Shown: positions 1 through 64,000 of the stretch, piece after piece
Numbering within the stretch: position 1 is the first letter of the stretch
Layout: each line of letters begins with the position of its first letter
From: an uncultured Mycoplasmatota bacterium
GTDB lineage: Bacteria; Bacillota_I; Bacilli_A; RF39; UBA660
Reading direction: 5' to 3'
Assembly (NCBI GenBank): GCA_900553835.1
Contig: USFF01000002.1
Coordinates: 6,756 to 70,755, forward strand
Length of the DNA stretch: 64,000 nucleotides
The notes under the pieces: model-generated
Seen by the model: only the letters and a program-made list of their open reading frames with translations
Databases searched by the model: none
Told to the model about the DNA's origin: nothing
Position numbers and translations under genes: made by a program

Positions 1-795
1 CCATTCAGTATTCTTGTATCCTTCATAAATAGCAAGAGTATTTCCTCTTTCTATTTGTTCTTTAATTTGCTCTACTTGATTTACATATATATGAGCATCT
101 TTTATACTCCAACTTAAAGAGCCAACTTTACATCCCGCTACTCTTGCATACATATGCATTAGAGCTGCAAACTGAGTTACATTAAATGGAAGCCCTAGCG
201 GTACATCACAGCTTCTTTGATGAACATACATATTAAGTACACCATCAGTAATATCAACTTCATGACTCCATACACATGGTTTTAAAACACCTTTATCTAA
301 ATGATTATTGTACCATAAACTCATAACATTACTTCTGTCTTCTTTATGATTTTTAATAATGTCAAGTACTCTATCTACTCCTTTATATTTATTTACTATA
401 AAGCCATATGCTTCTCCAATTGTACCTTTATACTCTTCTCCAAAAAATTTATGTACTTCCTGAACAGAAGTATTTCCATCTTTATCCTTTACCTTTTGTT
501 TAGCATTCCAGTATCCATCTTCATCGATTTTCCATTCATCCCAAATAGATACTTTTCTGTCTTGTAACCAATTAACATCATTACTTCCTACTTGATATAT
601 CCATAAAAGTTCAAGAAAAGCTTGTCTACTAAATAATTTTTTAGTAGTTAAAATTGGAAACTCTTCGCTAATATCAAGAACAAAATTATAACTTGGTATT
701 TTAATTGTGTTATTTATTGTTCTATTTTCTACTTCCTTACCCTCTTCTAATATCTTTTTACAAAGTTTTAAATATTCTTTATCCCACTTTAACAC
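1..795 (-). CDS. thyA: Thymidylate synthase, N-terminal ~265 codons (3' end lies beyond the left window edge)
   Basis: Not in the ORF track because it is open at the edge. Manual translation from GTG at 793-795 gives VLKWDKEYLKLCKKILEEGKEV...MYVHQRSCDVPLGLPFNVTQFAALMHMYA, the ThyA catalytic-Cys region. GGAGG lies just upstream. Confidence 0.9.
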   Translation of the reverse strand, partial: MLKWDKEYLKLCKKILEEGKEVENRTINNTIKIPSYNFVLDISEEFPILTTKKLFSRQAFLELLWIYQVGSNDVNWLQDRKVSIWDEWKIDEDGYWNAKQKVKDKDGNTSVQEVHKFFGEEYKGTIGEAYGFIVNKYKGVDRVLDIIKNHKEDRSNVMSLWYNNHLDKGVLKPCVWSHEVDITDGVLNMYVHQRSCDVPLGLPFNVTQFAALMHMYARVAGCKVGSLSWSIKDAHIYVNQVEQIKEQIERGNTLAIYEGYKNTEW

Positions 796-859
796 TTCTA
801 TTACCTCCTATTTAAGAATAGCATCTAATTTAAATAAAATCAATCTTAAATTATAAATA

Positions 860-888
860 TTGATTTTTAGTGTTTTTTTTGGTACAAT
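860..888 (+). promoter_or_regulatory. sigma-A type promoter for def
   Basis: TTGATT (860-865), 17-nt spacer, TACAAT (883-888) with TG extension (TGGTACAAT), about 25 nt before the def start. Confidence 0.5.
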
Positions 889-912
889 ACTTGATGAAAA
901 AAGAGGTGCACT

Positions 913-1461
913 ATGTTAAAAAATAATCAAATACTAGACGAAAAAGAAAAAATACTACATGAAAAATCAAAAGAAGTAGTTTTTCCACTAGATAAAGAAG
1001 ATAAAAAACTTATTAATGAAGCATATGAATATTTAAGAAATAGTCAAGATGAAGAACTAGCTGAGAAGTATAATTTAAGACCTGGAATGGGACTTGCTTT
1101 TGTACAACTTGGTAAGTTAAAAAGAATATTTATAATTTCATATAAAGAAGAAGATGGCAGTTTTACTGAGTATACTGTAATAAATCCTAAAGTAATTAGT
1201 TATTCAAATGAACTAGTTTATGTAGAAGAAGGTGAAGGCTGTTTAAGTGTTAATAGAGAAGTAGAAGGAATAGTACCAAGACATGCTAGAATAACAGTTG
1301 GATACTATAATGAAGAAGGAAAATATAAGGAAGAAAGAGTAAGAGAAGAAATGGCAGTAGCATTCCAGCATGAAATGGATCATTTAGATGGAATTATGTT
1401 TACAGATAGAATTGATAAAACAAATCCATTTAAAAACAAAGAAAAAATGAGAAGTATTTAA
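913..1461 (+). CDS. def: Peptide deformylase
   Basis: The three PDF motifs are present: GMGLAFVQLG, EGCLSV, HEMDHLDG. Confidence 0.93.
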   Translation: MLKNNQILDEKEKILHEKSKEVVFPLDKEDKKLINEAYEYLRNSQDEELAEKYNLRPGMGLAFVQLGKLKRIFIISYKEEDGSFTEYTVINPKVISYSNELVYVEEGEGCLSVNREVEGIVPRHARITVGYYNEEGKYKEERVREEMAVAFQHEMDHLDGIMFTDRIDKTNPFKNKEKMRSI

Positions 1462-1522
1462 TTCTTCTCTTTTCTTTTTAACAAAAATAATATATAATAT
1501 TTATAGAATAAAGGGTGATAAT

Positions 1523-1966
1523 ATGAATAATAAGTTTAGAATAATATTTTGGAGTTTTATATTTGTACTAGTTTTAGCCTCTGGTATATTTGGAATAAGT
1601 TATAATAAAATTATTTATGAAAACAAAAAAAATATGTTAGAAGAAATAGTAACGACATTTAATAGTAGTGAGACAGTATCTAGGTACAAAGAATATAATA
1701 TTGATATGAAAGCTACTTTAGAAAATAGAACAATAGTTGTTAAAGTAACTGGTACAAGTGAATATACTTATAATTTTAAATTTAAAAACACTTATCTAGA
1801 ACTTACTACTACTTTAGAAGATATTTATAAAGAAAGCATAGTTAAAGAAGTATTAAACTCTATTTATTTATATAACAAAAATGATAGTAAAGTAGATTTA
1901 AATAATAAAGAAGTTACAACAACTAGTAAGCAAAACACTATTACTTATAAAATATCATTAAAATAA
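1523..1966 (+). CDS. Hypothetical protein with N-terminal TM/signal anchor
   Basis: Hydrophobic N-terminus FRIIFWSFIFVLVLASGIFGI. No recognisable family. Confidence 0.55.
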   Translation: MNNKFRIIFWSFIFVLVLASGIFGISYNKIIYENKKNMLEEIVTTFNSSETVSRYKEYNIDMKATLENRTIVVKVTGTSEYTYNFKFKNTYLELTTTLEDIYKESIVKEVLNSIYLYNKNDSKVDLNNKEVTTTSKQNTITYKISLK

Positions 1967-1968
1967 AA

Positions 1969-1990
1969 AATAACACGCTAGGTGTTATTT
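1969..1990. terminator. Bidirectional hairpin between convergent genes
   Basis: AATAACAC-GCTAG-GTGTTATT flanked by A/T runs. It overlaps the stop of the minus-strand gene. Confidence 0.6.
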
Positions 1991-2590
1991 TAATTTTAAA
2001 GTGCTTGTTTCATTTTCTTCTTGAATTCTTTTAATTGCTCTTTTAAGTTCATAATCGTACATAAAAAGTGTTCTTGAAGTAGTCTTATGTTCACTTAGCA
2101 ATTTTTTTCTTTTATCAGGCACTAAATTTAAGGCATTATCTACATCAATCTTCTTAATCTTGTAATTATTTTTTTCAGCAATAGCATTTAATAATTGAAT
2201 AGATAAACCATTTCTTTTCATTTCGTATGATAAATAATTACTATGTTTAAAAATAATTTCTTTTAATAAACCACATTTTGCAAATACTCCAAGTTTCACT
2301 TTAAAATCATCAAGCTCAGCTAAATATATTCTACCATTTCTAGATAAAAATAAATCTACTTCTTCATCTTCGTAACCAAATACCTTTAAAAGTTTAATAA
2401 CATACCCTAAAGTACTATAAACTTCACCAGTATTTACAGATGAGTTAGCAAAATAAAATCTAGTAATTCTATTAATAGCTAATCTATCAAGTCCAAACTC
2501 CTCTTTAATTTTAACACACTCATTGGTGATTTCTTCTGCCCTTTCCCTTGTAATAGTGCTTCTTGCCCATGTACCATTATTTTGCATCAT
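1985..2590 (-). CDS. Hypothetical protein (helical repeat-like), adjacent to the tmRNA 3' flank
   Basis: 201-aa ORF with an SD (GGGGGTAATTGAT-ATG). No family recognised by eye. Confidence 0.55.
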   Translation of the reverse strand: MMQNNGTWARSTITRERAEEITNECVKIKEEFGLDRLAINRITRFYFANSSVNTGEVYSTLGYVIKLLKVFGYEDEEVDLFLSRNGRIYLAELDDFKVKLGVFAKCGLLKEIIFKHSNYLSYEMKRNGLSIQLLNAIAEKNNYKIKKIDVDNALNLVPDKRKKLLSEHKTTSRTLFMYDYELKRAIKRIQEENETSTLKLK

Positions 2591-2723
2591 ATCAATTACC
2601 CCCTTAAGTAATTAAAATTATACCATATTAAATACAAAATGTCAACTATTTGTAGTTTAATAAATACATTTTAATTATCATGTTAAAAGTAAAAGAATTA
2701 CTACATGGTTTTTATATATAATT

Positions 2724-2816
2724 TTAAACGATTATCTTACCTTTTCTTTCCATTCTTTTTCTTCGTAAAAACAGTATTTTCTCTACAATTCCTTGAAACC
2801 AATATATTATTTTCAT
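2724..2816 (-). CDS. Candidate 30-aa small ORF (MKIIYWFQGIVEKILFLRRKRMERKGKIIV)
   Basis: GGAGG lies 7 nt upstream of the ATG at 2816. Below the ORF-track size cutoff, with a basic C-terminal tail. There is no other support. Confidence 0.25.
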   Translation of the reverse strand: MKIIYWFQGIVEKILFLRRKRMERKGKIIV

Positions 2817-2845
2817 TTTAGAACCTCCACAAAAATCTTATATTT

Positions 2846-2871
2846 AATAAAAAGTCCTATTTTTAGGACTT
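2846..2871 (-). terminator. Intrinsic terminator after tmRNA
   Basis: Minus strand reads AAGTCCT-AAAAAT-AGGACTT followed by TTTTTATT. Confidence 0.7.
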
Positions 2872-2882
2872 ATAATCATTAT

Positions 2883-3237
2883 TGGTGGAGCTGACGAAGA
2901 GCGACTTCGTGTCCAAAGTATCAACCATACAGACGTGTACAAGTTTAGTTGGTTTATTATTTCAAAAAATATTATGGAGAGCCAACGTTCCTATATTTTT
3001 CTAAGTTTAGTAATAGTTCATTATATAACCTAAACAATTACATAGTATAGTTCACTTTTATAAGTCCAGACATTACCCTCGTGAACAAAGAATAAGCTGA
3101 ACCACTTACTTTTCCTAATTAGGCAAAAGCAGGTGCAAAATGATCAATATCGTTTCCGATTATTTTTTGTTGCGTTTATAGTACGCCTACTACTTGCATC
3201 CATACGTACAACTACTCTGTCGAATCAAAACAGCCCC
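2883..3237 (-). ncRNA. ssrA: tmRNA (SsrA)
   Basis: Minus strand starts GGGGCTGTTTTGATTCGACAG and ends GGACACGAAGTCGCTCTTCGTCAGCTCCACCA, a tRNA-like acceptor/T-arm plus CCA. The internal tag frame ends ...GGA AAC GAT ATT GAT CAT TTT GCA CCT GCT TTT GCC TAA (GNDIDHFAPAFA*). The segment is GC-rich in an AT-rich background. Confidence 0.92.
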
Positions 3238-3251
3238 ATAGTACGTTTATA

Positions 3252-3280
3252 ATTTTAGCAAAAAGTTCTAATTATGTCAA
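3252..3280 (-). promoter_or_regulatory. Promoter for ssrA
   Basis: Minus strand has TTGACA (3280-3275), 17-nt spacer, TAAAAT (3257-3252), about 14 nt before the mature 5' end. Confidence 0.6.
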
Positions 3281-3306
3281 TAATTTTGAACCAAATTTTG
3301 TACTAT

Positions 3307-4512
3307 TTATTTATTAATTTTAATAGAATTTACTACTTGTTTATAGTTTTCTTCAAATAAATCTTCATCACTTTCATCATATATTAACTCAGTTAAATAA
3401 GCTTTATTTTCATCTAGAAGCAAATAAATATAAGTTTTTTTATCAGTATTTTCTATATAACTACCCATTATTAAAGAGCCCTTAATACTATCTATTTCAC
3501 ATTCTTCTACTAAACTTACATTAACTGCTTCTTTAAGAAATTCTAAATATGTACTTTTAAAATCACTTTTTAACTCATCACTTGATAAATCAACTGTAAA
3601 TTCTTCTAACATAACTGCTTCAAGTCCGGTTAAATAACTTTCAGAAAACCCATCAAAATATCCTAGTTCATCATCACTGTTTTTCTTGTCAAACTCAAAA
3701 TAGTCTGGTAAAGATATAGAAATATTATTATATTTATAAGTTTTATAATTAACTTCATCACTATAAGATAATAGGATAAGTATAAATGCTACAAAAATAG
3801 CTAATAAAGTAATTAATCCATTTCTAACTTTATTTTTAATACGTGTTTTTTTAGCATTACTTTCTTTTCTTTCTTCATTATTTATACTTTCTTTGTCAAA
3901 GTAAGTTTTACTTCCTTTAGTTAGAACTATTCCTTCTTTAATCATTTCTTTTAAAAACATATAGTTATTATTAACTTTAAAAGTACTAAGCACTACAGCG
4001 TTTGGAACAGCATTCTTCTTATCAAGAGCATTATAATCAGTGTATATTTTTTCTAATCTTTTTAATTTGTCTTCATATGAAATTTCATCTTTATCACTTA
4101 CATTATAAGCTTCTTTATTTATATTAGAAATTACCCCACCTATACCTAAGAATGTAAATATAACTGATACAACATAATCACCTATAATTGCTTTTACAAA
4201 GCCATTATTTTGATAAAGATTAACTACACTATTTAAATTATGTCCTTCCCTTAAAACAAGCCATGAAGGTATAATTACAAAAGTTAAAAGTGATACAACC
4301 ACAAAAGAAATAATGCCTATTATAAGTGAAGTCTTTTTAGTTACTTTTGCTTTTGATTTTTTATAAAATAAATATGCTCCAAAAGCTATCAATGTCGCAA
4401 GTAAACTCATAATGTATCCTGCATAAATATAAACTAAAGCCCATGGAAGTCCAAATATAAGTCCTCCAATAAAGGCAGCAATTACTCCTTTTAAATAATT
4501 ATTTTTTTCCAT
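3307..4512 (-). CDS. Multi-pass membrane protein with C-terminal soluble domain (hypothetical)
   Basis: Several hydrophobic segments (GVIAAFIGGLIFGLPWALVYIYAGYIMSLLATLIAFGAYLF and others). No family recognised. Confidence 0.6.
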   Translation of the reverse strand: MEKNNYLKGVIAAFIGGLIFGLPWALVYIYAGYIMSLLATLIAFGAYLFYKKSKAKVTKKTSLIIGIISFVVVSLLTFVIIPSWLVLREGHNLNSVVNLYQNNGFVKAIIGDYVVSVIFTFLGIGGVISNINKEAYNVSDKDEISYEDKLKRLEKIYTDYNALDKKNAVPNAVVLSTFKVNNNYMFLKEMIKEGIVLTKGSKTYFDKESINNEERKESNAKKTRIKNKVRNGLITLLAIFVAFILILLSYSDEVNYKTYKYNNISISLPDYFEFDKKNSDDELGYFDGFSESYLTGLEAVMLEEFTVDLSSDELKSDFKSTYLEFLKEAVNVSLVEECEIDSIKGSLIMGSYIENTDKKTYIYLLLDENKAYLTELIYDESDEDLFEENYKQVVNSIKINK

Positions 4513-4513
4513 A

Positions 4514-4957
4514 CTACCTACCTCTTCCTTTTACTTCTTCTTCACTATAACTCTTATAAAGATTATCTAGCATCTTAGAAAAATATTCTCTTTCATGATA
4601 TTTATTTTTAAATTCGTTTTCAGTTATAACTATTTTAGCTAAAAATTCTTTATACTCTTTATCTTTTAAAAACTCTTTATATTTGTTAAATATACAAGAC
4701 TTTAATCTTTCAATTTCTCCTAAACAAGCTTTAATACCTGCTTCAGAGTCATCTTCACTAGTTAAAAAGTTATATATCTTTTTATAACAAGTTTTTAATT
4801 TTTTATTAATTATTTTTAAAGCATACTTATTTTTAATCTCTTCACTAACTAAAGTAACTTTACCTTTCTTTGACTTAACTAGTAACCCACTAGTGCTGGT
4901 CATTCTTTTAAATTTTCCTTTATCTTTATTTTTCTTTAACTTATACATAAAACCCAC
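4514..4957 (-). CDS. Hypothetical basic/coiled-coil protein
   Basis: 147-aa lysine-rich ORF tightly packed between trmD and the membrane protein. Confidence 0.5.
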   Translation of the reverse strand: MGFMYKLKKNKDKGKFKRMTSTSGLLVKSKKGKVTLVSEEIKNKYALKIINKKLKTCYKKIYNFLTSEDDSEAGIKACLGEIERLKSCIFNKYKEFLKDKEYKEFLAKIVITENEFKNKYHEREYFSKMLDNLYKSYSEEEVKGRGR

Positions 4958-5620
4958 CTACTTCATTAAATCTGGTCTTTTTTCTTTTGTAACCCTTATT
5001 CTTTCATTATATCTATATTCTTCTATTTTCTTGTGGTCTCCACTTAAAAGGACTTCTGGAACAGCCATTCCTCTATATATACTTGGTTTAGTATACACTG
5101 GATAATCTAGCAAATTATCTGTAAAACTTTCACTTTTTAAGCTTTCTTCATTAATAACACCTGGCACGAGTCTTGTAACTGAGTCAACTACGGCCATTGC
5201 AGCAATCTCTCCTCCAGTTAAAACATAGTCACCAATACTTATTTCTTCATCAATTAAAGTTTTAATTCTCTCATCAAAACCTTCATAATGTCCACATAAA
5301 ATTATCAAATGTTTATGTTTACTTAAAAGATAAGCTTTCTCTTCATTATAAACTTTACCACTAGGAGTTAACATTATAGTAAGAGAGTCAGTATCCTTAA
5401 CACTTTCTATGGCCTTAAAAACTGGATCACACATAAGAACCATTCCCGATCCCCCGCCGTAAGGAGTATCATCAACTTGATTATTATTTAAAGTACTAAA
5501 GTCTCTTATATTAATAAGATTAATTTCTACTTTTCCATCTTTAATAGCTCGCGCGATTATGCTCTCTTCTATAATAGGTTTAAACATATCCGGAAAAAGG
5601 GTTAATATATCTATTTTCAT
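4958..5620 (-). CDS. trmD: tRNA (guanine37-N1)-methyltransferase
   Basis: MKIDILTLFPDMF..., GGGSGMVL, LICGHYEGFDER-like motif (ILCGHYEGFDERI). Classic rimM-trmD pairing. Confidence 0.93.
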   Translation of the reverse strand: MKIDILTLFPDMFKPIIEESIIARAIKDGKVEINLINIRDFSTLNNNQVDDTPYGGGSGMVLMCDPVFKAIESVKDTDSLTIMLTPSGKVYNEEKAYLLSKHKHLIILCGHYEGFDERIKTLIDEEISIGDYVLTGGEIAAMAVVDSVTRLVPGVINEESLKSESFTDNLLDYPVYTKPSIYRGMAVPEVLLSGDHKKIEEYRYNERIRVTKEKRPDLMK

Positions 5621-6090
5621 AATAAACCATCAACTCCTTTAAATATTATCTTTTTATTTTTTATATCTACATTTTCAATAAATTCTTTATTAAATGGAAT
5701 GTATTTACCACTTACATAAAATAACTTATAACCATTATTTACTATAATGTCATTTATCTTTCCAATAAATTTATCATTATAGTATCCATCAAGTCCAATA
5801 TAATCACTAAATAATAAATCATCTTTTTTTAAATCAAGTTCTTCTTTATCCATATAAACTTTCTTACCTTTGAATTTTAACACATCATTAATATAATCAT
5901 ACTCTTTGAATGTTACCATATCAAAAATCTTATGATGCCTATAAGAATTAATAGTAACTTTTTCGTTATCTATGTAAAAGTGTTTACCCTTAACAAAAGC
6001 CTTATCTTTATATTCAAAATTACTTATTATCTTAACTTCGCCTTTTAAAGCATGAGTATTAACTAGTTTACCTATATACACGTATTCCAT
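5617..6090 (-). CDS. rimM: 16S rRNA processing protein RimM
   Basis: N-terminal IGKLVNTHALKGEVKI motif. It overlaps trmD by 4 nt. Confidence 0.85.
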   Translation of the reverse strand: MEYVYIGKLVNTHALKGEVKIISNFEYKDKAFVKGKHFYIDNEKVTINSYRHHKIFDMVTFKEYDYINDVLKFKGKKVYMDKEELDLKKDDLLFSDYIGLDGYYNDKFIGKINDIIVNNGYKLFYVSGKYIPFNKEFIENVDIKNKKIIFKGVDGLL

Positions 6091-6094
6091 AATA

Positions 6095-6811
6095 TCACCT
6101 AAACTTATACATTATTATACCACCAGTTACAGCAACATTCAAACTTTCACACTTATTATTCATAGGAATATTTATACTATCATCACACATTTCTTTTACA
6201 AAAGAACTTACCCCTTTGCCTTCGCTACCAAGCACCAGTGCATAGCTATTAATGCTAGCTTCATCTAAATTAATATTGCCAAACATATCTGCATAATAAA
6301 TTTTTATACCTTTACTTTTAATTAAATTAATTGCGTCTTTTAAATCAAGAGTAACTATATTCATATTAAATATAGTTCCTTCAGTACTTCTAATTAATTT
6401 ATCGTTATATACGTTTACACTTTTAGGACTTAAAACTACAGTAGAAACATTAAATGCAAGCGCACTTCTTATAATAGTACCAACATTTCCTGGATCACCT
6501 ACATCATCAAGTAAAACTATTTTTTCTCCTTTAATTTCACTACCAAAATTCAGTTTAACTACTCCCATTATACTTGGAGTACTCTTAAGTAAACTAATTT
6601 TTTCTAAGCATCTTTTACTAACTAAAGTAGTTTTTACGTTGAATTTAGTATTTTCTTCACATGTAATAACTTCTAAAAGATTATTACTTTTATAAGCTTC
6701 TTCTACTAAATGTTCTCCCTCCACTATAAATTTATTTTCTTCTTTAATAAATTTACTATCTCTTAACTTCTTAAAATAAACTATTTTTTCATTATTTACA
6801 CTCTCTATCAT
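6095..6811 (-). CDS. TrmH/SpoU-family RNA 2'-O-methyltransferase
   Basis: SpoU motifs: DDVGDPGNVGTIIRSA, LVLGSEGKGVS, ESLNVAVTGGIIMY. Confidence 0.85.
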   Translation of the reverse strand: MIESVNNEKIVYFKKLRDSKFIKEENKFIVEGEHLVEEAYKSNNLLEVITCEENTKFNVKTTLVSKRCLEKISLLKSTPSIMGVVKLNFGSEIKGEKIVLLDDVGDPGNVGTIIRSALAFNVSTVVLSPKSVNVYNDKLIRSTEGTIFNMNIVTLDLKDAINLIKSKGIKIYYADMFGNINLDEASINSYALVLGSEGKGVSSFVKEMCDDSINIPMNNKCESLNVAVTGGIIMYKFR

Positions 6812-6813
6812 TA

Positions 6814-7452
6814 TTACTCCTCATTTAAATGTTTTTTATTTTTTATATAATCAGGTTTATAATATTTTACTAATTTCCAAAATTCTTTACTATGATCAAA
6901 ATGAATAAAATGTACAAGTTCATGAATAATTACATAATCAATATCATCTATATCATGTTTAATTAGTTCTTTATTTAAAGTAATTAAACCTTTACTTTTA
7001 TTGCAGTAGCCCCATTTCCTAGTCATCTTTCTTATATTCACTTTTGGATAATCTATAGGTATATTAATTTTTTCATATACATGTTTAACTCTTTTCTCTA
7101 AAACTTCTTTACTCATTTTATCTAAAAACTTATCTAAATCACTTTCTTTATTAACATAAATATAATCTTCACATATCTTTGGAAACTTAACCGCATTAGT
7201 TATAACCGCGTTATATTCCTTACCTAGGTAATAAAACTTATGAGATTTTTCTACTCTTTTTTTCATTTTTAAATACATCTTAGTAATATAATCCATATTA
7301 CTATTAATTAACTCTTTAATATATCCATCTGTAACAAAATAATTAGTAGTAACATAAATATTTAAATCCGGTTTAACTCTTATATAGGTATTCCTATTAC
7401 TTTTCCTAACTATAATAACATCAACTAGTTCTCCATCAATTAATACTTTCAT
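6814..7452 (-). CDS. YgjP-like (DUF45/M48-type) metal-dependent hydrolase
   Basis: HExxH in IIHELVHFIHFDHSKEFW, and the typical length. Confidence 0.75.
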   Translation of the reverse strand: MKVLIDGELVDVIIVRKSNRNTYIRVKPDLNIYVTTNYFVTDGYIKELINSNMDYITKMYLKMKKRVEKSHKFYYLGKEYNAVITNAVKFPKICEDYIYVNKESDLDKFLDKMSKEVLEKRVKHVYEKINIPIDYPKVNIRKMTRKWGYCNKSKGLITLNKELIKHDIDDIDYVIIHELVHFIHFDHSKEFWKLVKYYKPDYIKNKKHLNEE

Positions 7453-7509
7453 GACTTAAGTATAACATATAAACAAATAAAAATCTATTACAAATAGTAA
7501 CAGATTTCT

Positions 7510-7929
7510 CTAATCAAGAGTATAAGTTTTTTCATTTCCTAATCGTTTGACAAAGTACATTAAGTCATCATGAGTAAGTTCTCCTTCAAACTTAAGTCTA
7601 TTACTTCTTAGATAATTTAGATGCCTAATAACTTTATCATAAGTTTTATAGTCTTTAAAGTATTCATAAATAGTATCTAAAAGTTCTTTTAAAAGATAAA
7701 AGTTAGGTTTATGCATGCTACTAAAAAACTTTGAAAAATAAGGACCAGAACTACAATAAGAATATATATTAAGTATTCCATCTAAATTAATATATTTAAA
7801 GTTAAGTTCTTTTTTATCTACATATACATATTTACCGGTACTTACATTATAAAATTTATAAAATGCAGTATATTCTTTCCTCTTACTTAAAGAATAACCT
7901 CTTTCAATTAAAACAATAATATCTTTCAT
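7510..7929 (-). CDS. Hypothetical protein
   Basis: 139-aa ORF downstream of the XRE regulator. No family recognised. Confidence 0.5.
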   Translation of the reverse strand: MKDIIVLIERGYSLSKRKEYTAFYKFYNVSTGKYVYVDKKELNFKYINLDGILNIYSYCSSGPYFSKFFSSMHKPNFYLLKELLDTIYEYFKDYKTYDKVIRHLNYLRSNRLKFEGELTHDDLMYFVKRLGNEKTYTLD

Positions 7930-7964
7930 TTTTAACCACCCTTAAATAAAGTATACCATATTTG

Positions 7965-7992
7965 TTAAAAATAAAAAAGCACTTCCGTGCTT
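7965..7992 (-). terminator. Intrinsic terminator after the XRE gene
   Basis: Minus strand reads AAGCAC-GGAA-GTGCTT followed by TTTTATTTTT. Confidence 0.65.
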
Positions 7993-8302
7993 ATTTAACG
8001 GCTTCTTTTTCCTTTTTTTCTTCTTTAACTTTAGGAAGTGGTACTACACCAAGAGTATAACCAATTGGTTCTAAAAGTCTAATAAGAGTATTTATTTGAG
8101 GACTATTTAAATTATTCTCAATTTTAGCAACAGTTTCTCTGATAATACCAGCACGTTCACCCACTACTCTTTGACTTAAATGCTGACTTTTTCTAGCAAC
8201 AACAACTTGACGTATTACTTCCCTTTCAAGCTCGTTTAATTTTTCATCCCTTTTTATTTCTTCTTCGCTTTTAACGATATTTTCTTTCTTTGGTCTTCCC
8301 AT
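7991..8302 (-). CDS. XRE-family helix-turn-helix transcriptional regulator
   Basis: HTH_3-like LSQRVVGERAGIIRETVAKIENNLNSPQINTLIRLL. I place the start at MGRPKK (8302) because a consensus promoter and SD occupy 8303-8386 of the longer track ORF. Confidence 0.8.
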   Translation of the reverse strand: MGRPKKENIVKSEEEIKRDEKLNELEREVIRQVVVARKSQHLSQRVVGERAGIIRETVAKIENNLNSPQINTLIRLLEPIGYTLGVVPLPKVKEEKKEKEAVK

Positions 8303-8321
8303 TTTTCCTTCACCGATTACT

Positions 8322-8349
8322 ATTGTACCAAAAAATTGTACAATGTCAA
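8322..8349 (-). promoter_or_regulatory. Consensus sigma-A promoter of the XRE gene with embedded palindrome
   Basis: Minus strand has TTGACA (8349-8344), 16-nt spacer, TACAAT (8327-8322) with TGG extension. The spacer contains TTGTACAA and a GTACAAT direct repeat. Confidence 0.65.
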
Positions 8350-8453
8350 CCTTTTTTATTAAATTTTTATACTTTATTTTATACAAAAGACTGCATAAAG
8401 AGGAATTGACTTAATATTATTAACAAAAACCTATAATTTCAAGGGTTTACAAA

Positions 8454-8514
8454 GAAATTTCACAAAAATCGGACGACTTTTTCTTGAAATTTCACAAAAA
8501 TCGGACGACTTTTT
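8454..8514. repeat. Perfect 29-bp direct repeat x2 (GAAATTTCACAAAAATCGGACGACTTTTT), 32-bp period
   Basis: Copies at 8454-8482 and 8486-8514 are identical, and intergenic between iscU and the XRE gene. Confidence 0.9.
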
Positions 8515-8539
8515 GAAAAAATTAATTAAATTTTGAAGT

Positions 8540-8962
8540 TTATTTATCTTCGTGAATGTCATTTTTAGGTTTTTCTAAACCGTCTATTTTTATACCTTTC
8601 TTTTCAGCATAATCCCAAAGTGCAGCACGAATTGCTTCTTCTGCGAGTAAACTGCAATGAACTTTAACTGGAGGTAAACCATCTAACGCTTCCATTACTG
8701 ATTTATTAGTAATTTTTAAAGCTTCATTTACACTTTTACCCTTAATTAACTCTGTAGCCATAGAACTAGTAGCTATAGCAGCACCGCAACCAAAAGTTTT
8801 AAACTTAACATCTTTAATAATTCCATTATCATCTATGTCAAGATATATTCTCATAATATCCCCACATCTTGCATTACCAACTGTTCCAACACCACTTGCA
8901 TTCTCTATTTCACCAACATTTCTTGGATTAGTAAAATGATCCATTACTTTTTCTGAATACAT
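8540..8962 (-). CDS. iscU: Fe-S cluster scaffold protein IscU/NifU-like
   Basis: MYSEKVMDHFTNPRNVG, GNARCGD, FKTFGCGAAIA and a conserved C-terminal Cys. The start at 8962 sits directly after the iscS stop. Confidence 0.9.
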   Translation of the reverse strand: MYSEKVMDHFTNPRNVGEIENASGVGTVGNARCGDIMRIYLDIDDNGIIKDVKFKTFGCGAAIATSSMATELIKGKSVNEALKITNKSVMEALDGLPPVKVHCSLLAEEAIRAALWDYAEKKGIKIDGLEKPKNDIHEDK

Positions 8963-8963
8963 A

Positions 8964-10139
8964 TTAGTTTTCTCCTTTCTTAACAAAGTCTTCATATAAA
9001 GGACTCATACTTCTTAGATTACTTATAATTTCTTTTAAAGTATCAACTACATAGTCAATTTCTTCCATAGTATTATCATGGTTCATAGTAAGTCTTAAAG
9101 AACCATGCGCTATTTCATGTGGAAGACCTATTGCTAAAAGAACATGACTAGGATCCAAACTACCACTAGTGCAAGCACTTCCGCTTGAAGCACATATACC
9201 TTTAGCATCTAATTTTAAAAGCATTCCTTCTCCTTCAATAAATTGAAAACTAAAGTTTGCATTCCCTGGTAATCTCTTAATTCTGGAACCATTAAGTTTT
9301 GAATAAGGTATCTCATTAAGTACTCTGTCAATTAGACGCTCTCTTAAAGATAGAACATATTTGTTATTCTTTTCCATTTCATTAAATTTAAGTTCTGCAG
9401 CCTTAGCAAAACCAATTATACTAGGAGCATTAGTAGTACCAGCGCGTTTTCCTCTTTCTTGCATTCCACCATTAATTAAAGGTAAAATATTAACTCCTTT
9501 TCTAACATATAGAAAACCAATTCCTTTAGGCCCTTCTATTTTGTGTGCACTTGTACTAAGCAAATCTATATTCATTAGATTAACATCAATATTAACATTA
9601 CCATAAGCTTGAACTGCATCTGTATGGAATATTATATTATGTTTCTTACAAATTTCTCCTATTTCTTTTAAAGGCATAATGCTACCTATCTCGTTATTAG
9701 CGGCCATTATACTTACCATAATAGTATCTTCTCTAATAGAGTTTTCTAGTTCATGTAAATCAATAATGCCATCCTTATCTACATTTAAGTAAGTAACTTC
9801 AAAACCAAGTTTTTCTAAATAATGACAACTTTCTAAAATAGCATGATGTTCTATTTTAGTAGTAATAATATGTTTACCTTTATTCATTCTTCCAATCATT
9901 ATTTTTTTAATAGCCCAGTTGTCTGACTCACTTCCACCACTAGTAAAATAAATTTCATCTTTACTAGCATTTATTGTTTTAGCAAGAACTTCTCTTGCTT
10001 CTTCCACCTTTTTGCTGACTTCTCTTGATGAGGTATATATACTACTTGGGTTAGTGTAATATTCTGTAAAATATGGGAGCATTTCATCTAATACTTCTTT
10101 TCTAACCTTAGTAGTTGCAGCATTATCTAAATATATCAT
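8964..10139 (-). CDS. iscS: Cysteine desulfurase (NifS/IscS type)
   Basis: MIYLDNAATT, SAHKIEGPKGIG (PLP Lys), SSGSACTSG (active-site Cys loop). Confidence 0.92.
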   Translation of the reverse strand: MIYLDNAATTKVRKEVLDEMLPYFTEYYTNPSSIYTSSREVSKKVEEAREVLAKTINASKDEIYFTSGGSESDNWAIKKIMIGRMNKGKHIITTKIEHHAILESCHYLEKLGFEVTYLNVDKDGIIDLHELENSIREDTIMVSIMAANNEIGSIMPLKEIGEICKKHNIIFHTDAVQAYGNVNIDVNLMNIDLLSTSAHKIEGPKGIGFLYVRKGVNILPLINGGMQERGKRAGTTNAPSIIGFAKAAELKFNEMEKNNKYVLSLRERLIDRVLNEIPYSKLNGSRIKRLPGNANFSFQFIEGEGMLLKLDAKGICASSGSACTSGSLDPSHVLLAIGLPHEIAHGSLRLTMNHDNTMEEIDYVVDTLKEIISNLRSMSPLYEDFVKKGEN

Positions 10140-10429
10140 ATTACTTCCTTTCCTTCATTAATATGCTCAAGACCATATTTAAGTATAACTTTAATATGAT
10201 CATCACTTATACTATATAAAGCACTTTGACCGAATTTCTCACACTTAACGAGATTTAAATCTTTTAAATATTTGAGTTGGTGACTGATTAAAGAATGAGA
10301 CTTATTTAAAGAAAGTGCTATTCCACTTACACATTTTCCCCCTGAAAGCAAGCTGTTTAATATCATAAGCCTAGTGGGATCACCAAAAACTTTGTAAAAT
10401 TCACTTAATTTATTATAATCTTGTCGCAT
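10136..10429 (-). CDS. ArsR/SmtB-family transcriptional regulator heading the iscS-iscU operon
   Basis: FKVFGDPTRLMILNSL...SHSLISHQLKYLKDLNLV winged-HTH signature. It overlaps iscS by 4 nt. Confidence 0.8.
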   Translation of the reverse strand: MRQDYNKLSEFYKVFGDPTRLMILNSLLSGGKCVSGIALSLNKSHSLISHQLKYLKDLNLVKCEKFGQSALYSISDDHIKVILKYGLEHINEGKEVI

Positions 10430-10441
10430 ATATTCTCCTTA

Positions 10442-10495
10442 TATGAATAACCATTCATACAATAAAATTATAAAACTATAAAAAAAACTTGTCAA
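10442..10495 (-). promoter_or_regulatory. Consensus promoter plus 7-4-7 inverted-repeat operator for the arsR-iscS-iscU operon
   Basis: Minus strand has TTGACA (10495-10490), 17-nt spacer, TATAAT (10472-10467), then TATGAAT-GGTT-ATTCATA (10459-10442) immediately before the SD AAGGAG. Confidence 0.6.
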
Positions 10496-10513
10496 TACAT
10501 TTTGACAAGTTTA
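10486..10513 (-). terminator. Terminator after the cotZ-like gene
   Basis: AACTTGTCAA-AATGTA-TTGACAAGTT followed by a T8 run on the minus strand. Confidence 0.75.
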
Positions 10514-10533
10514 CAAAATAAATTAATATAAAT

Positions 10534-11013
10534 TTAGCCACATATACATTCTACATAAGTATCATTTAAACATCTTACACAGCATAAGCAGTTAATGTTC
10601 ATTGTGAATATTGAGTCTGTTCCAACATAAGGATAAGGACTACTTTCATCAGTGTTTTCAGCAAGTACTCTAAATGTACAGCAACATCCATCTACTTTTT
10701 CAACTCTAAATACATTCGAGCATCCTTCAGCACCAGTAGCATTACAATTAGTATTTGTTCTAGTAGTTGGCATGCTTAGTGGAGCGCCTGCACCTGAGCA
10801 CATATAAAGCATTATAGGTCTTGTATTGCATACAATACAGTTGCTTCCTCCACCTAGTGCTGGTCTATCACAAGAGTTTAAACAATTATCTGGACAAGCA
10901 TTAGATTGAAGTACATTAATTACTTGTAAAATCTCAGCTATGCAGTTGTTTTCACAAGTATCATTATTTTGACCACACCTAGAACATCCAGTATTATTAT
11001 TCATATAATTCAC
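10534..11013 (-). CDS. Cysteine-rich CotZ/CotY-like spore coat/exosporium protein
   Basis: Resembles Bacillus CotZ/CotY as I recall them: CIAEILQVINVLQ near the N-terminus, FRVEKVDGCCCTFRVL, INCLCCVRCLN near the C-terminus. Very Cys-rich. Confidence 0.7.
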   Translation of the reverse strand: MNYMNNNTGCSRCGQNNDTCENNCIAEILQVINVLQSNACPDNCLNSCDRPALGGGSNCIVCNTRPIMLYMCSGAGAPLSMPTTRTNTNCNATGAEGCSNVFRVEKVDGCCCTFRVLAENTDESSPYPYVGTDSIFTMNINCLCCVRCLNDTYVECICG

Positions 11014-11033
11014 CCCTTCTTCATATTCACTAA

Positions 11034-11060
11034 TAATTTATGTAAATAAATATTTTTTGT
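11034..11060 (-). promoter_or_regulatory. Candidate sigma-K-type promoter of the cotZ-like gene
   Basis: Minus strand has AC, 16 nt, then CATAAATTA, matching AC-N16/17-CATAnnnTA, about 20 nt upstream of the ATG. The motif is short, so this is tentative. Confidence 0.35.
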
Positions 11061-11115
11061 GAGTGAATTTAACCATTTTATCTAAAAGGTCTATTATTAT
11101 TACTATTTCCAACTT

Positions 11116-11469
11116 TTAAAGTAGTATCATTTCTCCACTATTTAAATACATATAAAAATCTTTCAATTTAACACTAATTCTTCTTTTAGTAACAATTCCT
11201 TTGTATTTCTTTTTAACTTCTAAAAATACTTTACTATCTAAAGAAACTTTACCATAACTTCTAAGTCTTACCTTTTCCTTATATATAGGTTTATCATTAC
11301 TTATTCTAATTAAGTCATCATTATAAGTATCAAAATAAATATTAGAAATATTACTTTTGTAGTATTCATCTTTAACTAAATATTTATTTAGTTTACTAAT
11401 TAATAAATCATATTCATCTTGATTTAATAAGTACTTAGTTTCCTTCCTTTGAAATTTATTTATGTACAC
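11116..11469 (-). pseudogene. VTC-domain (polyphosphate-polymerase-like/CYTH-like) protein, apparently truncated to its N-terminal half
   Basis: RKETKYLL, ISNIYFDTYNDDL, KVRLRSYG and VFLEVKKKYKGIVTKRR match VTC N-terminal motifs. The ORF stops at 117 aa with only about 100 nt before the next gene. GTG start. Confidence 0.45.
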
Positions 11470-11600
11470 TTACCACCACCTCGTCTATAATTTTAGTATA
11501 TTATATTGTTAGTTATGTGAAAGCATAGTGTAAATTAGGTGAAATATTTTTATTTATTTTTTTATATAATTATAGTATAATTTAATTAGGAGAGATTTAT

Positions 11601-11915
11601 ATGTATGGTTATGAATATTTAATAATATTAATTATTTTAATTCTAATATCTATTATAGTAATTAGAATAAATAAAAAAGACTTTGCTGTCAAAATAAATA
11701 AATTAGTTCAATATTTAGGTGGTAAAGATAACATCATAAGCGCTGAGAAAAACATGAGTAGACTAAATGTTAAAGTAAAAGATACTAGTTTAGTTAATAA
11801 AGATGCAATTGAAAAGATGGGAGCTAAAGGAATTGTTGAAATTGATAATGAACTTAAAATTATTTTAGGCCCTAATAGTGGTCAAATTAAAAAGTACATA
11901 AAAGACTTAAAGTAG
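11601..11915 (+). CDS. Membrane-anchored PTS-EIIB-like domain protein lacking the phospho-Cys
   Basis: N-terminal TM, then LVQYLGGKDNIISAEKNMSRLNVKVKD...IILGPNSGQI. It aligns to the EIIB(Glc) signature NI...hCxTRLR with Cys replaced by Asn. Confidence 0.65.
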   Translation: MYGYEYLIILIILILISIIVIRINKKDFAVKINKLVQYLGGKDNIISAEKNMSRLNVKVKDTSLVNKDAIEKMGAKGIVEIDNELKIILGPNSGQIKKYIKDLK

Positions 11916-11939
11916 AAAATTCTACTTTTTTTGTTTTTT

Positions 11940-11966
11940 TTCGACAAAATTCGACAAAATTCGACA
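11940..11966 (+). promoter_or_regulatory. Three tandem Spo0A-box-like heptamers (TTCGACA = complement of TGTCGAA) at 10-bp spacing
   Basis: TTCGACAAAA x3 at 11940, 11950 and 11960. The third overlaps a possible -35 (TCGACA, 17 nt, TATTAT at 11984-11989) in front of the histidine kinase gene. Confidence 0.55.
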
Positions 11967-12000
11967 AATATTTATGTTATTCTTATTATGGTGATTTTTT

Positions 12001-13257
12001 ATGAATGTAATAGAAGATTTAATAATTAGTGCCTCACTCACTACATTTCCAGTGCTTTTATATGAATACTTTTCACTTTATAGAGAGAATATAAAGAAAG
12101 AAAAAAGTACTATTTTACTTAGTATTTGTTTATTTGTATCATTATTTTTAACTATGAACTACAAAGATAATATTAAAGTAGAATACCACTTAATAACACT
12201 AGTTTTACCTCTTATGATATCTTATTTAAATAATAAAGATAAGGAAGCTTTAGTAATAAGTATAATAGTATCTGAATATTTAGTTAATAAACTTGGCTTC
12301 AATTTATTATTTATAACAATATTTTTCTCTCTATTATATTTCGCATATAAATATTATAGTACTACCAATAAAAAATCTAATTACTTCATAAATATTTCCA
12401 TATTATTAGTTGCTCTCATGTACTCTTCACTACTTATATTTGATTTTTCTCTTAATACCTTAACCCTTGCTTTCTTTGCTACTGTTAGTTATATTGTAAT
12501 TATAAAGATAATTGATTATGGAGTGAAAGAAGCTAAAAGTGTTATAAATATGCATATGACTCTTAAAGATTTTGAAAGAGAAAAAAATATAAAACTAAAT
12601 TTATTTAAAATTACTCATGAAATTAAAAATCCTTTAGCAGTAATTAAAGGTTATCTTGATATGTTTGATACTAAAAATGAAGAAAAAAGTAAGAGATATG
12701 TTAAGATAATTAAGGGAGAAGTAAATAGAACTCTTAATTTACTTCACGACTTTATGGAATTTACTAAGATTAAAATCGTTAGAAATGAGTTTTATATTGG
12801 AGATCTAATTGATGATGCAAAAGATGCTCTTGTACCTGTTTTTAATGCATTAGAAGTTAACTACTACTTTGAAACCGAAGATAATGCACTTGTAAGTTTA
12901 GATTATAATAGAATGAAACAAGTAATTATTAATGTAATAAAAAACGCGGTTGAAGCTTGTGCACCTTATAAAGGACAAGTTTCAACCACTGTATTTGTGG
13001 ATAAAGAATTTTTATATATATTTGTTAGAGATAATGGAAGTGGTATGACTAAAGAAACACTTGATAATATAATGGAACCTTTTTATACAACTAAAGAAAA
13101 AGGTACAGGACTAGGAGTAAGTTTAAGTAAAGAGATTATTGAAGCACATAAAGGGACTCTTCTTTATGATAGTAAAATTGGTGAAGGTACTGTCTGTAAA
13201 ATTACCTTACCTTTAAAAATAACTAATAGTAATAAGGACCATAATATGGTGGCCTAG
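12001..13257 (+). CDS. Orphan multi-TM sensor histidine kinase (sporulation-kinase-like)
   Basis: About 5-6 N-terminal TM helices, H-box ITHEIKNPLAVIKGY, N box VIINVIKNAVEA, G boxes DNGSGM and GTGLGVS. No response regulator in the window. Confidence 0.88.
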   Translation: MNVIEDLIISASLTTFPVLLYEYFSLYRENIKKEKSTILLSICLFVSLFLTMNYKDNIKVEYHLITLVLPLMISYLNNKDKEALVISIIVSEYLVNKLGFNLLFITIFFSLLYFAYKYYSTTNKKSNYFINISILLVALMYSSLLIFDFSLNTLTLAFFATVSYIVIIKIIDYGVKEAKSVINMHMTLKDFEREKNIKLNLFKITHEIKNPLAVIKGYLDMFDTKNEEKSKRYVKIIKGEVNRTLNLLHDFMEFTKIKIVRNEFYIGDLIDDAKDALVPVFNALEVNYYFETEDNALVSLDYNRMKQVIINVIKNAVEACAPYKGQVSTTVFVDKEFLYIFVRDNGSGMTKETLDNIMEPFYTTKEKGTGLGVSLSKEIIEAHKGTLLYDSKIGEGTVCKITLPLKITNSNKDHNMVA

Positions 13258-13405
13258 GAGGATAATAATTATAGTTTGGTCTAGGTCCTACTGCAGCTAC
13301 AGCAACCCCGCCTGTTAAAGCACCAAGTAAAAATGGAGCTGCAAAAGGAACAAACCTATTATCTTTTTTATAAGAATATCCTCTTCCATATAAATTATTA
13401 TACAT
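13223..13405 (-). CDS. Small Tyr/Pro/Gly-rich protein (possible spore-coat or membrane peptide)
   Basis: MYNNLYGRGYSYKK...GALTGGVAVAAVGPRPNYNYYPPRPPYYGPYYY. SD AGAGGTG lies 6 nt before the ATG at 13405. The track start at 13414 is less likely. Confidence 0.5.
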   Translation of the reverse strand: MYNNLYGRGYSYKKDNRFVPFAAPFLLGALTGGVAVAAVGPRPNYNYYPPRPPYYGPYYY

Positions 13406-13439
13406 AAAAAACACCTCTTATTATAATATATGAGGCGTT

Positions 13440-14291
13440 TTAATTTTGTTCTGTGCTTTTTAACCTAATAAAATTAATACTAGGTCTATTATTAAATCTT
13501 AAACTGGTCTTTTTATTACCTAGTCCATTTGAAATAAATATTTCTTTATCATTTAAATTATAATAACCATTATAATATTTCACGCTACCGCTAAATTTAT
13601 AAAATGGTCCATAGAAAGGAATATTTATTTCCCCTCCTAAAGTATTACCTGCTAAAAAAATATCAAAACTATAATCATTTATTTTATATAAAAGGTCACT
13701 TTCATGAGTAAAATATATCTTATAATATCCTTCGCAATCATTTATTTTATCTAAATTATATAGTGATTTATTATATGAATTAAATCCCATTAAACAAATT
13801 GGAGTAGTACTATCTTTGTATATTAAATCATAGTCGTTTTCGAGTAATATATAATCACTTTCAAGTAAAATATCTCTAACTTCTTCACTATCATTATCTC
13901 CAAGTACAAAGTATTTACCAAGTGAAGCATCAATATTTTTAAGTTCACTAACTAAATCACTTTTATTATCTAAGTACTTTAAATCACTAAGTAAATTACC
14001 TCCAAATATAACTATATCTGGATTTAGTTCATTAATTCTTTTAGCGATAAGTTTTAAAGTATCTAAATTAGTAGTAGAGCCTAAAAGTAAATCACTAAAA
14101 TAAATAATTTTAGAACCACTTAAACTCTTAGGAATTTTATCACTTTTAACTAAATATTCTTTAACATTAATTCCAGATGTACCAATATATTTTGCATACA
14201 TAAAAATGCTTATTATGAGTAATGTGAGTATAATTAAAATATTAATAAGTACACTTTTAAAACTTCTTTTTGGTTTTGTTTCTTCTTCCAT
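13440..14291 (-). CDS. YkuE-like membrane-anchored metallophosphoesterase homologue with degenerate metal-binding motifs
   Basis: The architecture matches calcineurin-like MPEs, but the motifs read DLL (for DxH), GN (GD), GDND (GNHD) and GNTLGG (GHTHGG). Confidence 0.7.
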   Translation of the reverse strand: MEEETKPKRSFKSVLINILIILTLLIISIFMYAKYIGTSGINVKEYLVKSDKIPKSLSGSKIIYFSDLLLGSTTNLDTLKLIAKRINELNPDIVIFGGNLLSDLKYLDNKSDLVSELKNIDASLGKYFVLGDNDSEEVRDILLESDYILLENDYDLIYKDSTTPICLMGFNSYNKSLYNLDKINDCEGYYKIYFTHESDLLYKINDYSFDIFLAGNTLGGEINIPFYGPFYKFSGSVKYYNGYYNLNDKEIFISNGLGNKKTSLRFNNRPSINFIRLKSTEQN

Positions 14292-14298
14292 TTTACAC

Positions 14299-14985
14299 CT
14301 ACTGAGCCATCATTATCAGACCATATACAAGAGTGTTATGCATCATATGAGCTACTACACTAGAAAATATATTATTACTTTTATTATACACTAGTCCAAA
14401 AGTATATCCTAAAGCACCATATGGAATTATATATAATAGTTCTAGAAAATTACCATCTTGTAAACCCGCTATTGTGTGAAGAAAACCAAATACTAAAGCA
14501 CTTACAAGTGGAAAGAATTTATTTTTTCCAGTTACTTTTCTAAGGCCAAACCTAAATATCATTTCTTCAACAAAAGGCGCTACTACGGATATTGATAAAA
14601 ATCCTATTACTGGATAAATCTTAAGAGAGTCTCTAACTAAATTTTCATTAGTACTTCCAGCATTATTTAGAATAAAAACATTTATTATTATATTACTAAA
14701 TACCATTAATCCAAACCCAATACCCCAGTATTTTAAACTATCTGAAAAGTTACTTACTTTACTAAAATAATCTTTTAAATTCTTAAGTAGTTTATCTTTG
14801 TACATCATAAAATAAATAATAAGTACAAAGAAATTACCTAAGTAAACAGAAGTAGACTCAGGAAGTTTAAATACTTTAAAAATTATCATTCCTATCACTT
14901 GAGGCACTAAAATATATATAAATATAAGTACCAAGAAATCTAAAACATCTTTAATTTTATTTTTTACCTTTTCCATTATATTCAC
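14299..14985 (-). CDS. CPBP-family (CAAX) intramembrane glutamic endopeptidase
   Basis: EEMIFRFGL, FGFLH and HMMHN motifs in a polytopic membrane protein. Confidence 0.85.
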   Translation of the reverse strand: MNIMEKVKNKIKDVLDFLVLIFIYILVPQVIGMIIFKVFKLPESTSVYLGNFFVLIIYFMMYKDKLLKNLKDYFSKVSNFSDSLKYWGIGFGLMVFSNIIINVFILNNAGSTNENLVRDSLKIYPVIGFLSISVVAPFVEEMIFRFGLRKVTGKNKFFPLVSALVFGFLHTIAGLQDGNFLELLYIIPYGALGYTFGLVYNKSNNIFSSVVAHMMHNTLVYGLIMMAQ

Positions 14986-15040
14986 CTACTTCTATTTTAC
15001 TATAAATAATAAAAAAAGAAAACTCCTATTATAAGAAGTT

Positions 15041-16225
15041 TTACATTTTTTCTACTTTAATAATTACTTTTTTACCTTTGCTAACTACTAGGTTATCAAT
15101 TTTTACTATAAAGTTAGGATCTTCTACTTTTTCATTATTTACTTTTATACCACCTTGTTCAACTAATCTTCTAGCTTCACTTTTAGATGGTGCTAGTTTA
15201 GTACTAACTAATAAGTCAAGAATATTCATTTCATCAAATTCTACCTTTACAGTAGGCATATCATCATGAACTTTACCACTAAAGATTTCTTCACTTGTAA
15301 CTCTAGCTTTTTCAGCTTCTTTCTCTCCATGTAAGTCCTTAACCACTTCAAATGCAAGAGCTTTCTGCGCTACTCTCTTTTCAGGTGCTTTATTTTGCTC
15401 CTCCATAATACTTTCTATTTCTTCTTTAGTTAGGAAAGTAAATACTTTTAAGTATTCCTCTACTTTAGTATCATCACTATTTAAAAGGTATTGGTAAATT
15501 TGATATGGACTAGTTTTTTCCTTATCAAGCCATAATGCATTACCTTCACTCTTACCAAACTTATTACCTTGTTTATCTAATATAAGTGGCATTGTAAAAC
15601 CATAAGCCTCTTTATTTTCTATCTTTCTTATTAGTTCAATACCAGTAGTTATATTACCCCATTGGTCACTTCCTGCTGCTTGAAGTTCACAGTTGTATGT
15701 ATTAAATAAATGTACAAAATCAAAACCTTGAAGTAATGTATAAGAAAACTCTGCATAAGTAATACCACTTTCAAGTCTTCTAGCAATTATATCTTTACCA
15801 AGCATATAATTGACATTAATATATTTACCAATATCTCTTAAGAAATCAAGTAGTGTTACATCCTTTGTCCAGTCATAATTATTAACTATTACAGCTCTGC
15901 CATCAAGCAATTTTTCAACTTGTTTTCTTAATCCTTCAATATTCTTTTCAACAGTTTCCTTAGCTATAATTTCTCTTTCAGCAGTTGGTCTAGGATCTCC
16001 AATTAATCCAGTAGCACCTCCAACTAATATAATTGGTTTACATCCATGTAAAGCAAGTCTCTTAGCAGTTACAAAAGAAGCATAATGTCCAATATGAAGG
16101 CTATCTGCTGTTGGATCTGTTCCAAGATAGAATGTAATATCACCTTTATTTAATCTCTCTTCAAGATCAGGACTACTAATATCCTTTACTACTCCTCTCC
16201 ACTTTAATTCTTCAAAAAATGTCAT
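15041..16225 (-). CDS. tyrS: Tyrosine--tRNA ligase
   Basis: HIGH motif (LHIGHY), KFGKS (KMSKS variant), C-terminal S4-like domain. Preceded by a Tyr T-box. Confidence 0.93.
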   Translation of the reverse strand: MTFFEELKWRGVVKDISSPDLEERLNKGDITFYLGTDPTADSLHIGHYASFVTAKRLALHGCKPIILVGGATGLIGDPRPTAEREIIAKETVEKNIEGLRKQVEKLLDGRAVIVNNYDWTKDVTLLDFLRDIGKYINVNYMLGKDIIARRLESGITYAEFSYTLLQGFDFVHLFNTYNCELQAAGSDQWGNITTGIELIRKIENKEAYGFTMPLILDKQGNKFGKSEGNALWLDKEKTSPYQIYQYLLNSDDTKVEEYLKVFTFLTKEEIESIMEEQNKAPEKRVAQKALAFEVVKDLHGEKEAEKARVTSEEIFSGKVHDDMPTVKVEFDEMNILDLLVSTKLAPSKSEARRLVEQGGIKVNNEKVEDPNFIVKIDNLVVSKGKKVIIKVEKM

Positions 16226-16436
16226 AGTTTCTCTCTCCTTTCAAAAATAAAAAGGTGGTTACCAAAGGACTCTTAAATAAGAGTGGTACCACCTTAATTT
16301 ATACTCTTTACTATAACGCGTAACCATTAATTTCAAAACGTGTAATTCGTTTTCATATATTTAATTAACTTCCACCAACCGTTAACTCTCTGTGTACTAA
16401 TATATAAAACTACTTCTTCGTTTCTCTTCAATTAAT
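16226..16436 (-). promoter_or_regulatory. T-box leader (Tyr specifier UAC) with terminator/antiterminator
   Basis: Minus strand has AGAGA/AGTA-type stem I elements, specifier GAAUUACAC (TAC at 16344-16342), and T-box AAGGTGGTACCAC (about 16296-16284) overlapping the terminator GGTGGTACC...GGTAACCACC + T run. Promoter is TTGTCA-17-TAGAAT at 16471-16443. Confidence 0.85.
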
Positions 16437-16477
16437 ATATAAATTCTAACACAAAATTTTATATTTGACAAGCCCCT

Positions 16478-17940
16478 TTAGTTATAAATTATTTCGTAAG
16501 GATTTTCTGGACTTCCATCTCCAAAGGATTGAGTATCTCCCTTAATGCTTATAACTGGTCGTACGCCGTACGAAAAGCTGACATTGCTGCGGTCGAGGTA
16601 GCCAGAGTTGCCAGAACCGTGCATAACCCCCACCATAACACCATTTAACATCCGGTTAGGCGAAAGCAACCACCACATACTACTTCCTGTTACACTTTCC
16701 CCAGCACTATTTAGATAATACCATGCATATGGACTTGTTAACTTTGTGTCATACATTCCTCCTGCATATGCTATTTCATCTGCTGTCATGAGGCCAACAG
16801 GGAATTCTAGTTTTGCTTCTGTATTACTTCCTGAAAATGCATCTTTACTATTTGTACAGTCATAGGTTGGTGTTTTATTTGTAACTAGTCTTGTGTATGC
16901 CGCATAGTATAAATCTGAACCAGTCACACTATATGTTCCTTCACCTATTTCTCTATCATTACAATATACTGCTTCTGTACTTATATATTTGGTATAACTC
17001 GATAGATTTGTACTATACCAATTATCTATATATGTTTTTAATGTACTATCATTTTCGTTTGTTCTGTTTGAAGCAAGTGTTCCGCTCGTTCCATACATAT
17101 ATCCTACATACATTGCATCATTATATGAACTATTAAATCCACTTGTACCTATATATCCACTTGTTGTATCAGGACTTGTTCCTGAATACAAAAGCCTTAC
17201 ACTTCCATCATGGTTTGTTCTTATTATTCTCCAGTAAAAGCCTCCGAATTTAACCCAATTGTTTTGTGCATTTCCTGCAAAGTAATACACATTTTTAGCA
17301 GAACTCCCAGCTATGCTCTCAGTTGCTTTGTATAAAGTTCCTGTGTTAGTAGTTGTAAATGTTGCCCTGAATGATTTTCTTGTTTGTATTGTTGGATTGT
17401 CAGATAGCAATTTATTGTATAAAGGAACAGGTTTAGCAGTTCCTTTTTCAATAAACAAAGTACCACTTAACTTTTTACCCATATCATCACTTTGATCTTC
17501 AGTTGTACTATTTTCATACTTAAATTCTGCACTATAGGTATGAGTTGCTCCTTTTGCTATCTCAACACTATATGCAAGTACTGTGTCTGCTACACTAGTG
17601 CTTTTCGGTACATCTGCAAAGTCACTCATATTGTATCCACCGTCTGCAGAAGTTATTTTATATTGTAAATATCCTGTAGTTACAAAAGTATTTACTAAAT
17701 TTTTTATAACTATTCATTCTTTACAGTGAAAGTATTTACTCCACTACTCCATCCTGGTTCTATCTCTGTTCCTGCTATAGTGCCACTTCCATTAGTAAAT
17801 ATTATTTTTAAATCTGTACTTTCTACAGATATATTTTTACCTGTTCCAAATATTTCTGTTGTAAAGTATGCTAGTGTTACAGATAATACTACTACTAACA
17901 AACTTCCTAATATTATAATTAATTCTTTCTTCTTTTTCAT
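16478..17940 (-). pseudogene. Surface-protein paralogue split by a frame break: SipW-type signal peptide + TasA/camelysin-like domain + conserved ~300-aa C-terminal module
   Basis: ORF 17940-17710 (MKKKKELIIILGSLLVVVLSVTLAYFTTE...) ends in TAG. The -1 frame is open from 17713 and continues the same beta-rich domain into ORF 17629-16478. The two frames can only be joined within TGAATAG (17716-17710). Confidence 0.6.
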
Positions 17941-17976
17941 ATAGACTTCCTTTATTTTTTATGACTTACTATTTAT

Positions 17977-20178
17977 TTATAAAGTTAACTGATATGGATT
18001 TGAAGCAGTACCATCTCCTGAAGAAACTTTAACTGTTGACTTAACTGAGATAACTGGTCTAACTCTTCTAACACCATGTACGAAACCATCATCTAGAATT
18101 CCAGGATAGTTTGAACCACCTACAACCATTGAACGAGCAGAGGTTTCATCACCACTCCAGCGGTATGGAGATAAAAGCATCCAATATGTTGATCCCATTA
18201 TACTACTGCCTGCACTGTTAAGATAGAACCAAGCTGATGCGTTATTTGTGCCATATACTCCTCCTGCATAAGCAACTTCATCTGCTGTCATTAAGGCAAT
18301 TGGATACTTTAGTTTTGCACTTGAATTACTTCCTGAAAATGCATCTCCCTGTGTAGTACAATCATATGTTGGAGTTTTATTTGTTGTTAATCTTGTATAA
18401 GGTCCAAAGTAGAAATTTGTACTTCCTGTATTGTAAGTTCCACTTCCTATATTTCTATCATTACAGTATACTGCTGTAGTACTTAAATAACTTGCATAAC
18501 TAGTTAAGTTACTTTCATACCATGTATCTATTGCTTTTTTTATTGTGCTATCATTAGTATTTGTTCTATTTGATGCAAGGCTACCTGTCGTTCCATACAT
18601 ATATCCTACGTACATTGGATTATTTACTGTATCACTAAATGCAATAGATGCTGAATTTATGTAACCCGCTGTTGTATTATGACTTGTCCCTGAATATAGC
18701 ATTCTTACACTTCCATCTGCATTTGTTCTTATTATTCTCCAGTAAAAGTTAGCAAATTTAACCCAGTTATTTGTAGTATTTCCTGCGTAATAGTAAACTG
18801 TTGTGCTTGAAGTATTATGTACATTCTTTTCAGTTGCTTTATAAAGAGTTCCAGTTGTTGTACTTGTAAGTACATCGCTAAATGAACTTCTAGTTGATTT
18901 AGTTGGATTGTCTGCTAAAATTATATTATATAAAGTTGCAACAGGAAGTGTTACTGTACATGTACCATCTTTAGTTATATTACTAACTGTAAGTGTTGAT
19001 CCACTTACACTTCCTGTACCTGAAGTACAAGTTACAGTTGTGCCTTTTACTGTATAACCTGAATTAGCTGTAATAGTATAAGTAGTACTTTTACCATATG
19101 CTACATATCCTCCACCAGTTACACTGCCATTACTAACAGTTACATTAACCTTATGTAATTTAACCCACCCTGCATATATTGTTTTATCACTTTTTTCACT
19201 TAATATACTTGCTGAAGTATATTCGGATATTTTTCTATTTTCTCTTTTACCATAATCTAAATAATGAGTATATAAACTATTTTCATTATGTCCAAATGCA
19301 GTATTTAAATCAGAATAAGTATCTGCATAAAAGTATAGTGGATGTTCTTTATATTCTAAGCTATACCATCCTAAAAATGCATATCCATCTCTTGAAGGTG
19401 TCGGCAATGTACCAAAAGTTTCTTTATATCCCATATTTTTAGTAGAAACAGTTCCTGAAATATCTATGTTTGAAAATGTATATGTTTTATTAGTACCATT
19501 AACATCTAAACGAAGCCAATATGTTCCTGTTACGGTTGGAGTAAATTTAAAATTTTTATTAGAAATCATATGATAATATGTATTATATGCTCCATTTAAC
19601 ATTAAGAATGCTTCAACGGTACTTGTCCCTGGATTAGTACCCCACACACCATTAGTATCACAATTAAAAGTATAAGTTTTATTTGCTTCTAAATATACTC
19701 TTGCATTAATGAAACCATACCCATCATCACTTTTTCCAGTAACTGTAACAACCTTATCTTTTACAGTATAAGTCATATATTCTGAGGTAACATTACTTAC
19801 ATCATCTAGATTATATACTAGATTATTTGTACTATAAGTAAGAACATATACTCCCTTTTTAAAATTCATTGTACAATAATCAGGCATTTTTACATTAGAT
19901 AGACTAATACTACTGTCATCTCTATTAAAAGTAGCAGTAGTGCCATTCTTACAAGTAATACTTTCTACTTCATAAGCTTCGATTAGATCAGCATAACTTA
20001 AATCAGTTTGTTCTCCTTCTAAAGTATAAGCCTCTATTCCATCAGGTTTTTTAATTAGTTCTTTAATAGAAACTCTTTCTTCATTACTTTCTTTATTATT
20101 ATCTTTTAGTATAAAAGATAATGTTAAATTAATAGTTAAAACTAAAATAGTAATAAATATAATTAATTTTCTTTTCAT
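17977..20178 (-). CDS. Large surface protein: N-terminal anchor, Listeria-Bacteroides (InlB B-repeat)-like modules, conserved ~300-aa C-terminal module
   Basis: Start placed at MKRKLIIFITILVL (SD AAAGGAAAAGAGG). LPTPSRDGYAFLGWY repeat motif. The C-terminal YYYAGNTTNNWVKFANFYWRIIRTNADGSVRMLYSG...WMLLSPY...VRPVISVK is paralogous to 16478-17400. Confidence 0.8.
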   Translation of the reverse strand: MKRKLIIFITILVLTINLTLSFILKDNNKESNEERVSIKELIKKPDGIEAYTLEGEQTDLSYADLIEAYEVESITCKNGTTATFNRDDSSISLSNVKMPDYCTMNFKKGVYVLTYSTNNLVYNLDDVSNVTSEYMTYTVKDKVVTVTGKSDDGYGFINARVYLEANKTYTFNCDTNGVWGTNPGTSTVEAFLMLNGAYNTYYHMISNKNFKFTPTVTGTYWLRLDVNGTNKTYTFSNIDISGTVSTKNMGYKETFGTLPTPSRDGYAFLGWYSLEYKEHPLYFYADTYSDLNTAFGHNENSLYTHYLDYGKRENRKISEYTSASILSEKSDKTIYAGWVKLHKVNVTVSNGSVTGGGYVAYGKSTTYTITANSGYTVKGTTVTCTSGTGSVSGSTLTVSNITKDGTCTVTLPVATLYNIILADNPTKSTRSSFSDVLTSTTTGTLYKATEKNVHNTSSTTVYYYAGNTTNNWVKFANFYWRIIRTNADGSVRMLYSGTSHNTTAGYINSASIAFSDTVNNPMYVGYMYGTTGSLASNRTNTNDSTIKKAIDTWYESNLTSYASYLSTTAVYCNDRNIGSGTYNTGSTNFYFGPYTRLTTNKTPTYDCTTQGDAFSGSNSSAKLKYPIALMTADEVAYAGGVYGTNNASAWFYLNSAGSSIMGSTYWMLLSPYRWSGDETSARSMVVGGSNYPGILDDGFVHGVRRVRPVISVKSTVKVSSGDGTASNPYQLTL

Positions 20179-20208
20179 AAAAACCTCTTTTCCTTTAATA
20201 CACACCAA

Positions 20209-20232
20209 AAAGAGATAGGGTTATCCTATCTC
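20209..20232 (-). terminator. Intrinsic terminator inside the 5' leader of the surface-protein gene
   Basis: Minus strand reads GAGATAGG-ATAAC-CCTATCTC followed by TTTTTGG, ending about 30 nt before the ATG at 20178. Confidence 0.65.
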
Positions 20233-20262
20233 ATTAAAGCACATGAAAAACTTAGAGGTTTA

Positions 20263-20328
20263 CTAGTTATTAATAGTAACCCCCCCCCCTAGTACTTTAT
20301 TTTGTACAAGAGTGCTATTGTTTTTCAT
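20263..20328 (-). CDS. 21-codon leader ORF (MKNNSTLVQNKVLGGGVTINN) containing the G10 tract
   Basis: SD AAAGGAGAG lies 6 nt before the ATG (20328), with stop TAG at 20265-20263. Below the ORF-track cutoff. Confidence 0.45.
   Translation of the reverse strand: MKNNSTLVQNKVLGGGVTINN
20280..20289 (-). repeat. G10 homopolymer (C10 on + strand)
   Basis: Read directly: ...gtaac cccccccct ag... This is the only long G/C homopolymer noticed in this AT-rich window. Confidence 0.95.
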
Positions 20329-20477
20329 GTTTATCTCTCCTTTGTTTTTTTGAAACATATGTACCATATTCTGTACATTATATTTCTTGTAGTTTCCTAC
20401 AATAAAATAATACCACAAAAAGTTTAGTTTACAAGCACTAATTTCTTGTACTTTTTGTGATACTGATGTTATTTTAT

Positions 20478-21380
20478 TTAATTTCTTCTATTTTCTCCTA
20501 TTAGAGATATTTGTACTGTTAATTCTTTTATTCTTTCTATTATTCTTCTAGCTTTTATTTTATCTGTACTAGTACTAGTTTCTGATAAGTGGTTTTCTAG
20601 TTCATCTAAAGTAAAGTTTGATGTAAAAAATGTTATTTTTTTATTATCCATTCTACTTTGTAAGATACCACCTAATACTTCATCTCTACTCCAAGGAGTG
20701 TTATTTTCTGCACCTATGTCATCTATTAATAATATATCTGCATTTATTAGTTCATTATAAACTTGCTCATAACTTTCATTTTTACTATTAAATGAGTCTT
20801 TTAATCTTTTAAGTAATAAAGGATAGTATATACTAACACATTTAATGCTTTTTCTAGATAATTCATTTAATAAAGCATTTAATATGTAACTTTTACCAGT
20901 ACCAAAAGATCCACTTAGGTATATACCTTTTTTATTTGGATATTCTTCCATAAATGATTTTAAGTATGAAAGAAGTTCTATTCTTGCTTTATCATTATAG
21001 TAAACTTCTTTCATTTTAGCATTTTTAAGTAAACTAGAAGTTTCATAAAATACTACATTACTTTTGTATTTATCATTTTCTTTTTTATATTTACATGGTG
21101 TGTAATTAAATGTAAGATAATCTTCTTTTTTAGTAGGATAATCTACATAACCTACTACTTCATTTAAACAGTTATTTAGTCCTTTACAATTTTTACAATT
21201 ATTTAATTCTTTAACTGTTTTTTCAAGTTTAGAAGTATATTTGCATAGTTCTTCTTTTGGAAGATTTAATCTATAACAAAGACTTGCAAAGTCTTGTGTT
21301 TCCATACAAATCATAAAGTTTTTTTCATTTAATCTTTTTATATCTTTTTTACTATTTATTAAGTTATCTATATTCTTCAT
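20478..21380 (-). CDS. dnaI: Primosomal helicase loader DnaI
   Basis: Cys-rich N-terminal domain, Walker A GSFGTGKSY, LLIDDIGAE. It follows dnaB with a 1-nt overlap. Confidence 0.88.
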   Translation of the reverse strand: MKNIDNLINSKKDIKRLNEKNFMICMETQDFASLCYRLNLPKEELCKYTSKLEKTVKELNNCKNCKGLNNCLNEVVGYVDYPTKKEDYLTFNYTPCKYKKENDKYKSNVVFYETSSLLKNAKMKEVYYNDKARIELLSYLKSFMEEYPNKKGIYLSGSFGTGKSYILNALLNELSRKSIKCVSIYYPLLLKRLKDSFNSKNESYEQVYNELINADILLIDDIGAENNTPWSRDEVLGGILQSRMDNKKITFFTSNFTLDELENHLSETSTSTDKIKARRIIERIKELTVQISLIGENRRN

Positions 21381-22672
21381 TAAAAACTCCTTATAAAGCC
21401 TTCAAGTTCATCTTTTATATCTCCATTTAGTTCTTCTTTTTTTAAGTTTTTATTAAACCAGTCTGGAGTTGTTTCCTCTTTTTTAGTACTTTTTGTTACA
21501 GTTGTTTTCTTTAATTTTTTATGACTTTTTTCTGCATAACTCATTGCTTCTTTAGCAGTTTCTAACCCAGCTCGTTTCCATTCTCCTGCTACTACTTCTA
21601 CATAACTTTTTACTAATCTATTGTTTTGTGTTTTAAGTATGTAGTCTATTAGTACATTACATACAGCTGGATTTAGTTTTAAGTCTACTACTAGCATTTC
21701 TAGTATTTTCATATCTCTTTCAGTAGGTCTTACACCTTTATATTTACTTTTTAAGAAGTCATATGGTTTAGTACTTTCAAATACTTTGATAATTCTTCCT
21801 TTTAGTGTATTGTCTCCACTTGGACTTCTTAAGTAGTCTGGTTGATTTTTAAATATTAAACTAGGAAGTCTTCCATCATTATTAAATTCATAGTATTTTC
21901 TTGTATTATTTTTTAACTCTTCTTTTTCTATTAAACCTTTTTCATTTAAACTCACTTTAACTATATCTGACATAGTTAAAGGATCTAAGTTATATAGAAA
22001 TGCTAAATTAGTTATTAATTCTTTTACACTTTTAGTTAATGCTTTTTCATTAAGCAAATTCTTAGGCATACTACTTAGTAAAGCATCAAAGTCAAATATT
22101 TGTTCATATTCTATATTTCTTTTATTTTTACTTACTATTTCTTCTTCGTTTATTAACTCAAAGTTAGAATAGTTTTTACTTTTAAAAGTCATGTCAAAAG
22201 GACTAGTTATGTCCTGATAGTTACTTAAATTAATTGATGGTACTTTAAAGTAAGATTTTATTCTTAAGTATTCTTCTTTACCAACATTATTATAAAGAAC
22301 CATATTGAATATAGGATGATTAAAGAATTCATTTACAGATAAAGGACTATAGAGTTCATATACATATGAATTTATACTTCCCTCTTTTACAAATGTTTTC
22401 ATTAAACCTATTCCTTCTAGTTTAATTCTAGCTTCTTTTATGCTTTCAAGTGAGTCGCCTAGATTAGTCATTAAGTGATGATGAGTTAGTTCTGGACTTA
22501 CGAAATTACTTGCTTTTAATTCGCTATATAAGATGTTATATAGTGTTACTGCAGTGTTACCTATTATTGGCATATAAAGCATGTTAAGTACTATTTTGTC
22601 ATATTCATTGAGCATGCTTTTATTTACTACTATATACATGTCTGCTGGAAGCAATGTTACTTTGTTTTTCAT
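21380..22672 (-). CDS. dnaB: Replication initiation/membrane attachment protein DnaB (Bacillus-type, DnaD-like domains; not the helicase)
   Basis: Size, position upstream of dnaI, and the C-terminal DnaB_2-like SYVEVVAGEWKRAGLETAKEAMSYAE. Confidence 0.8.
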   Translation of the reverse strand: MKNKVTLLPADMYIVVNKSMLNEYDKIVLNMLYMPIIGNTAVTLYNILYSELKASNFVSPELTHHHLMTNLGDSLESIKEARIKLEGIGLMKTFVKEGSINSYVYELYSPLSVNEFFNHPIFNMVLYNNVGKEEYLRIKSYFKVPSINLSNYQDITSPFDMTFKSKNYSNFELINEEEIVSKNKRNIEYEQIFDFDALLSSMPKNLLNEKALTKSVKELITNLAFLYNLDPLTMSDIVKVSLNEKGLIEKEELKNNTRKYYEFNNDGRLPSLIFKNQPDYLRSPSGDNTLKGRIIKVFESTKPYDFLKSKYKGVRPTERDMKILEMLVVDLKLNPAVCNVLIDYILKTQNNRLVKSYVEVVAGEWKRAGLETAKEAMSYAEKSHKKLKKTTVTKSTKKEETTPDWFNKNLKKEELNGDIKDELEGFIRSF

Positions 22673-22737
22673 AAGACCACCTAGTAATTATTTTATATTA
22701 AAGTTTAAAATAAAACAAGTATTTTAAAAGAAAAAAG

Positions 22738-23700
22738 CTAATTATTTTTTAAATAATTAGCCATGTTTTCTCCCCATTTAAAGAAATAGAATGATTTAGG
22801 ATGTATTCCATCATTTGCATATGGTTTTTCATTTTCTTTTAAGTATTCACTATTATCTAAGTATGGAACATTTAATTCATTTAGTAACTCGACTAGTTTT
22901 TCGTTATAAGTGTTTAAATACTGATATTGAGTTCTACTTTTTAAAGCATTTTCTCCTACTGGTAATATTAGATTAACTATTATTTTTGTATTAGGTAGTT
23001 CATTTCTTAAAAATTCTATTTTTTCTCTATAGAAATTAATGAATTTTTGATAGTTAGAACCCCATGCTAATATATCATTACAACCATAACTTAAGAATAA
23101 GTAATTTGGGTTATACGCTTTTACTCCATCTAAATCTTTTTCCATGTTATCTATTCTTCTACCACGAGTAAATATTACATTTTCTTTGTTTAATACTCCA
23201 TAACAACTTAGTCCTTCAGCCATTGAGTCACCAATTGCCATTGCATGCTTTTCAGTAAATATTTTCTTTACTTCACTTTTAGTACTAGAACTAGTAGTTG
23301 AAGTGTTTGTGTTTGCATTAGGTTTCGTAGTTTGTTTTACTTCTATTTTCTTCCATTTTGCTGTTAAAGTTATATCACTATTTATAGTTATTTTATCCTT
23401 TACTTGTTCATTATTTTCATTATACCAGCCTAGAAAAGTATATCCTTTATAAGTTGGTGCTTCTGGAATTGTTAATTCTTCATTTTCTTTTATAGTTATT
23501 TCTTCTAGACTACTTCCACCATTTGAATTAAAAGTTACTTTGTAATATTTTTCTTCTACTTTTACTTCTTCTTTTAGTTCATCTTTAGTTTCTTCTTTTA
23601 CTTTATAGACTTTAAAATAGTAGTATAACCCACCAGATATTAAAGATATACTTAGAATCACTAAAAGTATACTAATTATTATATTTCCTTTTTTGTTCAT
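22738..23700 (-). CDS. Membrane-anchored SGNH/GDSL hydrolase with an InlB B-repeat-like module
   Basis: N-terminal TM, YKVTFNSNGGS...GYTFLGWYNENNEQV repeat, and SGNH blocks AIGDSMAEG, GCNDI, DGIHP. Confidence 0.8.
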   Translation of the reverse strand: MNKKGNIIISILLVILSISLISGGLYYYFKVYKVKEETKDELKEEVKVEEKYYKVTFNSNGGSSLEEITIKENEELTIPEAPTYKGYTFLGWYNENNEQVKDKITINSDITLTAKWKKIEVKQTTKPNANTNTSTTSSSTKSEVKKIFTEKHAMAIGDSMAEGLSCYGVLNKENVIFTRGRRIDNMEKDLDGVKAYNPNYLFLSYGCNDILAWGSNYQKFINFYREKIEFLRNELPNTKIIVNLILPVGENALKSRTQYQYLNTYNEKLVELLNELNVPYLDNSEYLKENEKPYANDGIHPKSFYFFKWGENMANYLKNN

Positions 23701-23736
23701 GTTTACTCCTTTCTAACTTGAGCATTAAAGAGCAAG

Positions 23737-25329
23737 TTAGTCAGCTTGCTCTAGATTTGTTACACTTGTTACGTTTGTTTTTCCATTATAGTAAACTACT
23801 AATTTAGAACCTTTAGTTATAAATGGAAGTATGTCTTTATTTACTTTTATACTTACTTTATATTTATTATTTTCAGTATCAGTTATATAGTAATAAGTAT
23901 TTCCATCTATTATAACTTCTTTAATAGTATTTACTACTATTTCAGTTTTTTCTTCTTTACCAGTTACTTTCTCTGGAATGTTATTTAAATAGTTTTCTTT
24001 AGCTTTTTCTACACCTTGACTTGCATCTGTTACTACTACTTTTTGGTAATCTTCTACATCAATGAAAGCATACATTTTTACTAGTCCTGCATTATCTTTT
24101 AAACTTACTAAATATGTTGGTCTATTATTTAAGTTTATTAGAAGTGGGAATGTACTAGTATATTTCATTTGCTGTACTTGCCCTTCTGCACTTGCCATTG
24201 CTGAATATTCTTCTGCTCCTGGTACTTGATAGAAGAATGTTTCTTTAGTTCTCATGTTTGCTAATATAAAACCTATGTTACTTTCATCTGTACTTACAGA
24301 AGTTATACCAGTATATAAGTATACATCATCATCTTTTACTAAGTAGTTATACCCATCAGTTGTCATTACTACTCCAGTTTGACTAAATAGTGAGTTAAAG
24401 AAACCTTTTTGATATAATCCCCAGTCATCTACTTGTTCAATTATTAATTTTGCATCATATACATGATCTACCCATGAAGGTACATCTTTAGTTTTATAGT
24501 AATTTGTTTTACCATTTACAGGATTAACTATTACTACACCTTTTACATCTCTTTTTAGTCCTACTGCTTTATATTTAAATACTGGGACTATAAAGTATGG
24601 ATTACCATCATTATCAAGTTCAAAGTTTGCAGTTCCAAATATAAGTGTTGGATATTTAAATCTTAATAATCTAGGTAAATAATCATTAAAGTAAGCACTT
24701 TCTGTATATTTCATACCTTTTGGAAGTTTTACTAAATCACTTGTACCATTTACACTATTAACTTTTATGTAGCCAGTTATTCCTTTTTTTCTATTTTTTA
24801 TCCATTTGAAGAAACCATTATATTCTAGTGGCGTTACCCTTACAATTTCTCCATCATAATTTATTTGAGTATATAAGTCACTTACATAGTACTGGCTTAC
24901 CATTTCAGGCATTCTTCCGACAGTTCTATCTCCTAGTTTAGTACTAGAATCTTTATCTAGAAGTGGTAATTTACTAAAGTCCACTTCTTCAATGTCATCA
25001 GTAAATTCATTATCAGTAATTATATCTATTCTTTTACTATAACTTTTGCTATTAAATATTGGACTACAAGCTATGTCAGTTATAGTTATAAAAGCACATA
25101 CTAGAATAAATGCTCCTGCAAATATTTTAAATGGACCCACCATTACTTTAACACTTCTCTTTTTAATTAAACTAAATATTGAAGCAGTAAAAGCATATAT
25201 AAATATTAGGAATATTAAAAATACCCAAAAGCCTAAGCTATGAATGTTTATTGCTGGTAAAAACAAATAAAACATTATAAAACCTACTACTAAAGTTATT
25301 AAACCACTAAATAAATTTTCTTTTTTCAT
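23737..25329 (-). CDS. Membrane protein with three N-terminal TM segments and a large extracytoplasmic domain (hypothetical)
   Basis: 530-aa ORF with hydrophobic N-terminal segments. No family recognised. Confidence 0.6.
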   Translation of the reverse strand: MKKENLFSGLITLVVGFIMFYLFLPAINIHSLGFWVFLIFLIFIYAFTASIFSLIKKRSVKVMVGPFKIFAGAFILVCAFITITDIACSPIFNSKSYSKRIDIITDNEFTDDIEEVDFSKLPLLDKDSSTKLGDRTVGRMPEMVSQYYVSDLYTQINYDGEIVRVTPLEYNGFFKWIKNRKKGITGYIKVNSVNGTSDLVKLPKGMKYTESAYFNDYLPRLLRFKYPTLIFGTANFELDNDGNPYFIVPVFKYKAVGLKRDVKGVVIVNPVNGKTNYYKTKDVPSWVDHVYDAKLIIEQVDDWGLYQKGFFNSLFSQTGVVMTTDGYNYLVKDDDVYLYTGITSVSTDESNIGFILANMRTKETFFYQVPGAEEYSAMASAEGQVQQMKYTSTFPLLINLNNRPTYLVSLKDNAGLVKMYAFIDVEDYQKVVVTDASQGVEKAKENYLNNIPEKVTGKEEKTEIVVNTIKEVIIDGNTYYYITDTENNKYKVSIKVNKDILPFITKGSKLVVYYNGKTNVTSVTNLEQAD

Positions 25330-25427
25330 TTTTTAAAGATCCTTTCTTATTTGACTATATATTACTTCTTTAGATTTATTTAATTATAATATCGCCTACC
25401 TTAAATAGCATTTTTTCTCCTTTTAAA

Positions 25428-25503
25428 TGGCGTTCCCGAGAGGATTTGAACCTCCGACCTACTGCTTAGGAGGCAGTTGCTCTTCCAGCTGAGCTACGAG
25501 AAC
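25428..25503 (-). tRNA. tRNA-Arg (anticodon CCU)
   Basis: Minus strand is GTTCTCGTAGCTCAGCTGGAAGAGCAACTGCCTCCTAAGCAGTAGGTCGGAGGTTCAAATCCTCTCGGGAACGCCA. It folds as a cloverleaf with anticodon loop CTCCTAA and encoded CCA. Confidence 0.93.
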
Positions 25504-25551
25504 ACTTAAGTAAATTATAACACAAAAGTATATTTTCTTCCATATTATAAT

Positions 25552-26061
25552 TCATATTTTAAGTACTTTTATTATGTCGTAATCAGAAGGCACTTCTATA
25601 TAGTTATTTTTTACTATACATGATGTTCTTCCTAGTTTACTAGACCAGGAGTGATCTGTGTTTTCTCTTGCATAGTGAAAGTCTAAGTTACTACCTTTAT
25701 ACATTCTTTCAAGCATTATTGCTATTCTATAACCTTTAATATTTAATAATTCTATATCTTCTAAAGTGTAATCTATTATTTCATTTCCTTTAGATACTCC
25801 CTTTTTAGAAAATACTCCTGGATAGAATATAAAATATGAATTAATTAGTTTATAAAAGTATTCATTAAATTCTTTAGGGATATTAAGTCCCAAACTATAT
25901 GCATAACAGTTTAGGTATAAATAATTATTTTTATAATACTCATAATCTTCTTTATAGTTTGGGACTTCTCTTTTTATATTTTTTAAATAAGTTATGTATA
26001 AATCTAGTAGTTCATCATAAGTTAAACTTTCATTTTTTAATATTTTAAATATTTCTTCCAT
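25552..26061 (-). CDS. Hypothetical protein with possible Cys/His (papain-like) motif, translationally coupled to argS
   Basis: The ATG overlaps the argS stop (TAATG). LNCYAYSLG ... DFHYARENTDHSW suggests a thiol-hydrolase fold, but I cannot verify this. Confidence 0.5.
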   Translation of the reverse strand: MEEIFKILKNESLTYDELLDLYITYLKNIKREVPNYKEDYEYYKNNYLYLNCYAYSLGLNIPKEFNEYFYKLINSYFIFYPGVFSKKGVSKGNEIIDYTLEDIELLNIKGYRIAIMLERMYKGSNLDFHYARENTDHSWSSKLGRTSCIVKNNYIEVPSDYDIIKVLKI

Positions 26062-27737
26062 TATAGTTTCTCTATAGTTTTAATTCCTAATATAGTACAT
26101 GAGTTTTCTATAACTATTTTGATACTATTTAATAAAAGTAATCTAGAGTTTTTAATAGTTATATTTTCTTCTTTTAGAATACTTACTTCTTCATAGTATC
26201 TAGAAAATAAACTACATAGATCATTTAAGTACTTAGTGATTATTACAGACTCATTTGTTTTAACAGTTTCTTTTACTATATCTTTAAAGTCATATAATTT
26301 CTTTATTATTAGTTTTTCTAAAGCATTATCAAGTACTATATTATCATTTAATTCAAAAGTACTTTTATTTAGTATAGAATTAATTCTTGCATAGTTATAA
26401 AGTATATATATAGCTGAGTTACCAGTAAAGTTAGTTGCATCTTCTAAATTAAAGTTTATATTTTTACCACGGTTTATATTAAGCATAGAATATTTTATAC
26501 AAGATGAAGCAAGACTAAGTAAGTTTTCTTCACTATAAGTAGTACCTCTTGATTTAAAACTAGCATTTAGTTTTTTCTTTGCTTCTTCAATAAAGTCTTC
26601 AAGTAGCACTACTTTACCTTCTCTAGTTGCCATTTTATCTCCATTTAATAGTACAAATGAATAACTAATTAGTTTAGGACTTTTATATCCTAGTATATCC
26701 AAAGCTGCACTTATTTCTTCCATGTAAACTTTTTGATCTTCCCCTAGTACTATTAAGTTTACATCTTTATTTTTTTCCATTTTGTATATTGTGTAAGCAA
26801 TATCTCTAAGTGGATAAAGACTTGTTTTGTCTTCACGAGTAAGCACTAGTACTGGTGCTTTAGTAGGTATATTGTAACCTTCTAAATCTAAGTATAGTCT
26901 TCCATTTTCATCTTCTTTAAGTCTATTCTTTTCTTTTAATTTGCTTAATATCTGATTAGTAGTATTTTCAAATACAAAGTCACTTTCATGTTTAAAGTTA
27001 TCCCAGTGTATATCCATTTTATCAAAGATTTTCTTTTGTCCTTCTACACATAAGTCAGTTATTTTTTTAAATTCTTCTCTTACTATTTCATCTCCATTTT
27101 CAAGAAGATTTAAATAGTGAAATACTTCTTTTTCAAGTTGAGGGTTAGTTTTAGCTTCTTCATTTATATCAATGTATAGTTTTAACATGTCATTAAAAGT
27201 TACTTTATTTAAGTCTGCACCTTTTTTTACTCCAACTAGTAACATAGATATTTGTTTACCTATATCATTTATAAAGTATTCTCTAGTAACATTATATCCA
27301 TTAAAAGTATATAGTCTTGCTAGAAAGTCGCCTATTATACTATTTCTACTTCTCCCTATGTGAGGACTAGCATTAGGGTTAATAGATGTATGCTCGATTA
27401 GTAAACTTTTATTTATTCCTTCTAAAGTACTTCCATATTTTTCTTTACTAGATAATATTTCTTTTATAACTTCTTTTCCTAAGTTATCTGTATTAACTTT
27501 AAAGTTTAAGTATGGTCCTAGTACACTTATATTACTAATTATATTTTTGTCATACTCAAGATTATTAAGTAAGTAGTTAGCCTTTTCATTTGGACTATTT
27601 AAATTATCTATTTTGATTTTAAAACAAGGTAAACTATAGTCTCCCATTTCTTCCTTAGGTGGTACTTCTACTTCTACCTCGTTAGTATCTATTCCTAACT
27701 TTTTAATTATATTTAATATGTACTCTTTATAATTCAC
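26061..27737 (-). CDS. argS: Arginine--tRNA ligase
   Basis: Class I signature PNASPHIGRSRN, DALR-type anticodon-binding C-terminus, length about 558 aa. GTG start. Confidence 0.9.
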   Translation of the reverse strand: MNYKEYILNIIKKLGIDTNEVEVEVPPKEEMGDYSLPCFKIKIDNLNSPNEKANYLLNNLEYDKNIISNISVLGPYLNFKVNTDNLGKEVIKEILSSKEKYGSTLEGINKSLLIEHTSINPNASPHIGRSRNSIIGDFLARLYTFNGYNVTREYFINDIGKQISMLLVGVKKGADLNKVTFNDMLKLYIDINEEAKTNPQLEKEVFHYLNLLENGDEIVREEFKKITDLCVEGQKKIFDKMDIHWDNFKHESDFVFENTTNQILSKLKEKNRLKEDENGRLYLDLEGYNIPTKAPVLVLTREDKTSLYPLRDIAYTIYKMEKNKDVNLIVLGEDQKVYMEEISAALDILGYKSPKLISYSFVLLNGDKMATREGKVVLLEDFIEEAKKKLNASFKSRGTTYSEENLLSLASSCIKYSMLNINRGKNINFNLEDATNFTGNSAIYILYNYARINSILNKSTFELNDNIVLDNALEKLIIKKLYDFKDIVKETVKTNESVIITKYLNDLCSLFSRYYEEVSILKEENITIKNSRLLLLNSIKIVIENSCTILGIKTIEKL

Positions 27738-27826
27738 TTTTCTTCACCGAGATAATTGTATCAAATTTCTTACTAAAAGTCATTAGTTTTAGGTTATTTT
27801 ATTTAATATATTGATAGTGCTTTGCC

Positions 27827-27855
27827 TTGACAGAATTCTTTGACTATGGTATATT
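27827..27855 (+). promoter_or_regulatory. Consensus extended -10 promoter, copy 1
   Basis: TTGACA (27827-27832), 17-nt spacer, TGG-TATATT (27850-27855). Confidence 0.6.
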
Positions 27856-27861
27856 GTTAAC

Positions 27862-27930
27862 AGTGGAATTGACCAACGATGTGGTGAAAGCATTTGCTGA
27901 TGTACTGCGATTTTGGTCAATTCTTTTTAT
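27862..27930 (+). ncRNA. Candidate ~70-nt small RNA (promoter + GC-rich 11-bp stem + T run)
   Basis: GAATTGACCAA (27866-27876) pairs with TTGGTCAATTC (27913-27923), followed by TTTTT. The patch is GC-rich in an AT-rich intergenic region. Confidence 0.4.
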
Positions 27931-28065
27931 ATTCGTTATATCATATAAAGTCTTTTTATTACAATTTTGCTTTCCTATTTTTATTTTCAAACATTTGATT
28001 TACAAGAATTGTTTTTTCAATCATTTCACCTATAACTGTCATATAATATATTAAAGTGCTATGTT

Positions 28066-29169
28066 CTACTTGACAGGGGTCTTTGATCGTGGTATATTGT
28101 TTGCATAAGGAAGCACTCCTCGAGATTTACTCGTAGGTGTTTCTTTTTTTATTTTATTTAGTAACGTATTATTTAGAAATAAACTTTTTTTAGCATAAGC
28201 TACATAATTTCCATCTTGCATCTTTGCTATCGAAAAGTCCAAATCATAGGCGTTTTCGCCATCGTAAAAGCTTACTTTTCTTGTAGCGAATGAAACAATT
28301 TTATTATTTTTATGTCTTTCCATATAATCTGGTTCATTAGGACTTATGCTATGAGAAGCTTTTAATAATTCAACTATATTTTCATTTATATTATTATTTA
28401 CTTTTTTTATATCTTTGACATCTTTATATGTAGGATACCTTCTAAACAATTCATTATACATATTTTTATTACTAGGTAACCATTGTTTTATTGTTACAGT
28501 AATTTCATCATTAAATGTTATTTGCTTGCCTATTAAAGAGTTATATATTTCTCTTTGACTCATAGGTGTTCCATTGTCTTTAATAAATAAGTTTTTTTCT
28601 GTTTCAATATAGTTCGTTCCATCTTTTAAACTTTTTTGTGCATATTTAGTCTCATTAAGATTACCCCTACTACTGTAAAAAGCATCTAACCATACCATAC
28701 CTAATTCCTTTATAAAACTAACATATTCTTTTAAAACATATTTCTTATTTAATTCTTTATAAAATATATTAGGATTTCTTTCTACCACACTCTTTATAAA
28801 TTCTTTGTTACCTAATAATTTCCCACATATATCTGCTATTACTTCTTCAGATATATCGTTAGTACTATATCTTTCTTTTAAAATATTTAATTTGTTTTTA
28901 AATTCATTATCTTTTTTAGAATAATTATATATTAAATCTCTCATATCTTTAGTAACTATATCATGAGTTATTTCATGTATTACTAAAAATTCTATTGTTT
29001 TAATAGAATTAATGTTTATTTCTATAATAACTTTATTATTTTCTTTTTTAATTAAAGCATTTACTTCTTTATTTTCTTTATCTCTTACATTAGAATTAAA
29101 CCTTAATATATAATTTCTACCTTTAATTAATTTTTTTATTAAATTTAGTGCTATATTTTCTACTTCCAT
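28066..29169 (-). CDS. Zincin-like (HExxH) protein with C-terminal domain reminiscent of polyvalent-protein/phage nuclease-like modules
   Basis: LVIHEITHDIV (HExxH) near residue 65. The C-terminal ...HKNNKIVSFATRKVSFYDGENAYDLDFSIAKMQDGNYVAYAKK resembles domains from conjugative-element/phage polyvalent proteins. This is from memory and unverified. Confidence 0.55.
   Translation of the reverse strand: MEVENIALNLIKKLIKGRNYILRFNSNVRDKENKEVNALIKKENNKVIIEININSIKTIEFLVIHEITHDIVTKDMRDLIYNYSKKDNEFKNKLNILKERYSTNDISEEVIADICGKLLGNKEFIKSVVERNPNIFYKELNKKYVLKEYVSFIKELGMVWLDAFYSSRGNLNETKYAQKSLKDGTNYIETEKNLFIKDNGTPMSQREIYNSLIGKQITFNDEITVTIKQWLPSNKNMYNELFRRYPTYKDVKDIKKVNNNINENIVELLKASHSISPNEPDYMERHKNNKIVSFATRKVSFYDGENAYDLDFSIAKMQDGNYVAYAKKSLFLNNTLLNKIKKETPTSKSRGVLPYANNIPRSKTPVK
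28070..28098 (+). promoter_or_regulatory. Consensus extended -10 promoter, copy 2 (antisense to the 3' end of the zincin-like gene)
   Basis: TTGACA (28070-28075), 17-nt spacer, TGG-TATATT (28093-28098). 27 of 33 nt are identical to copy 1, and all differences lie in the spacer. Confidence 0.5.
28105..28150 (+). ncRNA. Candidate short antisense RNA
   Basis: Downstream of promoter copy 2: CCTCGAG-ATTTA-CTCGTAGG hairpin (28118-28137), then TGTTTCTTTTTTT. Confidence 0.3.
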
Positions 29170-29225
29170 AACTTCCCCCTTCTGAAGGGCATAATTTACC
29201 CCCTTCCCCTTTCTTATACGAAAAA

Positions 29226-29262
29226 AAATCCGAAATTACTTTTTTTAATTTCGGTTTACGTG
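29226..29262 (-). terminator. Strong intrinsic terminator within the leader of the zincin-like gene
   Basis: Minus strand reads CCGAAATTA-AAAAAAG-TAATTTCGG followed by a T8 run, about 50 nt upstream of the ATG at 29169. Confidence 0.65.
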
Positions 29263-29363
29263 AAATTTTACATCAAAATTTTACATAAATGTGTAAAAAT
29301 TTGATTTTTAAATTTAAATTTTAAAAAATTGATGTGTGTAATATAAAATACAAAATAATTGAA

Positions 29364-29384
29364 ATAAAAAAAGGACGGCAGTCC
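29364..29384 (-). terminator. Terminator after 29385..29753
   Basis: Minus strand reads AAGGAC-TGCC-GTCCTT followed by TTTTTTATTTC. Confidence 0.65.
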
Positions 29385-29753
29385 TTATATCCATCTTGGT
29401 ATATAAATATTTCTTGTATAAGTATCTTTGTAATCTTCAAAATACTCAATCATTTTATTCATAACATAGCTTACTAGGTCAATAACATTTTTTGATATAG
29501 TTAATTTAGAAAGTTTGTTTTCCATCTCTTTTTTAAATCTAATATCTGTTACAAATTTATACATAATGTTATCTATAGATACCATTTTTTCTCTTTCTCT
29601 TTGAGTTATTATATCCATACCAAAAATATAATCTTTATAAAGTTTAACCATATTACTTGTTATTTTATCATTCTTATATGTATCCGAATTTACTATTTCA
29701 TAATAATTTTTACATACTTTAATTATTTCTTTATTTTTATTAAAACTATTCAT
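29385..29753 (-). CDS. Hypothetical protein
   Basis: 122-aa ORF with its own promoter/operator region and terminator. No family recognised. Confidence 0.5.
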   Translation of the reverse strand: MNSFNKNKEIIKVCKNYYEIVNSDTYKNDKITSNMVKLYKDYIFGMDIITQREREKMVSIDNIMYKFVTDIRFKKEMENKLSKLTISKNVIDLVSYVMNKMIEYFEDYKDTYTRNIYIPRWI

Positions 29754-29819
29754 ATTACTTTTACCTCTATTTATTAATATAATTATAAAATAAATTATTA
29801 ATTAATACAAGTAGAAAAT

Positions 29820-29845
29820 TTTGCACTAGTGCAAGATATTGCACA
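29820..29845. promoter_or_regulatory. Operator-like array of three TTGCAC/GTGCAA half-sites
   Basis: TTGCAC-TA-GTGCAA (perfect 6-2-6 palindrome), then GATA-TTGCAC, upstream of a TTGTAT-17-TATAAT promoter for 29385..29753. Confidence 0.45.
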
Positions 29846-29875
29846 AAAGTAAAGAAAAAGCACGAAATATCGTAC

Positions 29876-30922
29876 TTAAAATATTTTTAAAATATCATTT
29901 AATGTCACATAAAGCATTAGAATTAATAATAAAATTGTTCCAATATTATTAAGAGTTGTTTCTATTTTAGGATTTAATTTCTTACCTTTTATTTTTTCTA
30001 TTAGAAGAAGTAATATTCTACCACCATCAAATACTGGAATTGGTATAAAGTTAATTATAGCAACATTTATACTTAGATAAGCTGTTAAATATATTATACT
30101 TTCTAGCCCACTTGCTTTTATGTTATCTATAACACTAAATACTCCAATTGGGCCACTTAAGTTATCAGCGCCTATTTTACCTGTTACTAGTTTACCTAGT
30201 ATTTTAAATACACTTATGCTATTTTTATATGTACTAACAACTCCATACTTGAGGGCATTTACAAAACCTTTTTCTTTTTTTACACTTGTGCCAAACCCAA
30301 ATTCTCTAACTTCTTTTCCTTCTTCATCTTTAGTTATATTTGGTTTTATATCTACCTTTACTTCTTTTCCATCTCTTAAAACCAAGAATTCATAGGTATC
30401 ATGAGAAGTAAATTTTGTTTCTAGAAGTACATCATCAAATGATTTTACATTTTTACCATTTATACTTAATACTAGGTCATCTGTTTTTAGTCCTGCTTCA
30501 TATGCTGGGCTATTTTCTAAAACTTTACCTATATATGGATCTGTAACAGGACTTCCATATGCTAAGCCATTTATAAATAGTAGTACTATAGCTAATATAA
30601 AGTTAAATACTATACCCATTATTAATACAAAAAATCTTTGTAAATGTGTTTTATTTTCAAGTATGTCTTCTTTTCTAACTCCTTTAGAAGTTTCTACTTC
30701 ACTTGCAAGGGCATTAAAGCCACCTAGTGGTAAGAGTCTTAAACTATATATAGTTGGGTCTCCTTTTCTTTTGAAACTAAATATTTTAGGTCCCATTCCA
30801 AGAGCAAATTCATAAACATGTACTCCACTTTTTTTAGCAGCTATGAAGTGCCCTAGTTCATGAATAAATACTATTATACCAAGTACTAATATTAAAATTA
30901 TTAATGTTATTATAAAGTTCAT
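29876..30922 (-). CDS. rseP: RIP metalloprotease RseP (site-2 protease)
   Basis: HELGHF at the N-terminus, central PDZ-like region, C-terminal NxxPxxxxDG (NFIPIPVFDGG). Confidence 0.9.
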   Translation of the reverse strand: MNFIITLIILILVLGIIVFIHELGHFIAAKKSGVHVYEFALGMGPKIFSFKRKGDPTIYSLRLLPLGGFNALASEVETSKGVRKEDILENKTHLQRFFVLIMGIVFNFILAIVLLFINGLAYGSPVTDPYIGKVLENSPAYEAGLKTDDLVLSINGKNVKSFDDVLLETKFTSHDTYEFLVLRDGKEVKVDIKPNITKDEEGKEVREFGFGTSVKKEKGFVNALKYGVVSTYKNSISVFKILGKLVTGKIGADNLSGPIGVFSVIDNIKASGLESIIYLTAYLSINVAIINFIPIPVFDGGRILLLLIEKIKGKKLNPKIETTLNNIGTILLLILMLYVTLNDILKIF

Positions 30923-30931
30923 TTTTGCCTC

Positions 30932-31720
30932 CTATAAAAATCTACTTAAGAAACTAAATGCTATTACTACAAATAGTAAACTATCTAGTCTATCTAATAC
31001 TCCACCATGTCCTGGCATAATATTACCAAAATCTTTTATTTTAAAGTGTCTTTTTATACTGCTAAATACTAAGTCTCCTATTTGTCCAACAATACTTAAA
31101 ACTAGACTAATTAGAATTACTACAAATACACTTCCTTCATAACTAAATGCTGATATAAAGAACACACTGCTAGTAAGAACTCCAAATACTAAGCCTCCAA
31201 TAAATCCTTCCCAAGTCTTATTAGGACTTACACTTTCACACATTTTATTTTTACCAATTAGTTTACCTGTAAAATATGCAAATGTATCTGTCATAATAGT
31301 TATCATTAATAAGTATAAAAATGTATATATACTTTCTTCTCTTGTAAGTAAAAGTTTATTAAAACCTACTCCTAAAAATATGATACTACCAAGAGAAAAT
31401 AATGCATCTTCTATATCGTATTTTTTACTTTTATTATAATAAACTATCGGTAACATTAATAGTAATATTGAAATTAGTAATTTTTCATTAGTATTAATGA
31501 TTATATTTTTACCTACATTATCAAGCATAAATAAACAGAATAATATTACACTTATTATTTTTATACTAGTAGGTAGTTCTTTACCTCTACATTTATATAG
31601 TTCATAAAAACCTATGAGTCCTATTAAACTGGCTCCTAAATAAAAAGGTATTTTACCAATAAGTATAATTGGTATACATATAATTAATGCTATTATAGCA
31701 CTTATAATTCTTTGTTTCAT
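30932..31720 (-). CDS. cdsA: Phosphatidate cytidylyltransferase
   Basis: Polytopic protein with C-terminal signature SSIKRHFKIKDFGNIMPGHGGVLDRLDS. Confidence 0.9.
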   Translation of the reverse strand: MKQRIISAIIALIICIPIILIGKIPFYLGASLIGLIGFYELYKCRGKELPTSIKIISVILFCLFMLDNVGKNIIINTNEKLLISILLLMLPIVYYNKSKKYDIEDALFSLGSIIFLGVGFNKLLLTREESIYTFLYLLMITIMTDTFAYFTGKLIGKNKMCESVSPNKTWEGFIGGLVFGVLTSSVFFISAFSYEGSVFVVILISLVLSIVGQIGDLVFSSIKRHFKIKDFGNIMPGHGGVLDRLDSLLFVVIAFSFLSRFL

Positions 31721-31775
31721 ATTTTATCCTCCTTAAATTATATTTAAATTGTATCACATTATTCAAAAGTATAAA

Positions 31776-31806
31776 AGTAAAACTCTACTAGAATGTAGAG
31801 TTTTTG
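31776..31806 (-). terminator. Terminator after the M16 peptidase pair
   Basis: AAACTCTAC-ATTCTAG-TAGAGTTT with flanking T run on the minus strand. Confidence 0.6.
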
Positions 31807-31810
31807 TAAA

Positions 31811-33058
31811 TTATTTTTCAATAAGTAAACTTTTATTATTTATATTTATTAAGTTTGAAATATTTTTAATTTCTTTTAATGTAATAGATTTAACTATGCT
31901 TTCCATATTATTTATTACCTTATTATACATAAATAAGTTACCAGTAATAGTGTCTTCTACATTAACAATGTCCTCAAACTGAAGTATTAAACCACTTATT
32001 AAACTTTTTCTTTTTCTATTAAGACTTTCTAAATTAAAATCTAAACTTTGTAATTCTTCATCTATTATTTTAGCAAATAGTTCATGTTCACTAGTACTTG
32101 CAGTAAAGTAAACTATAAAAAAGTTATCACACTCTTCTACTGAGTATTCAAATCTAGGTAAGTTATTTTCTATTAGTCTTAAGAAAGCTTTACCCGTTTT
32201 ATCAAAATTTTCGCTAAGAAGCATTTCTAAGCATAATCTAGTTTTAAGTTTATCTTTTGTTTTACCTATATTTATTTTATAACCTATTACTACTTTAGGT
32301 TCATTAACTTCTAAAGCTATTTCTTCATATTTAGAATAAACTTCTTCTTTTTCTCTAGGTCTTAATACTTTAGCATTGCTTTTTTTAATATATATTGTAC
32401 TCATATATTCTTTTATAAATTTTAAAACTTCATCTTTATCAAAGTTACCAGTTACTACTATAAACATATTATTAGGAGTATAGAAGTCTTTATAAAGTCT
32501 AGTTAGTTCTTCATGTGTTACTGTTTTTATACCTTCTTCTGTACCTAAAACTGTGTATTTTAGAAAACCTTCATTAAATAAATTCTTAAATAAAGTTGTT
32601 TGTGCTTTGTAATATGGATCACTATTGTACATATAATATTCTTCTAATATTATTCCTCTTTCACTTTCAACATCTTCTTTCCTTATATTAGCTTTAAATA
32701 CTCTGTCAAATATAAGTGTTAAATTAGTTAGTATATCTTCAGTACCAAATATGTTATAGTTTGTTCCGTTATAAGTAGTATAAGCATTTACTATACTACC
32801 TAGTTCATTTATTTTTTTAGCTGCATCCTTGTTCTTAGTAAAATCCATTACCCTGTGTTCTAGAAAATGCGCACTTCCTTTAGTTACATTATATACTTTA
32901 CTTCCTTTTTTATATTTCATTACTTCTGCTCCAAAGTGAGTGCTTACTGTAGCATAGAAGTTTTTACTTTTATCAGTGGGATATAAGTATACATTTATTT
33001 CATTATTAAGTTTTTCTGTATATATGAATTCTCCATAATTAAAATTTATTTTTTTCAT
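31811..33058 (-). CDS. M16 (pitrilysin/insulinase) family zinc peptidase
   Basis: Inverted zincin motif HFLEH (GSAHFLEHRVMD). Paired with a second M16 protein. Confidence 0.85.
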   Translation of the reverse strand: MKKINFNYGEFIYTEKLNNEINVYLYPTDKSKNFYATVSTHFGAEVMKYKKGSKVYNVTKGSAHFLEHRVMDFTKNKDAAKKINELGSIVNAYTTYNGTNYNIFGTEDILTNLTLIFDRVFKANIRKEDVESERGIILEEYYMYNSDPYYKAQTTLFKNLFNEGFLKYTVLGTEEGIKTVTHEELTRLYKDFYTPNNMFIVVTGNFDKDEVLKFIKEYMSTIYIKKSNAKVLRPREKEEVYSKYEEIALEVNEPKVVIGYKINIGKTKDKLKTRLCLEMLLSENFDKTGKAFLRLIENNLPRFEYSVEECDNFFIVYFTASTSEHELFAKIIDEELQSLDFNLESLNRKRKSLISGLILQFEDIVNVEDTITGNLFMYNKVINNMESIVKSITLKEIKNISNLININNKSLLIEK

Positions 33059-34305
33059 TCTTTGCCCTCCAAAAGATATATAAGTCCTACTGTAATTTTG
33101 TTTGCTATGTTAGTTACATCTTCTGCTGTTAAATCTTCCAATTTTTTTCTTCTTTCTTCTATAGTAGGCATATTTATGAATTCTCTTATAAAATAGTGTT
33201 CTATTATTTTACCCTTGTTTTCATAAAAATCATTATATGCTAGATTAAGAGTTTTTTTAGCATTTTTAAGTAGTTTATTTACTTTTTTCGTGTCTTTCAT
33301 TTCTTCAAGTGACTCTTTAATTAGTTTAACTGCAAGTTCAAAGTTATCTTTACTTATTCCTGATTTTATTATAATTGTTTCAGTAAACTTACTTATATTT
33401 GAACCTACTGAGTAACAAAGACTATTTTTTTCTCTTACATTTACAAATAAAAGAGAGTTATTCATACATCCTAGTATAGTGTTATAAAGTATTAGTTTAT
33501 AGTCTCTTTCTTCTTCAGTTAGTTTGTTTATATTTAGTCCTATTACTAAAGAGGATTGCGATGAATTAAATTTTTCTTTAATTATCTTTTCTTTAGATTT
33601 TACTTTTATATATAAATCTTTTATAGTACTATTCTCTTCTTTAAAACCTTTCATTAAGTTATCTGTATATTTAGTTATTTCTTCTTCAGAAATGTCTCCA
33701 AGTACAAATAAATCTAGTTTAAAGCTATTAAATAGATTTTTATAATAAGCATATAGTTTATCACTATTTATATTTTCAAAGTCTTTTATGTTTTTATAAT
33801 TGTTTTCTGCATATACAGTATTTTTATAAAATATCTCTGAAAATCTTATACTAGAATAACTTCTTATATCATCTTTTACATTTAGAATACTTTTTATTAA
33901 GTTATCTTTTTGTAAATCAAAGTATTTAAACTCTTTATTTTTTAAGTTAGGTTTAGTTAATATTTCTTTAAACATATTAAATGACTCTTCATACATACTT
34001 GTTTCTGTATATTTAGGATTTATAAATCTTAAGTTGCTTTCAAATGTCATATTTTCACTAGTAACATAAAATCTAAAACCTATACTTGTGTTATATAAAC
34101 TTTCTAATTTTTTAGTTATATCATTTACTGATTTATAGTTTTTAGTTCCATTAATAGGTAGTACTCTTTCAAGTAGTTTATAGTAAGCACTTTCTTCTTT
34201 GTCATATTTTTTTGTAAATTTAAGTGATACGCTTATTGTTTTAAATCTATCAGTATTTATTAAATGAAGTGTATAGTTATCTTTATTAATTTTTTTATAA
34301 TTCAT
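33055..34305 (-). CDS. M16 family peptidase-like protein (no HxxEH; probable non-catalytic partner)
   Basis: Size, and a 4-nt overlap with the catalytic M16 partner. No HxxEH seen. Confidence 0.7.
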   Translation of the reverse strand: MNYKKINKDNYTLHLINTDRFKTISVSLKFTKKYDKEESAYYKLLERVLPINGTKNYKSVNDITKKLESLYNTSIGFRFYVTSENMTFESNLRFINPKYTETSMYEESFNMFKEILTKPNLKNKEFKYFDLQKDNLIKSILNVKDDIRSYSSIRFSEIFYKNTVYAENNYKNIKDFENINSDKLYAYYKNLFNSFKLDLFVLGDISEEEITKYTDNLMKGFKEENSTIKDLYIKVKSKEKIIKEKFNSSQSSLVIGLNINKLTEEERDYKLILYNTILGCMNNSLLFVNVREKNSLCYSVGSNISKFTETIIIKSGISKDNFELAVKLIKESLEEMKDTKKVNKLLKNAKKTLNLAYNDFYENKGKIIEHYFIREFINMPTIEERRKKLEDLTAEDVTNIANKITVGLIYLLEGKE

Positions 34306-34388
34306 AAGTTCCCTCCGAGTATATTATAACCTATTTTATTAAAATAATTAAGTCATTTTAAAAGAGTTTACTAATATTAAGTAAACTC

Positions 34389-35090
34389 CTATATTTTTAA
34401 AGAGCTTTCTAAAGCAAGTTCAATCATTTTATTAAAGCCCTCTTCTCTTTCTTTGCTACTAAGTGCTTCTTTTGTTACAAATGAGTCACTTATAGTAAGT
34501 AAAGCACTAGCTTTTTTATTAAAGTAAATACTATTAGTAAATAAACTATATGTTTCCATTTCTACACATTTGATGTTATATTTATTAATTAGTTCTTCTA
34601 TGTTTAAATCTAGTTCATAGAAACTTTCTGAAGAGTAAACATTCCCTTGTTTTAGGTTAATATTTAATTTCTTACTTGTATTTACTATAATATTATTAAG
34701 TTCATTATTAGAAGGAATTAAGTTAGAATTAGTTCCTTCTACTTTATAACTACTTGTTGAGTAAGAGTTTTCTACTAAGAGAATATCTTTTATGTTTAAG
34801 TCTTTAGTATAAGCGCCAGCACTTCCTACTCTTATTATGTTTTCTACATTATAATATTTATAAAGTTCATAGCTATATATTCCCATTGATGGAATACCCA
34901 TTCCACTAGAGAATATTGTTATTCTTTTACCTTTATAGTATCCAGTATAAGCTAGTTCTCCTCTTACTGTATTAACTAGTTTTATATTTTCAAGAAAATT
35001 TTCTGCTATATATTTAACTCTGTTAGGGTCTCCTGGCATGATTACAGTACTTGCTATGTCATTAATACTTGCTTCTATATGAGGTGTCAT
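34389..35090 (-). CDS. deoD: Purine nucleoside phosphorylase, DeoD type
   Basis: MTPHIEA...VIMPGDPNRVKYIA...GMGIPSMGIYSYEL...RVGSAGAY...VEMETYSLF. Confidence 0.9.
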   Translation of the reverse strand: MTPHIEASINDIASTVIMPGDPNRVKYIAENFLENIKLVNTVRGELAYTGYYKGKRITIFSSGMGIPSMGIYSYELYKYYNVENIIRVGSAGAYTKDLNIKDILLVENSYSTSSYKVEGTNSNLIPSNNELNNIIVNTSKKLNINLKQGNVYSSESFYELDLNIEELINKYNIKCVEMETYSLFTNSIYFNKKASALLTISDSFVTKEALSSKEREEGFNKMIELALESSLKI

Positions 35091-37279
35091 TCTTCTTCAC
35101 CTTTACTTTCGTTATTCATTTTAAATAATACTTCTCTAGGTTTACTTCCATTTTGAGGTCCTATTATACCTCTTTCTTCTAATAAATCAATTATTCTAGC
35201 TGCACGATTATAGCCTAGTCTATATTTTCTTTGTATTAAGCTTGCACTTATTTTACCAGTTTTAACAGCAAACTCTACTATTTCGTTGTATAGTGGGTCA
35301 TCTTCATCCATTTTAGAAGTATTTTCAAGTTCTTTTTGTTCTTCTACTGGACTTTTATCTAAATTAACCATTGCTTCATCATATTTAGGTTCAGCATTTC
35401 TTCTTACGAATTCTACTACTCTTTCTATTTCTTCATCACTTACAAATGAACCTTGTATTCTTATTGGAGATGGTTCTCCAGGTGGTAAGAATAACATGTC
35501 TCCTTTACCTAGAAGTTTTTCTGCTCCTCCCATGTCAAGTATTGTACGAGAGTCAACAAATGATGAAACCATGAAACTTATTCTTGTAGGTATGTTTGAT
35601 TTTATTAGTCCTGTTATTACATCTGTACTTGGTCTTTGAGTTGCTACTATTAAGTGTATTCCAGCTGCTCTTGCTAACTGAGTTATACGCATGATGCTTT
35701 CTTCTACTTCTTTACTTGCAACCATCATTAAGTCAGCAAGTTCATCTATTATAACTAATATGTATGGAAGTTTTTCTAGTTCTGGTTTTCTAGATTTATT
35801 TTTTTCTACATATTCATTGTAACTAGTTATATTTCTTGTACCAGAATTTGCAAACATTTCATATCTGTCTTCCATTATAGAACAAACTTTTTGAAGAGCA
35901 ACACTTGCCTTTTTAGGGTCTGTTACAACAGGTCTCATTAAATGAGGTACTCCTTCATAACAATTAAGTTCTACTTTTTTTGGATCAACTAAAATCATTT
36001 TTACTTCATTTGGTTTAGCTCGCATAAGTATTGAAGTTATTATGTTATTTATGCATACTGATTTACCACTTCCAGTTGCACCCGCAATTAACATATGTGG
36101 TGCCTTGTTAATTTCAAAATATTGTATATTTCCCATTATATCTAGTCCAAGGGGTGCGAGTAATTTAGAACCATCTAATTTCTTAGGAATACCTGCTAGT
36201 ATGTCTTTCATTTTTACTTCACTTGTTTTAGGGTTTGGTATTTCTATACCAATAGTACTTTTACCTGGAATTGGAGCTTGTATTCTTACATCTTTTGCAG
36301 CTAAAGCTAAAGCTATTTCTCTATTTATACTAAGTATTTTGTTTACTTTTGTACCTGCTTTTATTTCTATTTCATATTGTGTTACAGTAGGACCTACATG
36401 CACTTCCTTAACTTTACCACTTATACCAAAATCATTAAATACTTGTTCTAATATTTTATTATTTCTTGTTATAAACTCAGTGCTATCTATTTTACCTTTG
36501 TTTTTACTACCTACTAATAAATCTAGTGGAGGAAGAATGTAGTCAACATTTTCTTTTACTTTTTCTTCAGTATATGTAACTTCTTCTAAATGAGTAATTG
36601 GAGTTTCTTTAGTAGTTATTTCATTTATATTAGTTATAACTACTTTGTCATCATTTTCTTTATTTATTAACTCTTCTTCTCCTTCTTTTGCCATTTCTTC
36701 TATTGTTTTCTTTTTCTTTTTAAATGGTTTTATTATAAATTTAAATATATCACTTAATGTTATGTTAAATGACATTATTAGTCCAAATACTACTAATACA
36801 CCTACTACTATGTAAGTTCCTGTAACATCAAAGAGTGAAACAAAACAAAAAGATAAAAGTGCACCTATTATACCTCCACCAGTATAACTAACCATAACTG
36901 GGTTATCAAATGAACCAATTATATTATTTACTGTGTTTTTTATTATATTAACTCCTAATACTTCTTCTTCATTAATATATTTTACATGACTTAAAAGTAA
37001 GATAGAAACTATAAGTATGTAAAGTCCTATTAATCTAGCAGTTACATATGTTGGTTCTTTTCTTTTTATTATTAATATAAGTCCTACTATAATGCACATT
37101 ATAAGAAATAGTTGCCACCATGTACCAAAAAGGAAAACACTAAAACTTTTTAGTATTCTACCAATTGGACCAAATTTACCAAAACCTAGTACACCTACTA
37201 ATATTAGTCCTAAACCTTCTAATTCCTTAGTATAAGGGAACTCATTTTTCACTTCATTTGTTTGTTTTTTCTTTGCCAT
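35087..37279 (-). CDS. ftsK: DNA translocase FtsK/SpoIIIE
   Basis: N-terminal TM segments, Walker A GATGSGKS, VIIDELADLM, C-terminal gamma wHTH (SASLIQRKYRLGYNRAARIIDLLEERGIIG). Confidence 0.93.
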   Translation of the reverse strand: MAKKKQTNEVKNEFPYTKELEGLGLILVGVLGFGKFGPIGRILKSFSVFLFGTWWQLFLIMCIIVGLILIIKRKEPTYVTARLIGLYILIVSILLLSHVKYINEEEVLGVNIIKNTVNNIIGSFDNPVMVSYTGGGIIGALLSFCFVSLFDVTGTYIVVGVLVVFGLIMSFNITLSDIFKFIIKPFKKKKKTIEEMAKEGEEELINKENDDKVVITNINEITTKETPITHLEEVTYTEEKVKENVDYILPPLDLLVGSKNKGKIDSTEFITRNNKILEQVFNDFGISGKVKEVHVGPTVTQYEIEIKAGTKVNKILSINREIALALAAKDVRIQAPIPGKSTIGIEIPNPKTSEVKMKDILAGIPKKLDGSKLLAPLGLDIMGNIQYFEINKAPHMLIAGATGSGKSVCINNIITSILMRAKPNEVKMILVDPKKVELNCYEGVPHLMRPVVTDPKKASVALQKVCSIMEDRYEMFANSGTRNITSYNEYVEKNKSRKPELEKLPYILVIIDELADLMMVASKEVEESIMRITQLARAAGIHLIVATQRPSTDVITGLIKSNIPTRISFMVSSFVDSRTILDMGGAEKLLGKGDMLFLPPGEPSPIRIQGSFVSDEEIERVVEFVRRNAEPKYDEAMVNLDKSPVEEQKELENTSKMDEDDPLYNEIVEFAVKTGKISASLIQRKYRLGYNRAARIIDLLEERGIIGPQNGSKPREVLFKMNNESKGEEE

Positions 37280-37293
37280 AACTTCCTTCTTTC

Positions 37294-39012
37294 TTAACTT
37301 TCATAAGCACTTATGAGTTTTTTATGAATATTAGGTTCAATAGTACTTATTGCATCTATACTAGTTTCTAAACTCTTTTTATATTCTCCTTTTCTAAATA
37401 GTACTTCTGCTTTTATTAGTCCTGTTTCTACTTCTTTGTTTGAACTTCTGTATCTGTTACCATAAACTATAGTCATCTCAGCCATTTTAGCAGCTTTAGT
37501 AAGTTCACTACTTAATCCATACAACTTAAGAACTAAATCTCTACTAGTGTCTACTCTTGTATTTAAGTCACTTATTACAATCGGTTTCTTTTCAAGTTCT
37601 TTTATTATATTTTTAGTACTTTCTTTTGCTTCAGATAACTCAGTAAAGTATATTTTTGGAATAACTGGAATGTTATAACTCTTCATCATATCTTTAGCAT
37701 CTTTTAAAATAGTTCTTATTTCTGTAAGTTGCTCTCTTGCTCTTACTTCATCTTCTTTTAAACTACCTAAACTTTTAATTGCACTTTCAAGTTTATCTTC
37801 TGTTTTACTTATTTTTACACTTATTAATTCTCCTGTTTTACTAAGTCTACTATATGGAGTTGTTTTAGTAAGAGTTCTATCATTTATTTCTTTAAAGCTT
37901 AGTTTTTCTTCTTTGATTTCATTACTTATGTTTTCTAATCCTGATAATTCTTCTTTAGTTAAAGCATAAGTTTCTTTAAGAATACTTACTTCTTCATATA
38001 TACTTTTTATTACACTAGTTAATCTAGATAGTTTTATACCTATTTGTTCCATTAACATTTCATATTCTTTTTTAGCTTGTTTTTCTTTATCAAAGTCGTT
38101 ATATAAACTTTCAAAGTAATCAAGTATAGTTTTTAGTTCAAATATACTGTCTTCTAGATTTAACATTTTAAGTCTATCAAATATATCACTAATTTTCTTT
38201 TTACTTTCTTCTATGTTATATTCAAGGTTTATGTATTCAATATTATAACCATCTTTTTTCATTTTAGCTGCCATGTTTTCTAGCTCAGTTATTTTTCTAG
38301 GTATTATCATTTTACCCATAAGTATTACAGTTGGAGTTTCATCTATTACTATCTTTATATTATTAATTAAGTCATCTAGTGCATGAACTATTTTGCCAAC
38401 TTCTTCATAGTCATTTTGTTCCATTGCTCTTTCAAAGGCACTTAAAAGTTTGTTAATATTTTCAAACTGCATATTAACTCTTTCTTCCATACCTTTATAG
38501 TCATTCATATTGCTTGTATATTTATTTACAACAGATCTAAAGACTGTTTTAAGTTTTGTAACTGCATTCCTGTTTCTCTCTTCACTATTTGTTATTTCTT
38601 TTATATCTTCAAGAAGTAACTCCATATCTGTTTTTACATAGTAAATATCAATTTCTGTTTTAGATAGTTCATAGCTTGCTTCTTTAAAGTTTTTATTATC
38701 TATAAGTTCTGCACATACTAAAAGTTTATCTGTAAGTCTAGGTATATCTTCTTTTTCTATTTTTTTATACCTTTTCTCCCACTTTTTATATGTTTCCATT
38801 AATTTATCATTATTTATTAATGCTTTTACTTTCTCCATCTCAGTTAGTATTCCACTTGAAATAATTAGATTTTTAAGTGTTTCTAATCTAGTTAATTCTT
38901 TTTCTAACTTATTTTTAGTTTTTCTTTGTATAGTAAACAATGTAACAGTTATTGCAACTACTCCAATTATATAAAAAATTATTCCTCCAAGTATTATAGC
39001 ACTTTTACTCAT
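37294..39012 (-). CDS. ezrA: Septation ring formation regulator EzrA
   Basis: Single N-terminal TM followed by about 540 aa of coiled coil. Length and composition are typical of EzrA. Confidence 0.8.
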   Translation of the reverse strand: MSKSAIILGGIIFYIIGVVAITVTLFTIQRKTKNKLEKELTRLETLKNLIISSGILTEMEKVKALINNDKLMETYKKWEKRYKKIEKEDIPRLTDKLLVCAELIDNKNFKEASYELSKTEIDIYYVKTDMELLLEDIKEITNSEERNRNAVTKLKTVFRSVVNKYTSNMNDYKGMEERVNMQFENINKLLSAFERAMEQNDYEEVGKIVHALDDLINNIKIVIDETPTVILMGKMIIPRKITELENMAAKMKKDGYNIEYINLEYNIEESKKKISDIFDRLKMLNLEDSIFELKTILDYFESLYNDFDKEKQAKKEYEMLMEQIGIKLSRLTSVIKSIYEEVSILKETYALTKEELSGLENISNEIKEEKLSFKEINDRTLTKTTPYSRLSKTGELISVKISKTEDKLESAIKSLGSLKEDEVRAREQLTEIRTILKDAKDMMKSYNIPVIPKIYFTELSEAKESTKNIIKELEKKPIVISDLNTRVDTSRDLVLKLYGLSSELTKAAKMAEMTIVYGNRYRSSNKEVETGLIKAEVLFRKGEYKKSLETSIDAISTIEPNIHKKLISAYES

Positions 39013-39105
39013 AATTAACTCTCCTACTCTCTATAAGTATTTTATCACAATTAAGTTAAATCTAAAAGAGAAAGTGAACATTTTTAATTAATTTTGTGAA
39101 AAAAC

Positions 39106-39134
39106 TTGATATTTTAGTGATTTTTTAGTATACT
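39106..39134 (+). promoter_or_regulatory. Promoter for rpsD
   Basis: TTGATA (39106-39111), 17-nt spacer, TATACT (39129-39134). Confidence 0.55.
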
Positions 39135-39140
39135 TAAATG

Positions 39141-39295
39141 CATGGAAGAAATGGCGACTTTATTTATTAAGTAACGTGTTTACTAAAGATTTATCTTTGT
39201 TAGTAACTTAAGCCATAAGCGAAAGCCCAAAGTAAACACCCTATTTATGGGAATAAAGATACCTTCTTTCAAATATTTATGAAGGAGGCTAAAAT
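39141..39295 (+). promoter_or_regulatory. Structured rpsD 5' leader (probable S4 autoregulatory leader)
   Basis: Long-range pairing GTGTTTACT/AGTAAACAC, and CCTTC...GAAGGAGG pairing that would sequester the SD. Confidence 0.4.
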
Positions 39296-39895
39296 ATGTC
39301 AAGATACACTGGACCAGCTTTTAAGAAATCTAGAAGACTTGGATTTAGTACACTTGAAAGTGGAAAAGAACTTAGAAAAAGAACTTCTGCTCCTGGACAA
39401 CATGGAACTAGCAGAAAGAAACTAAGTGAATATGGAATTCAGCTTGCTGAAAAACAAAAAGTAAGAATTATGTATGGTCTTACTGAAAAACAATTTAAGA
39501 AAACTTTTGAAGCTGCTGGTAAGAAAAAAGGTATTCATGGTACTAACTTATTAATCATGCTTGAAAGTAGACTTGATAACATAGTATATCGTATGGGACT
39601 TGCTAAAACTAGAAGAAGTTCTAGACAAATAGTAAATCACGGTCATATACTAGTTAATGGTAAAAGCGTTGATATTCCATCATATCAAGTTAAACCCGGA
39701 GATGTAGTTAGTGTTAAAGAAAAATCTTTAAATCATCCAGTTATTAATGAATGTTTAGAAGCAAAATTAAGTAATGTAAGTTATGTTACATTTGATCCTA
39801 AGAAAAAAGAAGGAACTTATGTAAGATATCCTGAAAGAGAAGAACTTAATGCTGATATTAATGAGTCATTAATAGTTGAATACTACAATAGATAA
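39296..39895 (+). CDS. rpsD: 30S ribosomal protein S4
   Basis: [16 protein letters not shown]..., with S4 RNA-binding domain [34 protein letters not shown]. Confidence 0.95.
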
Positions 39896-39898
39896 TAA

Positions 39899-39928
39899 AA
39901 AAACTCTCACATTTGTGAGAGTTTTTTA
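39899..39928. terminator. Bidirectional terminator between rpsD and secG
   Basis: AACTCTCACA-TT-TGTGAGAGTT flanked by A and T runs. Confidence 0.75.
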
Positions 39929-40138
39929 TATACTTAATAATAATGATAAGAAAATGAATAGAAACCCCATTACAAAAGTTAATCTTGTAATAAATTTCTC
40001 TGCTCCTCTTTCTTTCATTTGACTCATAAGCATGCTATTACCACCAGTAATTATTTGACCTGCATCACTAGCTTTATTACTTTGAAGTAATACTAATGCT
40101 ATTAGAAGTATACTTACTATTATTAATAATATTTCCAT
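39926..40138 (-). CDS. secG: Preprotein translocase subunit SecG
   Basis: 70-aa two-TM protein with LLQSNKASDAGQIITGG, located downstream of eno. Confidence 0.8.
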   Translation of the reverse strand: MEILLIIVSILLIALVLLQSNKASDAGQIITGGNSMLMSQMKERGAEKFITRLTFVMGFLFIFLSLLLSI

Positions 40139-40305
40139 CTCTTTTTCTCCTCATATATAATTTTACAATATTTTTTATTTGATTTCAAGTACTAAGGCAT
40201 TAATGCAGTTATAGGCAATATATATACCTAATAATCCAAAAGTATTTGAATTTTCAAATAACTTCTCTGGTGTTAATTTAAAAAGTACACATATTAAGAA
40301 AAGAT

Positions 40306-41559
40306 CTATAAAGTATCTTCTTGAACATTTTTTAAGATTTCTTCTTCAATTTCTAAAAGTCTATTATACTTAGCTATTCTTTCTCCTCTTGATGTACTAC
40401 CACTTTTCATAAATGGAATATTTAATGCAACAGCTAAATCACTAATGAAAGTATCAGTTGTTTCCCCACTTCTATGACTCATAATACATGTATATTTATT
40501 TTGTTTAGCTAAAACTATTGTCTCAAGTGTTTCATAAAAACTTCCTACTTGGTTAGGCTTTATTAATATAGCATTACACATTTTTTCTTCTATACCTTTT
40601 TTTAGTAATTCTTTATTTGTAACAAATAAGTCATCTCCTACTATGCTTATTTTTTTACCTAAGACTTCAGTTATCATTTTAAATCCTTCATAGTCTTCTT
40701 CATCAAAAGGATCTTCTATACTTATTACTGGATATTTACTTACTATATCTAAATAGTAATTTAAAAGTTCTTCTCTAGTTTTATTAGTATTATCTATATT
40801 ATAAGTATCAGTTTCATTATTATAAAAACTACTTGCTGCCACATCTAATGCAATAAAGATGTTTTTACCAGGTATGTACCCTGCAGTTTCAATAGACTTT
40901 ACAATTATCATAAGAGCTTCTTCATTATTCTTAAGATCTGGTGCATAGCCTCCTTCATCACCAACATTTGTATTAAGACCTTTATCTAAAAGTATTCCTT
41001 TTAAAGCATGAAATACTTCACTAGCCGCTCTTAACGATTCTTTAAATGTGTTAAATTTAGGTACTATCATGAATTCTTGAATGTCTATATTGTTAGCAGC
41101 GTGTTTACCTCCATTTAATATATTAAACATACAAAATGGAATATGTACTTCTCTTTTGTTTAAGTATTTATAAAGTGGTAACCCATTATCAAGCGCGGCA
41201 GCTTTTAAACATGCTACACTTACACCTAAAATAGCATTAGCACCTAGATTACTTTTATTTTCACTTCCATCTAAATTAATCATAATATTATCTATTGTTT
41301 TTTGTTCTTCTACTTCTTTACCTAGTAAGTTATATTTTATAGTATTATTTACATTATTTACTGCTTTAGTTACACCTTTTCCAAAGTATCTTTCATCGTT
41401 ATCTCTAAGTTCTAAAGCTTCTCTTTTACCAGTAGATGCCCCGCTTGGGACTGAAAATACTCCTATACTACCCTTTTCTGTATACACTTTTACTTCTACA
41501 GTAGGATTACCTCTAGAATCTAGTATTTCCCTAGCTACTACATCAGTTATTTTACTCAT
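40306..41559 (-). CDS. eno: Enolase
   Basis: ITDVVAREILDSRGNPTVEV, SHRSGETTDTFISDLAV, IKPNQVGS. Confidence 0.95.
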   Translation of the reverse strand: MSKITDVVAREILDSRGNPTVEVKVYTEKGSIGVFSVPSGASTGKREALELRDNDERYFGKGVTKAVNNVNNTIKYNLLGKEVEEQKTIDNIMINLDGSENKSNLGANAILGVSVACLKAAALDNGLPLYKYLNKREVHIPFCMFNILNGGKHAANNIDIQEFMIVPKFNTFKESLRAASEVFHALKGILLDKGLNTNVGDEGGYAPDLKNNEEALMIIVKSIETAGYIPGKNIFIALDVAASSFYNNETDTYNIDNTNKTREELLNYYLDIVSKYPVISIEDPFDEEDYEGFKMITEVLGKKISIVGDDLFVTNKELLKKGIEEKMCNAILIKPNQVGSFYETLETIVLAKQNKYTCIMSHRSGETTDTFISDLAVALNIPFMKSGSTSRGERIAKYNRLLEIEEEILKNVQEDTL

Positions 41560-41643
41560 TTAAATCACCTTTTCTACTTAAATTATACTATTTTTAAATT
41601 GTTTTAACAATAGAAAGTTATAAATAAAAAGAATTTATAACTT

Positions 41644-42075
41644 TTATTTAATTATAAATTCTTGAGAAGTATAAAACTCTTCTTTAGCATTCTTTAACCT
41701 AAAACTTTTTACTATTCTATATTTTCCTTTAGAAAGTTTTCCATAGTAACTAGTCCATTTTAAGTTTTCTTCTTTTTCTTCTCCTTTTTTTAAATTATAA
41801 GCCACCATAATAAAATGCATTTCTTCTTTAGGTTTTACTTTATACCACTTATCATTTTCTTCTTTCTCTAGATGATATGAAAGCCCATATGTTAAATCAT
41901 AGTTACTAATATTTATTAGTTTAAAAGTAATTCCTTCATTAGTAGTTTTTTCCTCGTTTATTTCCATTTTTAAATATTCGTTATTCATATTAAGGGTACT
42001 TTCTTCTAATAAATTTGTTTTATTACAGCCTGTTAAAGTTAATGCTAGTAATATAGTTAGAAATATTTTTTTCAT
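41644..42075 (-). CDS. Lipoprotein (hypothetical)
   Basis: Lipobox LALTLTGC after MKKIFLTILL. The start at 42075 is preferred (SD AAAGGAGA) over the longer track ORF. Confidence 0.65.
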   Translation of the reverse strand: MKKIFLTILLALTLTGCNKTNLLEESTLNMNNEYLKMEINEEKTTNEGITFKLINISNYDLTYGLSYHLEKEENDKWYKVKPKEEMHFIMVAYNLKKGEEKEENLKWTSYYGKLSKGKYRIVKSFRLKNAKEEFYTSQEFIIK

Positions 42076-42187
42076 AAGTCTCCTTTCTATTTTCATATTA
42101 ACATTAAATTCATTTTTAGTCAAATGTTATCCTAAAATCTTTACAAATAATTATAATTTAGTATAATATTTAGAAAAGGAGAAAATT

Positions 42188-42508
42188 ATGACTGAACTAA
42201 AGAAAATAAATGAGTTAATAAACGCTGTTAAGGATAATACATATAATTTACCTAAAGAACTAGAATTATATATATTAAATTTAATTTATAAAGAACTACA
42301 AAATATAGAGTGTTCACCTAATAGTACTTGTGAATACTGTGAAAATATAAGTAGTACTGGTAATAACTTCTATAGTATTTATTGCAGTTATCTAGATAGA
42401 AGTAAACAAAAAAAGATTTATGATTTTATAAGTGACAACTTTATACCGGGTTGTCCATTTATTACTCTCAGAGAAGAAGTTAATTCCTTAATTAGAAAGA
42501 TTAGTTAA
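42188..42508 (+). CDS. Hypothetical Cys-containing protein
   Basis: 106-aa ORF with SD AAAGGAGAAAATT-ATG. No family recognised. Confidence 0.5.
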   Translation: MTELKKINELINAVKDNTYNLPKELELYILNLIYKELQNIECSPNSTCEYCENISSTGNNFYSIYCSYLDRSKQKKIYDFISDNFIPGCPFITLREEVNSLIRKIS

Positions 42509-42576
42509 CCTTTTTATAAGGTTTTTTCTTTGATTTAGAATATTGTTGTGTTATAATTATTGAGAGGAGAATTATT

Positions 42577-43818
42577 ATGTTAATTAGAGAAATAGATAAA
42601 AATTTATTTGATGAAATTAGTAAGAACAATATGTTTAGCAGTTTTTATGAAACTAGCTATTATGGTGAAGTGATGAGAAAATATGATTATAAAGTAAAAT
42701 ATTATGCTTGTTATGATAATGATTTAATAATAGGTTCTTTTCTTATGCTCAGCAAATCTATTTCTATTAATATAAAATATGGTTATAGTCCAAGAGGCTT
42801 TTTAGTAGATTATTTTAATAAATATACTTTTGAAGAATTTACAAAAGCGGTTAAAAAGTTCTTTAGTAAGAAAGGTTATGCTTTTATTAAGATTAATCCA
42901 ATTATTATTTTAAATCAAGTTAATATGGATGGTTCTAAAGTTACAAATAGTTTATCTAGTACTTTAATTAGTACTATGGAAGAAAACAATTATAAGAAAC
43001 TTAAAGATAATTTATATTTTGAAAGTATGCTTCCAAAATATAATGCTATTATTAGTTTGAAAGATTTTGATAAGTCTAAACTTGATACTAAGTTAATTCA
43101 TAAACTTGATAAAGTTAATAATAAAGGTTTAAGTTTTATTAAGGGAGACTTTTATAACTTAAATAGTTTGTATGAACTTACTTATAGAAAAGATGGAAAG
43201 TCTAGTGATTTTTATAAAACATTATATAAGATGTTTGATCAAGATAAAAAAGTTGATTTATTTCTAGTAGAGGTTAATTATCATGAATATTTACTAAATT
43301 TACAAGGGGAACATAATACTGAAGAAACTATAAATGAAAAAGTAAATAGGTTATTCCAGTTAGATCCTACTAATAAGAATATTTATAATGAAAAGATGAA
43401 TAGTGATAGAAAGTTAAATGAAATAAATGAAGAGATACACGATGTTAATACTAAAATAAGTGAAGGTATTTATAAAGAGGTAGTCGCGGGTGCTTTAGTA
43501 ATTAAGTATAATAATATTGCTAGTATATTTACAAGTGGATTTAATAAGAAATACAATAAACTTTTACCTAATCATTTTCTTCATTACAACTTAATTAATC
43601 ATTATAAAGAAAATAACTATAGTTATTTAGATTTAAATGGTATTACAGGAGATTTTACTAAAGATAATCCTTATAAAGGTTTAAACGAGTTTAAATTGAG
43701 CTTTAATCCTAAAGTATATGAATATATTGGTGAATTTGATTTAATAATAAATCAAACTAAATATAGTTTATTATGGAGTACTAAAGCTCTTCATAAAGAA
43801 TTTGAAAAGAAAATGTAA
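42577..43818 (+). CDS. FemAB-family peptidoglycan interpeptide-bridge aminoacyltransferase
   Basis: About 410 aa, two GNAT-like halves separated by a helical/coiled insertion (HNTEETINEKVNRLFQ...), FemAB-like C-terminus NPYKGLNEFKLSFNP. Confidence 0.7.
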   Translation: MLIREIDKNLFDEISKNNMFSSFYETSYYGEVMRKYDYKVKYYACYDNDLIIGSFLMLSKSISINIKYGYSPRGFLVDYFNKYTFEEFTKAVKKFFSKKGYAFIKINPIIILNQVNMDGSKVTNSLSSTLISTMEENNYKKLKDNLYFESMLPKYNAIISLKDFDKSKLDTKLIHKLDKVNNKGLSFIKGDFYNLNSLYELTYRKDGKSSDFYKTLYKMFDQDKKVDLFLVEVNYHEYLLNLQGEHNTEETINEKVNRLFQLDPTNKNIYNEKMNSDRKLNEINEEIHDVNTKISEGIYKEVVAGALVIKYNNIASIFTSGFNKKYNKLLPNHFLHYNLINHYKENNYSYLDLNGITGDFTKDNPYKGLNEFKLSFNPKVYEYIGEFDLIINQTKYSLLWSTKALHKEFEKKM

Positions 43819-43821
43819 TAA

Positions 43822-43850
43822 AAAGACTTATTTGTATATAAGTCTATTTT
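43822..43850. terminator. Bidirectional terminator between femAB-like gene and the HA operon
   Basis: AGACTTAT-TTGTAT-ATAAGTCT with flanking A/T runs. Confidence 0.6.
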
Positions 43851-44362
43851 TTCTTTTTAAGTTTTTTTGTGTTTCTATGTATGTTTAGAACAAAGCCTTC
43901 TTTAGTCTTTTTATCTAAAAGTACTAAGTCATTATTATTACAAAAAGTTTCTATGTATATTAGTACTTCTTCATTTATATAGTTATATATAAACATATCT
44001 TTATTAATAGTTATAATTTCTAGAGTAGATTTAATTATTCTATTGTATAAATTATTTGCTACTAAGTAGTTTATTTCTTTTTGATATTTTCTTTTTTCTA
44101 AGTATCTTTCTATTATGTTTAATTTACTACTAACTTCTTTTTTAGGTAGTTTTACTTTTTCTATATAAAGTTTTATTTGATTATTATTTATGTTGTTATA
44201 TAGGATATACCCATTTAAATATAATAATAAATTTAAATAATTAAGTAATTTATTATTTATTAAGTAATAAGTATTATCTCCTTTTGTATACTCAATTTTT
44301 TTATCAGTTATTAATTTGTTATAAAAGTATTTTAATACATCATTATTCATATTACACCTCAT
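43844..44362 (-). CDS. Hypothetical protein, last gene of the HA-repeat operon
   Basis: 172-aa Asn/Tyr/Leu-rich ORF with a lysine tail, 5 nt downstream of the preceding gene. Confidence 0.5.
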   Translation of the reverse strand: MRCNMNNDVLKYFYNKLITDKKIEYTKGDNTYYLINNKLLNYLNLLLYLNGYILYNNINNNQIKLYIEKVKLPKKEVSSKLNIIERYLEKRKYQKEINYLVANNLYNRIIKSTLEIITINKDMFIYNYINEEVLIYIETFCNNNDLVLLDKKTKEGFVLNIHRNTKKLKKKK

Positions 44363-44367
44363 TAATA

Positions 44368-45528
44368 TTATATTTTTTTAGTTAGTTTATTTTCTCTTAT
44401 ATTCCATATCATTCCTATATTATTTAGTAGTTCTATTCTTTCAGTACTAATAGAACTTCTTAAACCCCTATAGGATGCTCTTTGAGAGTTTATCCATTGT
44501 CCTAATTTTATAATTTCTCCATTTACTATAGTTTCATATGTAGCAGGTACTTTTAAGTCACCATTTTCCTCATAATACTTTTTAGCTACTTTATAATATT
44601 TCATCCATCTTATATCTTTTAAGTTTTTTACATTGTCATCTTTTATTATGCTAGAAAATATATCCATTAGTTCTTTTCTTTTACCTGTTAATTCGTTATT
44701 CCTATATAAACTTAATTGTCTTTTATACCACTGGTTTAAAGATATTAGTTTCCCATTTACTTCTACTAAATAAGTATTTGGAATAACACTAGTACCTTTA
44801 TCACCATAATATTTTACCATACTTTTAAATGTTATAATCCAGTTCTTTTCACTTTGAAAAAATTTTACATCTTCCCATTGCATACCTATTTCATTTAAAA
44901 GTTTTATTCTTTCATTTGAAAGCTCTCCTAAATTATAACATCTTCTTTGATAAGTTATCCAGTTTCCTAGTGCTACACTATTGCCTTCTATATTTACTTC
45001 ATAAGTATTAGCTATTAGTAAGTCACCATTTTCAGTATAATAGTCTTTTGCTAAGTTATACATATATTCCCATGAAAATCTTGTTCTTAATTTCCATACC
45101 ATACCTATCTCGTCAAGTAGTTCTTTTCTTTTAGCGCTTAGTTTACCACTGTGGTAATTAACCCTTTGAGAAATTATCCAGTTACCTAGATTTATTTCTT
45201 TATTATCTTTTATATAGGAATAAGTCATAGGTACTTTTAAGTTACCTTTTTCTTTGTAATAATTAATTGCTTCTTTATACATTTTAAGCCATGGAATATC
45301 AAGTACTTCTTCATCATAACAATTCCATACCATACCTATCTCATCAAGTAGTTCTTTTCTATATTTTGAAAGTTTACCTAATTTGTTATATCTTCTTTGT
45401 CCTATTATCCATACACCTAAGTTAACATCTCCTACTTTATAATTTTTCTTAATTAATAAGTTACCATTTTCTTCATAATATTTTTTAGCAAGATTATATT
45501 TTTCTAACCATTTTTTATCATTATACAT
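44368..45528 (-). CDS. Protein made of ~5 tandem helicase-associated (HA) domain repeats
   Basis: Repeating about 65-75-aa unit W..(Y/F)..A..YY.E.G.L.vP..Y......LG.WI..QR..Y..GKLS..R..LL.EIGM.W. Confidence 0.8.
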   Translation of the reverse strand: MYNDKKWLEKYNLAKKYYEENGNLLIKKNYKVGDVNLGVWIIGQRRYNKLGKLSKYRKELLDEIGMVWNCYDEEVLDIPWLKMYKEAINYYKEKGNLKVPMTYSYIKDNKEINLGNWIISQRVNYHSGKLSAKRKELLDEIGMVWKLRTRFSWEYMYNLAKDYYTENGDLLIANTYEVNIEGNSVALGNWITYQRRCYNLGELSNERIKLLNEIGMQWEDVKFFQSEKNWIITFKSMVKYYGDKGTSVIPNTYLVEVNGKLISLNQWYKRQLSLYRNNELTGKRKELMDIFSSIIKDDNVKNLKDIRWMKYYKVAKKYYEENGDLKVPATYETIVNGEIIKLGQWINSQRASYRGLRSSISTERIELLNNIGMIWNIRENKLTKKI

Positions 45529-45547
45529 ATTTATTCCCCCTTAGTAA

Positions 45548-47398
45548 TTATTTATTTAATACTTTAGTTTTATTAGAAGTTATTCCTATTTCTTCCAATA
45601 GTTTAGCTTTTTCTATAGAAAGTTTTCCATTTTTATATAAATTTTTTTGAGAACTTAACCACTCTTTTAAGTTGATTATCTTTCCATTAACTTCTATAGT
45701 GTAGTTTTTAGGAAAAAATAAGTCTCCATTTTTATCATAATATTCTTTTATGAATTTATATTTTTCTAACCAATTTGCCATTCTTTCACTATTAAATTCC
45801 CAAATCATTCCTATTTCATTTAGAAGTTTTATTTGTTTTTCACTAATCTTAGCTCTTCTTCCTTTATATGATGATCTTTGAGAATTTATCCAGTCTCCTA
45901 GTTTAATTATCTCTCCATTTACTTCTACTTCATATGTATTAGGAATTCTTAAATTACCATGCATCATAAAGTACTTTTTAGCTAGTTCATAGTTTTTCAT
46001 CCATTTTAGTCTAGATAAGTTTTCTGCTCTTTTGTCATTTACTTTATTAGAAAATGCTTCTATTAACTTTTTTCTTTCACTACTTAATTTATTATTTCTA
46101 CAAAGATATAATTGTTTTGTATACCATTTATTTAAGTTTATACTTTTGTTTTCTATTAAAACCTCGTAGTCAGATGAAATATTAGTGGTTTCATTTTCTT
46201 CATAGTATTTTACTACATTTTTAAATAGAATAAGCCAGTTTTTATCATCTGTAGTTTGTTTTACATCTTCCCATTTCATTCCTATTTCATTTAGAAGTTC
46301 TATTCTTTCACTTAAAAGAGTTTTCTTTTTATAACTTCTTCTTTGGTTTACTATCCAGTTTCCTAGTGATATATCTGTTCCTTCTACATTTACTATCAAA
46401 TTTCTAGGTACTAGTAAATCACCATGTTCTTTATAGTAATCTTTTGCTAATTTATAGACATATTCCCATGTAAACCAGTTTTTCTTTTCCCATTTCATAC
46501 CTATTTTATCAAGAAGCTTTATTTTATCAGCTGATATCTTATTATTACCATAATTCTGTCTCTGTGAGATTACCCACTGTCCTAGATTGATTTTTATTCC
46601 ATCTTTTTCATAAACATAAGTATAAGGTACTTTTAAATCACCATGTTCCTTATAGTAGTTAACTGCTACATTATATATTTCAAACCAATTTTTATCATTT
46701 TCTGTTTTTATCTTATTGTTTTCATTTAACATTATAAGTTCATTAACCAGTTTTTCTTTTTCAGCTGATAATTCTTTTAATTTTAACATACTTTTTTGAT
46801 TTTTATACCATGATTTTAAAAGTATTTCTTCATGACTAACTGTAACTAAATAGTCGTTAGGTATTATTAAGTTACCATGTTCTTTATAAAACTCTAAAAC
46901 CTCTTTATATAAAGAAAACCATTTTTTATCTCTGTTATCTTTTCTATTTCGTTTTCTTTGTTCTGCTTTCCACTGTACTCCTATGTTTTCAAGTAACTTT
47001 ATTTTTTCTATAGAAAGTTTTCCTTCATTATAAAATTTTATTTGATTTCTAAGCCATGCTCCTAATAGTACATTTTTATCATTTATATTTATTTTGTATG
47101 TACTAGAGAAAAGTTTATTGTTTTCTAAATAGTAATCTTTTGCTAAATTATACATATATTCCCAAGAATAAGTATTATTTATTTTCCAAACCATTCCTAT
47201 TTCATTTAAAAGGTCTATTCTTTCTTTACTTAATGTGCCTTTTAAGTACCCCTGTCTTTGAGCCATTACCCATGTACCTAGATTAATTATTATTCCATCC
47301 TTTAAAGAACTATATCTAAATGGTACTTTTAAATTACCATGTTCTAAATAGTATTCTTTTGCTAAGTTATATTTCTTTAGCCATTTTCCATCTTTCAT
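45548..47398 (-). CDS. Protein made of ~8 tandem HA domain repeats
   Basis: Same repeat unit. Blocks are colinear with parts of both neighbouring paralogues. Confidence 0.8.
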   Translation of the reverse strand: MKDGKWLKKYNLAKEYYLEHGNLKVPFRYSSLKDGIIINLGTWVMAQRQGYLKGTLSKERIDLLNEIGMVWKINNTYSWEYMYNLAKDYYLENNKLFSSTYKININDKNVLLGAWLRNQIKFYNEGKLSIEKIKLLENIGVQWKAEQRKRNRKDNRDKKWFSLYKEVLEFYKEHGNLIIPNDYLVTVSHEEILLKSWYKNQKSMLKLKELSAEKEKLVNELIMLNENNKIKTENDKNWFEIYNVAVNYYKEHGDLKVPYTYVYEKDGIKINLGQWVISQRQNYGNNKISADKIKLLDKIGMKWEKKNWFTWEYVYKLAKDYYKEHGDLLVPRNLIVNVEGTDISLGNWIVNQRRSYKKKTLLSERIELLNEIGMKWEDVKQTTDDKNWLILFKNVVKYYEENETTNISSDYEVLIENKSINLNKWYTKQLYLCRNNKLSSERKKLIEAFSNKVNDKRAENLSRLKWMKNYELAKKYFMMHGNLRIPNTYEVEVNGEIIKLGDWINSQRSSYKGRRAKISEKQIKLLNEIGMIWEFNSERMANWLEKYKFIKEYYDKNGDLFFPKNYTIEVNGKIINLKEWLSSQKNLYKNGKLSIEKAKLLEEIGITSNKTKVLNK

Positions 47399-47413
47399 AG
47401 GTTGCCTCCTTAA

Positions 47414-49015
47414 TTATTTTTTTAATGTTTTACTATTCCAAACCATACCTATTTCATTAAGTAAATTTATTTTTTCCTCATTTAGTTTTCCAAGTTCATA
47501 TAGCATCCTTTGTCTTCTTAACCAATCTCTTAAACTAAATAATTTATCATTAACTACATAACTTGAAGGAATATCTAAATTACCATATTCTTCATAGTAT
47601 TTTTTAACAAGTTCATAATTATCTAACCATTCTGAATATCTTATACTTCCAAATTCCCAAATCATTCCTAACTCATTAAGAAGTTTTATCATTTCTTCAT
47701 TTAGTTTTCCTTTTTTATAAATAGTTCTCTGCCTATCTATCCACTTTCCTAGTTTTTTAACTTTACCATTTACTATAACTTCATATTCAGAAGGTATTTT
47801 TATGTTTCCAGAATGATTATAATATTCTTTTGCTAAGTTATAAAAAAACATCCATTTTTTATCATTTTCTGTTTTTATTTTATTATCCTCGTCTAATGAA
47901 AATAGACCATTTATTAGTTTTTCTTTTTCTGGCGATAATTCTTTTTGTTTTAACATACTTTTTTGTTTTTTATACCATGACTTTAAAAGTATTTCTTCAT
48001 GATCAACTGTAACTAAATAGTTATTAGGTATTACTAAATTACCATGTTCTTTATAATAATTTATAACTGCTTTATATAAAAGTAACCATTTTTTATTTTT
48101 CTCGTTTTCTCTAATTTGTTTTCTTTCTTCTCTAGTCCACTTTAAACCAATTGTTTCAAGTAGTTTTATTTTTTCTTCAGTTAGTTTTCCCTTATTATAA
48201 AAATTTTTTTGTTTATTAAGCCATACTCCTAAAAGAATATTATTTCCATCTATATTTACTTTATAATTGGTAGTAAAAAGTTTATTGTTTTTTAAATAGT
48301 AATCTTTTGCTAGATTAAACATATATTCCCAAGAAAATTTTGCTTTCCATACCATGCCTATTTTATCAAGTAATTCTTTTCTTTTAGCACTTAGTTTACC
48401 ATTATTATAGATAATTCTTTGAGAAACTATCCAGTTACCTAAGTTTATTACTTCATCATCTTTTATGTAAGAATAAACCATAGGTACTCTTAAGTTGCCT
48501 TTTTTTTTGTAATAATTAACTGCTTCCTCATACATATATTCCCAAGAATAAGCATTATTTATTTTCCAAATCATTCCTATTTCATTAAGTAGTTCTTTTC
48601 TTTTAGCACTTAGTTTACCATTCTTATAGATAACTCTTTGAGTAGCTATCCAGCTACCTAGTTTTATTTTCTCACCATCCTTTATGTAAGAATAAACTGT
48701 AGGTACTTTCAAATTACCTTTTTCTTTGTAATAATTAGTTGCTTCTTTATACATATATTCCCAAGAGTCATTTCTTATTTTCCAAATCATTCCTATTTCA
48801 TTAAGTAGCTCTTTTCTATATTTGGGAAGTTTACCTAAACCATTATTTTCTCTTTGCCACCTTATCCATGTACCAAGATTAATTTTTGTTCCATGCTTCT
48901 CACATGAATAAGTAACAGGTATTTTTAAGTTACCATTTTCTTCATAATATTTTTTTGCTAAACTATATTTTTCGAACCAGTCTTTATCATATTCTGACCA
49001 TTTTTTGCCTTGCAT
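47414..49015 (-). CDS. Protein made of ~7 tandem HA domain repeats
   Basis: Same repeat unit. Own promoter TTGCAT-17-TGTTACAAT upstream (about 49066-49038). Confidence 0.8.
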   Translation of the reverse strand: MQGKKWSEYDKDWFEKYSLAKKYYEENGNLKIPVTYSCEKHGTKINLGTWIRWQRENNGLGKLPKYRKELLNEIGMIWKIRNDSWEYMYKEATNYYKEKGNLKVPTVYSYIKDGEKIKLGSWIATQRVIYKNGKLSAKRKELLNEIGMIWKINNAYSWEYMYEEAVNYYKKKGNLRVPMVYSYIKDDEVINLGNWIVSQRIIYNNGKLSAKRKELLDKIGMVWKAKFSWEYMFNLAKDYYLKNNKLFTTNYKVNIDGNNILLGVWLNKQKNFYNKGKLTEEKIKLLETIGLKWTREERKQIRENEKNKKWLLLYKAVINYYKEHGNLVIPNNYLVTVDHEEILLKSWYKKQKSMLKQKELSPEKEKLINGLFSLDEDNKIKTENDKKWMFFYNLAKEYYNHSGNIKIPSEYEVIVNGKVKKLGKWIDRQRTIYKKGKLNEEMIKLLNELGMIWEFGSIRYSEWLDNYELVKKYYEEYGNLDIPSSYVVNDKLFSLRDWLRRQRMLYELGKLNEEKINLLNEIGMVWNSKTLKK

Positions 49016-49071
49016 AAACTTTCCCCCTTAAAAGTATAAAATATTGTAACATATTTTATACTAAAATGCAA

Positions 49072-49094
49072 GAAAAAAAGAAGATTATACTTCT
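49072..49094 (-). terminator. Terminator of the infC-rpmI-rplT operon
   Basis: Minus strand reads AGAAG-TATAAT-CTTCT followed by a T7 run. It overlaps the rplT stop. Confidence 0.6.
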
Positions 49095-49608
49095 AGTTTA
49101 AAGCAGCTATTAATTCTGCTTTTTTCATAGTTGTATAACCTTCTATTCCTTTTTCTTTTGCAAGTGTTTTTAATTCAGCAACTGTTTTACCATTTAAATC
49201 ATTTGTTTCTTTTTCTTCTTTTACTTCAGGCTTAGCACTGTTTACTACTGGGTTTTCTAAACCCTTTTTAGCAACTTCAACTAATTTAGCAAATTCATTC
49301 ATATCTTGAATTGCAAGTTCACTAAGCATTTTTCTATTTATTTCAACTCCTGCTTTGTTAAGACCATCTATAAATTTTGAATAACTTATGTTGTTCATTC
49401 TACAAGCAGCATTAATTCTTGTAATCCATAGTTTTCTGAAGTTTCCTTTATTTTTCTTTCTATCATTGAAACTATATCTTCCACTATGCATTAATTGTTC
49501 ATGAGCTGATTTAAATAATCTGTGTTTACTTCCGAAATATCCTTTAGCTCTGTTTAAAACTTTCTTTCTTCTAGCTCTTGCTACTGTTCCGCCTTTAACT
49601 CTTGTCAT
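49093..49608 (-). CDS. rplT: 50S ribosomal protein L20 with ~50-aa C-terminal extension carrying a Rho_N/SAP-like helix-extended-helix motif
   Basis: A canonical L20 core ([18 protein letters not shown]...) ends near residue 118. The extension ends [32 protein letters not shown]. Confidence 0.9.
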
Positions 49609-49613
49609 TTATA

Positions 49614-49808
49614 TTACCCCCTTAAAGCTTTCTTGTATCTGTTTGTGTCAGCTCCACTTAAAACAGATCCCTTTCTATGATCTCTATTGAAACTTGTTGG
49701 TTTTTTACCAGTTTTATGGTTTGCTCCTGGTTTACCTATTTTAGTACTTCCACCAGGTCTTACAGTTACTTTTTTTGCTATACCTTTATGTGTTTTTTGT
49801 TTTGGCAT
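49614..49808 (-). CDS. rpmI: 50S ribosomal protein L35
   Basis: MPKQKTHKGIAKKV...; 64 aa, between infC and rplT. Confidence 0.92.
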   Translation of the reverse strand: MPKQKTHKGIAKKVTVRPGGSTKIGKPGANHKTGKKPTSFNRDHRKGSVLSGADTNRYKKALRG

Positions 49809-49826
49809 CTTTATCTCCTTCTTTCT

Positions 49827-50348
49827 TTATTTTTTAGGTGCTATAGTTAAACTAATTGTTCTACCCTCTAGTCTTGGCTCTTCTAAAATTGTAGCCACAT
49901 CTTCTAGAGCGTTTGCAAATTTGACAATTACATCACGTCCAAGTTCTGGATGTGCAATTTGTCTACCTTTAAATCTAACCGATACTTTGACTTTATGTCC
50001 TTTTATAATATATGCACGGGCGTTTTTGAGTTTAGTCTCAAAGTCGTGAGTGTCAATAGTTACGGATAACCTATATTCTTTGAGCTCTAAATTTTGTTCT
50101 CTCTGTTTTTTCTTGGCGTCTTTTTCTCTTTTCATCTTTTCATACTTAAACTTGTTATAGTCTATAACTTTGCAAACTGGAATTCCATCTTTGCTCATTA
50201 ATACTAAATCAAGTCCAGCATAATTAGCTAGAGTAAGCGCATCCTCTCTTTTCTTGATACCTAATTTTTCTCCATTAGGTCCAATTACCATAACTTCTTC
50301 AAATTTAATTTGTTCATTAATTAGAACGTTATCATTTTGTTTAGCTAT
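49827..50348 (-). CDS. infC: Translation initiation factor IF-3 (non-AUG start likely)
   Basis: INEQIKFEEVMVIGPNGEKLG... is the typical IF-3 N-terminus. GGAGGTG lies 6 nt before ATA at 50348-50346. The N-terminal 15 aa of the track ORF look non-coding. Confidence 0.88.
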   Translation of the reverse strand: MAKQNDNVLINEQIKFEEVMVIGPNGEKLGIKKREDALTLANYAGLDLVLMSKDGIPVCKVIDYNKFKYEKMKREKDAKKKQREQNLELKEYRLSVTIDTHDFETKLKNARAYIIKGHKVKVSVRFKGRQIAHPELGRDVIVKFANALEDVATILEEPRLEGRTISLTIAPKK

Positions 50349-50393
50349 TGTAAACACCTCCAAATATAAATAGAAAAGTGAATGCAGTTGCAT

Positions 50394-50530
50394 CCACTTT
50401 AAAACATTAAAAAGAAAACTTTTTAAGCTTTTTACCTACTTACCTATTTATAAGTCAGGTGAGTGTGGATACACTTCTTTCTCTCTTCACATGTTTAATT
50501 ATATAATATATTTTATTAAAAATCAAGAAA
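50394..50530 (-). promoter_or_regulatory. Probable L20-responsive leader of the infC operon
   Basis: Called from position and a relatively GC-rich structured stretch (GTGTATCCACACTCACCTGAC...). Not verified against a model. Confidence 0.35.
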
Positions 50531-50566
50531 AATATTAACAAAATGTACAATGTACTTTATATTGTA

Positions 50567-52315
50567 CTAATCTCTTATCTTTAGATGTGTTTCTCTTAGT
50601 TGCTGTTCTGTTACTTCTGTAGGTCCTCCCATAAGAAGATCTTGTCCACTTACATTAGGTGGGAATATTTGTACTTCTCTTAGGTTTTCTTCTCCAGTTA
50701 GTAACATTATAATTCTATCTATTCCAGGAGCCATACCAGCATGTGGTGGAGCACCATATTGGAAAGCTGTATATAAACTTTTGAATTTTGTTTTTACTAC
50801 GTTCTCATCATAACCAGCTATTTCAAAAGCTTTTTTCATTATTTCTATGCTATGATTTCTAACTGCACCACTTGCCATTTCACAACCATTACATACAAAG
50901 TCATATTGATATGCTACAATATCACCTATTTCTTTATTATTTAAAGCATCTATTCCACCTTGTGGCATACTAAATGGATTGTGTGCAAAATCCCATTTAT
51001 TATCTTCTTCATTCCATTCATAGAATGGGAAGTCATTAACTATGCAGAATTCATATCTATCTTTATCAATTAGATCTAATTCTTCTCCAAGTTTAGTTCT
51101 TAATAGACCTGCATATTTTTCACATTTGTTTTTATCACTTATTATAAATAAGCAATCATTTACATTAAGTTCTAAAGACTTAATTAAGTTATTTATTTCT
51201 TCTTCACTTAAATATTTTACTATACTTCCTTTTAGTGACAAGTCTTCCATAACTCTTATATATGAAAGTCCTGCTAAGTCAATACTTTTTGCATATTCTT
51301 CCATATTTTTAAACCAACTATTTGATTTATCTAAGTTAGTTACCTTAATACCTCTTATAACGCTTCCTTTAAATGGTTCAAATGTAGTATTTTTTAATAT
51401 ATCAGTAAGTTCAGATATAATAAGTGGATTTCTTAAGTCAGGTTTATCTGTTCCATACATAAGCATAGAGTCTTTATATGCTATTCTTCTGAATGGAGCT
51501 GGACTTACATATTTATCACTAAAAGTAGTAAATATATCATAGAATATTTTTTCTCCTACTTTATATATATCTTCTTCTGTAACAAAGCTCATTTCTAAGT
51601 CTAGTTGATAAAACTCTAATGTTCTATCTGCCCTGCAGTCTTCATCTCTAAAACAAGGTGCTATTTGGAAATATCTATTAAAACCACTTACCATTAATAA
51701 TTGCTTATATATTTGAGGCGCTTGTGGAAGTGCATAGAATTTACCTTTATATCTTCTACTAGGTATTATAAAGTCTCTAGCACCTTCTGGACTACTTGTA
51801 GTTATAATTGGTGTAGATATTTCTGTAAAGTCCATACTTTTCATTAGACTTCTAATATGATCAATTACTTTAAATCTAAATACCATATTATCATGTACTT
51901 TTTTATTTCTTAAGTCTAAGTATCTATATTTAAGCCTAGTTTCTTCACTAGCTTCTTCTGTACTTCTACTTATTTCAAATGGTAATACATTTAAACATTC
52001 TCCAAGTACTTCTACACTTTTAGCAAGAATTTCTATTTTACCTGTTTTCATATTTTTATTAATCATGTCTTCAGTTCTTAATCTAACTTCTCCAGTAATA
52101 GAAACTGTACTTTCTCTAGTTATTCCCTCAAATAAACTAGCATCTTCTGTTATTATTTGTACTATACCTGTTTCATCTCTTAATGTAACAAATGTTAATC
52201 CCCCTAGTTTTCTTATACTATTTATCCATCCTGCAACTTTTACTTCTTTACCTGCATATTCTTCACTCACTAGTCCAGAATAGACATTTCTGTAAATATT
52301 ATTTACTTTTTCCAT
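50567..52315 (-). CDS. aspS: Aspartate--tRNA ligase
   Basis: Class IIb: N-terminal OB fold, FRDEDCRADR (motif 2 region), GAPPHAGMAPGIDR (motif 3), about 582 aa. Preceded by a T-box with GAC specifier. Confidence 0.92.
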   Translation of the reverse strand: MEKVNNIYRNVYSGLVSEEYAGKEVKVAGWINSIRKLGGLTFVTLRDETGIVQIITEDASLFEGITRESTVSITGEVRLRTEDMINKNMKTGKIEILAKSVEVLGECLNVLPFEISRSTEEASEETRLKYRYLDLRNKKVHDNMVFRFKVIDHIRSLMKSMDFTEISTPIITTSSPEGARDFIIPSRRYKGKFYALPQAPQIYKQLLMVSGFNRYFQIAPCFRDEDCRADRTLEFYQLDLEMSFVTEEDIYKVGEKIFYDIFTTFSDKYVSPAPFRRIAYKDSMLMYGTDKPDLRNPLIISELTDILKNTTFEPFKGSVIRGIKVTNLDKSNSWFKNMEEYAKSIDLAGLSYIRVMEDLSLKGSIVKYLSEEEINNLIKSLELNVNDCLFIISDKNKCEKYAGLLRTKLGEELDLIDKDRYEFCIVNDFPFYEWNEEDNKWDFAHNPFSMPQGGIDALNNKEIGDIVAYQYDFVCNGCEMASGAVRNHSIEIMKKAFEIAGYDENVVKTKFKSLYTAFQYGAPPHAGMAPGIDRIIMLLTGEENLREVQIFPPNVSGQDLLMGGPTEVTEQQLRETHLKIRD

Positions 52316-52545
52316 GTTTTTTCCTCCTTTAATATAAAAAATCTATAATCTAAGGACTTATTATATAAGCGGTGCCACCTTAGTTTATAGATTTTATCTA
52401 TACTCTTTAATTCCTTAACGCAGAAATACGATTATTTTTATATTTTGTGTCTTCATAAATTATTTATTATTAGTTTACACCAAACACTAACTCTCTTTAA
52501 ATAAATTAATTTATTACTCTTCAAAACAAATAATATATTTAAATT
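52316..52545 (-). promoter_or_regulatory. T-box leader (Asp specifier GAC)
   Basis: Minus strand has AGAGAG/GTTAGTG stem I elements, specifier ATGAAGACAC (GAC at 52451-52449), T-box AAGGTGGCACCGC (52380-52368) and a terminator ending in T6 before the SD AAAGGAGG. Confidence 0.8.
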
Positions 52546-52553
52546 ATAATCTT

Positions 52554-53654
52554 TCATTTCTTTAAAGTCAATACTAAATCTTTAACATATCCTTTTACTT
52601 CTTCTGTATTAGATACATTATGATTAATATATCTATTAATTTCTTTAATTATTTCTTTTTTAGTATATCCTTCTAAATGTCTTATATTTATTAGCAAGAA
52701 TAATGTTGCTTCAAAACTATTTTCTCCACTAATTAAATTATTTAATTTATTTATGTTTATTCTTTCTTCAAATAAGTATTCACTTTCTAATCTTAACTGT
52801 CTTTTTAAGTATTTGTTTTTAATAGTTTTATATTCATCAAATAAACTGAATAAATAAGGTTTTTCTACTATAGAAGATAAATCTTCAAATTCTTCATTAT
52901 TAAATAAGAAACAATTATATAAATCTAATCCTTCTATTTTTTTACCATTTTTAGTTTTAGTAAATCTATTACTATCCCAGCATGCATCTAGTAAGAATAT
53001 TCCATGTGTTTTATATAGTTTATCATTTACATAGATTATATTTCTAGCATGATATAAATTTTTAGTAGTAGTAGACTTTGTTATAAATGTGTTTATTTTA
53101 ATATTATCATCTATGTTATATAAAACATTTTTAAGTAAAGTACTATATCCCATACAGGCAATATTGCCTGTATCTAGATAATGTTTAATATCTCCTTTAT
53201 AAACATATTCATTATTAACATTAGGAGATTTAATAGATTTTACTAAATCATAAGCATAAAATACTTTTTCAAGTGGAGTTAAATCTTTTCTTAAAAAACT
53301 TCTATAATATTTTATTAAATTAATTACTTCTATTAAATCTTCATATTTATAATAAACAAATTCATCTTCATCATAGTAAGAATATGAATAAAGTCCATAC
53401 ATAAGATCTTCTTTAGGTATATTACTAAATAATTTATCTAATTTGTTTTTTATTAGTAATTTATCTCCACATGGACAAAGATATACTTTTTCCTCTTTAG
53501 TAGATTTTATTTTTTTATATAGTTTTTTAAGTTCTTTATAATCACTTAATAAACCACAAACATAAAATTCATTATCTTTATAAGCTACATCTATATTATT
53601 TTCGCTAATAGTCATATTATTCTTTGGATTATTTATAAATAGTTCTAAATTCAT
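52554..53654 (-). CDS. Transglutaminase-like (Cys-His-Asp) superfamily protein
   Basis: GNIACMGYSTLLKNVL (Cys), YHARNIIYVND (His), FLLDACWD (Asp), in the order and spacing typical of the transglutaminase core. Confidence 0.6.
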   Translation of the reverse strand: MNLELFINNPKNNMTISENNIDVAYKDNEFYVCGLLSDYKELKKLYKKIKSTKEEKVYLCPCGDKLLIKNKLDKLFSNIPKEDLMYGLYSYSYYDEDEFVYYKYEDLIEVINLIKYYRSFLRKDLTPLEKVFYAYDLVKSIKSPNVNNEYVYKGDIKHYLDTGNIACMGYSTLLKNVLYNIDDNIKINTFITKSTTTKNLYHARNIIYVNDKLYKTHGIFLLDACWDSNRFTKTKNGKKIEGLDLYNCFLFNNEEFEDLSSIVEKPYLFSLFDEYKTIKNKYLKRQLRLESEYLFEERININKLNNLISGENSFEATLFLLINIRHLEGYTKKEIIKEINRYINHNVSNTEEVKGYVKDLVLTLKK

Positions 53655-53721
53655 AAGTGTTCCCCCAAGTTAAATATATCATAAATAAATATATATGTAA
53701 ATTCTAGATTTTATTTTTATT

Positions 53722-53836
53722 AAAAAAAGGACTAGATAGTCCTTTTGGTAGCAGCCCAATTGTTAGGCAGTAACCTTCTATTTTGCGCATTATAATAAAA
53801 TTATAATCGCCTAGGCTGGAGCTACCACCTCCCACG
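53722..53836 (-). ncRNA. Unclassified GC-rich structured element with its own terminator (candidate sRNA or riboswitch-like leader)
   Basis: Minus strand reads CGTGGGAGGTGGTAG-CTC-CAGCC-TAGGC...ATTATAAT-TTT-ATTATAAT...GCCTA-ACAATTG-GGCTG-CTACC, then AGGACTA-TC-TAGTCCT + T7. Nested helices are visible by eye. Confidence 0.4.
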
Positions 53837-53911
53837 TATATAATATATCATAAAAGGTTTATTATTACATTTTTAAATTCCGAAAATTTCCGTTTTCGAC
53901 TTTTTCGGAAT

Positions 53912-55168
53912 TTAGTACACTATGTTACTTTCATTTAATTCTACAGTATATATTTCATTAAGAGTATAATTACCACTTATTTTTACTCTTATAAAGTTAG
54001 GAGTATGTCCATAGAAGAAGCCATCCTTTTCTTCTTCTATTAATACTTTTAATTTTTTATTATAGAATTTTTTATAGAAGTTTACTTCTAATTCTTTACT
54101 TAAAGTTAGAAGTTCTTTTACTCTTCTTTTCTTAATATTACCATCTACTTTATTAGGCATAGTACTTGCAATAGTTCCATATCTATCACTATATGGAAAA
54201 GTATGTACTTTAGTGAAACCTACTTCTTTAATAGTTTCCATACTTTCTTTATGTTCTTCTTCTGTTTCTCCTGGGAAACCTACTATTACATCTGTTGTTA
54301 TGCTTACATTTTCTTTTATTTTTCTTATATAGTTAATTCTATTTATAAAGTATTCTTTATCATATTTTCTATTCATTTCTTTTAATACTTTATTACTACC
54401 ACTTTGTAGTGGTATGTGTAAATGCGGTACTAGAATGTTACTTTTACTAAATATATCTAGTACTCCATCAGTTAATTCATTTATTTCAATCGAACTTATT
54501 CTAAGTCTAATAAGGCCTTCTATTTTAATTAAATCTTTAAGTAAGTTTTCAAAGTTATATTCTCCATCTATATAGTGTCCTGTATGTATTCCAGTTAATA
54601 CTATTTCTTTATATCCTTTATCTACTAAAGATTTTACTTCTTTTATAACTTCTTCATGTTTTTTACTTCTTACTTTACCTCTTACATAAGGAATAATACA
54701 GTAAGTACAAAAATTTTCACATCCATCTTCTATTTTTACAAATGCTCTTGCTCTTGAGTGCATATTATCTAGTTCCATGTTTTCAAATTCTACTTCATCC
54801 ATATTATAAAATTTGAGTTTTTTTTCTTTATTCTTTATAAATTCTTCTACATATTCTACTACTTTAGATTTATCTTTGTTACCAAGTATTATATCTGCAT
54901 CTATTTCGTCTAATCTACCAGTGTTAAATGCATTCTGAGAAAAGCATCCAGTTACTACCAATATACTATTAGGATGATTTCTTCTTATATTATGTATTAC
55001 TCCCCTACTTTTTCTATCACTCATATTAGTTACTGTACAAGTATTTACTACATATATATCAGCATCTTCTTCACTATAAACATAACCTTTTCTAATGAAA
55101 AGGTTATGTATTAATTCACTTTCATATGTATTTACTTTACAACCAAGAGTTTTTATGCAAAACTTCAT
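53912..55168 (-). CDS. mtaB: tRNA t6A37 methylthiotransferase MtaB (MiaB-like radical SAM)
   Basis: MKFCIKTLGCKVNTYESE, radical-SAM CxxxCxxC (CENFCTYCIIP), C-terminal TRAM-like domain. The rsmE-mtaB neighbourhood matches Bacillus yqeU-yqeV. Confidence 0.85.
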   Translation of the reverse strand: MKFCIKTLGCKVNTYESELIHNLFIRKGYVYSEEDADIYVVNTCTVTNMSDRKSRGVIHNIRRNHPNSILVVTGCFSQNAFNTGRLDEIDADIILGNKDKSKVVEYVEEFIKNKEKKLKFYNMDEVEFENMELDNMHSRARAFVKIEDGCENFCTYCIIPYVRGKVRSKKHEEVIKEVKSLVDKGYKEIVLTGIHTGHYIDGEYNFENLLKDLIKIEGLIRLRISSIEINELTDGVLDIFSKSNILVPHLHIPLQSGSNKVLKEMNRKYDKEYFINRINYIRKIKENVSITTDVIVGFPGETEEEHKESMETIKEVGFTKVHTFPYSDRYGTIASTMPNKVDGNIKKRRVKELLTLSKELEVNFYKKFYNKKLKVLIEEEKDGFFYGHTPNFIRVKISGNYTLNEIYTVELNESNIVY

Positions 55169-55812
55169 TATAAATTCCCCCTAAAGTCTTTAAGTGCGCG
55201 AAGAAATGTTTCTTCTTTATAGTAAGGTCTATTCATTTCTCCATCACTTATTTCTATTTTACTAGTATCAACTTTTCCTACTTTAATTCCACCTAAATTT
55301 TCTTCACTTTCATAGCTTATAGTATTTGTTGTTGCTCTTTTAAGAAGTTCATCATAACTTATAATTGCTTTATTTTCTTCTTCAGCTTCATAGTTATCTA
55401 TTTCTTCTAGGTGTTTATCATATTCTCCATTTTCTTTCATTGTTTTAATTCTATTATCAAGTTCAGATGCACTGATAATAGCCATTTCTTCTTGATCAGT
55501 TTCATAACTCTTTATTTCTTCTAAATTCTTTTTAGGTTTACTATCAACTATCTCTTCTTTTTCAAAATCAAATTTAGTTTGATTAATATTAACTGGTTTA
55601 ATTTCTTCTTTTACTTCTTTAGTCTCTTCTTTTTCCAGTTCTTCATCAATATATTTTTCTATATTTTCTTCAGGTAAACTATTTTCATTTACCTGTAGTT
55701 TTATTAAATAGATAATAACTGATACTACAACTAACATTATTACTATTAAAAATATTAAGAAAAAATCTCCTTCTGTTAATAATCTTATAAAATTGTCAAT
55801 ACTACTTTTCAT
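55168..55812 (-). CDS. Acidic membrane-anchored protein (hypothetical)
   Basis: One TM (FFLIFLIVIMLVVVSVIIYLI) followed by a Glu/Lys-rich region. The start at MKSSIDNF avoids the overlap with rsmE. Confidence 0.5.
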   Translation of the reverse strand: MKSSIDNFIRLLTEGDFFLIFLIVIMLVVVSVIIYLIKLQVNENSLPEENIEKYIDEELEKEETKEVKEEIKPVNINQTKFDFEKEEIVDSKPKKNLEEIKSYETDQEEMAIISASELDNRIKTMKENGEYDKHLEEIDNYEAEEENKAIISYDELLKRATTNTISYESEENLGGIKVGKVDTSKIEISDGEMNRPYYKEETFLRALKDFRGNL

Positions 55813-55817
55813 ATATT

Positions 55818-56519
55818 TCACCCTTTTAGATAATTTATTATAGAACAAACATTTATTATAACTGTTTCTGTTCTTAGAACATTCTCACCTAAAGAAGTCT
55901 TAATAAAACCTTTACTAACTAAAATATCTTCTTCTTTTTTAGTTAGACCTCCTTCTGGTCCAAATGCTATACTTATTGTATCACATACATTCCTAGTAGT
56001 TAACACCTTATTTATACTTTTTACATTTTCTTTGTCAAGAGAACATAAAATATTTACATTTTCTCTTACCATTAAATCTTTAATATTTATTATTCCTTCT
56101 ATAGTTGGAATATTAACTCTTCTTGACTGTTCACTTGCTTCTTTAGCAATTTTCTTATACCTTTCTATCTTTTTTTCTACCTTGTCACTATTAATTTTAA
56201 ATTTACATCTTTCGTAGTTTACAAGTGTAAAGTTAGTAACCCCCATTTCTGTACCTTTTTCAATTATAAAACTTAACTTTTCATCATTTAATATAGGTAC
56301 ATAGAATTTAATAGTATTTTCCTTTACACTTTTATATATTTCTTTTATTCTAGCACTTTTTAAATCACTGGACATTTCACATAAATAAGAAATACTTTCA
56401 TAATTAATTATTACTTCATCTAAAGGCTTAATTCTCATTACATTCTTTATATGATGATAATCCTCTTCATTTAAATAAAGTATATCATTTTCTTTTCTTT
56501 TACTAAAATACTGTTGCAT
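55818..56519 (-). CDS. rsmE: 16S rRNA (uracil1498-N3)-methyltransferase
   Basis: MQQYF... with HHIKNVMRIK, and C-terminal FGPEGGLTKKEEDIL...SLGENVLRTETV. Confidence 0.85.
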   Translation of the reverse strand: MQQYFSKRKENDILYLNEEDYHHIKNVMRIKPLDEVIINYESISYLCEMSSDLKSARIKEIYKSVKENTIKFYVPILNDEKLSFIIEKGTEMGVTNFTLVNYERCKFKINSDKVEKKIERYKKIAKEASEQSRRVNIPTIEGIINIKDLMVRENVNILCSLDKENVKSINKVLTTRNVCDTISIAFGPEGGLTKKEEDILVSKGFIKTSLGENVLRTETVIINVCSIINYLKG

Positions 56520-56547
56520 GTCTAAATTATATCAAATATGTATTTAA

Positions 56548-56575
56548 AAAGCAAAAGTGCAACATATTGCACTTT
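56548..56575 (-). terminator. Terminator after nrnA
   Basis: Minus strand reads AAAGTGCAA-TATG-TTGCACTTT followed by TGCTTTTT. Confidence 0.6.
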
Positions 56576-57537
56576 TATTTATTTTTTATATAATTTTTAC
56601 ATAACTCATCATAGTCACTTATTAAGTTTTCTAGTTCTTCTTTTGTTTTCACTCTTGCACCACTACTAAATTTATGACCACCACCGTTATATTTAGCTGC
56701 TATTTCATTTATAACAGGACCTCTACTTCTTATGTTAACTTTAAATATTTCGTTTTTAGAGTCATATGTTACAAAAAGCCATACTAAGAATTCTTCTATA
56801 TTTGAGAAATCATTTACCATATTAGATGCACTAGAAGAATCTGCATTAAACGATGATACTATATCATTTTCAAGTACTATGTAAGCAAATTTATTCCTAG
56901 TAACTTTTATATTAGATGCTATATATCCCATAAGTCTTACTTCGCTCATTGGTTTCATATATATATCACTATATATATTTTGTATATTTAGTTTATATTT
57001 CTTAATTAAATCTCCTACTTTATAAAATATTTTTTCATCTACTGGATTAAATAAAAACCTATTAGAATCACTTACTATTCCTATCATAAGAGTTCTAGCT
57101 ATCATTTCATTCATTTTAAGTCTAGTGTTATTTATTAAATCCAAAAGTATTTCACAAGTAGAACAAGCTTTCTCATCAATATATTCTAACCCACCAAAGT
57201 TTTCTACATATGGATGATGATCTATTTTAATTATATGTTTAAATTTATCTACATTAAGTCCATCTATTCTAGATTTATTCGGAATATCAAGAGTTATTAC
57301 TAAAGCATTTTCATAATCAAAATCCATAAATTTATCTAAATGACCAATATATTTAAATTTAGATACTGATGCTCCAAAAGCATATACTTGTTTATTAGGA
57401 AAAGTTAGCTTTATACTATCCCTTAGCGCTATTTCTGACCCAATTGCATCTGGATCTGGTCCAATATGTCTTACTATATAAATAAGATCATATTTTTTTA
57501 TTTCATTATAAATCTTTTTTAATAACTCTTTTTTCAT
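56575..57537 (-). CDS. nrnA: DHH/DHHA1 phosphoesterase NrnA (oligoribonuclease / pAp phosphatase)
   Basis: HIGPDPDAIGS, DHH (KIDHHP), GGGHKFSSGA (DHHA1). Confidence 0.85.
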   Translation of the reverse strand: MKKELLKKIYNEIKKYDLIYIVRHIGPDPDAIGSEIALRDSIKLTFPNKQVYAFGASVSKFKYIGHLDKFMDFDYENALVITLDIPNKSRIDGLNVDKFKHIIKIDHHPYVENFGGLEYIDEKACSTCEILLDLINNTRLKMNEMIARTLMIGIVSDSNRFLFNPVDEKIFYKVGDLIKKYKLNIQNIYSDIYMKPMSEVRLMGYIASNIKVTRNKFAYIVLENDIVSSFNADSSSASNMVNDFSNIEEFLVWLFVTYDSKNEIFKVNIRSRGPVINEIAAKYNGGGHKFSSGARVKTKEELENLISDYDELCKNYIKNK

Positions 57538-57549
57538 GATTATTCCTTT

Positions 57550-58728
57550 CTACTTAACTAGGTTATAAGTATCTCTTGCTATCATAACTTCTTCGTCAGT
57601 TGGAACTATATAGCAAGGTATTTTACTGTTTTCTTTAGTAATTAATGTAAATTTACCTCTTACGTTATTAGCATTTTCGTCTAACTCTATTCCTAGAGGT
57701 TTTAACTTTTCAATTATTTGTTTTCTTGTAACTGGAGAGTTTTCTCCAATACCACCTGCGAATGTTATTGCATCCACGTGATCTAGTCCTATCCATAGTT
57801 TAGCAATATATCCTACTATTCTATTTACAAATAATGTCTGCGCTAAAATACATCTAGGATTTCCATTTTTCATTCCTTCTTCTATATCTCTAGAGTCACT
57901 ACTAACACCAGATACACCAAGAAGTCCACTTTCTTTGTTTAATACATTTATTATTTCATCAAATGAAAGACCTGTTTCTTTCATTAGATATTGAACCATA
58001 AGTGTATCAACATCTCCACTTCTTGTACCCATGATTAAACCAGAATTAGTTGAGAAACCTAAACTAGTATCAAATGCTTTACTATCTTTAATAGAAAACA
58101 TACTACTACCATTACCTAAATGGCATGTTATTAAGTTAACGTTTTCTTTATTTAATTCTTTTTTCATGAACTCTGTTACATATTCATGACTTATACCATG
58201 GAAACCATATTTTCTTGCACCATATTTTTCTGTCCATTCATATGGTATTGCATATGTATAGTTTTCCATAGGCATGCTTGCTGGAAAACCAGTATCAAAT
58301 ATAGCAACTTCTTTAGCATCAGGAATAAATTCTTTAAATGCTTCTATTCCCATTAAATTAGCTGGGTTATGAAGTGGTGCTAGATGGAATAAGTTTCTTA
58401 TAGTACTTATTACTTCTTCATTAATTAAAGTACTTTCTTTAAATTTATCTCCTCCATGCACTACTCTGTGACCTACACCTTTAATTTCATCAAGACTATT
58501 AACTATTTTATAGTTAAGTAATTCTTCTGTTAAAATTTTAACAGCTTCTTCATGATTATTTAAAGTAACTTCTTTCTTTATTTTTTCTCCATTTAATTTA
58601 ATTGTATATGAACTATTATCTATTCCTATTCTTTCAAATAATCCACTTATTATAACTTTTTCTTCAGGCATTTCATACATTTGAAATTTCAAACTACTAC
58701 TTCCTGCATTAACACTTAATATTTTCAT
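57550..58728 (-). CDS. ackA: Acetate kinase
   Basis: MKILSVNAGSSSLKFQ, GHRVVHGG, CHLGNGSS, GGIGENS. Confidence 0.95.
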   Translation of the reverse strand: MKILSVNAGSSSLKFQMYEMPEEKVIISGLFERIGIDNSSYTIKLNGEKIKKEVTLNNHEEAVKILTEELLNYKIVNSLDEIKGVGHRVVHGGDKFKESTLINEEVISTIRNLFHLAPLHNPANLMGIEAFKEFIPDAKEVAIFDTGFPASMPMENYTYAIPYEWTEKYGARKYGFHGISHEYVTEFMKKELNKENVNLITCHLGNGSSMFSIKDSKAFDTSLGFSTNSGLIMGTRSGDVDTLMVQYLMKETGLSFDEIINVLNKESGLLGVSGVSSDSRDIEEGMKNGNPRCILAQTLFVNRIVGYIAKLWIGLDHVDAITFAGGIGENSPVTRKQIIEKLKPLGIELDENANNVRGKFTLITKENSKIPCYIVPTDEEVMIARDTYNLVK

Positions 58729-58818
58729 AATATAAAATCTCCTTCATACTGATTATAACAAAAAAAAGATAGAAAACCTATCTTTTTTTATAAATTACAC
58801 ATTAATTTGACTTAAAAA

Positions 58819-58908
58819 TTAGTATCTTTCACTCTTTTTTACATCTTTTTTAGTTTCTTTTTCTTCATAACCAAAATCTAATTTAAGATTTTCTTTACTT
58901 ATATTCAT
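58819..58908 (-). CDS. Candidate 29-aa small ORF (MNISKENLKLDFGYEEKETKKDVKKSERY)
   Basis: AGGTGA lies 6 nt before the ATG at 58908. It sits between the tandem repeat and the ackA promoter, followed by a hairpin terminator at about 58768-58795. Confidence 0.3.
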   Translation of the reverse strand: MNISKENLKLDFGYEEKETKKDVKKSERY

Positions 58909-58997
58909 ATATTTCACCTGTTAAAATATATGAATATAATATTAAAATAATACTTATTTTATATCTATAACAGACGAAAAGAAGAACTCTATAGCAT

Positions 58998-59107
58998 CTT
59001 CCACTCCGAGATTTGGAGCCTCTCACTCCGAGTTTTGGAGCCTTCCATTCCGAGTTTTGATGCCTCTCACTTCGAATTTTGGAGACTTTCACTTCGAGTT
59101 TTTTTAG
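58998..59107. repeat. Five tandem 22-bp repeats (consensus CTCTCACTCCGAGTTTTGGAGC), degenerating toward one end
   Basis: Units at 58998, 59020, 59042, 59064 and 59086. Odd and even units alternate CTTCCA/CTCTCA. Each unit has a CTCC..GGAG inverted pair. Confidence 0.9.
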
Positions 59108-59111
59108 TTAA

Positions 59112-59131
59112 AAACATCACGGCCGTGATGT
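59112..59131 (-). terminator. Hairpin after 59136..59465
   Basis: The ACATCACGGCCGTGATGT perfect palindrome is immediately downstream of the stop. Confidence 0.55.
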
Positions 59132-59135
59132 TATA

Positions 59136-59911
59136 TTAATATTTTTTTGATAAATCTAATAATTCTTCTCTAGATATATAAGCGCCCCATATAGAATTTG
59201 GATCAAGGTCATTAAATATTTTTCTAGCCATTTCTTCTGAAACTGGACCTACTTTCATATTATTGTCTTTAAACATCTCAGGATATTTTTTAACTAAGAA
59301 AGATATTGCACTTACTCCATTTAAAGATAAATTATTCTTTAGAAGAACTTTACATTTCTCTAGAGCATCTTTAATACTATCAAAATATAATTTATTAAAT
59401 TCTTCTTTAGCTTTTTTTCCATATAATTTAAAAAGCTCTCTTATTAAAGGATGAAAATCATACATTGCCGCATGTAACTGAATATTATTATATTTTATAT
59501 CATAAGCAATAAAGTTATTTAATCTAATAAAGCCTCTTTTTTTACAAAATATAAAACCATCAGCAATGATAATATTTTTATTTATTAACTCTTGAAGTTC
59601 TTCAAATTTTCCACTATTTACTAACTCAATACTTTTATCTAACTTTTCTTTAGTTAAGTTAAATTTCTGTTTAAAGTTTTTTCTGCATATTTAAAGAAAT
59701 CTAAAGTTTTTAAGTTATCAAGTTCTTTTTTATTTATTTTATTTTTTAGTTTTTCTTCAAGAAAGTTAATTACATAGTTGATATCTATATTTTTATTTTT
59801 AGAGTCATTTATCATTTCTTCTATTTTTTGTTTTTCTCTTTCACTAGGTAAGTAGTTATATTTTATTAATAACCTATTAAGTTCTTCTCTTAACTCTCTT
59901 TCATACTCCAT
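59136..59911 (-). pseudogene. Hypothetical ~255-aa gene interrupted by a frameshift at an A6 run (track shows it as 85-aa + 109-aa ORFs)
   Basis: The reading frame of the downstream ORF is open without any start codon from 59690 to 59466 and overlaps the upstream ORF across GAAAAAAC (T6 at 59677-59682 on + strand). One extra A would fuse them. Confidence 0.5.
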
Positions 59912-59912
59912 T

Positions 59913-60548
59913 TTAACTCCTCATTAAAGATATTTTATTATTAATCTCTCCACTTAATAAGTAACTACTACTAACAAGTATATCTACGTTTTTTTCTTTT
60001 AATATACTTATATTTTCCTCATTTACCCCGCCATCTACACTTATTAAAGTTTTATAATTTTTTTCCTCTATTTCTTTCTTTAATACATCTATCTTATATA
60101 GTACACTTTCCATGAATTTCTGACCACTTTTACCTGGAACTACACTCATAATAAGGACTACATCGGTGTACTTTAATAGACCAAATATTTCCTTTGGACT
60201 AGTATCTGGGTTAATAGCTATACCTACTTTTATACCATTATTTTTTATATGATTAATTATATCTAAATGATTTTTAACTGCTTCATAATGAAATGTTATG
60301 TTATTTACATATAAAGTACTTAAATCATCAATATATTTATCTGGGTTCTTAACCATTAGATGTATATCTAATGGTTTACTAGTATAATTACTATACTTTA
60401 TTACTTCACTTATAGTGTAAGATTTGTTTTCTGTAAATTTTCCATCCATTATATCTACGTGGATGTAATCTACATTTGTTTTATCAAATAATTCTATTGC
60501 ATCTTTTGGTTTTATTTTATCACTTAAGAAACTAGCACTTATTAGCAT
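59913..60548 (-). CDS. rpe: Ribulose-phosphate 3-epimerase
   Basis: ISASFLS...IHVDIMDGKF, HLMV, SVDGG. Sits in the conserved prpC-prkC-rsgA-rpe order. Confidence 0.9.
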   Translation of the reverse strand: MLISASFLSDKIKPKDAIELFDKTNVDYIHVDIMDGKFTENKSYTISEVIKYSNYTSKPLDIHLMVKNPDKYIDDLSTLYVNNITFHYEAVKNHLDIINHIKNNGIKVGIAINPDTSPKEIFGLLKYTDVVLIMSVVPGKSGQKFMESVLYKIDVLKKEIEEKNYKTLISVDGGVNEENISILKEKNVDILVSSSYLLSGEINNKISLMRS

Positions 60549-60549
60549 A

Positions 60550-61374
60550 TTACTTCTCCTTTATTAGCTTTATATAGTTATCATATCTACTTTTTAATAT
60601 TTTACCATTTTTTGTTCTTTCTATTACTGAACATCCTGCATTTTTAGTATGATCACATGTGTTATATTTACATTCATATTTGAACTCTATGAAAGCATCA
60701 CTTATTTCTTTTTTATTTAAATTAAGTTCTAAACTACTAAATCCTGGAGTATCAGCTATTAGTCCTCCATATAATGGCATTAGAGTTACTAACCTAGTAG
60801 TATGTTTTCCTCTTCCTAGAGAAGTACTAACTTCTCCTGTTTTTAGGTTTAGTTTTTTATCTAACATATTTAAAAGAGTACTTTTTCCTGCTCCAGTTTG
60901 TCCACCTAAAGCACATACTTTACCTTTTAATTCTTTTTTTATTTTTCTTTTATCTGTATTTTTATATACTTTGTAACCTATTTTTTTATAGTATTTTAAA
61001 GTATTTAATATTTCTTTTTTCTCTTTTTTAGTAACTAAATCTAATTTAGTTACTACTATTATAGGAGTTATGTTATTTACTTCACTTAAAACTATAAATT
61101 TATCTAGTAAGTAAGTACTAAAGTCTGGGACTTTAGTGCTTACTACTATAAATAGTTTATCTATATTAGATACAAGTGGTCTTACTAGAGTATTCTTTCT
61201 ATCAAGAACACTTTCTATAGTTTTAGTCTCTTTATTAAAGTAAACATTATCTCCTACTGTTAGTTTTATGTTTTTTAGTTTTCCTCTTACTGTACATGGA
61301 AAAACTTCTCTATTATCATAGAGAAAATATAAATCTTTATTTATACTAATTATTTTTCCTAAGTTATTCTTCAT
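60550..61374 (-). CDS. rsgA: Ribosome small subunit-dependent GTPase A
   Basis: Circularly permuted GTPase: VVTKLDL, GQTGAGKSTLLN, DTPGF, C-terminal Zn-knuckle CKYNTCDHTKNAGC. Confidence 0.9.
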   Translation of the reverse strand: MKNNLGKIISINKDLYFLYDNREVFPCTVRGKLKNIKLTVGDNVYFNKETKTIESVLDRKNTLVRPLVSNIDKLFIVVSTKVPDFSTYLLDKFIVLSEVNNITPIIVVTKLDLVTKKEKKEILNTLKYYKKIGYKVYKNTDKRKIKKELKGKVCALGGQTGAGKSTLLNMLDKKLNLKTGEVSTSLGRGKHTTRLVTLMPLYGGLIADTPGFSSLELNLNKKEISDAFIEFKYECKYNTCDHTKNAGCSVIERTKNGKILKSRYDNYIKLIKEK

Positions 61375-63106
61375 CTGGCATTATAATATCGTCTACTACA
61401 TCTGGGTTTTTAGTTATTGTTATTACTAAAGTTACACCTGTGACAACTGGATCTCCTTCTTTTCTACTTTGTCCTACTATTGTGTTAGGAGCGACTAGTG
61501 AGTTTTCTGTATATTTCTTTTCAAGTATTAAACCATATTTACTTGCATATTCTTCTACTTGTTCAACAGTATATGTTGTAAAGTTTGGATAAAGTACTTC
61601 TACATCAGGAATATATAGTGTTATTGTATCTCCTTTTTTAACAACTTCTCCTTTTTCAGGGAGTGTTTTTATTACAGTGTTATCTTCTATATTATCTTCT
61701 TCTTTTACTTTTTCTTTATCTATTATAACATTACATTCATATTCTTTACATTTTTCATCAAGTTTACCTTTAGCTTCTAAATAATTCATTCCTGTATAAT
61801 CTTCTAAAGTAAATGAACTTTCTCCAGTTGAGACATGAATACAAATGTTTCTTCCTTCTTTTACATATGTACCAGCTTCAGGATCTGTTTTAACAACATA
61901 TCCTTCTTCTATTTCATCACTTGCAACCGGCTTATAGTCTTCTTCGCCACATGTTACATTAAAGCCAGCTTTTACTAATTTATTAGTTGCATCTTTTTTG
62001 CTTAATTTACTTACATCTGGTACTTCTATTGTTTTACCTTTACTTAAGTGAGGAAGTAAGAACACAATAGCGGCTGTTAATACTATTAAACCAGTAAATA
62101 TACTTGCTAATGTTATTAAGAGCTTCTTTTCATTTTTAGTTTCTTCTTTTTCTTTCTTTGTCATTTCTTCCTTCTTCTCTTTCTCTTCTTTTTTTATTAT
62201 TTCTATGGCTTCATCAAGATTTCTTGTTTTTTCTAGTTCGTTATCTTTATATGGATATACATATTTAGGCTCATTAATTCTTGACTCATCCATAGCGGTT
62301 ATTATATCTTGATGCATTTCTCTTGCATCTTTGTATCTATTCTGTGGATTTTTAGCTGTTGCTTTTAATATTATGTTCTCAATACTTTGTGGTAATTCTG
62401 GTAGTTTTTCCCTTATACTTGGAAGTGGTTCTTTTAAGTGTTTAAGGGCTATTTCAACAGCATTATCACCTTTATATGGAACACTACCAGTTAAAAGTTC
62501 ATACATAAGTATTCCCATACTATATATGTCACTTCTTATAGTACTTCCTCTTCCAGCAGCCTGTTCTGGTGGAAGATAATGTACACTACCCATTACCGAA
62601 TTAGTTTGAGTAAGCTGTGTACTATTAAGTGCCATTGCTATACCAAAGTCTGTTATTTTAATCATTCCATTATCAAGTATCATTATATTTTGAGGTTTGA
62701 TATCCCTATGGATTATATATGAGTCATGGGCATGTGCCATACCATCAGTTAGTTGACTCATGATATCAATAACTTCAGTTATTGTTAAACTTCCTCTTCT
62801 TTTTAGTAATTGTTTTAAAGTTTTACCTTCTACATATTCCATTACTATATAGTACTGACCATCTTCTTGATCAAAATCATATATTTGTACTATATTAGGA
62901 TGATATAAATTACTTGCACTTAATGCTTCTCTTTGGAAACGTCTTACAAATTTTTCATCACTTGCTAAATCTCCTCTTAACACTTTTACAGCAACATTTC
63001 TGTCAAGTATTGTATCATAAGCTAAATAAACATTAGCCATGCCACCTTCGCCTAGTGTTCTAATTATTGAATATCTATCATTAATCTTTGTTCCTTTAAT
63101 TATCAC
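61364..63106 (-). CDS. prkC: Ser/Thr protein kinase PrkC with TM and PASTA repeats
   Basis: GEGGMANVY, VAVK, HRDIKPQN, DFGIA, a TM near residue 340, and three PASTA-like modules. Confidence 0.92.
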   Translation of the reverse strand: MIIKGTKINDRYSIIRTLGEGGMANVYLAYDTILDRNVAVKVLRGDLASDEKFVRRFQREALSASNLYHPNIVQIYDFDQEDGQYYIVMEYVEGKTLKQLLKRRGSLTITEVIDIMSQLTDGMAHAHDSYIIHRDIKPQNIMILDNGMIKITDFGIAMALNSTQLTQTNSVMGSVHYLPPEQAAGRGSTIRSDIYSMGILMYELLTGSVPYKGDNAVEIALKHLKEPLPSIREKLPELPQSIENIILKATAKNPQNRYKDAREMHQDIITAMDESRINEPKYVYPYKDNELEKTRNLDEAIEIIKKEEKEKKEEMTKKEKEETKNEKKLLITLASIFTGLIVLTAAIVFLLPHLSKGKTIEVPDVSKLSKKDATNKLVKAGFNVTCGEEDYKPVASDEIEEGYVVKTDPEAGTYVKEGRNICIHVSTGESSFTLEDYTGMNYLEAKGKLDEKCKEYECNVIIDKEKVKEEDNIEDNTVIKTLPEKGEVVKKGDTITLYIPDVEVLYPNFTTYTVEQVEEYASKYGLILEKKYTENSLVAPNTIVGQSRKEGDPVVTGVTLVITITKNPDVVDDIIMPDEE

Positions 63107-63108
63107 GT

Positions 63109-63846
63109 TTATTCTCCTTCCCTACTTAAAAATGCTACAGAAATATTATCGTTTCCACCCCTTAAGTTGCTTTTTAATATAAGTTTATCTATTTTTTCAT
63201 TTATATCAAGTTCTTTATCATTTAATACTCTTTCTATTTGTTCTTTACTTACCATGTTAGTAAGACCATCACTACAAAGTAGTATTCCATCTACTGTTGT
63301 TTCTACATCAAAAATGTCAGGTTCAATTTTAGGTGCAGCACCAAGTGCTTTCATAAGAACATTTTTCTGTGGATGATTTTCTGCTTCTTCTGGTCTTAAT
63401 TCTCCACTTTCTACTAATATATTAACTAAAGTATGATCTTTAGTCACTTTATATAACTTACCACTTTTAAATACAAAACCACTAGAGTCACCTACATTTG
63501 CAAATATTAAATAGTCTTTTGTTAGTACAGCACACACTAAAGTAGTGCCAAGACCAGTTGCATTTACATGCTCTTCTGCATATTTAATTATAGTAGTATT
63601 AACTTCTTCTATTATTTCCTTAAGCCAAGTTATAGCATCCATTTTAGAACCAAGTGAACTTAAACTTTGAAATCTTGAACCAATAGTAGTAACTGCAACA
63701 GAACTTGCAACTTCTCCTGCTTTATGGCCACCCATTCCATCGGCTACTAGTAGTAGATAATCTCCACTTAAATTCTTAACTATAGTTACAGAGTCTTCAT
63801 TATGACTTCTAACTTTACCTGGATCTGTTTGATAATGTGCTTCCAT
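63109..63846 (-). CDS. prpC: PP2C-family Ser/Thr phosphatase (PrpC/Stp)
   Basis: RSHNEDS, VADGMGGH, LLCSDGLTNMV, GGNDNISV. Confidence 0.92.
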   Translation of the reverse strand: MEAHYQTDPGKVRSHNEDSVTIVKNLSGDYLLLVADGMGGHKAGEVASSVAVTTIGSRFQSLSSLGSKMDAITWLKEIIEEVNTTIIKYAEEHVNATGLGTTLVCAVLTKDYLIFANVGDSSGFVFKSGKLYKVTKDHTLVNILVESGELRPEEAENHPQKNVLMKALGAAPKIEPDIFDVETTVDGILLCSDGLTNMVSKEQIERVLNDKELDINEKIDKLILKSNLRGGNDNISVAFLSREGE

Positions 63847-63935
63847 ATTACCCGCCTTCCTTATTTAATTATATACATTTCAATTATATCATACAACTAA
63901 ACTCATAGTAAATATTAAAGGTTTAAAGTTAAGAA

Positions 63936-63966
63936 AAAACTCTACAAAACATGTAGAGTTTTTGTA
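63936..63966 (-). terminator. Terminator after the third surface-protein paralogue
   Basis: Minus strand reads AACTCTACA-TGTTT-TGTAGAGTT followed by a T6 run. Confidence 0.65.
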
Positions 63967-63969
63967 AAC

Positions 63970-64000
63970 TAATTATAAACTATTTCGTAAGGGTTTTCTG
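63970..64000 (-). CDS. 3' end of a third surface-protein paralogue (continues beyond the right edge)
   Basis: The minus strand encodes ...ENPYEIVYN-TAG, nearly identical to the C-terminus ...ENPYEIIYN of 16478..17629. Confidence 0.7.

What the first reader, a model, noticed from the sequence alone, without database searches (positions are those of the whole stretch)
20209..20434. G10 tract inside a leader ORF upstream of an intrinsic terminator: candidate phase-variable, translation-dependent attenuator of a surface-protein gene
On the minus strand, between the dnaI stop and the surface-protein ATG (20178), the order is as follows. First an SD AAAGGAGAG and a 6-nt spacer. Then ATG AAA AAC AAT AGC ACT CTT GTA CAA AAT AAA GTA CTA GGG GGG GGG GTT ACT ATT AAT AAC TAG (20328 to 20263). 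Then 30 nt, then the hairpin GAGATAGG-ATAAC-CCTATCTC plus TTTTT (20232 to 20209), then the SD and ATG of the 733-aa surface protein. A 10-nt G run is extremely unlikely by chance in such AT-rich DNA and is a classic slipped-strand substrate. Reading the three tract lengths gives different outcomes. G10 (as sequenced) stops 30 nt before the terminator stem. G11 stops even earlier (GGT TAC TAT TAA). G9 opens TTA CTA TTA ATA ACT AGT AAA CCT CTA AGT TTT TCA TGT GCT TTA ATG AGA TAG, whose stop codon lies inside the 5' arm of the terminator. In the G9 state a ribosome would therefore occupy the stem and could suppress termination. One tract length in three would be ON. I know of homopolymer phase variation in promoters and within coding genes, but not of one acting through a leader peptide and terminator like this.
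Basis: partly seen in the sequence, partly recalled or inferred. Interest (0 to 1): 0.85.

Follow-up and report, generated by a model that had tools for sequence, protein, structure and literature searches.

The report
Poly-G leader-peptide switch before surface gene
A run of ten Gs inside a tiny upstream reading frame, followed by a transcription stop signal, probably acts as a heritable on/off switch for a secreted-protein gene. It is one copy of a cassette repeated across the genomes of uncultured human-gut Bacilli, and it works like a switch already shown in Streptococcus gallolyticus.

Summary
On the minus strand there is a promoter-like site, an SD plus ATG (20328) and a 21-codon sORF holding the only G/C run of 6 or more in 64 kb (G10, 20289..20280). 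A hairpin plus T5 follows (20232..20207), then the SD and ATG (20178) of a 733-aa signal-peptide protein.

It is not a one-off. I found 26 distinct copies of the same cassette in related gut metagenome assemblies, at least five of them in one MAG. Each sits 27-30 nt upstream of a paralogous secreted-protein gene.

In all 26 copies, one reading-frame class runs from the tract into the terminator and the other two stop 22-43 nt upstream. Tracts are G8 to G12, never shorter. The terminator covaries. A further conserved helix pairs the sORF start codon with the block just 5' of the terminator.

At this locus all eight assemblies read G10, the predicted OFF state.

The mechanism is not new in kind. 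S. gallolyticus pil1/pil3 uses GCAGA repeats in a leader peptide plus a terminator (PMC3894217). This is a homopolymer, multi-copy variant.

The window's dnaI-cassette-gene junction differs from other assemblies and may be recombinant or chimeric.

The parts
20414..20459 (-). Imperfect nested inverted repeat (CACAAAAAG-TACAAG...CTTGTA...CTTTTTGTG) followed by U-rich sequence. It may be the terminator of the dnaB-like/dnaI-like operon, or an operator overlapping the cassette promoter.
   Evidence: Folds at -17.6 kcal/mol, z = -3.9. The same TACCACAAAAAG...CTTTTTGTGGTA arrangement is seen in copies L011, L012, L014 and L009. Function is inferred.
20407..20434 (-). Promoter-like site: TTGTAA, 16 nt, TG-extended TATTAT.
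   Evidence: A TGnTAnnAT -10 element is conserved at the same place in the promoter-bearing copies. Some copies lack it and sit directly after an upstream gene's stop codon.
20387..20402 (-). 5' stem-loop UUGUAG-GAAA-CUACAA at the predicted start of the leader transcript.
   Evidence: MFE fold. An analogous 5' hairpin of different sequence is present in L031. A stabilising role is inferred.
20335..20343 (-). Shine-Dalgarno sequence of the leader sORF (AAAGGAGAG), 6 nt before the ATG.
   Evidence: A GGAG core is present in every copy.
20263..20328 (-). Leader sORF as sequenced (G10): 21 codons plus TAG, immediately followed by TAA. This is the short, predicted OFF frame.
20280..20289 (-). G10 homopolymer (codons 14-17 of the sORF), the proposed slipped-strand switch.
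   Evidence: It is the only G/C run of 6 or more in the window. Tracts are G8 to G12 in related copies and never shorter than 8. All 34 G/C runs of 7 or more in the 443 kb of held sequence lie in these cassettes.
20226..20279 (-). Post-tract segment. It is open in only one frame (read with G9 or G12: LLLITSKPLSFSCALMR*), ending at TAG 20228..20226 inside the terminator 5' arm. The other two frames are closed by TAA TAA or TAG TAA within 20 nt of the tract.
   Evidence: The same layout is present in all 26 distinct copies, despite spacer indels of -2, -3 and -4 nt and diverged sequence in L031, L037 and L038.
20320..20330 (-). 5' strand of helix P1 (ACAUGAAAAAC), which includes the sORF start codon.
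20241..20251 (-). 3' strand of helix P1 (GUUUUUCAUGU), the conserved block just 5' of the terminator. It is translated only in the long frame.
   Evidence: The 11-bp core is paired in 88-100% of cells per position (96.5% overall) across 26 copies. L031 has a compensatory C:G to U:A change, and the other changes are G.U wobbles. The enclosed 100-nt domain folds at -30.4 kcal/mol, z = -5.9.
20207..20232 (-). Intrinsic-terminator-like hairpin (8 bp, loop of 5) plus U5.
   Evidence: Four stem pairs show compensatory double changes across copies, and 0 of 500 shuffles reach the observed covariation.
20184..20196 (-). Shine-Dalgarno region of the downstream gene. Only 28 nt separate the T-run from the ATG, leaving no room for a promoter.
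   Evidence: The spacing is the same in all copies.
17977..20178 (-). 733-aa protein with an N-terminal signal or anchor sequence. It belongs to a large uncharacterised family of secreted proteins and is the gene proposed to be switched.
   Evidence: There are 3551 homologues at E <= 1e-10, some carrying PF19789. The only match is a weak Flg_new hit in Pfam, and there is nothing in NCBIfam.
16478..17940 (-). A 76-aa ORF (17940..17710) and a 383-aa ORF (17629..16478) downstream. The 383-aa ORF is a paralogue of the C-terminal half of the 733-aa protein. Both are possibly co-transcribed with the switched gene.
   Evidence: Repeat families D7, D11 and D12 are 74-81% identical. No terminator-like site lies between these ORFs. 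The same trio is linked in L007 to L010.

Best explanation
This is one copy of a dispersed regulatory cassette that acts as a phase-variable transcription attenuator.

**Proposed sequence of events.**
1. Transcription starts at the cassette promoter, or enters from the upstream operon in the copies that have no promoter.
2. Ribosomes translate a short leader ORF that contains a poly-G tract.
3. The tract length is changed heritably by slipped-strand mispairing and sets the reading frame.
4. In two frame classes (here G10, G11 and G8), tandem stop codons release the ribosome 33-40 nt before the terminator. The hairpin then forms and most transcripts end at about 20207.
5. In the third class (here G9 or G12), the ribosome reads on through the conserved block into the 5' arm of the hairpin. 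This occludes the hairpin, so RNA polymerase reads through into the secreted-protein gene, whose start lies 28 nt beyond the T-run.

As sequenced (G10), this copy is in the predicted OFF state. Several such cassettes per genome, each in front of a different paralogue, would give combinatorial variation of surface proteins.

**Shown here:** the anatomy, its conservation, terminator covariation, and tract-length differences among copies.

**Inferred:** translation of the sORF, termination at the hairpin, ribosome occlusion, and switching within populations.

**Additional inference (low confidence):** helix P1 hides the sORF start codon once the block is transcribed. Only ribosomes loaded co-transcriptionally would then count, and the ON/OFF contrast would be sharpened.
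For: **Anatomy.** It is exact at the stated coordinates.

**A conserved cassette.** There are 26 distinct copies, in the window, in L001 to L031, and in L037 and L038. They come from human-gut metagenome assemblies whose record names point to several study cohorts (OBRE15-1, Hadza, Nepal), and at least 5 lie in one 'uncultured Bacilli' MAG.

**Three-frame design.** In every copy exactly one frame class reaches the hairpin, with its stop at -4 to +15 of the stem. The other two classes stop 22-43 nt upstream.
- This holds through spacer lengths of 47, 45, 44 and 43 nt.
- It also holds in diverged copies. In L031, the protein next to the cassette is 46% identical to the window's 733-aa protein over two-thirds of its length.
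- The ON length differs between copies: G10 in L037, and G8 or G11 in L038.

**Translation signals.** SD and start codon are conserved, with ATG replaced by GTG in L037.

**Tract behaviour.**
- Lengths are G8 x2, G9 x4, G10 x20, plus G11 (L021) and G12 (L013) in truncated copies.
- No cassette has a tract shorter than 8.
- The near-identical cassettes L020 and L026 differ only by G9 versus G10 up to the T-run.
- 5 of 26 copies are in the long frame as sequenced.
- These genomes otherwise avoid homopolymers. All 34 G/C runs of 7 or more in 443 kb are in cassettes, and there are only 6 A/T runs of 9 or more.

**Terminator.** Four pairs show compensatory changes. The covariation score is 0.113 against 0.060 in shuffles, with 0 of 500 shuffles reaching it, and the slid controls are all lower.

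**Gene context.** The downstream gene always starts 27-30 nt after the T-run and always encodes a signal-peptide protein of one paralogous family.

**Experimental precedent.** In S. gallolyticus pil1/pil3, leader peptides ending at least 28-39 nt upstream give low expression. Those ending at or in the hairpin give high expression. This was proven with ATG*, 3-STOP and delta-term mutants (PMC3894217). The distances here fall into the same two classes.
Against: - There is no direct evidence for translation of the sORF, for termination at the hairpin, or for read-through.
- At this locus the tract is G10 in all eight assemblies that cover it (dnaI-linked copy L001 to L003; 733-linked copy L007 to L010 plus the window). 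Consensus sequences cannot show minority variants.
- G10 is the modal length whichever frame it corresponds to (OFF in most copies, ON in L037). The length distribution alone therefore does not prove selection on state.
- The hairpin is modest (8 bp, -11.7 kcal/mol, U5 followed by GG) and may be leaky.
- In Bacillus subtilis, RNA polymerase commonly outruns the ribosome (my knowledge, not tested here). That would weaken ribosome-dependent antitermination, although the streptococcal case shows the mechanism works in a Firmicute.
- The role of P1 is unexplained by the simple model.
- Some close homologues of the downstream protein have ordinary promoters and no cassette (L032, L034, L039).
Confidence: 0.7

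Rival explanations
1. The architecture is the same, but the frame choice is made on RNA rather than DNA. Transcriptional slippage on the G run, or ribosomal frameshifting on GGG GGG GGG G (perhaps sensitive to supply of tRNA-Gly for this rare codon), would send a fraction of ribosomes into the long frame. The result would be graded or conditional read-through rather than heritable ON/OFF phase variation.
For: - A G10 run is in principle a slippery site for both polymerase and ribosome (general knowledge).
- G10 is the modal length in 20 of 26 copies, regardless of which frame it encodes.
- The tract is invariant at this locus in eight assemblies.
- The three-frame design serves this model equally well.
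Against: - DNA-level length differences do exist (G8 to G12). They include near-isogenic cassettes differing by one G (L020 versus L026) and 5 of 26 copies fixed in the long frame.
- The experimentally proven precedent works through DNA repeat-number change.
- The two mechanisms are not exclusive.
Confidence: 0.12
2. The G tract acts without translation of the sORF. It could alter leader RNA folding or stability, or serve as the target of a trans-acting C/U-rich small RNA (as in H. pylori RepG-tlpB). It could also simply be part of a repeated 3'-UTR/terminator module of the upstream operons.
For: - The leader is strongly structured: z = -6.1 for 233 nt, with the G tract inside the P1-closed domain.
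- Much of the cassette is conserved at the nucleotide level, including third codon positions.
- In promoter-less copies the hairpin also ends the upstream operon.
Against: - This does not explain the conserved SD and start codon at fixed distance, including the ATG to GTG change.
- It does not explain the tandem stops closing exactly two frames.
- It does not explain a third frame kept open through five spacer configurations and in diverged copies.
- Predicted pairing of the G tract with CCUCU is not conserved.
Confidence: 0.08
3. The sORF encodes a functional small protein (the 32-34-aa long form) whose production is phase-variable. The hairpin would merely be its terminator.
For: The long-frame C-terminus ...(S/G)FSCAL(K/M)R recurs in most copies.
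Against: - That motif is encoded by the P1 3' strand and its flank, which are conserved as RNA.
- Where spacer indels shift the frame, the peptide changes completely while the architecture is kept (L001 ...NLVFHVL, L016 ...QVFRVFKEIG, L038 ...VIKWIE).
- Codons 3 to 7 vary freely.
- The downstream genes have no promoter of their own.
Confidence: 0.04
4. This is a sequencing or assembly artefact, or a chance run.
For: Homopolymers are error-prone, several contigs break in or next to the cassette (L002, L003, L024), and the window's junction is not reproduced elsewhere.
Against: The tract with the same flanks recurs in more than 25 assemblies made with different assemblers and from different cohorts. 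The chance expectation is about 7e-4 per window.
Confidence: 0.01

Closest known systems
Streptococcus gallolyticus pil1 and pil3 pilus switches (Danne et al. 2014, PLoS Pathog, PMC3894217)
   Same: The order of parts is the same: promoter, then a leader peptide ORF with RBS and ATG that contains a slippage-prone repeat, then a stem-loop terminator with a T-run, then surface-structure genes. The repeat number sets the frame. A short peptide ending about 28-39 nt upstream gives low expression, and a long peptide ending at or in the hairpin gives high expression. More than one locus per genome uses it (pil1 and pil3).
   Different: - The repeat is a G homopolymer (8-12 nt), not 13-22 copies of GCAGA.
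- Only one of three frame classes is long. In pil1, both out-of-frame classes are long.
- It is a near-identical portable cassette present at 5 or more loci per genome, some copies lacking a promoter and sitting behind housekeeping operons.
- The downstream genes are an uncharacterised secreted-protein family, not sortase pili.
- It has an extra conserved helix (P1) pairing the leader start codon with the pre-terminator block.
- The host is an uncultured gut Bacilli lineage.
- Nothing has been tested experimentally here.
E. coli pyrBI-type attenuation (ribosome translating a leader ORF through the attenuator hairpin; my knowledge, not checked in the library)
   Same: The mechanical principle matches the long frame: the leader ORF overlaps the terminator, and a closely following ribosome prevents hairpin formation. 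No antiterminator hairpin is needed.
   Different: In pyrBI, coupling is set physiologically by UTP-dependent polymerase pausing. Here it would be set genetically by reading frame.
Classical homopolymeric contingency loci (poly-G/C tracts of Campylobacter, Neisseria and Haemophilus, in coding regions or promoters; my knowledge)
   Same: A G/C tract of 8-12 nt in an AT-rich genome, linked to surface or secreted proteins, in a multigene family, with length polymorphism.
   Different: The tract is neither in the structural gene nor in promoter spacing. Its frame information is transduced through a leader ORF and a terminator.
Clostridioides difficile cwpV switch (invertible element between promoter and gene that creates a leader terminator in one orientation; my knowledge)
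   Same: Phase variation of a surface protein exerted through premature termination in the 5' leader of a Firmicute gene.
   Different: cwpV uses site-specific DNA inversion by a recombinase and needs no translation. Here, all 26 copies have the same internal orientation, so there is no sign of inversion.
Helicobacter pylori tlpB leader G-repeat targeted by the sRNA RepG (my knowledge)
   Same: A variable homopolymeric G repeat in a 5' leader modulates expression of the downstream gene.
   Different: That repeat acts as an sRNA binding site in an untranslated leader. Here, the tract lies in a conserved translated sORF with a three-frame stop design.

Membership tests
Phase-variable leader-peptide transcription attenuator (S. 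gallolyticus pil1/pil3 type) | Leader ORF with a recognisable RBS and start codon between the promoter and the structural gene | tested here: met
   SD AAAGGAGAG and ATG 20328, with a promoter-like site at 20434..20407. SD and start are conserved in 26 copies.
Phase-variable leader-peptide transcription attenuator (S. gallolyticus pil1/pil3 type) | Slippage-prone simple sequence repeat inside the leader ORF | tested here: met
   G10 in codons 14-17. The repeat type differs: a homopolymer rather than GCAGA.
Phase-variable leader-peptide transcription attenuator (S. gallolyticus pil1/pil3 type) | Stem-loop terminator with a T-run between the leader ORF and the structural gene, with no promoter after it | tested here: met
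   Hairpin plus U5 at 20232..20207, with 28 nt to the ATG. Covariation at 4 stem pairs. Terminator activity itself was not tested.
Phase-variable leader-peptide transcription attenuator (S. gallolyticus pil1/pil3 type) | Repeat number decides between a short peptide ending at least ~28 nt upstream and a long peptide ending at or in the hairpin | tested here: met
   Stops at -33 and -40 nt versus +4 in the window. The ranges are -22 to -43 versus -4 to +15 over 26 copies. Thresholds are from the paper. Only one of three frames is long here, whereas both out-of-frame classes are long in pil1.
Phase-variable leader-peptide transcription attenuator (S. gallolyticus pil1/pil3 type) | Repeat number varies between isolates and within a population | tested here: inconclusive
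   G8 to G12 among copies and assemblies, including near-identical cassettes with G9 versus G10. This locus is G10 in 8 of 8 assemblies. Within-population heterogeneity needs reads.
Phase-variable leader-peptide transcription attenuator (S. gallolyticus pil1/pil3 type) | Expression depends on translation of the leader and on the terminator (ATG*, 3-STOP and delta-term mutants) | not testable with these tools
   Requires genetics or reporters (describes the tests).
Homopolymeric contingency locus (slipped-strand mispairing) | G/C tract of about 8 or more, far above chance and maintained | tested here: met
   Only such run in 64 kb. All 34 runs of 7 or more in 443 kb are in cassettes, and no cassette has fewer than 8.
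Homopolymeric contingency locus (slipped-strand mispairing) | High-frequency reversible length change | not testable with these tools
   Only consensus assemblies are available.
trp-type ribosome-mediated attenuation | Alternative antiterminator hairpin competing with the terminator | tested here: not met
   The MFE and consensus folds show P1 and the terminator coexisting, and no conserved alternative pairing of the terminator 5' arm.
pyrBI-type attenuation | Leader ORF extends into the attenuator hairpin, so that a ribosome occludes it | tested here: met
   True only of the long frame. The nucleotide-sensitive pausing that defines pyrBI control cannot be tested.
Invertible-DNA leader switch (cwpV type) | Segment flanked by inverted repeats and found in both orientations | tested here: not met
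   An 11-bp inverted repeat (P1) flanks the tract, but all 26 copies have the same orientation. G.U wobble substitutions point to an RNA helix.
Known RNA families (Rfam 15) | Match to a curated leader or riboswitch model | tested here: not met
   No hit at E <= 1 in 17.5-23 kb, and none in the whole window at this site.

The most novel reading that the evidence does not exclude
The cassette would be more than a switch. It would be a portable, recombinogenic expression module.

Near-identical 150-250-nt copies sit behind housekeeping operons (dnaI, polC, frr, ybbR, ytxH, L32). They would serve as homologous-recombination sites that exchange secreted-protein genes between expression contexts. 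This would explain three observations:
- The same 733-aa gene is found behind three different upstream genes.
- Cassettes with identical 5' halves carry different 3' halves and genes.
- Remnants of deleted genes occur.

Gene shuffling would thus be layered on poly-G ON/OFF switching.

In addition, helix P1 (start codon paired to the pre-terminator block) would be a new attenuator component. It would restrict leader translation to the co-transcriptional window, or pause the polymerase.
Probability: 0.2. Interest if true: 0.75.

Novelty: new variant of a known kind. Interest (0 to 1): 0.55.

Why it matters
Phase variation through a leader peptide and a terminator has so far been documented, as far as I could find in the held literature, only for the pilus loci of one streptococcal species. 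This finding has several consequences.

- **Generality.** The same logic has been built independently from a homopolymer. It has been multiplied into a genome-wide cassette controlling a large family of secreted proteins in uncultured Bacilli of the human gut; record names of the source assemblies (Hadza, Nepal, OBRE15-1) suggest non-industrialised cohorts. That would make it a general solution rather than a curiosity.
- **A sequence signature.** The layout is SD-ATG, about 13 codons, G8-12, tandem stops in two frames, an open third frame, then a terminator. Similar switches could be mined with this signature.
- **Annotation.** Poly-G tracts outside genes and promoters can still be contingency loci.
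- **Assembly.** The cassette is a recurrent assembly breakpoint in these MAGs. This matters for anyone interpreting synteny or strain variation there.

Tried and rejected
- **Known RNA family.** Rfam gave no match.
- **Frameshift fusion.** A frameshift fusing the sORF to the surface gene is rejected. All three frames are closed at the hairpin (TAA, TAG or the loop TAA).
- **trp-like antiterminator.** No conserved alternative pairing was found.
- **G tract pairing with the CCUCU spacer.** This is predicted in the window but not conserved.
- **Invertible segment flanked by the P1 inverted repeat.** No copy is in the opposite orientation.
- **Bacteriocin-like double-glycine leader or small toxin for the sORF.** The register does not fit, and the peptide is not conserved when indels shift the frame.
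- **Other cassette copies in the window.** None were found.
- **Function of the downstream protein.** Pfam and NCBIfam give nothing beyond a weak Flg_new repeat. Structure prediction was not attempted because it would not bear on the switch.
- **Tract polymorphism at this exact locus.** All eight assemblies covering it read G10.
- **A second homopolymer-based example in the literature.** Five full-text searches found none. The library lacks most subscription journals.
- **Close homologues.** Those checked in L032, L034 and L039 have ordinary promoters and no cassette.
Full report
**1. Observation**

- SD AAAGGAGAG (20343..20335).
- ATG 20328.
- A 21-codon sORF, MKNNSTLVQNKVLGGGVTINN, ending at TAG 20265..20263 and followed at once by TAA.
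- G10 at 20289..20280.
- Hairpin GAGATAGG-ATAAC-CCTATCTC (20232..20212) plus T5 (20211..20207).
- A second SD, then ATG 20178 of a 733-aa ORF with an N-terminal hydrophobic signal or anchor.

Additional points:
- The tract is the only G or C run of 6 or more in the 64-kb window. There are 13 runs of five, none of six to nine, and one of ten. From the composition I estimate about 7e-4 such runs by chance.
- The hairpin is the only terminator-like site in 17.5-21.5 kb. It folds at -11.7 kcal/mol, z = -4.0.
- A TG-extended promoter-like site lies at 20434..20407.
- Rfam has nothing at this site.

**2. It is a repeated cassette, not a private leader**

Exact-protein look-ups for the upstream DnaI-like protein and for the 733-aa protein returned contigs in which the same leader occurs in other contexts:
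- dnaI, cassette, a gene remnant, a 614-aa gene, obg (L001).
- polC, about 600 nt, cassette, 733-aa gene (L007, L008).
- frr, about 1.1 kb, cassette, 733-aa gene (L009).
- Several contigs that break in or next to the cassette (L002, L003, L010).

One scan of species-representative genomes found four copies in a single MAG labelled 'uncultured Bacilli bacterium', and a fifth variant was found later. One metagenome scan added 14 loci.

Homologues of the 733-aa protein number 3551 at E <= 1e-10, some with PF19789. They led to more copies:
- Three copies within 22 kb of a 233-kb contig whose record name begins 'Hadza_MoBio' (L030).
- Diverged copies next to proteins only 46-57% identical to the 733-aa protein over the aligned part (L031, L037), and next to an 88%-identical 1087-aa paralogue (L038).

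In total there are 26 distinct sequences. Other homologues have ordinary promoters and no cassette (L032, L034, L039).

**3. Conserved three-frame design**

In all 26 copies, exactly one frame class runs from the tract to the terminator, with its stop codon at -4 to +15 relative to the first stem base. The other two classes are closed within about 20 nt of the tract, usually by tandem stops (TAA TAA or TAG TAA), 22-43 nt before the stem.

This layout survives several kinds of change:
- Spacer variants of 47, 44 (in-frame), 45 and 43 nt.
- A start-codon change to GTG (L037).
- Strong sequence divergence (L031, L038).

The tract length that gives the long frame differs between copies. It is G9 or G12 in most, G10 in L037 and L027b, and G8 or G11 in L038 and L030c. 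What is conserved is therefore the logic, not a particular length.

Two further observations fit this:
- The block between tract and hairpin is open in all three frames, and all three frames are closed at the hairpin. The discrimination is made entirely by the stops just after the tract.
- The long peptide is not conserved when indels shift the frame (L001, L016, L038). This argues that the act of translation matters rather than the product.

**4. Tract length**

- Across copies the tract is G8 (2), G9 (4) and G10 (20), plus G11 (L021, apparently a T-to-G substitution) and G12 (L013) in truncated copies.
- No cassette has a tract shorter than 8.
- Only six A/T runs of 9 or more occur in this roughly 74% A+T DNA. 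These genomes otherwise avoid homopolymers.
- The near-identical cassettes L020 and L026 differ only by G9 versus G10 up to the T-run.
- Five of 26 copies, six of 27 counting truncated L013, are in the long frame as sequenced.

Against this, the window's own two cassette lineages read G10 in all eight assemblies that cover them. Those are the dnaI-linked and the 733-linked copies. Consensus sequence cannot reveal minority variants.

**5. RNA structure**

*Terminator.* The stem shows compensatory double changes at four pairs. Examples are G:C to U:A, A:U to U:A, and GG/CC to AU/AU or AC/GU.

The sORF start region ACAUGAAAAAC (20330..20320) is perfectly complementary to GUUUUUCAUGU (20251..20241), the block just 5' of the terminator.
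- P1 appears in the MFE fold of the leader (z = -6.1), in the RNAalifold consensus and in an independent fold of the diverged L031 copy.
- Its 11-bp core is paired in 88-100% of cells per position (96.5% overall) over 26 copies.
- L031 carries a compensatory C:G to U:A change and a 3-4-bp extension. The other changes are G.U wobbles, including the GUG start of L037.

*Whole structure.* Covariation is 0.113 against 0.060 in shuffles, with 0 of 500 shuffles reaching it. All slid controls are lower.

*Interpretation.* The sequences are related, so these numbers are supportive rather than proof.
- P1 and the terminator can coexist, and no conserved antiterminator was found. The device is therefore of the direct-occlusion type, not the trp type.
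- P1 would hide the sORF AUG once the block is transcribed, and only long-frame ribosomes run through its 3' strand.
- I infer, with low confidence, that it limits leader translation to co-transcriptionally loaded ribosomes, or contributes a pause.

**6. Context**

The genes after the cassettes always start 27-30 nt beyond the T-run and encode signal-peptide proteins of one family. The family has two N-terminal types, about 700-770 aa and about 500-560 aa, sharing a C-terminal region of roughly 300 aa. There is no Pfam or NCBIfam assignment beyond a weak Flg_new repeat.

Cassettes sit behind housekeeping genes: dnaI, polC, frr, cdaA-ybbR, ytxH and rpmF. Some lack a promoter and follow an upstream stop codon directly, so the hairpin doubles as that operon's terminator.

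In the window, a 76-aa ORF and a 383-aa ORF follow with no terminator-like site between them. The 383-aa ORF is a paralogue of the C-terminal half of the 733-aa protein. They may be co-switched.

**7. Mechanism**

Poly-G length sets the leader frame. Short frames release the ribosome well upstream, so the terminator forms. The long frame carries the ribosome into the 5' arm, blocks the hairpin and allows read-through. As sequenced (G10), the window copy is OFF.

- Shown: anatomy, conservation, covariation, and tract polymorphism among copies.
- Inferred: translation, termination, occlusion, and heritable switching.
- Confidence: 0.7.

**8. Comparison with what is known**

A full-text search found a direct experimental precedent: Danne et al. 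2014 (PMC3894217). In S. gallolyticus pil1 and pil3, GCAGA repeats inside a leader peptide ORF change its frame.
- Peptides ending at least 28-39 nt before a stem-loop terminator give low expression.
- Peptides ending at or in the hairpin give high expression.
- ATG*, 3-STOP and delta-term mutants and qRT-PCR proved translation-mediated antitermination.

The distances here fall into the same two classes. The differences are:
- A homopolymer instead of a pentanucleotide repeat.
- One long frame of three instead of two.
- A portable multi-copy cassette.
- Helix P1.
- A different gene family and host.

Four further searches found no homopolymer-based example, but the library is incomplete.

pyrBI attenuation, the cwpV inversion switch, classical poly-G contingency loci and the H. 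pylori RepG-tlpB G-repeat are more distant relatives. These comparisons rest on my own knowledge.

**9. Rivals**

- RNA-level slippage or frameshifting on the G run instead of, or alongside, DNA-level switching (0.12).
- A translation-independent RNA role of the tract (0.08).
- A functional small protein (0.04).
- An artefact (0.01).

**10. Caveat on the window**

The window's cassette has the dnaI-linked 5' half (identical to L001) and the 733-linked 3' half (identical to L007). They are joined within a stretch of about 55 nt, including the G10, that is identical in both. A MAG carrying both proteins at 100% identity has the two halves on separate contigs that break at the cassette (L002, L010).

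The join is therefore either a real recombinant or a chimeric assembly. Either way, the cassette in front of the 733-aa gene has the same architecture and G10.

**11. Verdict**

The finding is real, conserved and very probably functional. It is a new variant of a known but rare mechanism, not a new kind. Interest is 0.55.

Noticed in passing
window 20320-20330 and 20241-20251 (minus strand): An 11-bp helix (P1) pairs the sORF start codon region with the conserved block just 5' of the terminator, enclosing the G tract. It is conserved in 26 copies, with one compensatory change and several G.U changes. Its role is unknown; it may time initiation or act as a pause hairpin.
   Followed up: yes
window about 20190-20330; L001 5030-5216; L007 2828-3014; L009; L002/L010: The window joins dnaI to the 733-aa gene through the cassette. 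Other assemblies place the same gene behind polC or frr, and place dnaI in front of a remnant plus a 614-aa gene and obg. Contigs often end in the cassette. The cause is either real recombination at cassettes or chimeric assembly across a shared stretch of about 55 nt.
   Followed up: partly
L001 5170-5235; L028 (same sequence): After the cassette terminator and SD, the secreted-protein gene is missing. Only its last codons remain (...PDSPYEIVYN*), followed by an ordinary TTGACA/TACAAT promoter and a 614-aa gene. This is a deletion scar showing that cassette-linked genes are lost as well as swapped.
   Followed up: partly
window 16478-17629 versus 18245-18798: The 383-aa ORF downstream of the 733-aa gene is 74-81% identical at DNA level to that gene's C-terminal half. 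It could be a second expressed paralogue or a donor for recombination. A 76-aa ORF (17710-17940) lies between them.
   Followed up: no
window 20414-20459 (minus strand): A nested inverted repeat overlaps the cassette promoter (-17.6 kcal/mol, z = -3.9) and is followed by U-rich sequence. It is conserved in other promoter-bearing copies. It may be the terminator of the upstream operon or an operator site.
   Followed up: partly
L007 2346-2438 (reverse strand); L009 2250-2700; L030 about 9500-9800: Modules of about 450 nt travel with some cassettes. They have their own promoter, hairpins and, in L007, a 30-aa hydrophobic ORF (MNKRKYNIKVLRYVSIILLLVIILITVIKK) on the opposite strand, reminiscent of a type I toxin. 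No Rfam match.
   Followed up: partly
window 2883-3237 (minus strand): Rfam finds a full-length tmRNA (120.9 bits, E = 1e-46) that ARAGORN did not report.
   Followed up: no
window 16262-16437, 52349-52533 and 50364-50485 (minus strand): T-box leaders lie upstream of tyrS (77.9 bits, below the gathering score of 93, E = 4e-15) and of the 582-aa ORF at 50567-52315 (not identified; 96.1 bits). An L20-leader-like element is also present (47.3 bits, below gathering).
   Followed up: no
window 44368-49015 (minus-strand ORFs of 386, 616 and 533 aa): Three adjacent genes are built from many diverged repeats of about 216-231 nt (direct-repeat families D1 to D6). They form a repeat-protein cluster unrelated to the cassette.
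   Followed up: no
all held loci (443 kb): Homopolymers are strongly depleted. Only six A/T runs of 9 or more occur in about 74% A+T DNA, and there are no G/C runs of 7 or more outside the cassettes. This suggests genome-wide selection against slippage-prone runs, except where they are used.
   Followed up: partly

Follow-up and report, generated by a model that had tools for sequence, protein, structure and literature searches.

The helicase-associated (HA) domain (Pfam PF03457) is found in bacteria, on hundreds of plasmids, in phages and in giant viruses. Among the closest described systems are SF2 helicases, such as TtrA of Streptomyces and WP_013483605 and WP_013483606 of Ruminococcus albus 7, in which tandem HA units follow an N-terminal motor (ResIII/DEAD/Helicase_C, about 400 aa). 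The R. albus helicases carry 8–11 HA units and their genes are adjacent paralogues. Like the TtrA helicase, TniQ target selectors carry HA, as do PLD nucleases homologous to the END defence nucleases, and a sigma-70 factor with regions 1.2 to 4 is fused to seven HA units. In the sigma-70, TniQ and PLD fusions the HA module is presumably the DNA-recognising part, and it is tethered to a catalytic or RNA-polymerase-binding module. Literature searches yielded no functional study of PF03457 – most papers on a 'helicase associated domain' concern the unrelated HA2 (DEAH helicases) – and none of helicase-less HA arrays, which the first-pass annotation of the DNA described here had rightly called uncharacterised. 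The single solved HA structure found, 2KTA, is 74 aa long and annotated only as a 'putative helicase'. According to papers that cite Mills et al. 2013, one Bacteroides HA domain reportedly binds DNA.

The rarity of helicase-less arrays implied by that annotation was overstated, as they are frequent in gut Firmicutes metagenomes under generic names, and NCBI already applies the name 'helicase associated domain-containing protein' to such proteins from MAGs of Bacilli and Clostridia. Among the best 120 database homologues, 33 are HA-only arrays (having no non-HA stretch of more than 60 aa); 15 of these are full-length 616–623-aa orthologues of the query with 96–99% identity, and several others correspond to proteins A, B and C described below or to their orthologues. 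Other genomic contexts surround a 709-aa, 10-unit pure HA array from a Bacilli MAG, a cluster of five adjacent HA-only genes with 33 units on an AT-rich gut contig (L025, which has no homologue of the partner protein described below), and a 414-aa helicase-less HA protein of the gut phage Siphoviridae sp. ctNU74. A scan of a genome collection added one distant relative, a 511-aa HA-only protein of an uncultured Erysipelotrichaceae MAG, again in a different context. L018 resembles the locus described here in its arrangement, with two small HA-only genes coming after a sigma-HA gene, and a 13-unit array elsewhere adjoins a caspase-like peptidase and an integrase. The single match in a phage collection, MT837289, is a 760-aa ORF whose four HA units lie at the C terminus, and is probably not a helicase-less array, the scan having covered only the part after the first ~500 residues. 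A 914-aa Faecalibacterium protein was rejected as a stand-alone array because its N-terminal ~400 aa are not HA and match ResIII weakly.

A four-gene operon of HA modules

The window, that is the whole 64-kb stretch of DNA analysed here, contains three minus-strand genes, A (47414–49015, 533 aa), B (45548–47398, 616 aa) and C (44368–45528, 386 aa), whose products are built only from HA modules, 20 in total. PF03457 matches A in seven stretches (E 6e-100, 328 bits), B in eight (E 3.3e-100, 328.8 bits) and C in five (E 1.2e-73, 243.7 bits), far above the curated cut-off of 28.4 bits and with the same 7+8+5 count proposed from the sequence alone; a locus-specific HMM recovers the identical 20 units. 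The first unit begins at residues 4–11 of each protein, and nowhere do more than 16 consecutive residues fall outside HA. No Pfam family other than HA and nothing meaningful in NCBIfam matches A, B or C, and helicase families are unmatched in all three, so that, as had been claimed, there is no helicase in these proteins; they share the Pfam domain and the adjacent paralogous genes with the R. albus helicases but contain HA only. No helicase domain is present in ten other large window ORFs that were scanned, and a six-frame scan of the window found no further HA units outside the operon. A profile of the 20 units matches 2KTA with E 4.1e-8 (E 0.005 for a single protein).

The organization of the locus has several features. 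First, strong Shine-Dalgarno sequences precede each of the genes (AAGGGGG for A and C, AAGGAGG for B). Second, the fourth and last gene of the operon, which we refer to as the partner gene (43844–44350, minus strand), encodes an orphan protein of 168 aa. The first-pass positions and lengths of the four minus-strand ORFs (533, 616, 386 and 172 aa) are exact as ORFs, and the Asn/Tyr-rich character of the fourth product stands, but its start is most likely the ATG at 44350 (168 aa) rather than that giving 172 aa (43844–44362), because a GAGGTG Shine-Dalgarno sequence precedes the former and gene callers on other contigs choose it. Third, the suggested near-consensus promoter was confirmed on the minus strand at 49043–49071, with a −35 box TTGCAT (49071–49066), a 17-nt spacer and a −10 hexamer TACAAT with a TG extension (TGtTACAAT, 49051–49043); the −35 box, the spacing and TGnTAyAAT are kept in the window and at L008, L006 and L015 (three species). 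Fourth, a weak hairpin, AGAAG-6 nt-CTTCT (49079–49094, minus strand; −3.8 kcal/mol, z −1.3), overlaps the rplT stop codon and is followed by a T-run (49078–49073); stem and T-run are conserved in three species and the loop is variable, and it is probably a leaky terminator. Finally, the operon ends in an intrinsic terminator, AGACTTAT-6 nt-ATAAGTCT plus a T-run (43820–43845, minus strand), which overlaps the partner stop codon and faces the convergent femAB gene; its folding energy of −8.0 kcal/mol (z −4.3) is equalled by none of 200 shuffles. The flanks are as first described, a FemAB-family gene (identified with Pfam) on one side and rplT/rpmI/infC on the other.

The HA-array proteins are basic (pI 9.4–9.5, net charge +18 to +33), a property that is not general among HA arrays, as the proteins of the L025 cluster are near neutral (pI 7.1–8.9), which weighs against the DNA-binding interpretation given below. 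On inspection the three have no signal peptide or lipobox, their N-termini (MQGKKWSEYDKDW, MKDGKWLKKYNL and MYNDKKWLEKYN) being polar and without a hydrophobic segment, and we infer that they are cytoplasmic. An AF2 model of the five-unit protein C, built on a shallow alignment of 19 rows, has a pLDDT of 82, a pTM of 0.33 and low-confidence linkers; confident units combined with a low pTM and such linkers fit an arrangement of beads on a string. Each predicted unit consists of one long helix, a beta-hairpin and a pair of shorter helices, which fits the ~65-aa three-helix description of HA. Foldseek comparison of this five-unit model with the PDB gave nothing at E ≤ 0.001, an observation that does not help a DNA-binding interpretation. 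Across 65 units of the syntenic loci, W3, Y7, Y13, L37, W40 and Q44 are nearly invariant (88–98% of units), and the highest entropies are at positions 39, 42, 43, 46 and 47 of helix 2 and at positions 24 and 34, in or just before the hairpin.

The colinear blocks of units noted at first pass are real and link the three genes by segmental duplication. Against a mean identity of 42% over all unit pairs, units A4 and B2 are 68% identical and A5 and B3 77%, and the block shared by B and C has 61% (B5 and C3), 49% (B6 and C4) and 62% (B7 and C5); at the DNA level the C-to-B block recurs at an offset of 1396 nt. Additional matching units are A1 and C1 (68%), and A2/A3 and C2 (73%). Unequal recombination between units and between genes would let such arrays grow, shrink and reshuffle.

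Conservation and variation of the locus

The organism, an uncultured human-gut bacterium placed through its L20 homologues, belongs to a clade related to 'Clostridium sp. CAG:628', with about 26% GC, in which the operon occupies one chromosomal site in four lineages, between rplT and the convergent femAB gene, directly after rplT and on the same strand. This shared housekeeping neighbourhood is free of integrase, transposase and other mobile-element or defence genes beside the locus in all four lineages. L20 of the clade bears an extra C-terminal Rho_N-like domain. A protein identical to B is also encoded on human-gut metagenome contigs.

Across five loci in the four lineages the number of HA units is 3, 14, 20, 24 or 26, and a helicase is never present in the operon. 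Within species there is variation as well (three versus four genes, seven versus six units, ten versus nine units), and strain variants of gene A encode 460 aa, exactly one unit fewer. Gene C is the best conserved: a sister species has an orthologue of 384 aa, and units 1, 2, 3 and 5 have their counterparts in the same order. Between species the HA proteins are only about 35–38% identical, compared with 86–90% for neighbouring housekeeping proteins (enolase, IF3). Within the species dN/dS is 0.14–0.31, and the operon genes are therefore under purifying selection; on this ground and because reading frames are intact in many strains, we reject the idea that they are pseudogenes or junk. The locus is a genuine operon of four genes that is under selection and has a promoter of its own. 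The conserved chromosomal site, the variable unit number (3 to 26) and the small partner protein recurring at the locus are new, and were absent from the first-pass annotation.

The 168-aa partner is specific to the clade, rich in Asn (16%), Lys and Tyr (10%) and basic (pI 9.55), and has no match in Pfam, NCBIfam, PHROGs or PADLOC; its orthologues and a third small protein of 99–105 aa have no Pfam match at E ≤ 1. At the same position L006 has a homologue of 187 aa with 33% identity and CAG:628-like genomes have one of 118 aa (profile E 5e-18), and at L015 the place is taken by a 182-aa protein that aligns only weakly. When 1.84 billion proteins were searched exhaustively with HMMER, the partner profile returned only three representative clusters, one of which, a 5144-aa protein with 16 matched stretches, was set aside as a composition-driven match. 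The AF2 model of the partner is unreliable (pLDDT 55), and Foldseek on it gave weak matches (best E 0.0097, TM about 0.27) to tandem winged-helix proteins (Nse/MAGE, ScpB, ESCRT-II) and the LAGLIDADG enzyme I-DmoI, such that a 'tandem winged helix' is a hint only. An internal duplication was discounted, BLASTP of one half against the other not being significant (E 1.2). The partner may be involved in HA-array function.

Possible roles of the HA arrays

We propose, with a probability of roughly 40%, that A, B and C reside in the cytoplasm and bind DNA multivalently through HA modules that each fold on their own, and that they act in chromosome organisation or transcription. Each module – a helix, a beta-hairpin and two further helices – would bind DNA, making contact through helix 2, where the invariant W-x3-Q-(R/K) lies amid the most variable positions of the unit. 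Five to eight modules on short linkers would give multivalent binding to long or to multiple DNA sites, without motor or nuclease activity, and, in contrast to the sigma-70, TniQ and PLD fusions, the arrays would need to recruit any effector in trans. The role would likely lie in organising or transcribing a reduced AT-rich chromosome, possibly with the partner. The HA assignment is solid in view of the Pfam and 2KTA matches, and the confident units of the AF2 model and the pattern of invariant and variable positions are in line with the proposal. HA is elsewhere fused to DNA-acting proteins, and A, B and C are basic, which supports DNA binding; we infer both this activity and the surface assigned to it. 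The synteny in four lineages, the conserved promoter, the strong Shine-Dalgarno sequences and the purifying selection support a chromosomal role, which the context favours over mobile defence.

Alternatively, the operon could be an immunity or counter-immunity module, in which the arrays would diversify as sensors or decoys directed at invading DNA or at proteins of phages or plasmids. They might, for instance, compete with helicases or nucleases that bear HA, with the partner as effector or adaptor. The divergence between species, far above that of the housekeeping neighbours (the partner itself being 33% identical or barely alignable), is unusual for an architectural protein, and so tells against the reading we prefer, and it would also fit an arms race. 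The within-species changes in gene and unit number point the same way, as do the presence of HA in END-related PLD nucleases, on hundreds of plasmids and in phage and giant-virus proteins, and the 13-unit array that neighbours a caspase-like peptidase and an integrase. Nonetheless, we consider such a role unlikely. None of the four proteins has a match in PADLOC-DB 2.0 at E ≤ 0.01 or contains an enzymatic or toxic domain, C and the partner have none in PHROGs, the operon keeps its housekeeping position in four lineages without integrase, transposase or other defence genes nearby, and selection within the species is purifying, not diversifying. The defence, anti-defence and decoy ideas of the first-pass annotation thus gain no support from these empty searches or from a housekeeping context without mobile-element genes.

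It is also conceivable, albeit quite improbable, that the arrays bind RNA or ribosomal particles for translation or ribosome biogenesis, and are partly co-transcribed with infC-rpmI-rplT. The operon directly follows rplT on the same strand in four lineages, read-through is plausible because the intervening hairpin is weak, the proteins are basic and L20 has its Rho_N-like extension; indeed, the position and the weak hairpin fit a role of this kind as well as they fit chromosomal DNA binding. However, the first HA gene is separated from rplT by a conserved promoter close to the consensus, all known HA fusion partners act on DNA, and the HA clusters of other genomes are not beside translation genes. 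A protein-protein scaffold without a nucleic-acid role, or a repeat expansion that is close to neutral and that an AT-rich genome tolerates, would fit the flexible predicted arrangement, the extreme range of unit number and the whole array having no structural analogue found, but is very unlikely given the low dN/dS and intact frames (against neutrality), the conserved promoter, Shine-Dalgarno sequences and partner, and the polar, surface-type rather than core character of the invariant Q and mostly conserved R/K of helix 2.

Within the DNA-binding reading, a bolder version, which we regard as a long shot, is that the HA arrays of this clade are rapidly retargetable modular DNA readers. The hypervariable residues next to the invariant W-x3-Q-R in helix 2 would let each unit recognise a short element of DNA, units being gained, lost or shuffled (3 to 26 per locus) would change which sites are bound, whether chromosomal or foreign, and binding would be turned into silencing or protection by the partner. 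Myb repeats, zinc-finger arrays and TALE repeats offer a functional analogy, being small tandem modules with a conserved core and a variable putative recognition-helix surface that likewise change unit number by recombination, although no homology to them was detected and the model here, with its shallow alignment, gives no confident rigid superhelix of the kind seen in TALE-, PUF- or mTERF-like solenoids (pTM 0.33).

The clade provides a natural experiment in which the same chromosomal site and promoter carry varying numbers of units together with the partner and no helicase, which isolates the contribution of the HA module alone. Should the units turn out to be sequence-selective, the arrays would count as modular DNA-binding repeats of a new class; otherwise, a role would still be assigned to common 'hypothetical' proteins of abundant, reduced-genome gut Bacilli.

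Organization and expression signals of the operon

The three genes whose products are arrays of helicase-associated (HA) domains, A (47414–49015, 533 aa), B (45548–47398, 616 aa) and C (44368–45528, 386 aa), lie with a fourth reading frame on the minus strand of the window, and the coordinates given for all four by the first-pass annotation are correct. Its assignment of the repeated units to the HA domain and its estimate of their number also hold: Pfam PF03457 matches A, B and C with E-values of 6e-100, 3.3e-100 and 1.2e-73 in 7, 8 and 5 stretches, and an HMM built from the locus finds the same 20 units. Because the longest stretch between units is only 16 aa, the proteins are end-to-end arrays; they match no other Pfam family, an NCBIfam search added nothing meaningful, and a six-frame scan of the 64 kb window reveals no HA unit outside the 20.

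The near-consensus promoter noted earlier (TTGCAT, 17-nt spacer, TGtTACAAT) is present in the rplT–gene A intergenic region (49071–49043, minus strand) and has an extended −10; the −35 box, spacing and extended −10 are kept across three species. A short hairpin with a T-run at the rplT stop codon is likewise conserved in three species; its low stability (−3.8 kcal/mol, z −1.3) makes it plausible that some transcription continues from infC-rpmI-rplT into the operon. Intergenic gaps within the operon are 15–19 nt and every gene has a strong Shine-Dalgarno sequence, that of gene A being AAGGGGG, 8 nt upstream of the ATG. The last gene, encoding an orphan protein (the partner), does occupy 43844–44362 on the minus strand, but its start is most likely at 44350, preceded by GAGGTG, giving 168 rather than 172 aa; gene callers choose the same start on other contigs. 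The gene ends in a good terminator (−8.0 kcal/mol, z −4.3) that overlaps the stop codon.

AF2 predicts the units of C confidently (mean pLDDT 82) as a long helix, a beta-hairpin and two helices, in keeping with the three-helix unit first described, with low-confidence linkers and a pTM of 0.33. We read this as separately folded modules joined by short tethers, although the AF2 alignment is shallow and they might instead form a solenoid. The unit profile matches a solved HA domain (2KTA, 74 aa, annotated ‘putative helicase’; E 4e-8). Foldseek detected no significant match to the array model in the PDB. Among viral models, the matches were SF2 helicases of giant viruses that carry HA arrays, along with two HA proteins lacking a helicase (Siphoviridae sp. 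ctNU74, 414 aa; Hyperionvirus, 377 aa). Across 65 units, W3, Y7, Y13, L37, W40 and Q44 are near-invariant (88–98% of units). Variability is highest at positions that include 39, 42, 43, 46 and 47, around W40 and Q44-R45 in helix 2, as well as 24 and 34, located within and immediately ahead of the hairpin.

Conservation of the locus and turnover of its units

The window has a GC content of about 26%, proteins identical to its own occur on human-gut metagenome contigs, and the closest named relative by L20 is ‘Clostridium sp. CAG:628’ (85% identity). The placement of the operon between a femAB-like gene and the infC operon recurs in four lineages, with the invariant order infC-rpmI-rplT, HA gene(s), small protein(s), convergent femAB, a 101–106-aa ORF, enolase and secG. 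The HA content is variable. The window has 7+8+5 units in three genes and then the partner, and a same-species strain (L008) has 6+7+8+5 in four. Two sister-species contigs (L006 and L024) have 10 or 9, then 5+5, then 4, with a 47-aa HA fragment after the first gene and 187-aa and 99-aa proteins preceding the last HA gene. A further lineage (L015) has 2+6+6 in three genes followed by a 182-aa protein, and the CAG:628-like contigs (L020–L022) have a single three-unit gene followed by 118-aa and 105-aa proteins. An uncultured Erysipelotrichaceae MAG carries one distant HA-only relative.

Homologues of the partner are the 187-aa protein, at 33% identity, and the 118-aa protein, where the profile match (E 5e-18) extends over the C-terminal half; the partner aligns only weakly with the 182-aa protein, and the 105-aa protein matches the 99-aa one. 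What stays constant in these comparisons is therefore at least one HA array together with the orphan partner. The structure model of the partner cannot be relied on (pLDDT 55), and the faint similarity it shows to tandem winged-helix proteins is a hint at most.

Other features of the window were also recorded. L20 (49093–49608, minus strand, 171 aa) carries a C-terminal Rho_N-like extension (PF07498), a fusion found in all 120 best homologues, including that of ‘Clostridium sp. CAG:628’. A 106-aa Cys-containing ORF (42188–42508, plus strand; CEYC ... PGCP) with no Pfam match precedes femAB in the same orientation, and every syntenic locus has a 101–106-aa gene at this position. Between this ORF and enolase, the window's species encodes a lipoprotein (41644–42123, minus strand) that contains a Big_14 Ig-like domain and that L006, L015 and L020 lack at this site. 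A 22-nt unit (consensus CACTCCGAGTTTTGGAGCCTCT) forms 4.6 tandem copies at 58998–59102, in a stretch without an ORF of at least 150 aa; its G+C content exceeds that of the neighbouring sequence, and it has no Rfam match. A T-box leader upstream of aspS (52349–52533) and a tmRNA gene (2883–3237), both on the minus strand, score above the Rfam gathering thresholds.

The colinear blocks first noticed among A, B and C are confirmed by unit identities (A4–B2 68%, A5–B3 77%, B5–C3 61%, B6–C4 49%, B7–C5 62%), the mean across all window unit pairs being 42%; A1–C1 (68%) and A2/A3–C2 (73%) are also related. The same blocks are visible in the DNA, where a C-to-B offset of 1396 nt recurs, and as they are 60–85% identical, the duplications are old and not homogenised. 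TRF reports a 219-nt (73-aa) period in gene A. Arrays also vary within species: variants of A of 460 aa lack exactly one unit and have a hybrid A2/A3 junction, the L008 strain has an additional mosaic HA gene, and the sister species' first gene comes in 10- and 9-unit forms. Interspecies identity is 79–91% for enolase, IF3 and L20 and 67–69% for FemAB but only about 35–38% for the HA proteins, and the partner either reaches 33% or can barely be aligned. Most HA units are closer to units of the same genome than to those of another species, gene C being exceptional in that units 1, 2, 3 and 5 match a 384-aa orthologue in order. Between the window and L008, dN/dS is 0.31 for A, 0.18 for B, 0.14 for C and 0.07 for the partner; these genes are therefore functional and under short-term purifying selection, while the operon's content turns over fast on longer time spans. 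In the same comparison (43844–50393), synonymous divergence is uneven, with dS of 0.59 for IF3, 0.52 for the 106-aa ORF and merely 0.03–0.10 for the HA genes and partner, which suggests recent exchange of the operon between strains by recombination.

HA arrays in other contexts

SF2 helicases bearing HA arrays are encoded by hundreds of plasmids from actinobacteria and Pseudomonas and also by R. albus; such arrays are likewise carried by the Streptomyces subtelomeric helicase TtrA, telomeric TniQ proteins and PLD nucleases. A spore-forming Firmicute contig (L018, 8001–12307) encodes a sigma-70 factor (regions 1.2, 2, 3 and 4) with seven C-terminal HA units, directly followed by two HA-only genes (233 and 274 aa). 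In all of these fusions the array is joined to a DNA-acting protein.

Pure arrays are less unusual than at first supposed, and are common in databases. They make up 33 of the 120 best matches, and about half of the 120 have an N-terminal helicase-sized region; 15 of the 33 are orthologues of the query over its full length (616–623 aa, 96–99% identity), several more are this species' A, B or C or their orthologues, and some are already titled ‘helicase associated domain-containing protein’. On another AT-rich gut contig (L025, 24.6% GC, 969–8845), five HA-only genes follow one another and together encode 11+5+9+5+3 = 33 units; in the 859- and 676-aa genes, unit starts are exactly 74 residues apart. 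This cluster differs from the window's operon in the near-neutral pI of its proteins, its context and its lack of a partner homologue. The sole HA-only array seen in a defence- or mobile-looking context is a 1044-aa, 13-unit protein (L011, 6163–11135), encoded divergently from an adjoining caspase-like Peptidase_C14 gene, with a phage-type integrase close by.

Possible roles of the arrays

The best-supported reading is that the arrays would be cytoplasmic, multivalent, motor-less proteins that bind DNA. One HA domain is reported to do so (Mills et al. 2013, as cited in papers on TtrA/TniQ and PLD nucleases). Contact would be made through the helix-2 surface, and the arrays may act with the partner in chromosome organisation or transcription. 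This reading is weakened by the near-neutral L025 arrays, by the fast divergence between species and by the translation-gene neighbourhood, which is suggestive of other roles. An RNA- or ribosome-linked function would fit the adjoining translation genes. Array turnover and the occurrence of HA domains on mobile DNA could point to a defence or decoy module, but the housekeeping context is fixed, selection is purifying, the operon proteins have no effector domain, and there are no matches to the PADLOC anti-phage models. The arrays might also be pure protein scaffolds.

The first-pass annotation regarded helicase-less HA arrays of this size in a small AT-rich Firmicute genome as uncharacterised, and the literature searched contains no study of helicase-less arrays. 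Within that literature, this conserved, size-variable HA operon and its orphan partner are likewise undescribed.
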